64,000 nucleotides of DNA from Perkinsus chesapeaki ATCC PRA-425. Lineage: Eukaryota > Protista > Perkinsozoa. The stretch is taken from positions 34,741-98,740 of the forward strand of contig JAAPAO010000059.1 in NCBI GenBank assembly GCA_013115145.1. Reading direction: 5' to 3'. This document shows positions 1 to 64,000 of this stretch, piece by piece (positions within the stretch are counted from its first letter, which is position 1; each line of letters starts with the position of its first letter). The notes under the pieces were generated by a model. The model was not told the origin of the DNA and did no database searches. It saw only the letters and a program-made list of their open reading frames with translations. A program made the translations under genes and the position numbers.

Positions 1-12400: not shown

Positions 12401-13792
12401 GAGAGAGGACACTGCAGGAGCTGCGAAGGAGCGACCAGCGAAGGGGGTATATGGCTCGCACTCCGCGCTCTAAACTGAGCTTGAGACGCCGAATCTCTTC
12501 GCTTTCCTACCCTGTACGTGTACTTGCAACGCGGATGCTCCACCCTTTTTTCTGATAGCTATACTTTTCTTAACTTTGGTATTTCGATGCTTTCCTTCAC
12601 ACTGGCCGGTGCTGGGAAGCGTTTGCCCACCGCGTCGTTCCGGCAGGAACATGCGCCTTGGATGAAGGAACTCCCGCCGGATGATTTTTCGCTCAAGTAG
12701 TACTGCTTTTTGAGGCTTTTCATGAGTTCAGTCGAGTAGGTGTGATTGTCTCGTGCCCGTTATATCTCTTTATAGTACTAAGCTGACATTTTCTGATGGT
12801 TAATCCTTCTTCGTCTAATGCCCTGACTGTTGGGTTTGCACCCGAAAACGAGTGGCTTGATCCCGCTATGGCTACACTTTGGGTTCCTCCTCGAGCTCAC
12901 GTATACCGCCTCATCCATCACGAGTGTTGTGTACGCGACGCCTTATCGAAGATCGATAACCGGATCTCAGTTTAACCGAGTCGGTTGGGGCACGCTACAC
13001 TAGGTAGCCGATCCAATGGTCCCCATACTTCGAGGTGGTGACTCACCACTGGTGAGTGCCGGCCCGTTCGCCTTGAACCAAGGCCCTTGGCATGACACTT
13101 TCTACAGCTGAAGTTTTCGTTGGTCAAAGTTCTGGGAGCAGCAGTATTGAGTGGTATCTTCCCCACAAAGCCCGACTCTAGCTTAGCATTAGATTCTTAG
13201 TGACTATCAAAGTGACTCCCGTTCATCAGAAAAAGATGTTGTTCTACGGGCAATGGAGAAAGTTCCATGTGGCTTTGGCACAGTGTTAGAACACGCAACT
13301 CGTCTTGTAGCTTGCAAGCATACCATCGCATAACATGCAGATTATGGGTTTACGTAAGGCATAGTTCCATCATCCAGCAGAAGCGTCGTGCTCCAACGAT
13401 TGCCTTGAGGCTCAAAAGGGCTGTCTTCGGTGACATATCTTTTTGTTGGTTACTGTTTGACGCAAAGCTCATCACAGCAGAAACTAGGAACGAGTTTATA
13501 GAGACTCCCTATTGGGGACTGCCGCCAAGTAGGTCGGCTGACTGCAGTGTACAGGAACACTATGATGGGACGGAGAGTCTAACAACTACTTGATATCGAC
13601 TTAGCCAGTGGGAATAAATGAAGTTGTTATGCAGCGCAAAAACACCGGGAGAACTCGCTTGCTGCATCATAGCAGGCCTTCCTGAGGAGGGCTTCTTCTC
13701 CCGAGATGTCGCAATACCACATACAGAACTCCATACAAAGTACTGTTGGTGTTTAGTTATAATGATATTAGGCTTATCACGACGTCACAGGC

Positions 13793-14311
13793 TTACCACG
13801 CAGCACGAGCAGCTGTACGGACAGAATCCCCAGCAGCACGACCAGCAGTGCGAGCAGAGTCGCCTGCAGCGCGACCAGCGATACGAGCAGAGTCACCAGC
13901 GGCATAACCAGCAGTGCGAGCGGAGTCCCCAGCAGCATGACCAGCAGCATGACCAGAATCACCAGCAACTCTTGCCGAGGTACGTATTGAATCAGCTGCA
14001 GCGCGGGCAGATGTCCTTATGGAATCGCCAGAAGCATGGGCCGCCATACGCGCAGAGTCACTGGTCGCATGGGCCGCGGTCCGAGCCGAATCACCAGCTG
14101 CGCGGGCAGCTGTTCTAACTGCACCAGCGCCTCCATTGACCGATGCAGCAGTCGTCTGGGCGTTCTGTGTAGCTGCCGCCGCGTCAGCAGTGGCTGCGGC
14201 ACTCACTTGCGCGCTAGCACTAGTAGCGGCCTGAGCAACGTCACACGCGGATCTTGTCACATCCGTCGCAAGCTTGGTAACATCGGATGTCAAATCTGTG
14301 AGAAATCCCAT
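13793..14311 (-). CDS. Ala-rich 11-residue-repeat protein, paralog 1
   Basis: MGFLTDLTSDVTKLATDV N-terminus; about nine 11-mers of type AGDSARTAGRA. Confidence 0.75.
   Translation of the reverse strand: MGFLTDLTSDVTKLATDVTRSACDVAQAATSASAQVSAAATADAAAATQNAQTTAASVNGGAGAVRTAARAAGDSARTAAHATSDSARMAAHASGDSIRTSARAAADSIRTSARVAGDSGHAAGHAAGDSARTAGYAAGDSARIAGRAAGDSARTAGRAAGDSVRTAARAAW
13810..14105. repeat. Degenerate 33-bp coding tandem repeat
   Basis: Recurring cagaatc/cagagtc-ccagcagc units at 33-nt spacing. Confidence 0.8.
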
Positions 14312-15013
14312 TTTACAAAACAATTAACTACACAATCAGAAATGCTGGCAAGAGACCTCTGAATTTTGGACAGAGGATGAACGCCATCATAATAAATTAT
14401 CACTCCCGAAAAACGCCAAACTAAAATGCGCTAGACCGAGGCGAAAAACTGTTGGCGAGAGTAGATCGAAACGCAACGGCTTTGTGTCGGCTGTCCCGAG
14501 TCGGACAAATAGTGCTACTCATCCCAGGATACTAAGACACGCCAGGGGGCAGTCTCGCTGTCACGTAACTTCGAGTTTGGGAAACCCTACGCAAATTCCC
14601 AGTCGCGCGGCTAACAACCAAGGGTAACGCGACTCAGAAATGACCAATCTGAAGCACTAAGACAAGGCTTGTGTCACAAGCTGACTAAGAACATATGGAC
14701 GCTCCCAGCGAGGACTGATACACTTATGCGGCAGGTTAGTTAAGTCCAAGGAAATTCGAAATCCGAATCAATCTACTATAAACTCAACACAATGCTTTTA
14801 AAGTAACCCCTGAGTGGCTTATGACGATCAACACGCGAAGAGAAGCGATATCACCACGATCGCCTAACGGCATACAGAATTTGAGTCAGACTGCACTCAT
14901 GGAACAAGGGAATTGTCAAGCGGGTATATTTGTCACTCTTATGATGGCTTTGATAGTACATATTTTATGAATAAACTCATATCAGGATACAACGTTAAAC
15001 GTCACATAAAAGT

Positions 15014-16259
15014 TTAGGGAGAACCTCTGAATACAGTGCGGACACTGTCATGAATGGATCGACCAGTAGCATGGCCAGCATCACGAATGGCGCTGCCGCT
15101 AGCATGACCCGCATCGTGAACAGCTTGACCTGCTGCTTTACTTGCAGCTCGAATATTCTGAGTCTCCGAGGTAGTGCTTTCAGAAGCAGGGGCCGAAGAA
15201 GCAGTGTCTCGCTGTACCGAAGCAGAAGTACTGGTAGAACCGGTAGAGTTTGGGGTACCTAGAGCATTATTAACACCAATCTGGGCACCACGAACGGCGG
15301 TATCGACACCGAGTTGAGCGCCTCTCGCGNNNNNNNNNNNNNNNNNNNNNNNNNNNNNNNNNNNNNNNNNNNNNNNNNNNNNNNNNNNNNNNNNNNNNNN
15401 NNNNNNNNNNNNNNNNNNNNNNNNNNACGCCGTTGCTGACACCAAGGGAAGCACCGCGAACAGCATTATCAACACCGAGTTGAGCACCACGAACGGCGTT
15501 ATCGACACCGAGTTGAGCGCCTCTCGCGCCGTTGCTGACACCAAGGGAAGCACCGCGAACAGCATTATCAACACCGAGTTGAGCACCACGAACGGCGTTA
15601 CTGGCAGCAAGAGATGCGCCTCCTGAGGCGTTGTCGACACCAAGCTGAGCCCCTCTTACAGCGTTATTGACACCAAGCGAGGCACCACGGGCAGCATTAC
15701 TCACACCGAGGGAAGCCCCACGAGCTGCATTACTCACACCAAGGGAAGCACCACGAGCTGCATTACTTGCAGCAAGGTTAGCCCCCGCAGTAGCCGAGTT
15801 ACGGGCAACGTTAGCTCCTTGACTAGCAGAATTGGCAGCTATACCAGCCCCATGTAGAGCAGAATTAACTGCAATACTAGCCCCTTTCAAGGCAGAGTTG
15901 ATTGCAATTCCAACACCCCCAAGACCAGTATCACGGGCAATACCAGCACCGGTCGTTGCAGTATCGCGAGCAATATTGGCCCCTGTGGCTGCAGTGTCCT
16001 CAGCCATAGCAGCACCAGTAGCAGCCGTGTCGCGGGCGATGTTGGCGCCCGTAGTTGCAGTGTCTTGTGCCATAGCGGCACCAGTGGCAGCAGTGTCACG
16101 AGCGACGGCGGCACCGGTACTGGCGACACTGGGAGCAGCGTTAGCGGCTGGCTGCGCTTGACCGGGAGCTGTAGCATTCGCCAAGTCATTGAGGGATGCA
16201 CTGACATCTGTTGCCAGCTTGTTGAGATCAGAAGTCAAAGTATCAAGGAATCCAACCAT
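15014..16259 (-). CDS. Ala/Gly-rich 11-residue-repeat protein, paralog 2 (spans N-gap)
   Basis: MVGFLDTLTSDLNKLATDV; over 20 consecutive 11-mers (ARDTAATGAAM ... GVDNAVRGAQL); after the gap ends HDSVRTVFRGSP, shared with paralog 3. Confidence 0.75.
15270..16090. repeat. 33-bp coding tandem repeat with a 99-bp higher-order duplication
   Basis: acaccgagttgagc/acaccaagggaagc units; a 99-nt block is repeated at ~15427-15600. Confidence 0.8.
15330..15426. other. Assembly gap (N run)
   Basis: N bases inside a repeat array. Confidence 1.
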
Positions 16260-17697
16260 TTTGAGAATAAAGTATTAATATAGAATAACTACCAACAACA
16301 CGTAGGGACACGAAAGGAAAATATGCCACATAAATGATTTTCTCAAGAAAGCAGGAGCCATCAACCCAAACTCTTGAGAAGGGCCATGGTTAAAAGCTTA
16401 CTAGCCACACAAGCTGTACATTTAGATGCATCGCGGGCCTCATGTATATCACACAAAGCTGTCTCCTAATTGAAATTCACGCTACAACAACGTTCCATTA
16501 TGCGGTTCAAAGGCAAGGCCGCTCGTGTTAGATGCAGAGTAACCGGTTATGAAAAAACTAAAATGCTACAACCCGTCATCAGGTGGCAATTAGTTGGCAA
16601 CCAGTGATCATGCCGGACGCCGTTGGACCTTGGACATCAGCTTCAGCAATCAACTGTAGCCTCTCAGTCCAAACTGTGGCATCTCTGATCATGTCGGGGG
16701 GCCGCTTGGCCACTTAGCTGTGCACGCATGCACAACTGCGGTTGCCCGATCTCGACCCTTTCGACGGAGGTTCTTTGGTTCGCCAAGGCACTTCTACATC
16801 TGCCGGTGGTTGTTTTATCTCGTGGTAAATGAGGGAGGCCACTCGTTGTGGGCAGCGCAAGATAACAACGGGTACAAGGGGGTTGATCTTAAGGTTACTT
16901 CAATTGACGCATGCGTGCCCGTGGAGGTTCGCTGCCACATTACGTGGATAGTTCCAATTGTGTTTATTGGAAGCGAGGGTCATCTACATTGTAGACTCTA
17001 CAATGCAAATTCTGCATGAAAGAATCCCCTAGCTGGACCATACTCGCATTCCATTCGCTAGGAGGAAGGGGCCCGGATTCTGTTGCTGTTTGGGTGGACT
17101 GGCCTATCGGACTGGCTTATTCTTCGACCGAATTCCTCTTGGTCTAATTGCAAAGGCGTTTCTGTTATACCGACGCTACTTAACATCTGCAGCAGCAGCG
17201 CACCGTTCAAACGACATGTTTATGCTTTGTGATGATTAGAACATCCCAGCAGAGCTAGAACACCATATTTCTAAATGAGTTTCCGGTTCCCCAATTCTAT
17301 CCAAGATTGGAACCACCGGTTCATGATCCCATATAACTCTAACAGTGTTCAGCATTGTAATGATCAACAGAGACTCAAACACAACTCTCTTGTTGGGTAG
17401 CACACATACCACCTAGAAAGGATGGCTGATATAATGTTCATAAACGAGATACACAGGTGAACGTATCAGGTGTAATAGAGCAGCAACCTGGAATAATAGC
17501 ACAGAAACAGGACGGATACTTCCGTTAGACATGCTAAGAAAGGTCAAGTACAGCCATTCATAGCAAAGGTATTTGGCTATAACATACTTTAGTTTGCAGG
17601 CTGAATAAGATGAAGTGCCTTGCAAACTAAGAGAAATAAACACTGCAATGGCTATACAGCTTATCATCAGCACTCGCTGTATCATCGGTCTACTTAC

Positions 17698-18195
17698 TTA
17701 AGGGTGACCTCTGAAGATCGTGCGAACTGAATCATGCACGGACTTGCCTCCTGCGTGAGCAGCATTACGGACCGAATCTCCGGCAGCTCGAGCGGCGGTT
17801 CTGGTAGCTGTTGCATTGGTATTGGCACTCTGCGAGGCGTTCTCGGCACCAGGCACTGCAGACTCACGGGTGGCTTCAGCACCGCTCACGGCGGACTGAC
17901 GGGCAGCTTCAGCACCGCTCACGGCGGACTGACGGGCAGCTTCAGCACCGCTCACGGCAGATTGACGGGCAGCTTCAGCACCGCTCACGGCAGATTGACG
18001 GGCAGCTTCAGCACCGCTCACGGCAGACTGACGAGTAGCCTCGGCGGACTGACGAGCTGCCGCAGCGCTGTTGGTAGCGGCGGTACTCACCTGCGCGCTC
18101 GCATCAGTAGCAGCTTTTGCGACGTTCGCAGCCGAAGTGGTGACGTCTGTGGCGAGCTTGCCAACACCAGTCGTTAAGTCAGTAAGGAATCCCAT
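17698..18195 (-). CDS. Ala-rich 11-residue-repeat protein, paralog 3
   Basis: MGFLTDLTTGVGKLATDV; five near-identical EAARQSAVSGA units; ends HDSVRTIFRGHP. Confidence 0.8.
   Translation of the reverse strand: MGFLTDLTTGVGKLATDVTTSAANVAKAATDASAQVSTAATNSAAAARQSAEATRQSAVSGAEAARQSAVSGAEAARQSAVSGAEAARQSAVSGAEAARQSAVSGAEATRESAVPGAENASQSANTNATATRTAARAAGDSVRNAAHAGGKSVHDSVRTIFRGHP
17860..18050. repeat. Near-perfect 33-bp tandem repeat (about 5 copies)
   Basis: gcttcagcaccgctcacggc(g/a)ga(c/t)tgacgggca repeated. Confidence 0.9.
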
Positions 18196-19033
18196 ATTAT
18201 TCTAACGGAAATAAATAATATCTAAGAGGTTTCTATCTATGCGAGAACTCTCCCTGCGACTGAATACACCCATTTGAGCTAACAGCCCAGAAGCTTTGTG
18301 TGAAATGTCCCCCTGCGCCCAGCTAGCAGAGAAGTGTGCCGTACTTCACGCGCTACCTTACAGATTCATGGGAACACTTTAGACCGCCCAATGCTTCTCT
18401 GCGGGCGGTGCTTTGGTACGTGCCGCTTCAAGCAGCCGGCTTGTCACAGTTCTCCCTGGAGAAGTCCACCACAGTACCAGCCGGACTATGTACCATCATG
18501 AGTCCCATCCTGAGTATTTTGTGTGTGGGTGCGCGTATCGTGTCACAAAACCGTAAGATACCGTGATAGTACGGGGCGCATTAAATTCTTGTGAAAAGGG
18601 CACTTCACCCTTGAATAGCGAAACTTATTCAATCCATGTGGTCTAGAAGCAGATGAGGTTCATCACGACTGTGACCTCTTGTTGACGAGCACGGCTGTGT
18701 ACTCGATACTCGAGTTGCATTTGGCATGGTAAAACAGGACGTTTCGCGCTTGAAGATTCGAGGTGTAGGTCTTTCAGTGGCCCCTGCTAACATATTTAAA
18801 CAGCAAGATGGCCCGTGAGGGGAAGCTCACCTGAGTTAAGCGTCAGACTTCCACGTGCCAAGGAGGGGACAGACTTTGTGCAACGTTAGCGCAACTCGCC
18901 CGCCCAAGCGTTACACCGCAGACAAGTAACGGACAAGTAGCACCCGAGTACTTTTAACGGCTTGATCTGTTCCGAGCCTGTTTGCTACTTAGCCTTGGCG
19001 CCGAGTCAGAATTCTGTTTCCTTTTTGGTTGTC

Positions 19034-20608
19034 ATGCCTCGTCTTCTAGCGATCTGCGCCATTGCGCTGAGCGTCGTTTCTGGTCTCACTCCAGTAGATC
19101 CCAATTACATGTGTACTACTGCCTGTGAGGCAACTTCAACTTGCGCGAACGATCCACATGCCCACGGCTCTTACTGCAAGTATTGGCTGAGCCCGCCCAC
19201 CTGCTTTGGTTTTTATGTGCGTCCTGACGGCTCTCTATGTTATCAACCTAACGACCCTACATGTGATGACACCTCTCTGACGGCGCTTCCTTGTGGTGAA
19301 GTGCCTCCCGAGACCACCGAGTCCCCAATGGCAGGAGCAGACAGCAATCCGGATGGTGACGAGATTGGAGGTGATGGTACCGAGCCGCCAGTTGGAACTA
19401 CTGTGGGGATCACTGCTGAGCCTCCAGTCGAAACCACTGCTGAGGCTCCAGTCGAAACCACTGCTGAGCCTCCAGTCGAAACTGCTGCTGAGCCTCCAGT
19501 CAGAACCACTGCTGGGCCACCAGTCGAAACCACTGCTGAGCCACCGGTTGAGACTACTGCTGAGCCTTCGGTTGAGACCACTGCTGAGCCCCCGGTTGAG
19601 ACTACTGCTGAGCCACCAGTCGAAACCACTACCGGGCCTCCGGTTGAGACCACTGCTGAGCCTTCGGTTGAGACCACTGCTGAGCCTCCGGTTGAGACTA
19701 CTGGTGAACCTCCTGTTGAGACCACTGGTGAACCTCTTGTTGAGACCACTGGTGAACCTCCTGTTGAGACCACTGGTGAACCTCCTGTTGAGACCACTGG
19801 TGAACCTCCTGTTGAGACCACTGGTGAACCTCCGNNNNNNNNNNNNNNNNNNNNNNNNNNNNNNNNNNNNNNNNNNNNNNNNNNNNNNNNNNNNNNNNNN
19901 NNNNNNNNNNNNNNNNNNNNNNNNNNNNNNNNNNCCACTGGTGAACCTCCTGTTGAGACCACTGGTGAACCTCCTGTTGAGACCACTGGTGAACCTCCTG
20001 TTGAGACTACTCGTGAACCTCCGGTTGAGACCACTGCTAAACCTCCGGTTGAGACTACTGCTGAGCCCTCGGTTGAGACTACTGCTGAGCCTTCGGATGA
20101 GACCACGGCTGCACCACCAGTTGAGACCACGGCTGCACCACCAGTTGAGATCACTGCTGAGTCTCCGGTTGAGACCACTGCTGAGCCGCCGGTTGAGACT
20201 ACTGGTGAACCTCCTGTTGAGACCACTGCTGGGCCACCAGTTGAGACCACTGCTGAGCCCCCGGTTGAGACCACTGGTGAACCTCCTGTTGAGACCACTG
20301 GTGAACCTCCGGTTGAGACTACTGCTGAGCCCTTGGTTGAGACCACTGGTGAACCTCCGGTTGAGACCATTGCTGAACCACCAGTTGAGACCACTGCTGA
20401 GCCCCCGGTTGAGACTACTGGTGAACCTCCTGTTGACCCCACTACTGCTGGGCCACCAGTTGAGACCACTGCTGAGCCTCCGGTTGAGACCACTGCTGAA
20501 CCTCCGCTTGAGACTACTGGTGAACCTCCGGTTGAGACCACTGCTGAACCTCTGGTTGAGGCCACTACTGAGTCACCGGTGGGGAGCATTTCACTTCTTC
20601 GGCGTTGA
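19034..20608 (+). CDS. Secreted Cys-rich domain + mucin-like TTAEPPVE repeat protein, paralog 1
   Basis: Signal MPRLLAICAIALSVVSG; 8-Cys domain including CANDPHAHGSYCKYWLSPPTCFG; 24-bp repeats; spans gap 19835-19934. Confidence 0.8.
   Translation: MPRLLAICAIALSVVSGLTPVDPNYMCTTACEATSTCANDPHAHGSYCKYWLSPPTCFGFYVRPDGSLCYQPNDPTCDDTSLTALPCGEVPPETTESPMAGADSNPDGDEIGGDGTEPPVGTTVGITAEPPVETTAEAPVETTAEPPVETAAEPPVRTTAGPPVETTAEPPVETTAEPSVETTAEPPVETTAEPPVETTTGPPVETTAEPSVETTAEPPVETTGEPPVETTGEPLVETTGEPPVETTGEPPVETTGEPPVETTGEPPXXXXXXXXXXXXXXXXXXXXXXXXXXXXXXXXXXTGEPPVETTGEPPVETTGEPPVETTREPPVETTAKPPVETTAEPSVETTAEPSDETTAAPPVETTAAPPVEITAESPVETTAEPPVETTGEPPVETTAGPPVETTAEPPVETTGEPPVETTGEPPVETTAEPLVETTGEPPVETIAEPPVETTAEPPVETTGEPPVDPTTAGPPVETTAEPPVETTAEPPLETTGEPPVETTAEPLVEATTESPVGSISLLRR
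19410..20580. repeat. 24-bp coding tandem repeat (TT[A/G]EPPVE)
   Basis: gttgagaccactggtgaacctcct-type units; includes N gap 19835-19934. Confidence 0.95.
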
Positions 20609-20897
20609 TAAACCGATACAACACATTTTCGGCTGAGCTCGGCGAGCCGCTGACTTTATTTTTAATTTCTTGAATGATAATCCACTATGTTTCAATTTGA
20701 TCTCAATTGACCACTGTATGGTACAGTGAGAATTACCTCCTGCATGCCTCTCAATTCTTTGTTCTCACTAGTTGATCCAATATGTAGTTTCTAGAAGTTT
20801 ATGGGACGCTGTGTTGGTAATCGGTATGGAAATCGGGTTTGCTCTGGTCTGTCACGTTTGCTCTTGGTTAGTTCATAGAATTCATTTATCTCTTTGC

Positions 20898-22615
20898 ATG
20901 TCACGCGTCGTCTTGAGGTTATTTCATTTCTCGACGCTATTTATTGGCAGCCAAAGCGCTACGTGCTCCGATATGTGTGCCGGTCTCGACAGTTGCATTA
21001 ACGACACGCAAAATCATGGTTCTTACTGCAAGTACTGGCAAAGCCCACCAGTGTGTTTCGGGATCTATATGAAAGCCGATGGTTCTCTCTGCTTTCACCC
21101 TAATGATCCCAGTTGTGACGATACACTGTTTGACCCTGTATACTGCGAGGAGAGCAGTACAACATATGCTCCTATGGCTGGGGCAGATAGTGACGAGCTA
21201 ACCGAGCTACCTGATGAGGGCGATAACGATTACTGGTCGACAGGAACAGCTCCGATGGATGCAAATACGTCTGAGCCTACCAATGAGACATCTGCGGAAG
21301 TTCAGATCTATACTACGACGGAGTCGCCGGTTGGAACTACTCCTGGACCTTCGATTAAGACAACTGCTACTGAGCCTCCTTTTGACACCACGGCTACTGG
21401 TTCTTTGGTCGACACCACGGTTGAACCTCTGGTTGAGACTACTGAACCTCCGGTTGACACTTTTGTTGAGCCCCCAGCTGAGACTACTGCTGAGCCCCCG
21501 GTTGAGACCACTGTTGAACCTCCAGTTGAGACCACTGCTGAGCCCCCGGTTGAGACCACTGCTGAGCCTTCGGTTGAGACTACTGCTACTGAGCCTTCGG
21601 TTGAGACCACTGTTGAACCTCCGGTTGAGACTACTGATCCTCCAGCTGAGACTACTGCCGAGCCTTCGGTTGAAACTACTGTGCCTTCAGCTGAGACTAC
21701 TGTCGAGCCTCCGGTTGAGACTACTGAGCCTCCAGCTGAGACAACTGCCGAGCCTCCGGTTGAAACTACTGCCGAGCCTCCAGCTGAGACTACTGCCGAG
21801 CCTTCGGTTGAAACTACTGTGCCTCCAGCTGAGACTACTGTCGAGCCCCCGGTTGAGACTACTGATCCTCCGGCTGAGACTACTGCCGAGCCTCCGGTTG
21901 AGACTACCGCCGAGCCCCCAGTTGAAACTATTGTGCCTCCAGCTGAGACTACTGCCGAGCCTCCAGTTGAAACTATTGTGCCTCCAGCTGAGACTACTGC
22001 CGAGCCTCCGGTGGAGACCACTGTTGAACCTCCGGTTGAGACTACTGATCCTCCAGCTGAGACTACTGCCGAGTCTTCGGTTGAAACTACTGCCGAGCCT
22101 CCAGCTGAGACTACTGCCGAGTCTTCGGTTGAAACTACTGCCGAGCCTCCAGCTGAGACTACTGCCGAGCCTCCGGTTGAGACTACTGAGCCTCCAGCTG
22201 AGACTACTGCCGAGCCTCCGGTTGAAACTACTGTGCCTCCAGCTGAGACTACTGCCGAGCCTTCNNNNNNNNNNNNNNNNNNNNNNNNNNNNNNNNNNNN
22301 NNNNNNNNNNNNNNNNNNNNNNNNNNNNNNNNNNNNNNNNNNNNNNNNNNNNNNNNNNNNCGGCCTCCAGCTGAGACTACTGCCGAGCCTCCGGTTGAAA
22401 CTACTGTGCCTCCAGCTGAGACTACTGCCGAGCCTTCGGTTGAAACTACTGCTGAGCCTTCCGTCGATACATCAGGTGAACTTTCCATCGAAACTACGGT
22501 TGCTTCTAAGGTTGAAACAACCGAACCCTCTAAATCTACAATTGAGACGTTGCACCCTTCAGTTGATACAATAGTCTTACGTCCAGCTACCTCTACTATG
22601 CGAATTGTTTCCTAA
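20898..22615 (+). CDS. Secreted Cys-rich domain + mucin-like repeat protein, paralog 2
   Basis: Signal-like MSRVVLRLFHFSTLFIGSQS; CINDTQNHGSYCKYWQSPPVCFG domain homologous to paralog 1; repeats continue after gap 22265-22360 in the frame ending MRIVS*. Confidence 0.8.
21420..22470. repeat. Mixed 21/24-bp coding tandem repeat (TTAEPPAE/TTEPPVE/TTVPPAE)
   Basis: gagactactgccgagcctcc units; includes N gap 22265-22360. Confidence 0.95.
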
Positions 22616-23068
22616 CCATCATCACTAACGTATTAGTTTTTTCGACTCCTTCGACGTATATAAGTATGAAGTTCGTGAACCTCAGGTGTGGTTCAATTCT
22701 ATTCAATCGTACCGTCTGGCGCTTTGCTACTGAATATCCATTAGTTGTTGCGTTTAGTGTACGCATGAACCAGATGTAATTAGCCGCTAGTCGTTTACGC
22801 ACCGCAACATTCCTACATCACTCCAGCCAATAAACTCAGAGAGGCACGGCTAGGCTGGAATGTCCTTTAAGCACCACTCTCAACAACTACTCTCGTGTCT
22901 TCCATTTTGAGCATAATACGCACTGTAGCGGTTGGACGGTCCAGCTCGTTCTCTAGGAGGAAGTATCGCCCGTGGAACGGTGGGGATAGTTAACGACTGG
23001 GGATACGAGAACTCAAGAGCAGCATGTTATTGGGTATCTTAGTCGAAACAATCTTAACAAAGCCTGAT

Positions 23069-24254
23069 CTAGTGCGGCTGAGGGGCTACAAGGCTCTGGT
23101 TGAACCACTTCTTGCCATACTGTACGATGGTAGATATCACGGGAAGAGAAGTTACTCTCCTGAAAGATATGCTCTGTCTCGAGCCTTGCCATGGTTGATT
23201 CAATCTTACTGTGTCTTCGAGTCCAATATGCCCCATGCTTCGTGATGATGGGCTGAGGACCGTGGAGCTTGATACCTAAGTGGGGCCGCGGGGTTGGGGC
23301 ACGACAGGGTTTCAGCGCGATGACTTGCCTTATCCGAAGAAGGCTCCAATATAGGAGGCATGCCATGATTTCTCGGTAAGGCGTGAACAAGTTTATGATG
23401 TACTGGAAACCAAGCCCTGAAAGCACCATGCTTGAGAGGGCAGCGAGGAGAACTCTTACCAATTTCACATATGGTAGAAACACGCATGATCTCGGTCTCC
23501 CTCGACTTGAGCTTCAACCAGAACGGCTGGATCTTCATCCATACCGTGACGCCTGGGAAAAGCCTGGTGATCGCAAGGGAGGCGGCAACTTACCGGTGAG
23601 ATGGGAGTTGGCAAAAGTACCGCAATACCAGAGAGAGCGCCGTATGATAACAAAGAGGCCGAAGAAGTTGGGAACGAAGGAGCCGGTTGTTAGGAGCACT
23701 AAAACACTTTTAGTATAAGCTAACATATCTTGCGGGATGACAACTATTACAGCTCATGAATAGGAATGGGAAATCGGCGCCCAAAGTGACACGGCTCAGC
23801 CACAACTGGAAGGCCTGCATGCCGCTACGTATCTGAGGTCGACAGCTCCATAATAAAGTTTACGAGAGAGCGGTAGCTTACCGGTGGGAGACCATAGTTG
23901 GTCCAGATAGTATAGACGCAGACGAAAGCGCTTGATAGGAAGGTCATCCGGTAGAAAACCACCGACGGTATCTTGGCTACATAAGCCTATGGGATAACAT
24001 AGGTCAATAAGGCGGCGGGCAATATTACCACTAACGATATTATATAGAGTATAGCATTAGCAAGGACGAGCATGTGCAGTGAGAAGGCTACAGCGGCTGG
24101 GCTGGCTGCAGTAGCTTGGCCTGCTGCCGCTCCTGAGTTAGTCATTCCAAATGCCTACTGCTCCCACAGTACTACTACCTTGTGGCTGCTTCTTAAATCG
24201 CATATAAACTATATACCCAACAAGAGGGATGATCCACCACGGTATAGGCATCAT
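23069..24254 (-). CDS. TMEM33/Pom33-like multi-pass ER membrane protein, multi-exon
   Basis: Spliced reading: YRMTFLSSAFVCVYTIW, WLSRVTLGADFPFLFM, LKSRETEIMRVSTICE, INLFTPYREIMACLLYWSLLRIRY, IVQYGKKWF. Hydrophobic pattern resembles TMEM33 from memory of the family. Start tentative. Confidence 0.6.
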
Positions 24255-24686
24255 AATGTAACAAGTAAAGTCCTAACAGATCATCACCATACTTCCACTC
24301 ACGCGAGAGTAAGGTCCGTCCCTCGCCAAAAAGGGCTATAGCGCGCGCCCGGGCGAGTCCGGCCTCAAAAAAAATGTACAGCGTTGCGTGTTAGAGACGT
24401 TGTTGGTATGAAGAGGTTTTTAGAGGCTGTAGATTAAGTTAGCAACTTAGTGGTTATATTAGAGAGATGAACCGGAGGGGTAGGGAGCCACTTAGCTTTT
24501 TCACGTCACGGGATGCCGGGGCTAGAAATTGTAATAATGTCTCTTAGAGTGAAAGGAAGCTTGTTATGTCAGGGGGTCGCTTAGGACCCCTCGGAAAGTC
24601 TTACTATCATTTTCAGCTCAAAAAATAACAAAGTTGTAGATTTGCTGTTCCCTATTGAAATTTCTGTGTAGCCATCAGAGAGTGGC

Positions 24687-25496
24687 ATGATGCTAGATAA
24701 GCAGGATGATGCCTCGAGGGCCGCCGAAGTGGAGAGGAATTTCAATGCCTATTTGAGGACCTCAATATTCGGCCGACACAAAAGTGGTTCTAGGACTCAG
24801 CTGTGAGGCGTTCATACCGACTTTTCCTCAGGTTCCACCCGAATGCGGCAGTCTCAGATAGAGAATCGACCAAGTCCGCCCAAGAGGGACGCCTGCAGCC
24901 ATTCCCTTACCACTGTGTCGGCCCCTTGTACGCGGTTTACTGGACTCCTTGTTGAGGAGGATACATCGTTCGCCGGCTTACCATTGAAGGCCAGGGTCGA
25001 GCGTCTGGCTGAATCATTGGGACATTTGAAACAAGCGCATAATGCAATGCAGAACCAGGTAATGTCGTTGGTGAAGGACGGGGCTTCCATAGCTCTCTGG
25101 CAATTACACTTGTCAGTCGATGCTCTCCGGGTGGTCAAGGCCCATGCCAGGTTCAGCAGAGTCTCGATAGGCTGAGGAGCGAGATGACGGACTCCGCCAA
25201 CGACCTAGCCGAAGTAATGGAACGTGCATCAGGGCAGCTGCGGCAAAATGAGAGGTCGGCTGGCTCGATAATGGTGGTATGTGGCTTATGGCGCTTGTAG
25301 GGAGGCGATGGAGACTAAGTCTGTTTTGGAGGGGCATATAAGTAAGATGGAGATGGCACTGGCTCAACTTGGACGGTATGTGGAGGAGATCGCTGGAAGG
25401 CAAGAGGAAGTTGAGGCTACTGTGAGGGAATTGTCGGTATGGGTGCTTTAGTGGCCATGTTAGATACGGCAAGTTGAGCGAGAAGTTTACGGATAG
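24687..25496 (+). CDS. Coiled-coil hypothetical protein, multi-exon
   Basis: MMLDKQDDASRAAEVERNF; LKARVERLAESLGHLKQAHNAMQNQ; LEGHISKMEMALAQLGRYVEEIAGRQEEVEATVREL heptads joined by short GT-AG introns. Confidence 0.55.
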
Positions 25497-25516
25497 ACCT
25501 ACTTGTTTACTTTGAC

Positions 25517-28500
25517 ATGCACCATTATGATGATGCCTATGGGCGATTTACGAACGACTTGGTCAGCACTTGTGGTGTTATTAAGGCCCATTTTTATTGG
25601 ATATTGTTGTTCAGCTCTTTTGTTCCTTCTGGTACCAATATCAGTTATATATGTCACTACCATCACTGGCAGTATCCTATTCCCAGGAGAACTGGGCAGT
25701 CATGCTCGATGATGCCGACAGATACGCTGTCACGGTCATGTTCATGGTATTACTTGGCAACATCGCCAAACTTATCAATTCGCCCTTACTCAGATTACTT
25801 TGGCGATATTTCTATTTATAATAGATGAGTTTCGCGGCACTCGCCCGAAGGCCTCCACAGCATTCATGCCGGTTTTCTATCCAGATGAGAGCATTCCATG
25901 GTAAGGGGCGTCTGATGGGGGGCATCGGGTCTGAGGGGCTGGATGCTCAGGGCCAAGCTCAACGACTACGAGTACTTCTCTGGCCTTTTCGGGCTCGGAA
26001 TTCGGAAGTGGGCCATCTGGAAGTGGGCAACCGGAGCGATACGTCGCCGTCATGCTAAGTCCCACAAGAGTAGTAGCGGCGGGCAGCCAGTACGCTTGGC
26101 TTATTATTGAGACTATGCTTAGAGTCGACTGAGGAAGGGGAGGAGGTATCCTATCGTGACATGGACCTGCCTTGGGTCACGGTCGTTAATGCGTATATCG
26201 GATATTTGGTCCTGTTCTTGAAGGGCATCTTGAGGGAGTGCTTATGGACAGTGACCTTTAATAAGAGGAAGAATGACAGTGAGAACTGGTGCCCGCAGTG
26301 GTGGAAGGAGTTCTATACTCAACACATGTAACATCATCTACGGTGATATTTCCTATTGGCAATGCTTAGGTACAGAAGGATCGAAGACTGTTGGAACAGG
26401 CCAATATGTTCGGCACCTGGGAGCACGATCGATGTAGCCGTTGCGGTCCTTCGTAGCACGAGTCAGCGCATGTGGCAGGTGTTGGTCCGTTCTCGTCCAA
26501 ATGACATCCTCAAAAGGTTTGGGAAATTCCAGCCCACTGGTGAAGTTCAGAGAGGCTGCATTAATCTGGCCTCATATAACTACCTGGGCTTCGGTGGTAC
26601 CGACAAATACTGTAATAAAGATTGTTGAGCTTTGGACGTATCTTGAGGTCAACTTAAGGTACTCCGTTGGCCATTAAGGCTCTGGACGAGTACGGCTTGG
26701 CTGTATGTGCCTCAAGGCCGGAGTATGGCGGTAAGTCCGGGCTGATTGGGGTGGGCTTGGTGGAATTGGTTTTGTTAGGAACTAATAGACTGCATAACGA
26801 GTTTGAGTCAAAGGTCGCGGCATTTTTGGGAAAGGAAGATGCCCTAGTTATGGGCATGGGTTTCGCCACTAACAGTAATGATAAGGGGGAGACGTGTGCA
26901 CCGAGATCGCCATTAGGAGTATCTTAGGTTGATCCTAGGTCATCACATTCAGGTACTTTCCTTGGAGCCTTGGCTATGACTGAAGGTGGCTCTACTGCTA
27001 AGAAAGTACTACACTGCCTTTCACGGATGCTGTCGGGCACTCAGCTTTGAGTGGTATTTCAGACTCTTTTCGTTTCGGATCAACTGAACCACAAGTCAAT
27101 CGTTGAGGGCGTTAAACAGAGTAGCGCCAAGGTCATCGGATTTAAGCATAATAATATGCATGACCTTGAGAAAATTTTGGATAGAGAGACCCGTACTATG
27201 TGGTGGCAGCGTAGGTTCGTGGCATTGGCCGGGCAGGTTCGGGCAAATGGGCTAAGATCGTTATTATTGTTGAGGGTATTTATTCGATGGAGGGAGAGTT
27301 CTGCCGCTTGAGAGAGACTGTAAGGAAGAAGCAGCAGCAGCTACTGCTTGAATTTGGTTGTTATAATGCTGGCTGCTGTGGTAATCAGGTCTCCTTGAAA
27401 AACAAGTATAACTGTTACTTATGGCTTGATGAGGCTCACTCCATCGGAGCGGTCGGGCCTACTGGACGTGGTATTACTGAACTTTTTGGCGTTGGTAGGC
27501 GCAGCGAAGCACTGGAGGTCCTCGACGGTTTAATTGGTTTATTAGATACTTCGGAGGTTGATATTATGATGGGCACTTTTACTAAGTCGTTCGGTTCTAA
27601 TGGCGGTTACATTGCCAGCACCAACGAGTGCATTCAGGTGCTGTCTGTTTGGGGAGGTTTATCCGCCTATTCGGGAAGCTAGTCTTTCTCAGCACCTTCG
27701 CCGTTGTTCCTTGGGCTGGCTACATGGTGCTGCGATGCCGCCTATGGTAACAGCTCAGGCAATGGCCGCTCTAGATTTACTGTCTACTGAAAGGGGCAAG
27801 GCTAAGGTAGTGGCAGCTGGCTAGGGGGGGGAGGGAGACAGCTTTTGTGCAACAGTTACGTGCTGTACGAGAAAATGCCAACTACCTCCGTGAGGGTCTA
27901 ATGAAGCTCAATTTACGTGTTATCGGCGATATCGATTCCCCTGTTATCTGCGTTATGCTGGTAATAGCTTGGATGGGTTACCTTCGTCTTTGTTATTATC
28001 ACTGATAGGTTCATCCCGAGAAGATTGCTCGCTTCTCTAGGGAATGCCTGAAGAGGAACATTGCGGCTGTTGTGGTAGGTCCATCATCCTGGCTTGGGCA
28101 GTGGGGAGCTTGCTCTGTGCCAGGTGGGGTACCCGGCAACACCAGTGATTCTGTCTCGAGCCAGATTTTGTGTGAGCGCCAGTCACACTAAGGAGCAGTT
28201 GGATGAGACACTCCGTGTCGTTAAAGAGGTCTCCCATATCGTCGGTAATTAGACCACTGGGACCCGGTCGTGTCGCTCGGTAGTTTCGGTCGCACTCGGG
28301 AAATTTTCTTTTGCAAATCGCCGCGGGGAGTGCGTTGGTTATCAACGCACTCATATCACTCATATCACGATATCACGCATATCGGGCAGTACTATGATGC
28401 TTCCTCGTGACTTCTCCCGTGTAGGAGTGCGAGTGACGTAAAAGGGTATATTGATTAACATGAATTTTACCGTACTTGTATATCGTATACAGATATAGTA

Positions 28501-30157
28501 ATAGAATGGAAATATTTCTGGCAGAAGGGTGCATGGTTACACGGTGTCAGGTATTGAGTACGGTAACAACACCGATGAGAATGCAGCCAAGGCATATAGG
28601 AAGTATCTTGCCGAAGCTCCTATTGCGACTGAGCCCCTAGATGGCCTTGAAGCATACTGGAATCCTGAGCCATTGGTGCCTGCTACACTAGAGGAGGACA
28701 GGGAGAATCTGTCGAGCAAAAGTAGGATACGGGAGAGGTTGGTTGGAGGTCCATGTGGAGCGGTAGGCACTTCTGCTACCAACTCTCCCCGAGATAGCGG
28801 CGCCAGTGAGACCGAGGATGAGCAGCAGGCCAAGGGCTTGCTTGATTTCGCCACCATCGATCCTCTGGCATTGCAGCACAAGCCAGATGAGAGGTTGATG
28901 AAGGTTGCTAGGGACGTCGTAAGGGAGAAGGGTGTGGGTGCATGTGGCCCTCGAGGCTTCTATGGTAGCACTGTTCCCTTGGGTTTGGGACCGGAATGAG
29001 TGGCATCAGGTACGACGGTGGAGCACTTGGATCTCGAAAAGGCTATCACTGAGTTCCTGGGCACCGAGGCTTCGATTGTCTACAGCCATCACACTGTGTC
29101 CGATTCTAGTGTGGTAAGTGGTGGTGGAGGTGTTGCCGTCTCCAGGCGGATGATTGGATCCATCAGATCCAAGCATTCATCACCAAGAATGATTTTGTCA
29201 TCGTCCATAAGGACGCGAATCCACACATGTGCATCGGCCTTAACTTGTCCCGCGCTAAGAACATCACTTGGTGGTCCGGAGACATCGCCGAGCTGGCGCA
29301 TTTGGTGGAGACGCAGAGCAAGGAAGTGAAGCTGGCTGCCCGAGCTGGAAGACTTTGGATACTTATGGATAGCAATTATGGAGTCGACTTGGCTCAGGTG
29401 AGTTGAGGAAATATAAGACTGGATAAGATCGCAAGATTTTCCTTTCAAGGTGGTCGAGATTAAGGAGGAATTCGGTGCTTACCTGTTGCTTGATGACACT
29501 TATGGTATTGGAGCCGTCGGCGAGACTGGTCGAGGCTACTGTGAATATTACGGGGTAAGTATGAGCCGATTGCACTGTGATAGTGTAGAGCTGATTTCTC
29601 AGGTTCCACCCTCCTCGGTAGACCTTCTTATTGGATCACTTGAGCACGCTTTCGGTTCCCAAGGTGGATTCTGCGCCGGCAAGCAGACGAGCATCGACCA
29701 TCAGACGCTTTATGGGAGCGGTTACTGCTTCAGTGCTAGTTCCCCACCAGCATCATGCAAGTTTGCTGCCGAGACCATGAGACACTTGGCTGGCAGTGAC
29801 CGTCTAGGTCGCCTTCAGGCTAACGTTGAGCAGCTCAGGCAATGCTTAGAAGATGCCGGTTTGGATCTTCTTACGGACTCCCAGTCGTTTGCGCAGATCG
29901 CGGAGGTCCCCGATGCCCAGCGTGTTGCCAATGCGCTTCAGTCGAGCGGCTTTGCGGTGCAACCATTACTGATATCACCCCTTGAGAAGGGTGGCTTGGC
30001 CGCGGTGGAGCGCAAGAATACCCTTTTGAGAATCTGCGTACGTGCTGATCACACTGCAGCTCAAATCTCCCAGTTCGGTGCCTGTGTTAAACAGCTGGAG
30101 GCCTCAGCTGTGACATCCTGCGCCAAGGGTGATGAGGGCTGCGCCGCCGCTCTGTAA
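25517..30157 (+). CDS. Single-chain serine palmitoyltransferase A: N-terminal TM + LCB2 half fused in frame to LCB1 half
   Basis: LCB2 motifs [33 protein letters not shown] (PLP Lys codon 27584), [21 protein letters not shown]. Phase-1 intron 28245-28550 joins to LCB1 motifs [43 protein letters not shown] (no PLP Lys). 5' exons uncertain. Confidence 0.85.
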
Positions 30158-31218
30158 ATTATGCCTATTCGCGGCCGTTATCGAATTAGTAGCATTCCAT
30201 ACGCCATAAAGCCGCCGTCGGTTCGATTCTACTACGTTTCCTAAGCGTCCCTGTACTTGGCGGTAACAGTATCAGTCTTCCCTGTATGCGTCGCTAAAAG
30301 CTCGACTGTTGAAGCCTATCTCACGGGGTCACTGATGAAGCAGCAGCTATGGTTCACAAGTAGTGTTTTATATCTACGGACGATAATACTATTCTATTGT
30401 TTTTGCCTTGATAAATAAAAGAGGCCATATGTGTCTTTGTCGTCGTTCTGCCGTTGCCGAGGCTTATGTGTAATATTTGTTACAGCTTAAGTCTCGGTTG
30501 GTATTTGTCTGCTACTGTTGGTGATGAGTTTGTTATATATAGGCGAAGCAGCAGCAGCTCATCTCGATGTGATCTATCGAATGTATGGTATGATTTCTAT
30601 TCCTCACCATTGTAATCCTTGCTAGAATGCCGCAGCCGCAGCAAACGCCATCTGCTGCTGCTGCTGCTGTTGCTTAGAATCTGTACTGATATGGTCATAA
30701 ATGGTAGCTCCTACTGTAGCCCACTATTCTTTAACAGGGAGCAGGAGCATTGTCAAGATTTGCTATTCACCGTCCGTCGGGCGAATCGAGTAACGGATTA
30801 ATAATAATACGGCTTTGGTTGTTGGAGTGTTCAGGGATCGGGCGGCCCAGTTGGTATGGGGACAGTTTTTGTGACGCGGCTTAGAACTTCAACTGCTCAT
30901 AGTCCTGGGTCAATATGGCATTTCAGCCTCCCTTTTCCGAATAGTCACTTGTGTCGTATCGGGATACCTATTTATCCTACCCACTTGAACTCCTCCTCTT
31001 ATCATTGGCTGTCTGTCCATTGATAAAGTTAGTATTGTGCAGCGGTGTCCCCTAGGATGTACTAGCCGTAGATATATGCCTGGAATTGCACGCATTTAGG
31101 GATGTTGGCAGTCCTGAATATATCTTAATCAGTATCGAGTCAGTCTTGCCTTGATTCTATTGTCATCTTTGTGCAGTTCATTTACTTGCCTAACACACAT
31201 ACCCCTTGCTTAAATAGG

Positions 31219-34200
31219 ATGATCGCTGAGGCTACAATGTTGGCTGAATCCGCGTGCAATTCGACGACAGTTGCCGATATCGCTTCCGGCATGGCTCCGC
31301 CTCATGATGGAGCCCTTTCGGATGTCGACACAACCGTCTACACATTCACGGTTGTCTTCATGGTCGGGCTGCTCCTCTCACTTGGTTGTTGTTCACTTTT
31401 CCTTTTCAGATGGCGCTGGCTGTGCTTTTGTTCGTAGCAGATGACAAGCGCGGAACCCGGCCGAAATCTTCCATGGCCTTTTACACTGTATTCTATCCCG
31501 ATGAATCGATTCCTTGGTAGGTTGTCGCAGCGCTACCTCTGATCGTGTATCGCTTGTTCAGGGGGCACTTCGCATTCAATGACTACATTGGCGGCCTCTT
31601 CGGCCTCGGTATCAACAAGGAGACCATTCTTAAGTTCGTCTCCAAATATGTCAGGAAATCTCCTGCAGGCAAGCTGTCCGTTTTGCTGATTTATTTGCTT
31701 CACGCTGGTCTTGGCAGATTCGAGCCCCAAGGCAGCGGGGACCAAGTCGATCGCACCGAGGTTTGAGCATCAGTATCTTACGTGGCCCACAGTGTTACAC
31801 GCCTACTGGCAGTTTGCCGTTCTGTTTTTGAAGGGCATCTCCAAGGAGGCCTTATGGACCATCACATTCAGTAAGAACGAGAACGATACCGAGAACTGGA
31901 ACACCGAGTGGTGGAAGGAGTTCTACACGCAGCATCTGTGAGTTAGTCGCGAAACCTGTGGGATGATGATTGTGACGCCGTGACGCCGCCGTAGGTATCA
32001 CCGTATCGAGGACTGCTTCAACCAGGTCATCAGTTCCGCGCCGGGCAGCACCGTCGACGTAAGTCTTCGACGTAAGTGGTTATGTATCTATGTTCAGGTT
32101 TGCCTGAGAGACCGTCCGCATAATATCTTTAAACGGTATGGCAGATTAGAGCTCACCGGGAAGGTCCGTCGAGGTTGCATCAATCTTGCCTCTTACAACT
32201 ACCTTGGTTTCGGCGGCAGAGATGATTACTGCTCTCCCAAAGTCATCGAGGCTGTCAAGGACTATGGTTTCGCTTCTGGAGTGTCTAGCCGAGCCGAGGC
32301 AGGCGGCACCAATAGCCTCCATGTGAAGCTAGAGTCGATGGTTGCTGACTACCTTGGCAAGGAGGATGCCTTGGTCATGGGCATGGGCTTCGCCACTAAC
32401 AGTAGGAAAGATACTCCTTATCAGCAGCTTCTTGGAAGTGACGTTATCAGGTATGCTTTTGGCAGCAGTTGCGCTCACCTCCCCTCAGTACGCCAACAAG
32501 CCGGTAAGCAGCTTTTGTGGAGTTTTGGACATTTAAAGGTTGTCACAGACGCTATTCGTCTCGGACTCCTTGAACCACAAATCTATCGTCGAAGGCGTGA
32601 AACAGAGCACGGCGAAGGTCATCGGCTTCAAGCATAACGATATGCGCGATCTGGAGAATGTCCTTGACAGAGAAACTCGTAGGGAGGGAGGACGCGGGTT
32701 CGATCCCCGGCAGCAGCATCTATTTTAAATAGGCTCTGGCAAGTGGGCTAAAATTATCATCCTCACTGAAGGTGTCTACTCTATGGAAGGCGAGTTCTGT
32801 CGACTCAGAGAGATTGTACGTCACCATCGGTCTTTTTCTTCTTATTGAATTCTACGTCCCTATAGGTTACTCTAAAGCATCGCTACCACTGTTATCTGTG
32901 GCTCGATGAAGCTCACTCTATCGGAGCTGTCGGTCCTACTGGCCGTGGCGTAACAGAGCTTCTCGGTGTTGGTAGGCCGCCCCCCACTTAGGAAGGCTTT
33001 AATGAATAATGGCCGCCTCAGATACCAAGCATGTCGATATGATGATGGGCACATTCACCAAGTCGTTTGGCTCCAACGGTGGCTATGTCGCCGGTGATAA
33101 GACTCTAATAGATGTAAGGCGGCTCGGGAGAATCCAGGTTAAATAATCACAACTAGATCTTCTATTGTTCTATGATAAAAGTACCTCGTAGTAGATAGCT
33201 AGATGAACTTATATGATAGCTTGTAGCTAGCGTATGTGCATCATCAACTCAGTAAATATACCACAAGCTATACCACAGCTATATTATTATTGTACGTTGA
33301 TGACATGGTAAAGCACACAAAAATAATGAATGATGGAAATATTTACTTTTCCGCTTCAGTACCTGCGCGCGACTTCAACTGGATATCTGCATGCTTCGGC
33401 CATGACACCGATGGTAACCTCCCAAATCATTGCGGCCTTTGAGGTCATGAAGACGCCTAGAGGACAGGATAAGGCAAGAAGCCTGTTTTCCACGGTGCAG
33501 TGCTCCCAGTGCTTCGCTCCGCCTTTTTTAGATCCGGGCTATTCGTGAGAATTCCAACTACCTCCGCAGTGAACTGAGGAAGCTGAAGCTTACCGTTATC
33601 GGCGATATCGATTCCCCGGTCATCTGTGTTCTCCTGTGTGTGCCGGAGACGATTCCGGCCTTCTTCCGGGCAGCTCTGGAGCGCAACCTTGCCTGTGTTG
33701 TGGTGAGGCCACGTTGCGCACTATGAAGATTTTATCAGCCTACGTATCTTAGGTTGGATACCCGGCTGTGCCCGTGCTTCTGTCCAGAGTACGTTTCTGC
33801 GTCAGTGCCAGTCACACCAAGGAGCAGATCGATTACACCGTGGCTATGGTGAAGGAGGTTGCGAAGGAGACCGGTACGCTGCCTCCTGTTTGGTGGTCAG
33901 CAGCCTCCACCGTAGGTATCTGCTACGACAACTCCGTGTCGGACGAGGAAGCCGCTTCCTATCGCCACTGGCTGTCTCACGCCCCGCTCGAGACCACGGA
34001 GCTACCGCATCTTTCTGACTATTGGACGCCGGACGATCTGGTGCCCAATTGCAAGTTTGAAGTTCCTCATAACGGTTTGATATTCCCTTCCGAAGATACA
34101 AGTATGTATACTCCTCAACTAGGTTCCTGCAGCATCGCTTGCCGTAGGTACGGTGTCCAGCACACCTGTGGGCGGCTGCGACCGTGATGAGCCTCTACAA

Positions 34201-35751
34201 GAGTTCGCCACATTCGACCCTCTTTCCCTTCTCCATGACCCACCGAAGGCAGTTACTGATCCGGCCTTCTCGGTCATCGAGGAGAGGGGCGTCGGCGCCT
34301 GCGGTCCTAGAGGCTTCTACGGTACCTTGCTCTCACTGTGGGTTCCTGTATATGTCGCGAGTTTTGCAGGCACTACTCTGGAGCATCTTGAGCTTGAGAA
34401 GGTCATCAAGGAATTCTTGGAGACCGAGGCTGCTATTCTATACAGTCACCACGCTCTCACTGCCTCCAGCGCGGTAGGTTATCCTCATCCCGGTGGGCGC
34501 GGCGGGGGATGTGGTTTGTCAGGCCCAAGCCTTTATCAAGAAGAATGACTTTGTTATTATCCACAAGTATGCAACCTACGGCATTCGAACCGGTGTGAAG
34601 CTGTCCCGATGCCGAAACGTGACTTGGTGGTCTGGGGACTTGGACGAACTGTTCGAGCTTGTCGAGGCTAAGATGCGCCAAGTGAAGCTATCCAGCCATG
34701 CTTGCCGAGTCTGGGTCGTTATGGATGCCCAGTTTGGTGTTGATCTCAGAAAGGTAAGCCTCTTGTTGTCCAAAGCTGCACTCGGCGTTTATTACTCCTC
34801 TATGGGGAAATGGCTCAGCTGGAGGAGACATTGCCTGTAAAGACGGGGCAAATCCAACGGTGCAGAGTACTTGAACTTCTGTCATCACATCTGCGTTGTA
34901 TGACTATATTTTTGCTAGTATGCGATCGTGCATGCCGATATAGTATAAATTAGTGAGGCGATAAGTGTGGTACAGTAGTAGGTATGGTCGTACTTGTTCA
35001 CTGTGGTCAAGATTTATTATACCGTTTTTCTCACAAATCGCCATGTGATATATACTTATTAAATGTCCATACCGTCTGTATACGTCTGCTCAGGTCGTTG
35101 ATATCAAGGATGAGTTCGGCGCATACTTGCTTCTCGATGACAGCTATGGTATCGGCACAGTCGGCGCTACAGGCCGTGGCTACTGTGAGCACTACGGGGT
35201 AAGAACATCCTACCACCACTGCCAATAAGGCAGCTGCTTCTCTGTAGGTTCGATGCTCTTCGGTGGATATTCTTGTGGGCTCTCTAGAACAGACCTTCGG
35301 TTCCCAAGGAGGATTCTGTGCCGGCAAACAGACTACCATCGATCACCAGACGCTTTATGCCAGCGGTTACTGCTTCAGTGCTAGTTCCCCGCCAGCATCG
35401 TGCAAGGTTGCTACTGAGGCAATCAAGCGAGTTCAAGGAAGCGAGCGTCTGGCTCGCATCCAAGCCAACACTCGACGCCTCCGACGTGACCTGGAGGAGA
35501 GTGGCGCGGACATGCTTACCGATGGTCAATCGTTCACGCAGGTCGTCAGAGTGGCTGATGCTCAGAAGGTGGCCTCAGCTATGCAAGAAAGGGGATTTGT
35601 TGTTCAACCATTGCTGAGCTCACCTTTAGAAAATGAAGGCCTAGCAGCCGAGAAGAACACATTGCTCAGGATAGCCGTAGGCGCTCATCACAGCCCTGAG
35701 GCCATCGATCAGTGTGTTAACTGCCTTAAAGAGGTCTCTGTGGCTTGCTAA
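31219..35751 (+). CDS. Single-chain serine palmitoyltransferase B (tandem paralog, LCB2-LCB1 fusion)
   Basis: Same motifs: [30 protein letters not shown] (Lys codon 33060), [21 protein letters not shown]; 42-nt intron 33874-33915; [34 protein letters not shown]; stop at 35751. Confidence 0.88.
32690..32718 (+). other. tRNA 3'-half-like fragment in SPT-B intron
   Basis: GGACGCGGGTTCGATCCCCGGCAGCAGCA: T-arm plus acceptor-like 3' strand, with TTTT shortly after; no 5' half seen. Confidence 0.5.
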
Positions 35752-36299
35752 CTTGGCCCTTTATTACCCGTCGTGGCGTACTATTAATTTGCAAGCTTTC
35801 TGCAATAAAATGCTATCGACGAGCTCTTTACTGTACAGTACAGTTATTCCCAGTAAATTATCTTACCTATCATCATTTGCTAACAGCTGCTCTCCTCCTC
35901 CTAGCCTGCATCAATTATGCTGTTCTAGCCTGGAGCGCTGCTGCATATATCATATTCCTTTGTTGCCTTTGGGAAGCGGCCCCCCCGTCATCGCCAGGGC
36001 CCAGCAAGTTCCTCTTCTTGGTTCCTTGCTAGCAGATCCTTGTTTCCGCTAGTGTCGCTTTGTAGTGCTGAGGCCCTGGTGATGGCCCGTCTAAAGGGTG
36101 GCCTGCGGCCCAGTTATCCGGGACACAATCGTCCAAAAGAGAAACAATAAATTTCTTCCGTCTGTCTCTTCCTTACCGTCGTTTTGCGTTGAAGTCAGTC
36201 ATGCCCAGGCGCCTATGGGAGGACCCAGTTGCCACTAGCGCATGCGTGCAGCCTTCGTTGCCATCGGTTCCCTCGTATTTATAGCCTGCGGTGTAGCAT

Positions 36300-38148
36300 G
36301 TGAGCGCCTCGGTGAGCAGCAGCAGCAGTGAAGAGGCTCTGGTTGGTAGGTGTGTATAGGGGCAAGCAGCTACATGACGATATCATATTTTCTAATCTAG
36401 AAGTCGGGTACGGCAAGTATATGATAGGTAATCGGTAGTGTATCATCTCGACAGTCAAAGGCACTATCCTCAGGGCTAGGGTGCGGATGTCTGATAGCTG
36501 CGGTGGTCGGTGCTCTGTCAGCTTATAGTCGTAAACGGTGGCTGCTATCTGGGTAAGGAGGACCGCATGGCTCTATTGGCCTGATCCTCTTAGATACGTT
36601 GCTCTTTCGGTGTTGCTGGGAGGGAGCCTTCTCACAGTGGCATGTGTGGGCATGTTCCCAGCTGTTTGTTCCTTTATCGGCGTAATTGACAGGTTCTGGC
36701 GGCTATTAGCAGGACTGATGCTGATAGATTTGATACCGTGTGTGGGCGGAAGCGGGATACCGGTAGTAGTGGGGAGGGGCACTAAGTTCGGATACCAACC
36801 TTCAAAGCAACCTCGGGTCGTGCTGATGAAAAAGGGCCACACTGCCCAGCATTCATTCCAAATAACGCTGGATCTATGATAGCCGTAATCAGTGTAAGGT
36901 CTTTTGTGGAACTGGCCGTGTTCAATTCGGTTATTAAGTAGTTCCAAGACTCCCTTGGAGGGAGTCCCTCTGCACATATGTCTACCCCTTTCATATCCGA
37001 CTTCCCTAGCGCTTCCCTGCTATGTGGGAGCTGCTCTACTCTCTGATAGGTGCACTTTATGGCTCTGAGAGAATGGTCCGGCTGATGCATGAATATGACA
37101 GTATGAATCAGGCGCTACATAACTGCATGCGAAGGTACTCCTTCACTATACTGGAGGACAGGTAGCCTCTCATTGGTAGTCGTACCAATACGTCTGGCGA
37201 AGCCCCAGGCCAACTGATGTCCCTGGACAGCTGCCCAGGGGCTTTGGATGACCAGCTGGTGCCATGGGAAGCCCATCGGTGATCGTGGAACAGCTAGGCT
37301 TGCTAAGGGAGGATATTAGGTACTGGGGGCTGTTTAAGGAGTCTGAAAGGAGGTATCATTGTGGTGGAGCATGTGATGCTGGATCACCGTTGTTTGGATG
37401 GCCGCAGGATGTTGGCAAAGGAGGGGTAGTAGTGGAGGGGGGCTCTTACGGTAGGCGATATATGAAACGTTATTTGGGGTCCAGTGGGTCGTAAGCTGTA
37501 TAGCTTCACGAGCATGGGTGGTGGGAACTAGCTCACAGTAATCCTATTGGGCTTGCCGGTTTGTCCAGGAAGATTGACAGACCGTATCTAATCTACCATT
37601 TCTGGGACGAATCAATGCAATCAATCAATTGTAATGCAACTAACAACTCGAAGGAGCGTTGGGATCTCCTGGATAGTCATAACCATGGTATCTTGCCTAT
37701 AGGGCAATAGGACCGACTGTTTCTTGCTCTGCTTCTTGTAGGTACTGCCTCCTGATAATGCTGATGACTTGCTATTGGACCCTTGTATTAAGGGGATATT
37801 GTTGGACATTCGACAGCAGGCAAATACCAACGCGTAGCAACCTTCCCTCTATATTTGATAGGAGTCTGGTCAGGACCATGTCTCTAGCAGCGGCTGTGCC
37901 TTTGTTGCTATCGGGCTTCTGTGGGGCCCTCCTGTGTTGCAGTAGAGCACAGAAGAGGTTGAATAGGAGAAGGCAGAATAGGCTCTATCAGCTAGCCCCA
38001 CGAGGCAAGTCCAGTTCGAGCATTCAAGTCTGGGTCGAAAAGTGCTTCAGGCACCGAACCGAGCGTCATATCGATCATGCTTGAGGACGGCGGCGGTAGC
38101 AGCTCGGATGAGAGTGATGATTACGATTATTAGCAGTCATGATGCCAT
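36300..38148 (-). CDS. Probable multi-exon hypothetical gene, structure unresolved, head-to-head with the nuclease
   Basis: Series of GT-AG bounded open segments (ARYHGYDYPGDPNAP, TVCQFPGQTGKPNRIT|LTTHWTPNNVSYIAY, ORF 36782-37090); signal-like 5' segment contains an in-frame TGA. Confidence 0.35.
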
Positions 38149-38232
38149 GTTACATTATAATGTTTCATTCTCACACTCGAGATCTGCGTACAAGTTTGGT
38201 TATTATTATTCTCAAGGCTGGGTTACCCTCAA

Positions 38233-40451
38233 ATGACCATACGTGCTTTATCAACGTTGCTGTTCCTGTTGGTGCAGTCGCAGGTGAATGCCTGGGGCAT
38301 GGACGGCCATTACATAGTAGCCGCCATAGCGGAGAGGATAGTCTCGGATAGAGTCAGTAATAACGGCGGTGCTGCAATAAGCAACACTTGACAGTTGCCG
38401 CGTTCAGTTGCCGGGGTCAATGAGACTCTTGGTCGAGGGCAGGATATGATTAGCGTTGCGTGCTGGGCCGACCAAGCCTCTCATAGCGCAGAGTGAGTCC
38501 TGGGCTCCTACAGCGTGCTTGGCAGGTGCTGTCGTAGGTATCGATGGACTGCCCCTTTGCATTTTGTTGACACTCCTACGAGGCAGTGTAAAATGGATTA
38601 TGTCCGTGATTGTCCCAATGACTTCTGTGTTATTGGTGCTATATACAACTACACCAATAGAGCTATTGTAATAAAGGGAAGATGCGGCTCCAGTAGGCAG
38701 CAGCTTAAACAGGGGGCATTGGGCTCTACGCCCCTCCAGCCAAGCCCTACTTTGGGAATGAGCTAGCTCTTAACCATATTCTCACGTATATTTGTGTGTC
38801 ATATTATCTCACCCTATACTCATTGGACTTGATAGCTAGTTCCCTCTAGTTAAGAGACTATAAGACTTCTTAGAGACTAGTAGAAGTGAGATTCGTCATA
38901 GTCTGCTGCCCTCTTCAGTCCGAAACTGAAAGCAGAGCCGGTCGGGAATTCGCTATGAAGCTGGTCATACACTTCCTTGGTGACGTTCATCAACCTTTGC
39001 ATGTCGGATTCAGAGGAGATCGAGGCGGCAATGAGATCCATGTACAACTGCATCGCTCCGCGGCTTCCAACTCTGTGATAGGTTACTACGGACTTTGCCC
39101 CGCCTGGTCCCAGACATAAGGTGGAGAGTAAACTCCATCAGGTGTGGGATACTGGCATTATTACACAGTAAGGGAGCGGGGTAGATCTATCGTAGATCAG
39201 AAGAAAGTTTGGTAGGAATAGTTGATGGAAGCTGGCCGGCTCGTACGGCGAGCCCAATTGTTTGCTTCGTCAAGCCACCTTGATATCTACCTGATTGCCT
39301 GTGGACCTTCCAAATTCCTTCGTTCGGGACAGGTTCCTATAACTGAAAGGATTCCTTGTTTTATAGGGATGAATTCGAGCTCCGTGTAGCACGTCGGAGA
39401 GAGCATCGGAAGATACCTCCACATGAGCCGTATAAACATAAATACGAGGAAAGATGGTAGTAAATCTGAGGGATAATGTGGACGGCTAAATTCCCTATAT
39501 ACCCATCATAATGATAATTGGGTCCGTTTTAATGACTGATCATCGTTCGGCCGCCTCTGAGCGTGGCTTGCATTTCTCACTGTAAATCTCTCAGGCATGA
39601 ACTACTGGAGCATTTATGGGCTAAGCTGTCTAAGGGAGGCGAGTTCGCAAAGCACCGAGAAGAGTGGTTGCAGCCATGTCGGACTAATGGCCTTTTGGAG
39701 TGCACCAAGACCATGGCAGAGGAGAGCCTAGCGGTGGCCTGCACAGCTGCGTAGGTCATGGGCAGCAGCCATCCTCGGCTGAGGCCTACCGTTCGTCCGT
39801 CAAATCGTTGAGGCAGAATACTCCTTAGTGCCTCATGGGGAGAAGACCGTTTTGATTTCTCGAACTTCCCTTTCGACCCCAGCATCTGGATAGTAGTTTG
39901 GAATGTAATGGGCAGGTACCACGATGAGTATCGCAGATGGATAGCTGATGGTGACGTATTGGATAGGGACTATTTCTTAAGTAGGAATCCTTTGATGGAA
40001 GAGCAGCTCGCCAAGGGAGGGGTAATAATACCACAGCAACTCCATGGCCCACGGCGATACATTAGTCTTCTGTGTCTCCCAATACGTATTGGAAGGAGAA
40101 CAGTGGTTAGAGGATAATCGCAATTGTAGGGCATCCTTCGTGCTTGTGATGATTGCAGCTCGCAGTGAATCCGCGTAGCTCGATTCGGGTAGCGGAGATG
40201 TTTCGGCTGGGTATCGCTTTTCATAATTTACCTCAAAAATGCCTTGTTGTTATTTTCTCTATATAACTAGTACCGGTCTGGTACGGGCTTCCGAAAGCCC
40301 GATTGCACGTTGTGTTGCTCAGGTGCGTCTAGCCTGGGTTCTCCAGCAGATGTTTGGCAGTCATCGCCATCGACATCACCGTCACTCTCATAAGAAGAAG
40401 CAGCCCCACATACCGAAGACTGGTGAAGAGGTTGTTGTAGAGTATGTCTAG
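38233..40451 (+). CDS. Secreted S1/P1-family (class I) nuclease, multi-exon
   Basis: Signal peptide then WGMDGHYIVAAIA; WAD; LHFVDTP..C..DY.RDCPNDFCVIGAI; IHFLGDVHQPLHVGFRGDRGGN; KLHQVWD; EEQLAKGGVRLAWVL. Confidence 0.92.
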
Positions 40452-40536
40452 TAATTCTGAACTGGCATCCCATCCGTTATATTTCTAATTGGTTCTTGCA
40501 CATATGCCAATTGAAGCCGTAGCCTGTAGTTGTGTT

Positions 40537-41361
40537 ATGTCCAACAAGTGTGAGTTCGCAGGGGCAGCGGCAGTGGGATCCGAAGGTGGAACCTAGCAAA
40601 CCTCCGAGTTGCATTTTCCAGTTGCTGCAGCGACTCGGGAGTGGCCTGGGATTGGGTTGGAGACAATAGTGATTGTTAGGCCTACTACGTGTTGTTGGTT
40701 GTGTAATGTCCTGGCCTGGGCCTACTCCACCTCCAGATCCTGCAGCACAGGCCTATCAAGCAATGATGGCCGCCGCACATATCCAACAGCAGCAGCAGCA
40801 GCAATGGCAGCAACAGCAGCGGTAGTAGAGTGTAACATCACCCTTACGGTTTCCATTATCGGATTGAGTTAGAATTCAACAGTTGCTACTGTACGCATCA
40901 GCTAATAACGCACCAACTTGGCCGGTATTTTCCTCGGTAACTGTAACGGATTTCGTCTTCATTTTAAGATGCCGTGTACGGTAGCAGCTATGGCGGAAAG
41001 GGCTAAGTTCAGGAACCAAATTCACGGTCGCAAATTTGAAATATTAGTTCATTTATACACTCAGTAAGATATAGATTCCTAAAGGCTCGCTTATTCAGGC
41101 CGGGTAGCGCTCCCCCAGGGTCATTACTACCGCCACCGTTCCCTCCAATGCCCGGGATGGTGACACCGCCGCCGCCGTCGATGATGCCACACGTTGGAGT
41201 TGCTATGCCACCAGTGATGCCACCTATGATGCCATTCATGCCCCCTCTGCCCCCCATGCAAGGGATTGTTCCGAGAGTAAGGGTCTGCTACTGTTTCAGA
41301 CGTTACTGAGATACGGCTGTAGGTACCTATAGCCAATCCTCCTAGCCAGCCGATAGGGTAA
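40537..41361 (+). CDS. Low-complexity Pro/Gln/Met-rich hypothetical protein
   Basis: Plus-strand frames give PPPDPAAQAYQAMMAAAHIQQQQQQWQQQQ and MPGMVTPPPPSMMPHVGVAMPPVMPPMMPF, bounded by splice sites; start tentative. Confidence 0.55.
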
Positions 41362-41499
41362 TAGAAATAGGGATACTGGGCCTGGCAGACAGCTGTGGGG
41401 AAATCCCACTTTCTTGTTTATTTGAAATATTGTAACTGGAGTATGAGGCTGGCGAAATGTTGAACTGAAATTGTTTATAGGGAAATATAAAATAATACA

Positions 41500-42400
41500 T
41501 TGACCTATATTACCATAGTCTTGACATTGCGCTGCAGAAGGAGTTTGAACTTAAAGAGTGTCCTTTTTCCTAGGCCTATATGGGAGCGGATATCGCTACC
41601 TGCCGGTGCGGAGGCTCGAGATGAGCTCCGATCCAAGCTGTTGGGGTGGGATATGGAGTTGGATGGCCATGGGGAGGCACTACAGGGGGACAGTCATCTC
41701 GCTGAAGGTCGCTCGCCCTCGCCGTGTCCTCGCCACTACGCCCTGTATAGGTATACGAAGCTGCGTCAACGAGCTTTGTTCCAGTGTAGCGGAGCAGCAA
41801 CGGATACAGATGTCTTTGTATAATGCAATGGGTAAAGGACGAAGAGGCGGTAGCCAGTATTATAGTAATAATAATAAGGGCAACGCTCTACGATGGCTAG
41901 CTTCCGAACTACTAGGGTTAAACTACTGGCAAGGTCTGATAGCATGCTCGGTGCTATCTAGCAGCAGTTGATCGCTGCATAAGCATGCTTGCATCGGCTG
42001 CAATATTGCGATACAAGGATGCCGCTTGCCTCTGCTTCGGCCCGTGCGATGGCCTGGTAGATGACCTACGAATACCATTGTGGTCAGGTAACAAAGTGAA
42101 CCTGCATCGATCGAACCTACAGGGTCTTCAACAAGCCATGGAGAAGGTACTGTCATGGCGTGCCCTTGTAGTCGTTGACAATATAATAGATAACTACATC
42201 ACTTGCTTTGCTGGATGAGGAGAAGTGTCCAGCTTTGGCGGAGTGGGTGGAAGGCTTAGTGGCAACGTGCGACAAAGTGAATGAAGTCTTTGGGCGGGGA
42301 GGCACCCCGGAAAAGGTAGGCCGACGTATGGGTGAATCTGGCACGGTAAACGAAACGGATGCAGCTGACAGATATCTCTATTGGGAATTATATTAGATTC
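41500..42400 (+). CDS. Coding exons, either the N-terminus of the helicase or a separate hypothetical gene
   Basis: Open, splice-bounded segments (RPIWERISLPAGAEARDELRSKLLGW, NKGNALRWLASELLG, LDEEKCPALAEWVEGLVATC). Confidence 0.4.
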
Positions 42401-42619
42401 TAGAATATACCACTTCAGCACTAGTGCTTACAGTACGCTGTGCACGCATGCCATTGTTGCATTATCCGACATGCTCGGACAACTACAGGGATGCTGGGAT
42501 ACAATGTCCACGGAAATAAGCTCACACTGTACTCTATAATACCGCCGTATCTACGTATGGTCAGCCTCCTTGGAATCGCACAATGCGTTAATCATTGGTT
42601 TAGAATTGACAGTTCTATC

Positions 42620-45600
42620 CCTGAGCCACCTCTTCCAGGTGCTAAACGCCTCTCCTTTCGCTTCAAGTTTATCAGCTATTAGAGAGTCCCTGAAGAGCTG
42701 TGATCCCTCCGAGAATGTAGGCCGAAGTCTATCAGATGGACTTCTCTCACCTCAGTTTGTCAGACACAAGTGGCGGCTGGAATCGGCCAGAGGCTCGGGA
42801 CGCTGGTCACTGATTTGGCTCGCTTTCTTATGGAGGTAGGGTGCAGTCTACCTTGGTCCTCCAGGTCTGGTGTTTAGAGCCGTCAAACTGTGCAGCGGCT
42901 GATCAATAGGCTTAGTCGAGAGGATGCATCACAGTCATCTTCACCGGAGGAGGTGACGGAGCGCGTAGATTGTGGGCGATGTTATGCTCTTAGGCGACAC
43001 CTGCTGCGACCAGTACGGTTTGGAACCCTTTCCTGGATCACCTGCCTATTGATGACCATCGCCCTACTATATTGGACAGAATAAAGAAGCAGACTGTTAC
43101 CCTTATACACGGAGATACGGGTAGACTTGTTGAGACGGTTTTGAGATGGATGCATCCCGTGCTGTAGGGTGCGGCAAGAGCTCCAGAGTCCCGCAGTTCA
43201 TATTGGAAGCCGATCCCAAGGCGCGAATAGTGGTGACACAGCCGAGACGACTCGCGGCTATCACTCTAGCCAACAGGGTTCGAGATGAAGTAACAGGAAA
43301 TTCTCACGCGCATCGAAATTATTACTATTCTTCAGCTGACCAGGTGTGGCAGGAACGGCAGTGCTCTGGTCGGATACCGAATCGGTGGTGGAGAGAAGAG
43401 CGAGTCAGCTGAAGGAGAGGGGGAGCCACAGATCCTCTTTGTGACAACTGGATACCTCCTGCAGAGTCTGGTACAGGACCCGACAAGGCTGTATAGCAAC
43501 TGGGATTACGTAAGACAGCGGAAGCTCGACGGGATGTTTTACGCTCTAAGGAGTCGTACCCAGTTTCACGTGGCAGTTGGTCTTAGGTAATCCTGGACGA
43601 GGCCCATGAGCGTGGTATGGACGTTGATCTTGTCATGTCTATTGTGCGCCTAATGCGGAGGCAGACATGTTCGCCTGACTTCAAGGTTATCGTTATGAGC
43701 GCCACGCTGCAAGGCAAAGTACTACGACTGTGACTTGTTCCAGGTTACCTCTCGTTGCCAGGTTTTGGCGGACTACTTCCGTGACCTTAATGCTGACAAC
43801 GCTAGAGGTTCCCTCAAACCTATCTATGTTGGAGTCAAGCGGTTCGCAGTGGAGAGGTGAGTGGTCTTGGCTGTGAACTCTGGCCGCCGGAAGTCTTGAT
43901 TTTACTAGTTACTTCCTTGACGACCTCTGGGGCCTGTCGAGGCCGCCCGATGTCTCTTCTGGATCTGTGGCTGACAAGATGAGAGCTCGGAATCAGACGT
44001 CTAAGGTGAGCCTGCGCTGGTCAGTCCCCGAGAAGTGGTTCAATGCGGCAGATCCTAGCCGCGGATTCCGGTGAGGGTATAAGTAAGCTCACTAAGCTGC
44101 AGGTAGGCATCATCTCTTCCGATACATCTGAAGATGCTTGTGTTGTCTAGGATACTGCCGCCGAAGCAGTTGACAGTAAGGCAGCTCCTGCGAACTACAC
44201 TGGGCTGTCAGATCTACGTGACAGTATGGATCTCTGGGGTGACTCTCTGGGGGTACCGCAGCAGCAGCTTCTCCAAATCTTTTATTCTACCGCTTTACTC
44301 TTCAGCCAGCAGCGGCCTCGGATGCAGTCACCAAGCTGGCAGCTGTGAATCAAGCGGCGAATCTCTCCCCAGCGACCAAGTACGACGCATTCCTTTCCTC
44401 CTCAATCTCTCGTCTTGTAATGTCCTCTTGGGCCGCCGCCGCACGCTCCTGAGCTCCGCGACGGGCGTACTTGTTTTCTCTGCAGCATTCCATCGACGAC
44501 TGCCTGACAACGGTCCATCGGTAGCTCTACGAGACCGAGGCTACTCTGGGCTCTGGTATTCCTCAAGCCCGGCCCGTTTTCATCTTTAGTGCGAAAGATC
44601 TCCAGTTCTTGTCTCATCTTAGGTATGACGTGCTGGTGTGGCGGTTGATTCAACACTTCTGTGACGGAGGTGACAGCGTAGTCGTATTCCTGCCTGGTAT
44701 TGCTGAGATATATGACCTCAACAATTACTACCGATCGACCATCGAGCCGACGTTGAGCTCCTCTCAGGTGGATTCATACTGAGACGAACGCATTGTGAAT
44801 TGCTCGTTGGCAGATCCGCTGTGAAGTTGTCGTGCTCCACAGTACTGTGCCGATAGAATACGATAGTGATGGGAATCTTCCGAGGCCTGGTGACAACGAA
44901 ATTAGAGTGTAAGCTCGGATCCTATATTTTATCGGCGAGAGGAAGAGCGGCTGGCTTTCTCCTCAAAACAGCTAAACTGTCGGCCGGGCCCTCTGTGAGT
45001 GTGTTCGTGCGCCACCATAAATTTCCTGGCTTCGAAAGGGAGCCGTGGCGTACAGGCACCGGAACTGAGCGTTCTTCCATTCGCTTGAAGTTCTCTGTCA
45101 ACCTGTCATCTTACCAGGTATCTTTCCACCAACATAGCTGAGTCAAGTGTCACTATACCAGGGGTCAAACTCGTCATTGACACCTGCATTGCTAGGCAGG
45201 TAAGTCCTCCGCTTGGTTGATTCCTGTCCCCTCTCACTCTCCATAGGTCGTCTACGATCAATCTCGCGAAACTGTAGGCGACTCGTCCTACCGGGCTACA
45301 CTTAAGAATGTGTGGACGAGCCAGGCGTCGTCAATGCAGAGAATGGGCCGTGCCGGGAGAGAGAGCAACGGCTTGTGTGTAAGAAGGCTCACAGCTGCAG
45401 CAAAAGCACTGCAGCTCCCTGGTGTTGCGCAGATTCGATTGGTGACCCGGCGGTGGTTCAATACTGGTATGACTAAGTACGATCGATGTGAGATGCAGCG
45501 GGCGCCTCTGGAAAAGATTTACCTGAATAGCAAGTATCTGTGCCAGCAACTTGTGAAGAAAATGCCAAGGCTTGGGTACGGTCACCGCTGAGCACTGGCC

Positions 45601-48600
45601 TCCACCTTAATTGCTACTCTCAGGCTCCTTACAGCTCGAACGTTGTTGCTGGAACACACACCAGAGCCTCCGGTAAGTGACAGCTAGTTGTGGTGGTTGG
45701 AGGAGTGGATGCCGCTCAGGACCTAGCCTCCCTCAATGCTACTGTGAACTCGCTAGAGCGGTATGGAGCGCTGACTCCGAGTCCAGGAGGAACAGAGTAC
45801 GCTCTCCTTTCGTTTGCTGGGTCGATCGGAGTTTCCTGATTCTCAGGCAACTGTCAGAAATTACTATACTGGGAAAGCTCTGCATTGTAATGCCACTAGA
45901 GCTGCGGCTCTGCAAAATAGTACGTCGTATGGATACTAGCCCATTCCTCTTGGAAGGCAGCTTGTAGGTTCTACTGAGTGTTTGGCTCGGCTGTGCTCTT
46001 GATGGTGTTCTTATCGCGTCCGCTCTCTCGTCGCAAGATCCCTTTACTATGCCGACTATGCTTGTTATGAAGGATTGGCGGCAGTTTGGCCGGAGTGCTA
46101 AGTCCAGCTACGAGGCCAGGTAAGAATTACACGCTTTATAGTGAACCGCCATCAGCTGTACTATGTAACTAGACAACTGTATGAAGCTTGATCTCATTTG
46201 CAGGTCTAAACTGGATGGTGGGTCCTATTCTGAGCCTTTGATGCTGAGGAACCTCTTGCGTAGCTGGTTGGTGTCCTACTATCACTCTGGTGGGGCCGAT
46301 GGCAGCGATCGCCAGAGCGTACTGAAACACACTATGGACTTCTGCAGGTGAGGGATACATCAGAAAGCTAAGGAGGCGGTAGGTTGCAATGTGAAATTCT
46401 GAGTACCAGCTATTATCATCCCTTGCCTACTCGTCAGCACTGGACGACGGTCATCGCATCATCCTTTATATCACATTGCTTGATGTTGCCAGGTCAACTA
46501 AGTTGGCTGTGATACCCCAACGGTTAACTAACATAGTTATGACAGTTATGGACGTCAGCAACAGGCTCCTCAAGATGTTAGAGCCAGGGACACTGGCCTA
46601 CCGGCAGGTGGGTGCATGGGCTTACTGGCTCACGGTGCCAGCCAGCGTCACTTCTTTCTGGCAGATATCATGTTTGCTTGAGCTACTCGGTCTCGGCGCT
46701 GACGTAGCCGAGAAGGAGGTGGTCGAAAGCCTGGAGAACTTTGGCCCAGCAGATGACGCCCTAATGCAGGTGAGTGGTGCCTCCCATAGATAGCGTTACC
46801 TCTAGTGTTGTTAGGCAATGCTTTGCGGTGCGTTCATGCCCAACCTCATAGTCGGCCGGCCTGGGAGACCACAGGCAGATGAGACACCACTCACTCTAGC
46901 GCTTGAGATGGATGTAAGCTCGATTTCTACTTCCTTGGCCGGTTGGCGTCGAATCTTATCGACGTTCTCGGCTGAAGGTGAAGGCCGTTTTTGTTGTGGG
47001 CTGGTAGTGGTATGTCACTCTCGGGTTGCTACCAAAAATATAATGTGACCGCTGAGATCCGCCCCATCGGCGTCCTCGTGCTGAGTTGTACTCCTTCAGA
47101 ATGCAACCGAGGCAGGCGCTGCTTCCTTGCTTGAGGGCCTCTTGACGAGTGGAATTCTGAGCTCCAAGGACAGGGTCAGAATCGATGTTACTCAACATGG
47201 GGTCATCTTCCGTGCTCCACCTCGGACTCGGAGCATTCCTCCGAAGCGGAAGGTCGATGACTATGAGGGAAGGGCCAAAAAGCGGCGTACAGTCGCTGGA
47301 AAAACCAAGGAAAATACGATGGACGATGACATGGCGGCTTTGGAGAAACTTGCTGAAGGAGAGGGAACAGTAGGAACACTCGGATGAAGGCCGTTAGTTC
47401 CAATTATCATTCAGGAGGACAAGTCGAGCTCTGCTGACCAGCAAGAGGTGCCCAAGGGTAGTCATAAGGCCTCGGTTGGGAACACAGCTGTTGACTTCCT
47501 TCAGACACTTACACCGGACTCGGAGTCTCTTGGAACGACGTTGAGAATGCCTGGGTTGTGAAACGGAGAGAGAAGATTGGAGGTCAGCAGTCGCTGTCAT
47601 CGTCATTGGCACTATCGCGCTGTTTAGATAACAGAGTAGTGGTTCGGAAGGCTTTCATCTCCGACGAGAACACCAGCCTGGTTAAAGCGCGTATGGATGC
47701 AATCAACTGGTAGGCGTCTTCAACGGCACCACAGCATCTCCCTACAATGCAGGTTCCTTGGGGGTTCAGCTGCCTTGGAGTTCCCAGCAGAGCTCTGTGC
47801 GCCCTTTGAGGACACTGTCCCCGTTCTAAAGCTACTGTCTAGTGTCATCGCCAACTGCCAGAAAGGTCGGCCTGGTCAGCTCAGCGCTCTGCCTACCTCA
47901 GATGGCGAGGTGAGGAGATTCCTCCAAACTTTGCCAGTTGCCTTTCTCCAGGTGTCTGTTCGCCCCATTGAAAGGAAGGCAGCTATACGATGGAAGACAG
48001 TGGGGGACCCCGTTGGGGACGACTCGGCTGACGATGATTCCACCGCAGCGATATGCAACTGGCGGAACGTCCTCGGTGGCCTTGCCGACTACGAGGAGGC
48101 CGCCTACCGGAAGACGTGAGGCCTTGCCAAGGTTCCCTGAGATAGAGTCTCCCTCAGTTTCTTCGGCGTATTCGTATCAATGCAGTCCGTCGGGAAGCAG
48201 TGCATGGTCGACGGCGTTACCCTCCTCGATCCTTCCCATGCCATATCATTAATCTTATGTTTCCTAGGGACGAGGTGAGGTCTCTGCCAAGCTGGGACCC
48301 GCAAACTCAGCCATCTTAGATATCACCGTGTCGATGTCACAGTGGACGTTCTATCGAGGCGCGTCACTGCCGCTGATATAATGTCCCTTGAAGTGAAGGG
48401 CCTTGATATTCCCGTTGACGTTTTTACTAGCATAGACAAGATACGGTGGGAAATTAGCCGACTATTTGAAGGTCAGCTGAATGCTCTCCGCCGTGCGCGA
48501 ATTTACACTTCCTTCAGCTTCGACTGCCAACTCAGCCCGGCTTCTCAAAGAGTCCAGAGATCTACCGCGGTACCTGTCGGAGATGCTAGTGCCTTGGGAG

Positions 48601-51600
48601 GAGAACAGCACTAACCCGCCGTCTTTCGATACCCTTGTAGAAGACTACAATAAAAGCGTAGCGGAGGACCCTGAGCTTGAGATGGCCTCCACCGTGACGT
48701 TACGGCTGGCAATGAGGCCTTCGACCCCTTCAGCCTCATCATCACCGGAGCCGAGCACTAGTGGCTTTATTTCCTGGGATGATGGCCCGGCCCCCACGCC
48801 CAGCCACTCGTTCAGCGCCGAGGACACTATTGAGTTATTGCCATGCTACGAATTGGAGACAAAGATCGAGGGACATTTTCGGCAACACAATGAAGTGAGC
48901 CTCTCAGCAGCTCCGCCTGTGTGAGCTCATCCGTGGTGTCTTCAGCTTAGCCGGTCGCTGACGCGGTTTGCGGGATTCTCGGATGTCATAGAGACACATC
49001 TCTTCCGGGCAGCCTCTGCTAAGAAAGCACTCGATCGAGCTCGCCAGGAGGAGGACCTCACCAAGCGTGCTGAAGCCGTGGCCAGGTGAGACACTACTTC
49101 TTTCGAAATTTGCAGCTCACTGTGGTCTAGGGTTTTTGATCTGCTTTCGCGGTGCGGAGAAGGCCTTGCCGAGGTCCAAAGAGAGCTGGACACGTTCGAC
49201 CGATTGTGGAACTCGCTAGAGCCTGGCGAGCAGGTATGCTCTTCTCGGCAACAATGTTTCATTACCACGCTGTAGATTGCGTCGAAGGTGATGCGTGGTC
49301 GAGCTAAGTACCTCTCTGATGTCATCCGAACAAAGGCTGATAAATGCCGTCTGACTGTGGGGGAAATTCACAATGATGCCCTCAGTGTCCTGGACGAGGT
49401 GCAGAACTGCATAGCAGATTCAGCAGCCCTTCAAAGCTGACTTACGTTTCTTAGATATACATAGATGTTGCATTCAGTGTACTAATTAGTGCTTGTAAAT
49501 CAGGTGGAGCTGTGTACTTTGTTTTTTTCATGGGAGAGTGGGGAGGGCCTTCCAATTTCAATATCCCGGATACCGAGTCATCCCTAGCCTTAGAGACCCG
49601 TCGCCCTAGACAGCCCTCCTCCCAGGATAACGTTGGCAGTGTCACTGACCATGAGAAGTTCATTTTGGCGATCAATAACATAGTCGAGGTGCCAGAGGGG
49701 TGGCAGTGTCATGTGTGCGGCACCCTGATCCCCTCATCCGCTTACGAGGCATGGGTGCACACGCATGAGAGTGATCATCGCCGTCGAAGGCCTCCAAAGC
49801 CGAAACGTAAGGCTGCATGGTTCCAGCGGGAATTGAACCTTACGTATGCTGTAGGTCCCGCGGACATTCCAGAATGTTTTGATGTCCGTGATTACTCTGG
49901 GGGGACTCACTGTGAAGTCTGCAGAGTTCGTCTGACGAGCTATGCTTCCCATGAATCTCACCTCCGAGGCCGGCAACATCTATATCGGTTGAGTGAACGC
50001 CGCAACAGAGCCCTGCATCAGAAGTATTCCTAATATTCACCAACGTACCCATTGCTGGGCGACGCCAGCTCTATAAGCTTCAGTGAACTTGTCTTCTCTG
50101 ATCGCTGATCGTCTACTCTTTTCTCTCCCTGAGCATTGGAGCTTGCGCTCACTGTGACGGTTGCTCGCGTCCTGGTGCAGGTTACCGCGCTATGTCCGTC
50201 CCGGGATCGGCTGGATCCTGGGGGCACCGTGGAAGATTTCACATACCGTCTACGTCCTCGACTGCCGTACCTCAGGGCATGGGTGCGTCCAATTCCCGTT
50301 GGGCTTCGGGCCTTGGGGATGCGCTGAGTAACCAGGACAAGTTCAACTTGGCGATCAACTACGTGAACAAGTCGGATGGTGTTTGGTTGTGCACCATATG
50401 TGGAATTGAAATAACTGAAGGTCCATTGGGTGCACTTGACCATATCTTAACCGAGAATCATAGGAAGGCACGGAGTGCTCACCAGCCGCAAAGTGAGGCA
50501 AACCGGCTTACGGCTTGCGGGTTAATGGCGCCTCTCGCCTTGCCCCGCGCATTTCTATTCCCTTGTGTTTAGCGCCCGATGACCTCCCAGAGCACTACTA
50601 CATCCGGATGTAGTAGTGCTAGTAGGAAAGCAAATACCCTCACGACCAAGTATACTACAGAGCTGTCGCGCACTGTCTTTCCCCAAGCCAAGATGACCAA
50701 GTCTGAGGAGATCACGCGCAGACTCAGTAGAGAGACAGACTTGCGAATTTGGCTGACCGTCGTAGCGAGCAGGAGAGAGGCCAAGGAATGTATGCCCATC
50801 TAGCTTGATTCCTGTCCTCAACGGAGTCTGTGAGCTCTCGGAGCCCCCCACACCGGACATAGCAACTTCTCGTAGATGTTCGCGTACCATGTGCTTCGTG
50901 AAACCACTAGCTTCCACTCTCTTCGCGAACTCGCGCCCAGCAGCTTGACCTCGTCTTTTTTTATGACATTGGGAATGGTCATACCCCTCCTCGGGCAGGC
51001 CGCACTTGTTGCAGAGGAACTTGACAGGGGACTGCTCAATAGGACGCCCTTTTTTGGGGCGATTGGAGTGCTTCGCTTGCAAAGTGTTAGACTTCTTTAA
51101 CAACACTATGCTACAGACCTTGCATGGAGCTTCCTCGGAGCAAGCATCGCTGCGAGTATTTACCGAATCGTAGTCGTACTGTAAGGCGTCAACAAAGTAG
51201 CGCTTGCCTTCTCTCCAGGACTCGAACGATGTCGGGTCATCTTCGAAACGTTTCAGCCGGCGCGTACACGCAGGGCAGAGAACCTTTGGAAGAGAAAGGT
51301 TCGCCACTTCGCGAGTAAAATCGACCTTGTAGTACTTAACACACCTCTCGCACATTATTTTACCAGGAGGAGAGACTGGTTTCCCAGTCTGGGTTACCCT
51401 CGTGAAGCAAAGGCGGCACACACGGTAGAGATTCTGGAGGTGGCGCGGCTCAGCAGCACTGGCTATTTCCGGGGGTATTTCAAGGTACTTCATCAGCCAG
51501 TGGACCAGTTATAGAATAAATACTTATATCAAGGGCTATTGTGATGTTTCTAGCTGATGGCAGTTAATACTTGAGGCACCCATCTGAGCTAGCATCGATC

Positions 51601-52129
51601 TGTGGGCGCCGGTTGTTGGATTGACAATGTATCTGGTGCGTTGGATAGTCGTACGCGTTCTCACGTGATTTCGTTGAGTTTTTTCTTTTTATAATTTTTT
51701 ATATGTCTAAGTAGTTACAGCCGGCTTCAAGGCGCTTCCAGTGGCCTCTCTAGACGTGTGTAAAGTAGAGTTTTTAAAAATGTCCCCACCGGGGATCGAA
51801 CTCGTGACCCCCATTTTGCGCGCAAATTTAGCGCGCAAATTGAAGAACCAATATTTTCAAAACCTGATGCCTAGAAACGGAGATACGCATATATTCTGAT
51901 CGAGAATTTCATGGAGACTATCATGATATAGGTTTCTTCTTACCTGCATATAATTCCACCTCAGCCCCGACTCCGGCCACCCGTGATCCGTAGAGATGAT
52001 TACTCTGGAGTCGTTCATTGCCGTTTGTGCCGCAAGAAGCTTGAAAACGTAGATACCTGGTTATCTCATGAGAGGGGTAGAGCACACATCGGCAGTCTCA
52101 CCGCGCTACGACATCTCAACCGGCAATGA
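42620..52129 (+). CDS. Large DEAH/RHA RNA helicase with four C-terminal C2H2 (matrin/JAZ-like) zinc fingers; last exon interrupted by a transposon
   Basis: HGDTGCGKSSRVPQFILE, VVTQPRRLAAITLA, TTGYLLQ, ILDEAHER, VMSATLQ, VFLPGIAEI, STNIAESSVTIPGV, QRMGRAGR, HA2 LGKLCIVMPLELRLCK. Fingers at ~49700, ~49910, ~50390 and ~52015. Confidence 0.88.
50555..51493 (-). pseudogene. 3'-truncated transposase: RAG1/Chapaev-type N-terminal Zn-binding region, no DDE core
   Basis: HLQNLYRVCRLC...VDFTREVANLSLPKVLCPAC...CKVC, KKGRP, CNKC..H..C. The last ~20 codons read out through the palindrome into host sequence. Confidence 0.75.
50591..50620. repeat. Perfect 30-bp palindrome at the insertion junction
   Basis: AGCACTACTACATCC|GGATGTAGTAGTGCT. 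Confidence 0.98.
50607..51985 (-). mobile_element. Truncated DNA transposon (RAG1-like/Transib- or Chapaev-related), one intact CAC end, 5-bp duplication ATCCG
   Basis: End reads CACGGGTGGCC on the minus strand from 51985; ATCCG at 50602-50606 and 51986-51990; removing the insert restores the helicase frame HYYIR-RDDYSG. Confidence 0.85.
51781..51809 (-). other. tRNA 3'-half-like fragment inside the transposon subterminal region
   Basis: GGTCACGAGTTCGATCCCCGGTGGGGACA followed by TTTTT. Confidence 0.45.
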
Positions 52130-53195
52130 AGACGTTATGAGCGAGGATACCCCTGCAAGGGACTAACTCCGACTAACTGTATTTTAATAACACTAATACG
52201 CGGTTGTGATCTGACCTGCGCCCTGAGCTTCAAGTTGATGTGACCGCTATACTATTCCCTAACCAAATATATGCATTTTACCCGACCCGTTGTCATTAGT
52301 ACTGTTGCCCTTTCGCGTTGATTGGCCGGCATTCACACCAGTTTACCTTGCTACGCATCTGCAATGTCATCTGACTACAGCCCACAGCTCACCCTAGTAC
52401 CTTTCGGTACCCGTCCGGATCAGAGCGGTGACCCTCCCCAGGAGTCACCTCGGAGCTTGGAGGCTCGGCCCTCCCCTTTGCAGAGGTACACGTCCATGGC
52501 ATCGCATCAGCCCCTTATGCAAAAAGGCTGCTGTTCTACCTCCAGGCCCATGTCCACCGCATCGACGGTAGTGCCGTCCTGTTATTTATCATCTGCCACC
52601 AGCGCTGCTGCGGCCATCATGTTTGATAGCAGATCCCCCAGCCCTGCTGTGAGCGAAATTGGACCGGTACGTTGAACTTTATGATCGTATTCACGGTGAT
52701 GCTTAGTTCCCTCGAATGGGCTCTCCTACTTACATTGATGAGAGATTTTCGGCTATGACCGGTCACAAAATTGGAAACAACAGGCTGCCCACTATCACCC
52801 CATCTACAGTCGGTACTGCATCGTCTTCGTCCTCTCAACACAAGAGCTTGGACGTCATCTCGCAAGATCTTGTCCGGTAGGGAGAACTTAACGTCCATCA
52901 GCCGTCGTCCGAACTGTAGCAGCACCGTCTGTCGCTGGTAGTCTCCATGAGACCACTTCCAACCCACAACAGATAATCTCGCGATCCTCTTGAATTGCAA
53001 GAATCCTTGGCATTTCAATACTTGAAATGGGATAAGTACCTCCGTAGTGTTGGTAGATGGGCCTCTACTTAAACTTCCGGCTTAGGTTAATAGCAATGTT
53101 GTCTGTTGGTGTCGCCGCCTACATTTCCCTCGAGGCTCCACGGCTTCTAATTTACTCTCAGGCATCGAGCGACAGTCCTTGAGACTATCGGCCTT

Positions 53196-56100
53196 ATGTT
53201 AGACGAAGGACTCCTCGACAAGGAAGAGAGTTCGAGGGCTGTACTTCTGGCCACGCAAGGTGCGGAAACTTCAATGCCATTGCCGATCCATTTTGGGGAG
53301 CAGGAGCTTCTCACGTGTCGATACTTTCCGATCTCCTCTCGAGCCGCCCGACAATGCCGGGCAAGGCGGAGTTCCTCAAGATGTACCTCTCTGCATTAGT
53401 CGAAGATGCAAAGAAGGTAAGCTGGGTAAACCCCTCGTATCTAGATTCCCCTTCCATATCAGAATGAAGCCACTTCACTGCACTATCATCATCATCAGCA
53501 GCAGCCGCTGCCTTATAATGGTCGGTAGCATTTTAATTCGATTAATAATGACCTTCTTCAGGTTTGTATTCTTTACCACCACACGGTGGTGTCCCTAGCT
53601 ACTACCCCTCGGGACTAATGGATCCGGCTTACTACATTCCAGCTCAACATCCAGGATGTCATCATACTGCACCACCTTCGGTGCTACCACCACAGATGAT
53701 GGCAGTACGCCACGGCGGCACACCTGTAAGTACTCCTATGGAAAGACGACTCCACGCCTTTATATGACGATCGTGTCTCCACCGTAGCCCGGTCTGCAAT
53801 GCTGCCCGTCCCCCTCATCTCAGCCGGGACGTGGCAAGGAAAGTGGGGGCACTCCTCCGTTACGGGCGGCGACCTGCCCTTCAGAAAGTGATTCAGATGA
53901 CAGCCGCAAGTGAGTTCCAGAGGGGTTGAGTAAGTGCCGAATCTCCTCCCTTCAGGCAAGCCTGCTACTGCCCGGCACCTATTCCCTACCCAGGGCCATA
54001 CCCCTATCAGTTTGCACAGCATTTCGGTAGTCGTAGTGTCGGCAATTCATACGAGTAAGATTTTCCCACTAGTAGCTTTGCGCACCGGATGCATGTGTCG
54101 GTATACTTATCTCAGATTCTACCCTTCACCGACGCCCCCCCTTGTCAGTCTCCCAAGCCCGCGAGGTACGGCTCTTCCCTTCTCCATCTCTGCCTGTGTT
54201 ATCTTCCCCGACAGGTGTGTCTCCCTCGCCAACACCGCCGCCGGTAGTTGTACCCCAATTCATCCAACGGAACACCTCAGCTTCGTCGAATCCAGGGCTC
54301 ACAGAGGCCCCTGCAGCCTCTACAAAGGCTGTTACCTCTTGCTAATAGAAGCGAACCTAATTAAAGCCTCACGAGTGACAATGAATTTTCTTACATTCGG
54401 TTGTCGCGTTATCGGATATCCTTATATTTTTAAACAAGGTATACTGGTCCATCTAGTGTTTTGTTTCCCATTGTTCATGCTCCAGCGATCACTTTGGAAC
54501 CTCCGAGCGCGCTTAGGCCCCACTGCATTCACCGGTGAGGCATCGCTTCGCTTCTGAGTTTGGAATTAGGGTTTCGAATTCCTTCCGGAAAGGGTCACGG
54601 CCGTATGTAGTGATATTGCAGCCCGCTTGTACCTGAACAAGTTGGTACGGTGGTGAACGACCCTTCTTCTTCGGCGGCACTGTCAACGCCGCACTTGTTG
54701 TATATTCGGGGAGCTGCTGCTACAGGACGTTATGGATCCTCCTTTCATTTCAGGTGCGGCAGCACTTGGGCTCGCCACGTTGTTCCTCCCATTGGGCATC
54801 CTTAAAGAGCGAGATACCGAACCAAGCAACTCAGTTAAGGAGTCCGTCTTTTATGCCCTTCCCATGCTCCCGGCATTTTACTTCCACCTCAATTTCAGTC
54901 TTCATCCTGTTTGGGTAAGCTCACGCAGCAAAACCTATGATCGATACGGGCTCTCCTGTTTAGTCGCTACCAGTACTTTACATGGCCGGATGGGCAGGCC
55001 TGATGAGCGGGCAGGCTCTAGCCGTGAGCGACACTACTATGAAGAAAGCTGGATCTACCTAAACACACTGCAAAAATTGACGTTTCTCGCTCCTAGTGCT
55101 TCGTAGCGTTATTGTTAATGAGCAAACATAACGACGCGTCCGGCTAAGGTTGGATCATTCGTATTCGAGCTCATCAAGGGTGCCTCCAATCAAGCGCCTC
55201 AGCACTGTTGCGCACGGTACCGAGCACTATGGAGTAGGGGAGGATATTGAGGCTTGGAACTCCCTGGCGCTCCTTATCATTCAACATTACTCAATTAGCA
55301 GACCATTTCTGATAATATGAATGAAGCCTCTTCCTCGCCCAGGCGTCGAAGTCGTAGGCTGAGTTGGAAACGCGCAACCACTAGCGATGACGTCGTAAGC
55401 ACCTTATTATACCTTCCGAGACACCTTTGTCATTATCAGCCTTGTACTCACTGTGGTATCACGTACTGGTGCGATGGTGACGAGATGCTTCTATGTGATG
55501 GCCCAGGCTGCTCTAACGCATATCACCTCAGGTCCCGATGACCAGTGTCGATCTGACTCCATCGCGTGCTGCTCAGATGCGTCCGTCCGATGCTCCGGAG
55601 CGTTCCATCCTCGCCGAGGTGGCTTTGCGCTGCATGTTCACCTACGGAGCAAGTGCCGAGTCCGCGGTCGGCAAAGGACCTTGCAGGCAAGAGGCATAAC
55701 CATACGGCTCGATATACCAGTGTTGTAGTGTAGATGACGATATGAGTGTAACTTGTGAGAAATGTCATCTTCGGTGGTGGGGCGAAGGCAACGAGATTAT
55801 CCTCTGTGGCAAGTAGGAGTCCAATATTTTGCTTGCTGTACGCTCCATAGGTACGATTCGCATGGATGTCGATGGGGCTGCCATCTCAAGTGTCATCGGC
55901 CAAGGCTCTCCGCAGTACCAAAAGACGATTGGTAAGCTGCTGGCATTTCTTATTAATAACAATCCACGAATTTGACCCCCCCCCCCTACAGGTTATGCAC
56001 CGCGCATGCTGTTGGCGAAGCACTGGGGGCGCAAACGCGGCACCGACGAGTTGTCGATTCATCCCCGCTGCTCAACGATGGGTGCGTGTCGCCCAGTCGT

Positions 56101-57923
56101 ACCTGGTTACACGGACACAGTCGCTCTGATGGACAGGCTTGCTGGTAGGTTCATAGCTTCGTAACCGCGTCATCGTTGCACTATCCCCTACAGGAGCTCT
56201 GGCTGCATGAATGAGTGCACCGTATGCGGGCAATGGTTCTCCCAAGACGGTTTCATGGAGCATACCAAGTATAATGTCTCCATCAAGCCAACTGAAGGCG
56301 AGAACCTCCACAGTGCACTCGATCCCAGAGCGTGTGAAACTGTCCGGTATTTCAGATGGGCGACTAGCACCGAACGAGATGGCAAACTGCCTGGTCGAAT
56401 GGGAACCTGGGTACCCGGGCTACCCCGGTACTCGACCCTGTCCTACTTCCCTCATCACCACCACAATATCAGGCTTGGCAAAGCATGCATACCTCCGAGT
56501 GAATCCATCAAACTGCCGTCAGTTGCGTAGCACGCCACCATGCGAGGCACGATCTATGCTTCGCCAGCATGGTGGGTTACAGATGCCCTATCGCCATGGA
56601 GAGCTCCCTGTTGGTTCCAGGCGTCTGGTTTAATTCGAACATGTTTCGTGGCCGTCTCGGCCCCCTGGTCGATATCGCTAAGCGTCAAGAGATGCGCCTG
56701 CAGGAGGAGAATGTCGACTTTTATACCTATGACTACTACGCAGGTGTGCAGCGGCACAATATTTTCGTTTCGTAGTGTTATTCGCTCAGATGGTTTAACA
56801 AGAGCATCTGACTTGATTGATGCTGATGGCTTGGACTACAGACCCTACCTTACAACCCTCAAGAAGCATGCATCTTTCCTGCTGAGGGAGATTTTCCCAG
56901 AACTCACCGTCACCTATCAAGAGGGGCATGACAAAGTGGGCACCATCGGCATAAGGGCTCGTCCGGCCGTGTTCGTTAAGCTACTCCTAGCGAGGAGAAT
57001 AAGCATACCTCTAGGAGTATTTCATGCCCTTAATTGACCAGTCACCACCTACTATTCACACATTAGACACTGATCGTGATCCTTGCAATTGCCTGCCAGT
57101 AGTATGCTCGTAGGTAAGGTTCTTCCGTGGTAGCTACCATACAGCTCTGCATGCTGACCATACCCTACAGCACCGGCTTGTTGGATATGACCCGACCGAG
57201 TGCACATTGCTGACTGTATGGGTTGCAATTGCCGAGCTCAGAGAAGGTGCGGTATAATCTGCTTACGATTGATTTCTCCACTGACACGCATTGTGACTTG
57301 TTTCAGCACGAGATGGATTATGCTTCTTCCTCCCAAACGACGAAACATCTCCTCTCCAAGAGGGAACGGTAGCTTGCATGGTCAACGTCCAGCCTGGCGC
57401 CTGTGCTGTATTCCTCGAGACGATTCCTCACTTCTCTCCAAAAGAGGTATTCATGAACAGTCACCCCCCTGTTTTGTCATCCTCGTCATCTCAGCAATGT
57501 TGGCGTCGATTTCCAAAGGGGTTTCGAGCATCAGTCGATATGAGATTTGTCATTTCCCCAGCAGGCCAGGCTGTTTATATCGGCTCCGAGTTGAAGAATG
57601 AATTAGCTTCGGACGACCCGGCAATCCGGGTGAGTGTGTTCACGCGTAGTCAGTGTTTCACCGTTCAGCTTCGTGTATTTCTGTCAACGGTCAGGAGCGA
57701 CATTATTCCTTCTTTTTCACATCTTTGCAATTGGCGACGATTTATTCTATACCTTGTCTGTCTCAAGAACCGTATCGAGTTTTATGCTCAGGATTGCCCC
57801 TACTGCATGGTACCGCGGGCGAGACCAGCCCGGTGGATGGACCTTAGAGAGACATGGCTGTTTCGTCAAGGAACCATGCCTAACTTTGGTTTGAATAGTT
57901 GTAAACGAAGAAGAAAGGCATGA
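53196..57923 (+). CDS. PHD-finger chromatin protein, multi-exon; ends approximate
   Basis: CTHC..DGDEMLLCDGPGCSNAYHL|RC..WLCAAC and CEKC..GNEIILCG..GC..GCHLKC..VPKDDW|LCTAC; Pro/His-rich N-terminus; long C-terminal region unrecognised. Confidence 0.7.
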
Positions 57924-58499
57924 TGTTACTAGTGTGTGAGCACTAACCACTCTTCTAAGCAATGTGAGTTGAGCAGGAACGCAAGAGATAACCAAGAGAG
58001 ACACTTTCGCCAATCACCCGATGAGGTGGTATGAGTTCATCACTTCCTCCTTTTCACCCACAGAGGCTTTGAAGCGATCTGGTTGATGGCCGAGGAGTAA
58101 TGATTATTCATTCTCGAGAACTTCACCTGTTCAACACAGACAGCCTGGGTAGCGGCATTAGTCTACGTACTTTAGCTATTTCAGTAAAGGCTGAGGACTC
58201 TATGCGACGTTGTTCATCCGAAACTTGCTGCCTAAGCTGCTTGATATACATCTCGTATCTTTACAACACAGTAACTCATTCACACTGAGCATGTCCTCAC
58301 CGCAGTTCGACTTCCAGTTGCTGACACCTAGCTCGCGCTTGGATGGCAGAAATGCTTGCAGCTAACTCTAATTCGACTTTCCTCTCGACCTCTTTAGCCT
58401 ACACACCACTTGCTTGTCAGTACGACTGTGGCCGACTTACCTCTTTCGGATGAATCACACAAGGCAGCTGTTGCGGACAGAAATTAGTCCCACACTTGA

Positions 58500-61400
58500 G
58501 GGGAGGGAATGCCTATAGGAAACGTAAGAGGCAATAAAAGAGACATCTATTCAGAAGCGTTTCAGCAACATTGCCTCGACAAGAGTTGCGAACACACGAA
58601 AAATCAGCGCCAACCGGAAAGTTGGCAAATACGCGTCCCACGGGAGTAACCTGGGTAGTGACACCGCGTCGGTCAGCAACGGTGATGCAGGACAAACTTG
58701 GAGCTATACCTGCAAAGGGTGCTTAACCGATTGCAAGCACCGAACTGGAGTGGTTGGTGATACATGAGCCGGCTCGTTGTACTGATGAATGAATTGAAAA
58801 AGAAGGTGTGCCGGTGCTCCATGGTGGACGAGCTTCGGGTACAGTGGTGGTGCTGCAGTAGCTAGTCGTAGGGCCTTCAAACAACAGGCAAGAAAAGGAA
58901 TGGTAACGCGACCCTTACTGAATTGACAGGAGGATACGTAAGTAGTCGGAGTAAGCGGACCGCCGACCTTGCCGGTTGGAAGGATTTGGATCTACAAGAG
59001 ACGACGAGTGCAGCTCTCAGCGCCAACTGATACAACACACCTCAACGTGGCGCACAGGTTTGACCTCTTTAGCGTGCTGCATGTACCACGGCCGCACATT
59101 CGTGGTGGAATGATGAGCGTCTTTCGCCATGGGGAGCCGACGGAGGCTTTCAGCGTGCTGAAGGCCCATGGCCGCAGAAGAGAACCCCATGAAATTCTGA
59201 CCCTCCCCCAAGGCGTTGTTCATTGATATATAAAAGAGAACTACAGAGCTCCACAGCTGTCATTATGAGATGTGTCGCAGTTGTGGCTGACATAAATCGC
59301 TCTCCAAATCGCAACACCGATTGGCGGGATAATTCATACACCAGCAGTTATGGTGGAGAACAGAGCACGGAGCACATCAGGTTGCGCCGTGGCAATGTCA
59401 TTCGATGCTTGCTCGGCGACCTCGGAACTCTCTAAGCCGTAATCGAGTAAATACCTGAGAAGTATAGGTCGATTGTGGCGTGAACAGACGAAAGAGCATC
59501 AGACATACCCGAGAGCATGTTTAGCAAGGAGACCTTTAGAGCGACAGACTTCGACAACGCGAACGAGAGATTCTCGAATCTCCTCGATGTCAATACGCAC
59601 TGCAGTGTGCCGTAACTGACGAAAGTGGAGCTCTGAGAGTTGGCACCAGCTGACCGTTTCATGGCCAGCGAAATGAGTACAGAAACGCACCTCTCCTAGC
59701 CTGTCCCACAAGACCATAGGACGGGCAGCAGCAGCAGCAGCTGTCGAGGCGGCAAGCCAGAGAAGGATGAATCGGGCTTCTGGTGACACTCGCATGGTGC
59801 CCAGCGGAGTAGAGTTGGCTAAAGGGTATCTAAGGCCTACAAACTCTCCATCCAACTTGTCGTATCGTAAAGGGGCTAGCGGGGATAATACACGTCACGT
59901 TTTCGTGATACACATAGATAAATCCAGCATTAATAAGCTTTGCGGCTTACAGGACCAGTGGGGCCTTGACGGGTAGCGTTGGTATTGGGAAGTCGTCCTC
60001 TTTTGAATGATCGCAACCTAAGATGCACATATTATGGAGATGCCATTTATCGACGGCCACTCTAAGCTGACCTTTCCATCTCAACAATGCCTCTGTCGAG
60101 GCAATAGATAATACTAACCTGCCCAGAGCGCAGCCTAGTCGGCGAGAGCCCCAAGAAACTCACTCGTTAAGGGTGTCGATGCACTCAGCTGTTTTGGCGA
60201 TCAGGCCATCGTCCTTATTGGCCTTGGCGGTACGGGCCAGTCTGACCAAGCTTACTATCTCCTTGCTAATAAGTGGGTGACCGGTGTCAGGGCAGTTGAC
60301 GATCGATGGGCAGGCATCCAGTACGCTACAGTGGAATTTATGAATAACATTTAATACATTCTCACCTTCTCGAGCAACTGAAGGAGCCCCCGATACCTGC
60401 CACCTCAGAATATCTACGCCCACCGCAAACCGATATGTTTTCCGGGATGGTGCCTATAAGGCAGGGCGCTTCATGCCAAGTATCGCCGTCACATACCGGT
60501 GCTTGTGGGCTCGCAGAGTGCCAAGGCGAGAAGGACATCAGGATGCTCCATCGCATACGCCTCCTCAACTCCTGTGCCCAGTCCTAAGGCATCTCCGAAT
60601 GGCCTAACAAAGCCGCAGGAGTGGACCATAAGAGCTAGTCAAAGCGCCACTTGTTAGTGGTCAAACCAAGGAGCGTCTTTCCGGACAGCTGGTCAGTGTC
60701 AGCTTCACCGTAGGGGAGGTAGCGCGAGCGATTAGTGTCATTCTCGGTAGTCTGGTCATAATAACGTTATAACATTTTTAAGTACCTCCCTACCTTAGCA
60801 GGAGGAGGCGGAGCCACATGAACATTACATAGCTTACTCTCACAGGATGCCCACCACTCCTCATCGAGCCAACCGTCACAGGGAGGGCTCTGTGGGGCGA
60901 ATATGTCCAGAGCTCGGCGAGTTATTCTCAAATAGGCCTGATCTACAGGTAGACGCTCCGGCCTTGACGAAGCGCACTTCATTCGAGTTCAGCTTCACGA
61001 GCTTCTCATAAGCTGGGTCTTCATACTCCATTTCAACCTCTTGTCCCTCCGCGGTACGTTCTTCTGTGTCTTGCTCGTCTGCTTTGGGTACTGTCACCGG
61101 TCTCAGAGGCGCATATCTAAGAGCAACAGCTCGCCAAACTGCATTCGGCCAGCATGCAATAGGCACCCGAGAGCTTGGTTGAAGTAGTTGAGGATACAAA
61201 CCAGCTTCTGAGCCTGCGTGGGGATGTTCCCGTTCGACCGATAGAAAAAACGCTTGAAATTCGGCGAGGCCAGTCGCTGATCTGAAATGCCTCCCGCCGC
61301 CGCTGCTGGAAGAACCGATCGGCGTACTTGCAGGGAGCAGGCAAAGGAAACCACAGCAGAGCACATAGAGGCTAGTCCTGGTGGACACTGTAACGCTTCC

Positions 61401-62070
61401 GTTGTGACCTGAGCCTACAACTGCCCCGCTTGCGCTCTGATACCTCGTTACCCTTCAAAACGAGTTTCGGCCTCCTTTCCTCCGCGAAGGCTTCCGGGCC
61501 ACTCAGCACTAAATGACATATTTTAGGAATGGTGAAGTTAAAGAAGACATCATGCAGCTCGGGTGATATGCCTGATTGATACATCGGGTATCAAAGAATG
61601 GTCGGGTTAATGGGACCTTTAAGTTGCTCCAATAGAGTGGATACATCCGCGAAGTTGGACGGAACCTCAACTGTCGAAGGCAAAGATTTCCGTTCCTTCT
61701 TTTTATCGGCTAAAAGCAGCGTCCAAGCGCGTAGCTGCTAGTGCACTATCTAGTACTGTGCTTGCTTGATTTTTTCGTTTTCTCGTTTTTATTCTGTTTC
61801 ATAGCTTCCAGATTGAGCGGTACGCAGCCGCTATGATGGGCTAGTCGACAGAGCAACTGTTGGTATCTGAATGCTTCTAGTGGCATCGTCACGCCTTAAG
61901 TATCATCACTCTTCTGCAGTGTGGATCTTGCTCATACCATCCTCGCCGCAAACCTGCCAACTTTGTAGTGTGTGGAAGTCGTGAGCTTTTACTTTCGTGA
62001 GCTCCTTCGAAATTAGCTCCCACGATTCCGGGATATCAAACGGCAATACCAAATGCTTGGCCTCCGGCAT
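58500..62070 (-). CDS. Large multi-exon hypothetical protein; 3' end uncertain
   Basis: Start MPEAKHLVLPFDIPESW; consecutive splice-bounded exons matching ORFs 61372-61584, 60876-61388, 60160-60423, 59499-59855; no domain recognised. Confidence 0.6.
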
Positions 62071-62238
62071 AGGTGTTCAATGGGCTAATTGACAAGGTAT
62101 CTTAACTCGAACAAGGTAATATACTCAGAGCTACAGTGTGTCACAAAATATACTATATACTGATTGTTAGAATGTACTCTCTAGAAGTACTAGGGTGGAG
62201 ATGCGGCGTATGGTACAATGTTGTTTCATGCACGAGTA

Positions 62239-63526
62239 TTAGACGTCGACTGCCAGCTGCTCGGCCACTTTAATATTCTCCACTGCTGCCTTGAATTCTT
62301 CGAAGCAGAGGAGGCCGTCCATGTCCCTACGGAACCCGATGCTTCCCTCAACTCACACCAATAGGCCTACTTGTCGGTGTCCCGCATGGTACGGTCGACC
62401 AACTGCTGCAGCTGTTCATCGGTGAGGTTATCCCCGACCATCATCTTCATAACCTAACAAGCAAGGTTTTTTCATCCTCCCTCGAGCCCAGACAGCTCCG
62501 TGGTGAATCGATATAACTTAAGCACTCTTCAATTTCCATAAACACGGCTTTCGTGAGGCTGCTTCCTAACGATTTTCCGCAATCTCCGACTTAGACAAGC
62601 TAGGAGCAGATGCATCCATTCCTCCAGTACAAACAGCAATTGATCAGCTTAGTAACCCCGATTGGCATTATGATGACCACTAAGTCTAGGGAGTTTGCTG
62701 CCCATCCGCCCAAAAACTTGACCATCGGATCACTATGTAAAGTTCGATTTGCAGCGGAAACCCTTCACACCCCTATAGCGTCTATGGACCTCAAAGACGC
62801 GAGATGAGTTAACAACAATGTCGCTGCTTACCTGGAAGAGGTCCCCATTACTGATATAACCATCCTTGTTCACATCATACACCTGAAAACATGGTTCGCT
62901 AATGATGGAGATTAGGAGTCCTAACTAAGGACCCCAAGAGTGGCCGATGTGATGCTAATCTAGATCGAAGCCAGTAACCCATTTTTCCAGTTAACTAATA
63001 CGTGTTCGATAAAGGGTAGATAAGTCAGGTAAGACAAGACTTATCTTCAGATAGGTGCCACGCCGTTGACTGCCCCGCCAGTACCTCAAATGCGAATTTA
63101 AGTTTCTCCTCTTCATCAGATCCAACCGCTACTCTCGCCAACCCCACCAAAAACTCTATAAACGATACCGTACCTAGTAACGTTATGCAGGCATGGCGAA
63201 ATAGCAGCCGCTAAACTACCATTGCCATCTACATCAAATATGCTGACAACTCGCTGGACCAGAGGGTTCTCAGATATCTCTCTCACGCCTGACATTATGA
63301 ATGAGCAAGCAATGACCATCAAGGGCTTACCAAGAAGCTCTGACGGATCCAATTGTCCATTGCCATCCTTATCCAGAGCCTGGAACCTGATGAACGTGAG
63401 ATAGGTAGCCGGTTGTCGTTGTTGCCCGTTATTATATTACCTGCTATACAAGCGCCGGATATCCCGCTCTGTAAAGCTGGCTATTGAATGCATCTCCTCC
63501 CTACTAATGGACTGGGTCCCTCCCAT
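62239..63526 (-). CDS. CNB1: Calcineurin regulatory subunit B (four EF hands)
   Basis: [112 protein letters not shown]..AVDV*. Confidence 0.93.
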
Positions 63527-64000
63527 GGCCAATGAAGGACAATAAAAACAATACTGATAACAAAGGAAGCGAAGTCTATAGACTAATATAAAGTGTCAGT
63601 TAAATTTCTAAACCATGTCAGAAAGTTAAAGAACTCCAGATGCGTTCACCTGTGAAGCATAGAGACCACTTTCATCCAGCCCGCCGCGACAATGGACATC
63701 GGACAAGCATTTGAAGGGTCTATTGCGAAGATAAGAGACCTTGTAGCATCTAGTGTACAACTCAACGCTCACTAAACTCATTAGGAAACTTACAACACAT
63801 CTCTTTAGGCTACAAAGGGAACTTTAATTAACCTTACAAAACCTTTAAAGTACTGTGGACCCGTTCTTGCATTTTTCCTGCGTCCATGTTGCGCCACTTA
63901 CTGGGAAGGGTTAAGAAGTGTAACAATTGTAGGGCATATGAAGATAATGTCACTGTATATTTTACATCGCTCCGCCCCTCTAGGAGAAACGGCCCGACGG

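What the first reader, a model, noticed from the sequence alone, without database searches (positions are those of the whole stretch)
25517..35751. Two tandem single-chain LCB2-LCB1 serine palmitoyltransferase genes
Most eukaryotes encode SPT as separate LCB1 and LCB2 genes; Toxoplasma-type apicomplexans use a bacterial-like homodimer; a single-chain LCB2-LCB1 enzyme is established for the Emiliania huxleyi coccolithovirus, where it shifts acyl-CoA preference. Here both genes run from a complete LCB2 (GTFTKS Lys) through a linker into an LCB1 ([16 protein letters not shown], no Lys). The joining intron is at the same position and phase in both, and the LCB1 half has no start or TM1 of its own. 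This suggests a fused sphingolipid-entry enzyme, duplicated and diverged, in a marine alveolate.
Basis: partly seen in the sequence, partly recalled or inferred. Interest (0 to 1): 0.85.

Follow-up and report, generated by a model that had tools for sequence, protein, structure and literature searches.

The report
Tandem fused LCB2-LCB1 SPT genes, Perkinsus
The window (Perkinsus chesapeaki) carries two neighbouring genes that each encode both halves of serine palmitoyltransferase, the first enzyme of sphingolipid synthesis, as one protein; the reading is correct, but this fused form is already annotated in Perkinsus and is widespread in protists.

Summary
Gene 1 (25651-30157, 23 exons, 1041 aa) and gene 2 (31237-35751, 20 exons, 1033 aa) are 60% identical paralogs. 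Each has an N-terminal membrane helix, an LCB2/SPTLC2-type domain with the PLP lysine (TFTKS), a roughly 110-residue linker, and an LCB1/SPTLC1-type domain (CGPRGFYG, His in place of the lysine).

A phase-1 intron sits at the same junction in both genes: 28245-28550 and 33874-33915. In gene 2 it is 42 nt, in frame and free of stops, so the DNA reads open from LCB2 into LCB1. The LCB1 halves have no Met for 100-205 codons.

Gene 2 is identical to the public 1039-aa P. chesapeaki SPT model. Fused orthologs are annotated in P. marinus and P. olseni, and the tandem pair is conserved in P. olseni. P. marinus keeps only a stop-ridden remnant of gene 2.

About 100 fused LCB2-then-LCB1 proteins were retrieved, including Amoebophrya, a dinoflagellate, Ostreococcus, Mastigamoeba, transcriptome ORFs and coccolithovirus-like contigs. 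Their LCB2 halves form one clade.

RNA contigs confirm splicing of gene 2 but do not reach either junction.

Verdict: a real, correctly read, uncharacterised member of a known kind. Interest is modest. An overlapping first-stage note (s1-234947) gave the same reading.

The parts
25651..30157 (+). Gene 1: single-chain LCB2-LCB1 SPT, 23 exons, 1041 aa. It is the ortholog of P. marinus P0001/P0151 and P. olseni P0152.
   Evidence: Spliced alignment to P0152. 86% identity to P0152 and 85% to P0151. No internal stops.
25714..25838 (+). Gene 1 N-terminal hydrophobic helix (residues about 22-47), the only strong membrane-spanning candidate. It is split by intron 25747-25793.
   Evidence: Kyte-Doolittle 19-residue window peaks at 2.29. 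The same feature is present in the other Perkinsus fused proteins examined (gene 2, P0001, P0152) and in P0004 and P0008.
27575..27589 (+). Gene 1 TFTKS motif. Lys435 is the predicted PLP Schiff-base lysine of the LCB2 half.
   Evidence: This lysine column is invariant in 22 fused proteins. The region matches SPTLC2/LCB2a at 1.5e-25.
28245..28550 (+). Gene 1 junction intron between the LCB2 and LCB1 halves: GT..AG, phase 1, 306 nt, unusually long. Left unspliced, it gives a stop two codons in (..HIVGN*).
   Evidence: Its orthologs in P. olseni and P. marinus are 46 and 52 nt at the same place and phase.
28551..30157 (+). Gene 1 linker plus LCB1 half. It contains YWNPEPLVP at 28655-28681, CGPRGFYG at 28943-29011 and GSLEH at 29633-29647, and ends with the stop codon at 30155-30157.
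   Evidence: Best PDB matches are SPTLC1 and Arabidopsis LCB1. His aligns with the Lys position of LCB2, and with Asn in human SPTLC1 and His in Arabidopsis LCB1.
30158..31236 (.). Spacer of about 1.08 kb between the two genes.
   Evidence: Gene models. No Rfam match in 24500-36800.
31237..35751 (+). Gene 2: single-chain LCB2-LCB1 SPT, 20 exons, 1033 aa. It corresponds to public protein P0154 (P. chesapeaki), corrected at two introns.
   Evidence: P0154 maps at 100% identity to most exons. Spliced model. 90% identical to P. olseni P0153.
31327..31448 (+). Gene 2 N-terminal hydrophobic helix (residues about 31-55). It is split by intron 31363-31409.
   Evidence: Hydropathy peak of 2.49. The AF2 model has a helix at residues 31-57.
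31669..31717 (+). GC-AG intron of gene 2, removed in RNA contigs. The public model P0154 mis-splices here.
   Evidence: RNA joint 31664/31714 with a 4-nt ambiguity. The sequence reads GCAAGC..GGCAG. The resulting peptide matches P. olseni.
33051..33065 (+). Gene 2 TFTKS motif. Lys447 is the predicted PLP lysine.
33474..33531 (+). Probable second GC-AG intron of gene 2. The public model uses a later GT donor and so adds 7 residues.
   Evidence: Sequence GCAAGA..TTTTAG. The peptide RGQDK|IRAIREN matches gene 1 and P. olseni. No RNA covers it.
33753..34184 (+). Uninterrupted ORF of gene 2 that runs from the last LCB2 exon through the junction intron into the LCB1 linker.
33874..33915 (+). Gene 2 junction intron: GT..AG, phase 1, 42 nt, in frame and without a stop.
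   Evidence: The same intron is in the public model P0154.
33916..35751 (+). Gene 2 linker plus LCB1 half. It contains DDLVP at 34032-34046, CGPRGFYG at 34300-34371 and GSLE at 35278-35289, and ends with the stop codon at 35749-35751.

Best explanation
Each gene encodes a complete eukaryotic-type serine palmitoyltransferase on one polypeptide.

The parts, in order:
- An N-terminal helix that anchors the protein in the ER membrane.
- An LCB2-type domain that carries the PLP cofactor on Lys435 (gene 1) or Lys447 (gene 2).
- A linker of about 110 residues that keeps the LCB1-type W.PEPLVP segment but lacks LCB1's first transmembrane helix.
- An LCB1-type domain without a lysine.

The LCB1 domain packs against the LCB2 domain as an intramolecular version of the LCB1/LCB2 heterodimer. 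This gives one active site that condenses serine with an acyl-CoA to 3-ketosphinganine.

The fusion is old. It is shared with other perkinsids, Syndiniales, dinoflagellates, Mamiellales, Mastigamoeba and coccolithoviruses. The whole fused gene was duplicated in tandem in the Perkinsus lineage before its species split. Both copies are kept under purifying selection in P. chesapeaki and P. olseni. Gene 2 has decayed in P. marinus, so gene 1 is probably the core enzyme and gene 2 an accessory isozyme.

Shown here: gene structure, domain identity, conserved catalytic residues, ORF continuity in gene 2, conservation, and splicing and expression of the gene 2 5' half.

Inferred: a single mRNA for gene 1, intramolecular pairing, ER topology, enzymatic activity, and any difference in substrate preference between the copies.
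For: Domain identity:
- PDB sequence matches are SPTLC2/LCB2a for the N half and SPTLC1/LCB1 for the C half.
- Pfam finds two Aminotran_1_2 stretches.
- In 22 fused proteins the SYNYLG, GFATN, LNH, DEA(H)S, Lys and RxRFC columns are invariant in the N half, and C-x-x-R-x-x-Y-G, GSLE and GGF in the C half.

Fusion:
- Open frame 33753-34184 across the gene 2 junction.
- A P. marinus-like contig (L003, P0264) also has an open frame across the gene-1-type junction.
- The junction introns are phase 1 at the same site in five genes, and 42-55 nt long in four of them.
- No Met for 54-205 residues after the junction.
- In the linker pN is 0.09-0.25 against pS of 0.65-0.76 between species.
- Fused complete ORFs exist in MMETSP and Trinity transcriptomes and on roughly 3.5-kb contigs.
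- All of about 100 two-domain proteins have the order LCB2 then LCB1.

The AF2 model of P0154 has pTM 0.83, with both domains confident. Its best structural matches are LCB2a/SPTLC2 (TM 0.92 by target), and SPTLC1 also matches.

Duplication and history:
- The tree places gene 1 and gene 2 in sister clades, each containing P. olseni, for both halves. The fused LCB2 halves are one clade, SH-aLRT 99.
- The tandem pair is present in P. olseni.
- P. marinus has only a remnant with stops.

Expression: RNA contigs remove nine gene 2 introns exactly as modelled.
Against: No read or contig spans either junction, and gene 1 had no coverage at all in the two small RNA runs. A single fused mRNA is therefore not shown for this organism.

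Gene 1's junction intron is 306 nt, six times the usual size. Reading through it stops two codons in, so an LCB2-only product by intron retention cannot be excluded.

Domain pairing rests on a predicted model, and the inter-domain contacts could not be inspected. Activity, localisation and partners (ORM, small subunits) are untested. The 5' end of gene 1 is uncertain.
Confidence: 0.88

Rival explanations
1. The fusion is a gene-model artefact. LCB2 and LCB1 would be adjacent but separate genes. The 'junction intron' would be a short spacer whose AG is a spliced-leader acceptor, and the two subunits would be made from separate mRNAs.
For: Perkinsus uses spliced-leader trans-splicing (established knowledge). 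In gene 1, P. olseni and P. marinus, the unspliced junction gives a stop within 2-14 codons, so LCB2 could end there. No junction-spanning RNA was obtained.
Against: Gene 2 and the P0264 allele read open through the junction. There is no in-frame Met for 54-205 codons downstream, yet that stretch is conserved and under purifying selection. The site, phase and length (42-55 nt) are those of ordinary Perkinsus introns. Transcriptome-derived complete fused ORFs exist in relatives. Both halves share one tree.
Confidence: 0.05
2. Only one of the two copies is a working enzyme. The other, most likely gene 2, would be on its way to loss or would have taken on a non-catalytic or regulatory role.
For: P. 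marinus keeps only a stop-ridden fragment of gene 2, so gene 2 is dispensable in one species. Gene 1 was not seen in the two small RNA runs.
Against: Both P. chesapeaki copies have intact frames and all invariant catalytic residues. For gene 2 between P. chesapeaki and P. olseni, dN/dS is about 0.03 in both halves. Gene 2 is transcribed and spliced.
Confidence: 0.07

Closest known systems
Coccolithovirus (EhV-86) single-chain SPT (Han et al. 2006, as summarised in PMC6148460 and PMC5371807)
   Same: The domain order is the same: an LCB2-like N half with the PLP lysine, then an LCB1-like C half without it, on one chain. A viral 870-aa ORF (L005) and its 98%-identical database twin P0025 fall inside the same fused LCB2 clade.
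   Different: The viral protein is about 170 residues shorter. It was not scored for an N-terminal helix here. It is only about 35-42% identical to the Perkinsus enzymes and is not their nearest relative. The Perkinsus genes are cellular, intron-rich and duplicated. The C14-CoA preference shown for the virus is not known for Perkinsus.
Public Perkinsus models: P. marinus ATCC 50983 'serine palmitoyltransferase, putative' (P0001, P0151), P. olseni (P0152, P0153, P0155) and P. chesapeaki (P0154)
   Same: P0154 is gene 2 itself. P0152 and P0151 are 85-86% identical to gene 1. All are fused two-domain models. PMC5371807 already lists P. marinus among the best BLAST hits of the EhV SPT.
   Different: No paper in the searchable library describes the Perkinsus enzyme as a fusion or notes the tandem pair. 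No P. chesapeaki model for gene 1 turned up. P0154 mis-splices two GC-AG introns. The P. olseni models merge neighbouring genes.
Canonical heteromeric SPT (human SPTLC1/SPTLC2, yeast Lcb1/Lcb2, Arabidopsis LCB1/LCB2a; PDB 7K0I, 8C80, 7YJK)
   Same: Both domain types and their signature residues are present. Predicted fold TM is 0.87-0.92 to SPTLC2/LCB2a chains and 0.82 to SPTLC1.
   Different: There are two genes and two chains in the canonical enzyme. Its LCB1 has its own start and a first transmembrane helix, which the Perkinsus LCB1 half lacks. The fused protein instead has a helix in front of the LCB2 domain.
Apicomplexan (Toxoplasma) bacterial-type SPT (PMC5519370)
   Same: The reaction is the same, and the organism also belongs to the Myzozoa.
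   Different: The Toxoplasma enzyme is a single-domain, bacterial-derived, homodimer-type protein. The Perkinsus enzyme is the eukaryotic LCB2+LCB1 type.

Membership tests
Single-chain LCB2-LCB1 serine palmitoyltransferase | The N-terminal alpha-oxoamine-synthase domain is of LCB2 type and has the PLP lysine (T-F-T-K-S) and the His/Asp PLP ligands. | tested here: met
   SPTLC2/LCB2a are the best PDB matches at 1.5e-25. TFTKS, LNHKS and LDEAHS are present in both genes, and most of their residues, the lysine included, are invariant or nearly so in 22 fused proteins.
Single-chain LCB2-LCB1 serine palmitoyltransferase | The C-terminal domain is of LCB1 type: no PLP lysine, and the CGPRGFYG signature is present. 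| tested here: met
   SPTLC1/LCB1 are the best matches. His occupies the lysine position, as in Arabidopsis LCB1. Named SPT1/LCB1 proteins are retrieved with this half.
Single-chain LCB2-LCB1 serine palmitoyltransferase | Both domains lie in one reading frame of one gene, in the order LCB2 then LCB1. | tested here: met
   Gene 2 has an open frame, 33753-34184, across the junction. Gene 1 is joined by a conserved phase-1 intron. The order is identical in about 100 homologs.
Single-chain LCB2-LCB1 serine palmitoyltransferase | Both domains are expressed as a single mRNA and polypeptide. | tested here: inconclusive
   RNA contigs cover 31409-33021 only, and none reaches a junction. Indirect support comes from fused complete ORFs in relatives' transcriptomes.
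Single-chain LCB2-LCB1 serine palmitoyltransferase | The protein shares ancestry with the coccolithovirus enzyme and other fused SPTs. | tested here: met
   The LCB2 halves of 37 fused proteins, including the virus-like P0025, form one clade with SH-aLRT 99 (quick tree). For the LCB1 halves a single origin is not excluded.
Single-chain LCB2-LCB1 serine palmitoyltransferase | The enzyme catalyses serine + acyl-CoA -> 3-ketosphinganine. | not testable with these tools
   This needs a microsomal assay or yeast complementation.
Bacterial-type homodimeric SPT (Toxoplasma-like) | The protein has a single catalytic domain carrying the lysine and has bacterial affinity. | tested here: not met
   There are two domains. 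The N half matches eukaryotic LCB2 at 1e-25, against 2e-8 for bacterial SPT.

The most novel reading that the evidence does not exclude
The single-chain LCB2-LCB1 enzyme is not a viral curiosity. It would be the normal cellular SPT of a wide, scattered set of protists: perkinsids, Syndiniales, dinoflagellates, Mamiellales, Archamoebae and haptophyte-like lineages. It would descend from one ancient fusion, or from a fusion spread by gene transfer, and the coccolithovirus gene would be one branch of it. In Perkinsus the tandem pair would be two isozymes with different acyl-CoA or amino-acid preferences, one of which P. marinus has discarded.
Probability: 0.4. Interest if true: 0.45.

Novelty: new member of a known kind. 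Interest (0 to 1): 0.33.

Why it matters
Major sphingolipid reviews present the fused SPT only as a coccolithovirus chimera (PMC6148460). This locus and the roughly 100 homologs retrieved show that the same architecture serves as a cellular enzyme in many protists.

Perkinsus is a culturable, transfectable oyster and clam parasite. It offers a natural single-chain SPT in two diverged copies, which could be used to study several questions:
- How SPT works without a separate LCB1 membrane helix.
- How ORM and small subunits, if present, regulate a fused enzyme.
- Whether the paralogs make different long-chain bases.

It also sharpens the contrast with apicomplexans, which replaced the eukaryotic enzyme with a bacterial one. 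The practical gain is modest, because the gene models are already public.

Tried and rejected
- RNA evidence for the junctions. Only two small RNA runs hold this stretch.
- Short database proteins crossing the gene-1 junction. The best hit, P0264, turned out to be a genomic ORF with the intron retained in frame, not a cDNA.
- Papers. Monier 2009 and Ziv 2016 are not held, so whether the E. huxleyi host enzyme is described there as fused rests on my memory only.
- ssSPT-like or other Pfam domains in the N-terminal 140-150 residues: none found.
- Functional RNAs or repeats in the long introns. There was no Rfam match, and the only repeats are the paralogous exons.
- Exact-pattern search for P0006 in viral contigs failed. 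The profile search succeeded.
- A separate LCB1 gene in Perkinsus. None appeared among 120 listed hits to the LCB1 half. This is weak evidence of absence.
- Lookup of P0153 in the contig index: not on record.
Full report
**What is there.**
The stretch 25.5-35.8 kb holds two collinear coding regions on the + strand. They match each other exon by exon at 71-82% nucleotide identity and 60% protein identity.

I built a spliced-alignment routine, guided by orthologous proteins, and obtained complete models.
- Gene 1: 23 exons, 25651-30157, 1041 aa.
- Gene 2: 20 exons, 31237-35751, 1033 aa.
- Introns are mostly 39-78 nt.
- All 19 introns of gene 2 are shared with gene 1 in position and phase. Gene 1 has three more.

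**Which organism, and what is already public.**
An exhaustive HMMER search with the C-terminal exon of gene 1 and a word-indexed search with its best hit returned fused proteins annotated as serine palmitoyltransferase in three species:
- Perkinsus marinus: P0001 (1042 aa) and P0151 (1047 aa).
- P. olseni: P0152, P0153 and P0155.
- P. chesapeaki: P0154 (1039 aa).

P0154 maps to the exons of gene 2 at 100% identity over most of them. The window is therefore P. chesapeaki, and gene 2 is already a public fused model.

Gene 1 is 85-86% identical to P0151 and P0152. No P. chesapeaki model for gene 1 turned up. A 2017 review states that the best BLAST hits of the coccolithovirus SPT include P. marinus (PMC5371807).

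**Domain identity.**
- The exon with the lysine motif matches Arabidopsis LCB2a and human SPTLC2 at about 1e-25. The best chain that is not SPTLC2/LCB2, a bacterial SPT, scores 2e-8.
- The last exon matches human SPTLC1 and Arabidopsis LCB1 best.
- In that alignment the residue opposite the LCB2 lysine is His in Perkinsus, Asn in human SPTLC1 and His in Arabidopsis LCB1.
- Searching with the C half of P0154 retrieves proteins named serine palmitoyltransferase 1/LCB1 from animals, amoebozoans and green algae.
- Pfam sees two Aminotran_1_2 stretches.
- In an alignment of 22 fused proteins the PLP-binding and substrate-binding columns of the N half are invariant or nearly so: SYNYLG, GFATN, LNH, DEAHS, the lysine and RxRFC. 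The same holds for the LCB1 signatures of the C half: [15 protein letters not shown] and GYCFSAS. Both Perkinsus paralogs keep them all.

**Is it really one gene?**
- In gene 2 the junction intron (33874-33915) is 42 nt, in frame and free of stops. The genomic frame is open from 33753 to 34184, from LCB2 into the LCB1 linker.
- In gene 1 the intron is 306 nt and must be spliced. Read through, it stops after two codons.
- The same phase-1 intron sits at the same residue in P. olseni gene 1 (46 nt), P. olseni gene 2 (55 nt) and P. marinus gene 1 (52 nt).
- A P. marinus-like contig has an in-frame 51-nt version, again giving an open frame across the junction (P0264).
- After the junction there is no Met for 54-205 codons. 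In gene 2 the first one lies beyond the CGPRGFYG motif.
- The linker is still conserved. Between species its non-synonymous difference is 0.09-0.25, against 0.65-0.76 synonymous.
- Fused complete ORFs from MMETSP and Trinity transcriptomes, and ORFs of about 1000-1100 aa on contigs of about 3.5 kb, show that relatives make such mRNAs.

Direct RNA evidence here is partial. Two small RNA runs hold spliced contigs of gene 2 from 31409 to 33021, with nine introns removed as modelled. They do not reach a junction and do not cover gene 1.

**Membrane topology.**
Each protein has one strong hydrophobic helix near its N terminus: residues about 22-47 in gene 1 and 31-55 in gene 2. There is none in the LCB1 half.

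The linker begins just where canonical LCB1 resumes after its first transmembrane helix (the W.PEPLVP segment). From established SPT topology, both catalytic domains face the cytosol. An LCB1 half joined to the cytosolic C terminus of LCB2 therefore cannot keep a single extra membrane pass. The new N-terminal helix probably takes over anchoring. This step is inference.

An AlphaFold2 model of P0154 built with the 22-sequence alignment has mean pLDDT 79.5 and pTM 0.83. Both domains are confident; residues 1-143 and 657-680 are not. Its best solved matches are LCB2a/SPTLC2 (TM 0.87-0.92 by target), with SPTLC1 also matched.

**History.**
Of the proteins retrieved, 103 have two such domains. All but three are ordered LCB2 then LCB1, with the lysine motif in the first. 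Named sources include:
- Amoebophrya.
- the dinoflagellate Effrenium.
- Ostreococcus.
- Mastigamoeba.

A profile scan of viral contigs found two giant-virus contigs with fused ORFs of 870 and 875 aa. The first is 98% identical to P0025.

I built a tree of both halves of 37 fused proteins together with 24 stand-alone LCB1 and LCB2 sequences (quick search, SH-aLRT only).
- All fused LCB2 halves fall in one clade (99).
- 35 of the 37 fused LCB1 halves fall in one group (91).
- Internal groupings are congruent between the halves.
- Gene 1 and gene 2 are sister clades, each containing P. olseni.

So the whole fused gene duplicated before the Perkinsus species split. The tandem pair is present in P. 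olseni. In P. marinus the position after the gene-1 ortholog holds only a fragment of the gene-2 LCB1 half, with stops and frameshifts. Between P. chesapeaki and P. olseni, synonymous sites are near saturation while pN is 0.05-0.12 in both halves of both genes.

**Verdict.**
The kind is known: single-chain SPT has been shown experimentally for the coccolithovirus (PMC6148460). These very genes are already in public annotation.

What appears undescribed in the searchable literature:
- that Perkinsus uses a fused enzyme.
- that it has a conserved tandem pair, with loss in P. marinus.
- how widespread the cellular fused form is.

I rate it a new member of a known kind, with modest interest.

Noticed in passing
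window 31669-31717 and 33474-33531: Gene 2 has two GC-AG introns. The first is confirmed by RNA contigs and the second is inferred from orthologs. The public P. chesapeaki model P0154 mis-splices both. It replaces a conserved segment (..[13 protein letters not shown]..) and adds 7 residues (ARSLFST).
   Followed up: partly
L002:15667-16141 (P. marinus GG682149.1): This is a remnant of the gene-2 paralog: an LCB1-half fragment of about 130 residues with in-frame stops and frameshifts. It lies just downstream of the intact gene-1 ortholog, so P. marinus ATCC 50983 seems to have lost gene 2.
   Followed up: partly
window 31714-32404: The two RNA runs hold two versions of the gene 2 exons. One is identical to the window. 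The other differs at about 10% of positions, mostly third codon positions. It could be a second haplotype, a further copy or a related strain.
   Followed up: no
window 24948-25421: Three short exons upstream of gene 1 on the same strand encode a coiled-coil-like peptide. The P. olseni model P0152 merges the equivalent into its SPT gene, but the P. marinus models do not. It is unclear whether these are 5' exons of gene 1 or a small separate gene.
   Followed up: no
window 28245-28550, 33114-33359, 34754-35093: These three introns are 246-340 nt long in genes whose other introns are 39-78 nt. No Rfam match or repeat explains them. The 306-nt one is the gene 1 junction intron.
   Followed up: partly
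proteins P0183, P0184, P0031, P0191 (database hits): Some fused SPTs carry a third part. P0183 and P0184 (metagenomic, nearest to the coccolithovirus enzyme) have a PAP2 lipid-phosphatase domain. The Mamiellales proteins of about 1400 aa have a long C-terminal extension, hydrophobic by eye in the printed sequence.
   Followed up: no
window from about 36538 onward: The P. olseni model P0153 (1300 aa) joins its gene-2 ortholog to a downstream tetraspanin-like protein (PF00335). A hydrophobic ORF lies at the corresponding place in the window. The join is probably a model merge rather than a real fusion.
   Followed up: no
L004:1911-4538 and L005:1911-4523 (IMG/VR giant-virus contigs): These contigs carry fused SPT ORFs of 875 and 870 aa. 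The second has the size of the EhV-86 enzyme and is 98% identical to P0025. About 30 other viral contigs carry single-domain relatives of the same enzyme superfamily.
   Followed up: partly

What the first reader, a model, noticed from the sequence alone, without database searches (positions are those of the whole stretch)
50555..51990. RAG1-like transposon remnant with CAC terminus and 5-bp target duplication in a protist
The ORF aligns by eye with the RAG1 N-terminal Zn-binding region: HLQNLYRVCRLC vs RAG1 HQANLRHLCRIC; KYYKVDF..LPKVLCPAC vs KVFRIDV..HPTEFCHNC; CKVC vs CDIC (RAG1 residues recalled from memory). The same domain occurs in Chapaev transposases. The intact end starts CAC (CACGGGTGG) and is flanked by an exact 5-bp ATCCG duplication. 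CAC ends with 5-bp TSDs characterise Transib/ProtoRAG/RAG transposition, whereas Chapaev TSDs are reported as shorter. RAG-like transposons are known from bivalves, the hosts of Perkinsus, so horizontal transfer is a testable idea. The catalytic core is missing, so family assignment remains open.
Basis: partly seen in the sequence, partly recalled or inferred. Interest (0 to 1): 0.92.

Follow-up and report, generated by a model that had tools for sequence, protein, structure and literature searches.

The report
Truncated Chapaev-type transposon in Perkinsus
This is a dead, half-deleted copy of a Chapaev-type cut-and-paste transposon inserted in a Perkinsus zinc-finger gene; its family is a distant relative of the RAG1 antibody-gene recombinase but not a RAG/Transib element proper.

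Summary
A 1.38-kb insert (50606/7-51985, minus strand) splits a zf-met C2H2 gene. It ends in CACGGGTG and is flanked by a repeated ATCCG. Its 312-aa ORF carries the H-x7-C-x2-C ... C-x2-C ... C-x2-C ligand pattern of the RAG1 N-terminal zinc domain.

Full-length relatives (about 750 aa, 3.1-3.8 kb, one ORF, no RAG2-like gene) occur in P. marinus, P. olseni, P. chesapeaki and an unidentified AT-rich eukaryote. They show Chapaev hallmarks: CAC...GTG termini, C(2)C, LH and H(4)H motifs, and an N-terminal Chapa-like domain. TSDs are 4 bp in three clean cases and 5 bp in one.

The predicted core has the RAG1/Transib fold (Z 23), with only weak sequence similarity (E about 6e-4).

The window copy stops at codon about 291, before the DDE residues. 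A perfect 30-bp palindrome, unique in the window, sits at the truncated junction. Its centre fits a 4-bp TSD (ATCC) followed by 15 P-type nucleotides, which suggests a flank hairpin as in RAG/Transib/hAT cleavage.

Perkinsus copies form their own diversified clade, so recent transfer from bivalves has no support.

First readers of this scan flagged the same family on other DNA of this genome.

The parts
50192..50605 (+). Upstream part of the host gene, a tandem paralog of the zf-met C2H2 gene at 49512-50033. It ends in the left target-site copy ATCC (50602-50605).
   Evidence: ORF list and Pfam zf-met hits on the paralog and on the downstream half. The reading frame across the reconstructed empty site matches the paralog.
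50606..50620 (.). 15-nt exact inverted copy of the adjoining host flank 50591-50605. Together they form a perfect 30-bp palindrome. Read as P-type nucleotides from an opened flank hairpin.
   Evidence: It is the only perfect palindrome with arms of 9 nt or more in the 64-kb window. It lies exactly between the host flank and the point where transposase homology stops.
50621..51985 (-). Remnant of the Chapaev-like transposon: the 5' terminus, the 5' non-coding region and the first ~291 codons. The 3' part is missing; relative to 3.1-3.8-kb relatives that is roughly 1.7-2.4 kb, including the DDE core and the 3' TIR.
   Evidence: tblastn with P0010 matches residues 6-295 at 51490-50624. Family alignment. 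Full-length relatives are 3110-3827 bp.
50624..51493 (-). Truncated transposase coding region (residues 1-290). It is 62-64% identical to P. olseni and P. chesapeaki copies.
51113..51442 (-). Chapa/NZD-like zinc domain (H18 to C127). ZFa-like ligands are C26, C29, C73, C76. ZFb-like ligands are H18, C118, C124, C127.
   Evidence: Ligand spacing compared with the published mouse RAG1 NZD. zf-AD/ZAD hits for family members. Atlas hits to RAG1_imp_bd clusters for residues 1-200 of P0010. The Foldseek alignment with full-length RAG1 starts at RAG1 residue 87.
51494..51985 (-). 5' terminal non-coding region. The terminus CACGGGTG is at 51978-51985. A conserved B-box-like motif is at about 51780-51812.
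   Evidence: Aligns with the P. olseni copy L008, including the terminus. Depth excess and loose ends at 51985. No Rfam match.
51986..51989 (.). Right target-site copy ATCC. G51990 is host sequence that also matches G50606.
51986..52129 (+). Downstream part of the interrupted host gene, carrying the zf-met finger.
   Evidence: Pfam zf-met E 5.6e-5. An RNA contig covers 52052-52296.
50555..50623 (-). Tail of the ORF with no family homology. It reads through the palindrome and into the host flank until a chance stop codon.
   Evidence: The family alignment diverges after ..GREGICFP.

Best explanation
The insert is a dead, 3'-truncated copy of a single-ORF cut-and-paste DNA transposon of the Chapaev type (CMC / 'CMCT' clade, the lineage that also holds Transib and RAG1). 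Shown: a full element in Perkinsus is about 3.1 kb with TIRs of roughly 170-210 bp starting CACGGGTG. It encodes one ~750-aa transposase made of an N-terminal two-zinc Chapa/NZD-like domain, a small CCHC knuckle, and a DDE core with the RAG1/Transib fold. In P0010 numbering the core residues are D363, D433, C452/C455, L506-H507, H627/H632 and E653. Inferred history of this copy: a complete element inserted into a zf-met gene, duplicating ATCC. Later the transposase cut the 3' end and left the host flank as a covalently closed hairpin, as RAG1, Transib and hAT enzymes do. The hairpin was nicked 15 nt from its tip. That end was then joined to a broken or resected point inside the element at codon ~291, deleting the catalytic half and the 3' TIR. 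What remains has one end and no transposase, so it cannot move. It keeps an open frame for the zinc domain only and inactivates this paralog of the host gene.
For: Family and full-length relatives. The exhaustive profile search gave 1621 hits at E<=1e-3. The consensus motifs GIDGGGGFLK, DLKLxNIxxG..H.S..PCxWC, PPELHLLLG, KxHxxFxHV and SEQxxES come from the 63-sequence alignment. They match the published Chapaev hallmarks of C(2)C, LH, H(4)H, CAC..GTG ends and 3-4-bp TSDs (PMC4079192). TSDs and termini: GCGT (L003), CTCA (L002), ATTA (L005), CAACC (L006). DUF1280 matches 10 of 63 relatives, best E 6e-7. Profile against PDB: zebrafish RAG1 E 5.9e-4 and amphioxus RAG1L 6.1e-4; the RAG1 and RAG1L matches both align the second D and C(2)C, and the RAG1L match also aligns H(4)H. 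AF2 model pLDDT 80.8. The top 49 Foldseek PDB hits are all RAG1, RAGL or HzTransib. VIA-align gives Z 23.4 to RAG1 460-1007 and 22.8 to HzTransib, against 13.4 for the P element and about 9 for Hermes. N-terminal domain. Palindrome at the junction. In two elements of the sister clade, 2-nt palindromic extras lie between the right terminus and the 4-bp TSD copy (TA before TAAC, AT before ATCC).
Against: No reference Chapaev, Chapaev3, EnSpm or Transib transposase from Repbase could be placed in a tree here, so 'Chapaev' rests on hallmarks rather than phylogeny. One clean copy (L006, TIRs 99% alike) has a 5-bp TSD, which is outside the 3-4 bp quoted for Chapaev. The hairpin step is inferred from one 15-nt and two 2-nt palindromic junctions. 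Snap-back synthesis during end joining could give the same pattern, and no biochemistry exists for this family. No empty-site allele was found in the reads.
Confidence: 0.82

Rival explanations
1. It is a genuine Transib/RAG-like (RAGL) transposon remnant, making 5-bp TSDs and directly related to the RAG1 lineage.
For: Literal ATCCG repeat at both junctions. One relative has a 5-bp TSD (L006). The core has the RAG1/Transib fold. The N-terminal domain resembles the RAG1 NZD. Kapitonov and Koonin 2015 place Chapaev inside a broad Transib superfamily.
Against: Three clean relatives have 4-bp TSDs. The palindrome centre argues for ATCC in the window. There is no Pfam RAG1 or Transib-type hit, and profile E-values to RAG1 are only about 6e-4. 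Canonical Transib transposases lack an NZD-like domain. The 3.1-3.8-kb elements have a single ORF, so there is no RAG2-like gene.
Confidence: 0.1
2. The truncated ORF is not mere debris. It is an exapted or regulatory gene: a stand-alone Chapa-domain DNA-binding protein, for example a transposition repressor, kept by selection.
For: The 290 homologous codons have no stop or frameshift and start at an ATG. The genome's annotation calls a 266-aa product from it (P0001). Truncated copies retaining the N-terminal half recur (P0002, P0004, P0005).
Against: No RNA contig covers it beyond a 32-nt match that fits another copy. Its C-terminal tail is read-through into a palindrome and host DNA. A recently truncated copy would also still be open. 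No ortholog at the same locus was found in other species.
Confidence: 0.05
3. The palindromic junction was made by ordinary double-strand-break repair (fold-back or template-switch synthesis), unrelated to transposase chemistry. The truncation is then a random deletion.
For: Templated inverted insertions are a known product of alternative end joining (general knowledge). Only one long palindrome was seen. Another truncated copy (L010) has no palindrome at its junction.
Against: The deletion ends exactly at the element/target boundary and keeps the target duplication intact, as expected for a transposase cut. The palindrome axis coincides with the end of a 4-bp TSD, the length seen in relatives. 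Two further elements carry 2-nt palindromic additions at the same kind of boundary.
Confidence: 0.3

Closest known systems
Chapaev / Chapaev3 transposons (CMC superfamily; Kapitonov and Jurka 2007, 2008; Yuan and Wessler 2011)
   Same: CAC...GTG termini, mostly 4-bp TSDs and a single transposase ORF. [quoted passage not shown] The N-terminal zinc domain is of the Chapa type, with a ligand pattern like type I (one N-terminal His plus three C-terminal ligands).
   Different: The host is an alveolate protist; described Chapaevs are from animals in the papers read here. TIRs are long (about 130-740 bp). One clean 5-bp TSD was seen. The clade sits on a long branch (1.5 substitutions per site) from the other relatives found. 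There is no RING finger after the zinc domain, but a CCHC knuckle instead.
RAG1 / RAG1L and Transib transposases
   Same: The whole catalytic region (model residues 256-707) superposes on RAG1 460-1007 (Z 23) and on HzTransib (Z 22.8). The order D, D, C(2)C, LH, H(4)H, E is the same. RAG1 shares the N-terminal two-zinc domain. Elements end in CAC. Junction palindromes fit flank hairpins.
   Different: About 13-17% identity, with no Pfam RAG1 hit. There is no RAG2-like partner gene. TSDs are mostly 4 bp rather than 5. The terminus is CAC[A/G]GGTG with long TIRs, not a heptamer-spacer-nonamer of about 38 bp. Canonical Transib lacks the zinc domain.
EnSpm/CACTA and Mirage (other CMC lineages; Pfam Transposase_21, DUF1280)
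   Same: CAC ends and C(2)C / H(3-4)H motifs. DUF1280 matches 10 of 63 relatives. Transposase_21 clusters appear among Atlas neighbours.
   Different: Those make 2-3-bp TSDs and lack the Chapa domain. The Perkinsus proteins themselves give no Pfam hit to either family.
ZAD (zinc-finger-associated domain, Pfam zf-AD; Pita ZAD 7POK)
   Same: The first zinc module (C-x2-C ... C-x2-C) gives weak zf-AD and ZAD matches: best E 7e-4 among relatives, 0.019 for P0010, and 7po9/7pok at 0.15/1.3. This mirrors the ZFa-ZAD similarity reported for the RAG1 NZD.
   Different: ZAD binds one zinc and is a dimerisation domain of arthropod C2H2 proteins. Here a second zinc site and a transposase follow.

Membership tests
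Chapaev (CMC) | Termini 5'-CAC ... GTG-3' | tested here: met
   The window terminus is CACGGGTG. Six paired elements begin CAC[A/G]GGTG and end in its complement.
Chapaev (CMC) | 3-4-bp target site duplication | tested here: inconclusive
   4 bp in L002, L003 and L005; 5 bp in L006. L001 and L011 fit 4 bp plus 2 extra nucleotides. The window fits 4 bp by palindrome geometry, or 5 bp read literally.
Chapaev (CMC) | [quoted passage not shown] | tested here: met
   C452/C455, L506-H507 and H627/H632 are nearly invariant in 63 sequences. The window copy itself lacks this region.
Chapaev (CMC) | N-terminal Chapa (RAG1 NZD-like) zinc domain | tested here: met
   The ligand pattern matches the published NZD spacing. 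RAG1_imp_bd clusters are the best named Atlas neighbours of residues 1-200. The Foldseek alignment to RAG1 begins at residue 87. The evidence is at the level of structure and pattern; no significant sequence E-value to the RAG1 N-terminus was obtained.
Chapaev (CMC) | Groups with reference Chapaev transposases in a phylogeny | not testable with these tools
   Repbase references are not available here. Relatives found are unnamed metagenomic or Logan proteins.
Transib / RAG-like transposons | Significant sequence similarity of the core to Transib/RAG1 (Pfam RAG1 families) | tested here: not met
   No Pfam RAG1 hit for any of 63 members. The family profile reaches RAG1/RAG1L only at E about 6e-4.
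Transib / RAG-like transposons | RAG1/Transib fold of the catalytic core | tested here: met
   Z 23.4 over 420 residues to RAG1 and Z 22.8 to HzTransib. The next family, the P element, scores 13.4.
Transib / RAG-like transposons | 5-bp target site duplication | tested here: not met
   Three of four clean cases are 4 bp.
Transib / RAG-like transposons | RAG2-like second ORF (RAGL elements) | tested here: not met
   Elements of 3110-3827 bp hold one ORF of about 750 aa between long TIRs.

The most novel reading that the evidence does not exclude
Perkinsus and its unidentified sister clade may carry a protist lineage that links Chapaev and Transib/RAG. It combines a Chapa/NZD zinc domain fused to a RAG1-fold core, 4-5-bp TSDs, and junction footprints typical of flank hairpins: a 15-nt P insertion here and 2-nt 'open-and-shut'-like additions elsewhere. 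If the lineage is vertically old in alveolates, two things would predate animals: the fusion of the zinc domain with the core, and hairpin-forming cleavage. The intact P. marinus element would then be a ready test system.
Probability: 0.3. Interest if true: 0.7.

Novelty: new member of a known kind. Interest (0 to 1): 0.5.

Why it matters
The RAG1 N-terminal zinc domain has been traced only to RAG1-like proteins and animal Chapaev transposons. A 2026 preprint proposes that it arose from a ZAD-like finger. A diversified family with the same domain and a RAG1-fold core in an alveolate parasite widens that picture. It also supplies an apparently intact element (P. marinus PMAR020401: 3110 bp, 758-aa ORF, TIRs about 95-97% alike, 4-bp TSD) on which to test whether Chapaev-type enzymes make flank hairpins. 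For Perkinsus genomics it identifies a multi-copy DNA transposon family that disrupts genes and is currently annotated only as 'hypothetical protein'.

Tried and rejected
- Pfam on the window ORF and on full-length relatives gave nothing significant.
- phmmer and a shallow 9-sequence profile against PDB found no RAG1 match. Only the 63-sequence profile reached RAG1.
- The first AF2 run on the 9-sequence alignment was unusable (pLDDT 48).
- No other copy or inverted repeat of the element exists in the window.
- No empty-site allele appeared in five DNA runs.
- The tRNA-like stretch at 51780-51812 is not a tRNA by ARAGORN or Rfam.
- The organism of ENA assemblies ERZ20067936 and ERZ25072730 could not be identified. 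The neighbouring ARS2-like gene found only itself. The Atlas gave only a metazoan-leaning hint. The loci contain no Rfam genes and no paper cites the accessions.
- Cluster look-ups of 20 distant relatives returned almost no names.
- L001 and L011 do not show a simple adjacent TSD.
- L007, L008, L009, L010 and L012 lack one or both ends, so they gave no TSD.
Full report
**What is in the window**

The minus-strand ORF at 50555-51493 (312 aa) is real. It lies inside a 1.38-kb insert that interrupts a plus-strand gene of the zf-met C2H2 type. An intact tandem paralog of that gene lies at 49512-50033.

Joining 50606 to 51991, which removes the insert and one ATCCG, gives a frame reading ..APDDLPEHYYIRRDDYSGVVHCRLC...

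The right boundary is independently supported. Contigs of other copies in public DNA runs of the same organism break off at 51985, and the terminal ~130 bp are about 20 times deeper than the flanks. Contigs from two studies cover the left junction without a difference, so the junction is not an assembly artefact. No read-derived contig skips the insert, so no empty allele was seen.

**The family**

The ORF has relatives only in Perkinsus (P. olseni, P. chesapeaki, P. marinus) and in ENA assemblies of an unidentified organism.

It aligns with them up to ..LGREGICFP (residue ~291, position ~50624) and then diverges. Full-length proteins are 747-758 aa (P0010, P0011). The window copy therefore lacks everything from the first catalytic aspartate onward.

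Elements with both ends were found in fetched loci:

| Locus | Organism | Length (bp) | Terminus | TSD | Note |
|---|---|---|---|---|---|
| L003 | P. marinus | 3110 | CACGGGTGACCG | GCGT | TIRs 213 nt; intact 758-aa ORF |
| L002 | P. marinus | 1924 | CACGGGTGGCAA | CTCA | Deletion derivative |
| L006 | P. olseni | 2640 | CACGGGTGACCG | CAACC | TIRs 99% alike |
| L005 | ENA, unidentified | 3716 | CACAGGTGTAAT | ATTA | |
| L011 | ENA, unidentified | 3827 | CACGGGTGTAAA | see below | |
| L001 | ENA, unidentified | 5472 | CACAGGTGTAAA | see below | Nested Tc1-like element in one TIR |

All elements carry one ORF. There is no room for a RAG2-like gene.

**Classification**

An exhaustive profile search found 1621 relatives at E<=1e-3. 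Many are ~670-aa proteins that match from the N-terminal zinc domain to the end.

A 63-sequence alignment shows nearly invariant D363, D433, C452, C455, L506, H507, H627, H632 and E653 in P0010 numbering. That is D, D, C(2)C, LH, H(4)H, E.

According to PMC4079192, Chapaev hallmarks are 3-4-bp TSDs, invariable CAC/GTG termini, and the C(2)C, LH and H(4)H motifs. PMC4411706 defines the 'Chapa' domain as the N-terminal zinc domain shared by RAG1 and Chapaevs. PMC12730594 groups EnSpm, Mirage, Chapaev and Transib as 'CMCT', with CA..TG ends and 2-5-bp TSDs.

The Perkinsus family fits Chapaev on every hallmark except one clean 5-bp TSD. DUF1280 matches 10 of 63 relatives. No Pfam RAG1 family matches any member.

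I could not place reference Chapaev sequences in a tree, so the assignment rests on hallmarks.

**Relation to RAG1**

The relation is real but remote.

- **Sequence:** the 63-sequence profile finds zebrafish RAG1 (E 5.9e-4), amphioxus RAG1L (6.1e-4) and mouse RAG1 (3e-3). The RAG1 and RAG1L matches align the second aspartate and the C(2)C pair, and the RAG1L match also aligns the H(4)H pair.
- **Foldseek:** with the deeper alignment, AF2 gives a confident model (pLDDT 80.8). Its 49 best Foldseek PDB hits are all RAG1, BbRAG1L or HzTransib, with E from 5e-13 to 3e-6. The next hit, the P element, is at 4e-3.
- **VIA-align:** Z is 23.4 over 420 residues to RAG1 460-1007 and 22.8 to HzTransib. This compares with 13.4 for the P element and about 9 for Hermes.
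- **Full-length RAG1 models:** the alignment runs from query residue 5 to RAG1 residue 87, the start of the NZD.

**The N-terminal domain**

The 2026 preprint gives the mouse NZD ligands. ZFa uses C110, C113, C175, C178. ZFb uses H102, H206, C210, C213.

The window ORF has H18-x7-C26-x2-C29, C73-x2-C76 and C118-x5-C124-x2-C127. That is one N-terminal His plus three C-terminal ligands, as in type I Chapa domains.

Further support:

- Family members give weak zf-AD hits: best E 7e-4, and 0.019 for P0010.
- The profile touches the ZAD structures 7po9 and 7pok. This mirrors the reported ZFa-ZAD similarity.
- The best named Atlas neighbours of residues 1-200 are RAG1_imp_bd clusters.

I obtained no significant direct sequence E-value to the RAG1 N-terminus.

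**TSD length and the palindrome**

The literal repeat is ATCCG. However, 50591-50620 is a perfect 15+15 palindrome. It is the only one with arms of 9 nt or more in 64 kb, and its axis lies between 50605 and 50606.

If the flank ended at 50605 (TSD ATCC, the 4-bp length seen in three relatives), then 50606-50620 are exactly the P nucleotides expected from a covalently closed flank hairpin nicked 15 nt from its tip. The element sequence resumes at 50621. With a 5-bp TSD the first added base should be C, and it is G.

I therefore read the duplication as 4 bp, with the fifth match coincidental. A 5-bp TSD cannot be excluded, because L006 shows the family can make 5 bp.

The deletion runs from inside the ORF exactly to the element/target boundary and leaves the duplication intact. 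This is what a one-ended transposase cut followed by end joining would give.

Two elements of the sister clade have 2 extra nucleotides between the right terminus and the 4-bp TSD copy. These are TA before TAAC in L001 and AT before ATCC in L011. Both are palindromic with the flank and resemble 'open-and-shut' joints. This is suggestive, not proof. Fold-back synthesis during repair is the rival.

**Horizontal transfer**

In a maximum-likelihood tree, the 12 Perkinsus sequences and the 9 ENA sequences separate cleanly (branch support 98/97). Together they form a 100/100 clade on a long stem.

Perkinsus holds at least four subfamilies shared between species. The window copy groups with P. olseni P0002/P0008 and P. 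chesapeaki P0003. This looks like long residence in the genus.

The ENA organism is AT-rich (31-38% GC over the locus sampled) and could not be identified. Transfer to or from a host is neither supported nor excluded at depth, and nothing suggests a recent event.

**Literature and the scan's own notes**

No paper in the library links Chapaev with Perkinsus. Repbase may hold such elements under EnSpm, which I cannot check.

First readers of this scan flagged the same family on several other pieces of this genome, and flagged the palindrome on this window. I verified the palindrome. The other notes I did not test.

**Verdict**

This is a real transposon remnant, correctly recognised as related to RAG1 through its zinc domain. 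It belongs with Chapaev-type elements rather than with Transib/RAG proper, and its '5-bp TSD' is probably 4 bp plus a P nucleotide.

Noticed in passing
window 50591-50620: Perfect 30-bp palindrome at the truncated junction. It is the only one with arms of 9 nt or more in the window. Its right arm is an inverted copy of the host flank.
   Followed up: yes
window 51780-51812; L008 about 1400-1440: A tRNA T-arm / B-box-like motif (GGTTCGATCC type) is conserved in the 5' subterminal region of the window copy and its P. olseni relative. It is not a tRNA by ARAGORN or Rfam. Its role is unknown; an internal pol III-like promoter or a transposase binding site are possibilities.
   Followed up: partly
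L001 8982-14453 and L011 3228-7054: Two elements of the unidentified AT-rich organism have 2 extra nucleotides (TA, AT) between the right terminus and the 4-bp TSD copy. Each is palindromic with the flank. L001 also carries a Tc1/mariner-like element nested at a TA inside its right TIR.
   Followed up: partly
L003 5428-8537 (P. marinus GG679899): Apparently intact element: 3110 bp, uninterrupted 758-aa ORF (PMAR020401), TIRs of about 200 bp that are 95-97% alike, and a 4-bp TSD (GCGT). It is a candidate active copy.
   Followed up: partly
window flank, L009 5313, L011, L008 1225: The flank next to the CAC terminus is ATCC in the window, L009 and L011, and ATCA in L008. This may reflect a target preference. 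Other copies have unrelated TSDs.
   Followed up: no
window 49512-52129: Tandem paralogs of a small protein with a zf-met finger. The second copy is broken by the insert. Upstream of the insert its two halves are also in different frames, which points to an intron or an older frameshift.
   Followed up: partly
window 13800-22573: Long arrays of 24-, 33- and 45-nt coding-type tandem repeats, with an N gap near 19840-19934.
   Followed up: no
window 26209-35423: Four stretches repeated about 5.6 kb apart at 74-82% identity, consistent with a tandem gene duplication. Another note of the scan covers it as paired serine palmitoyltransferase genes.
   Followed up: no
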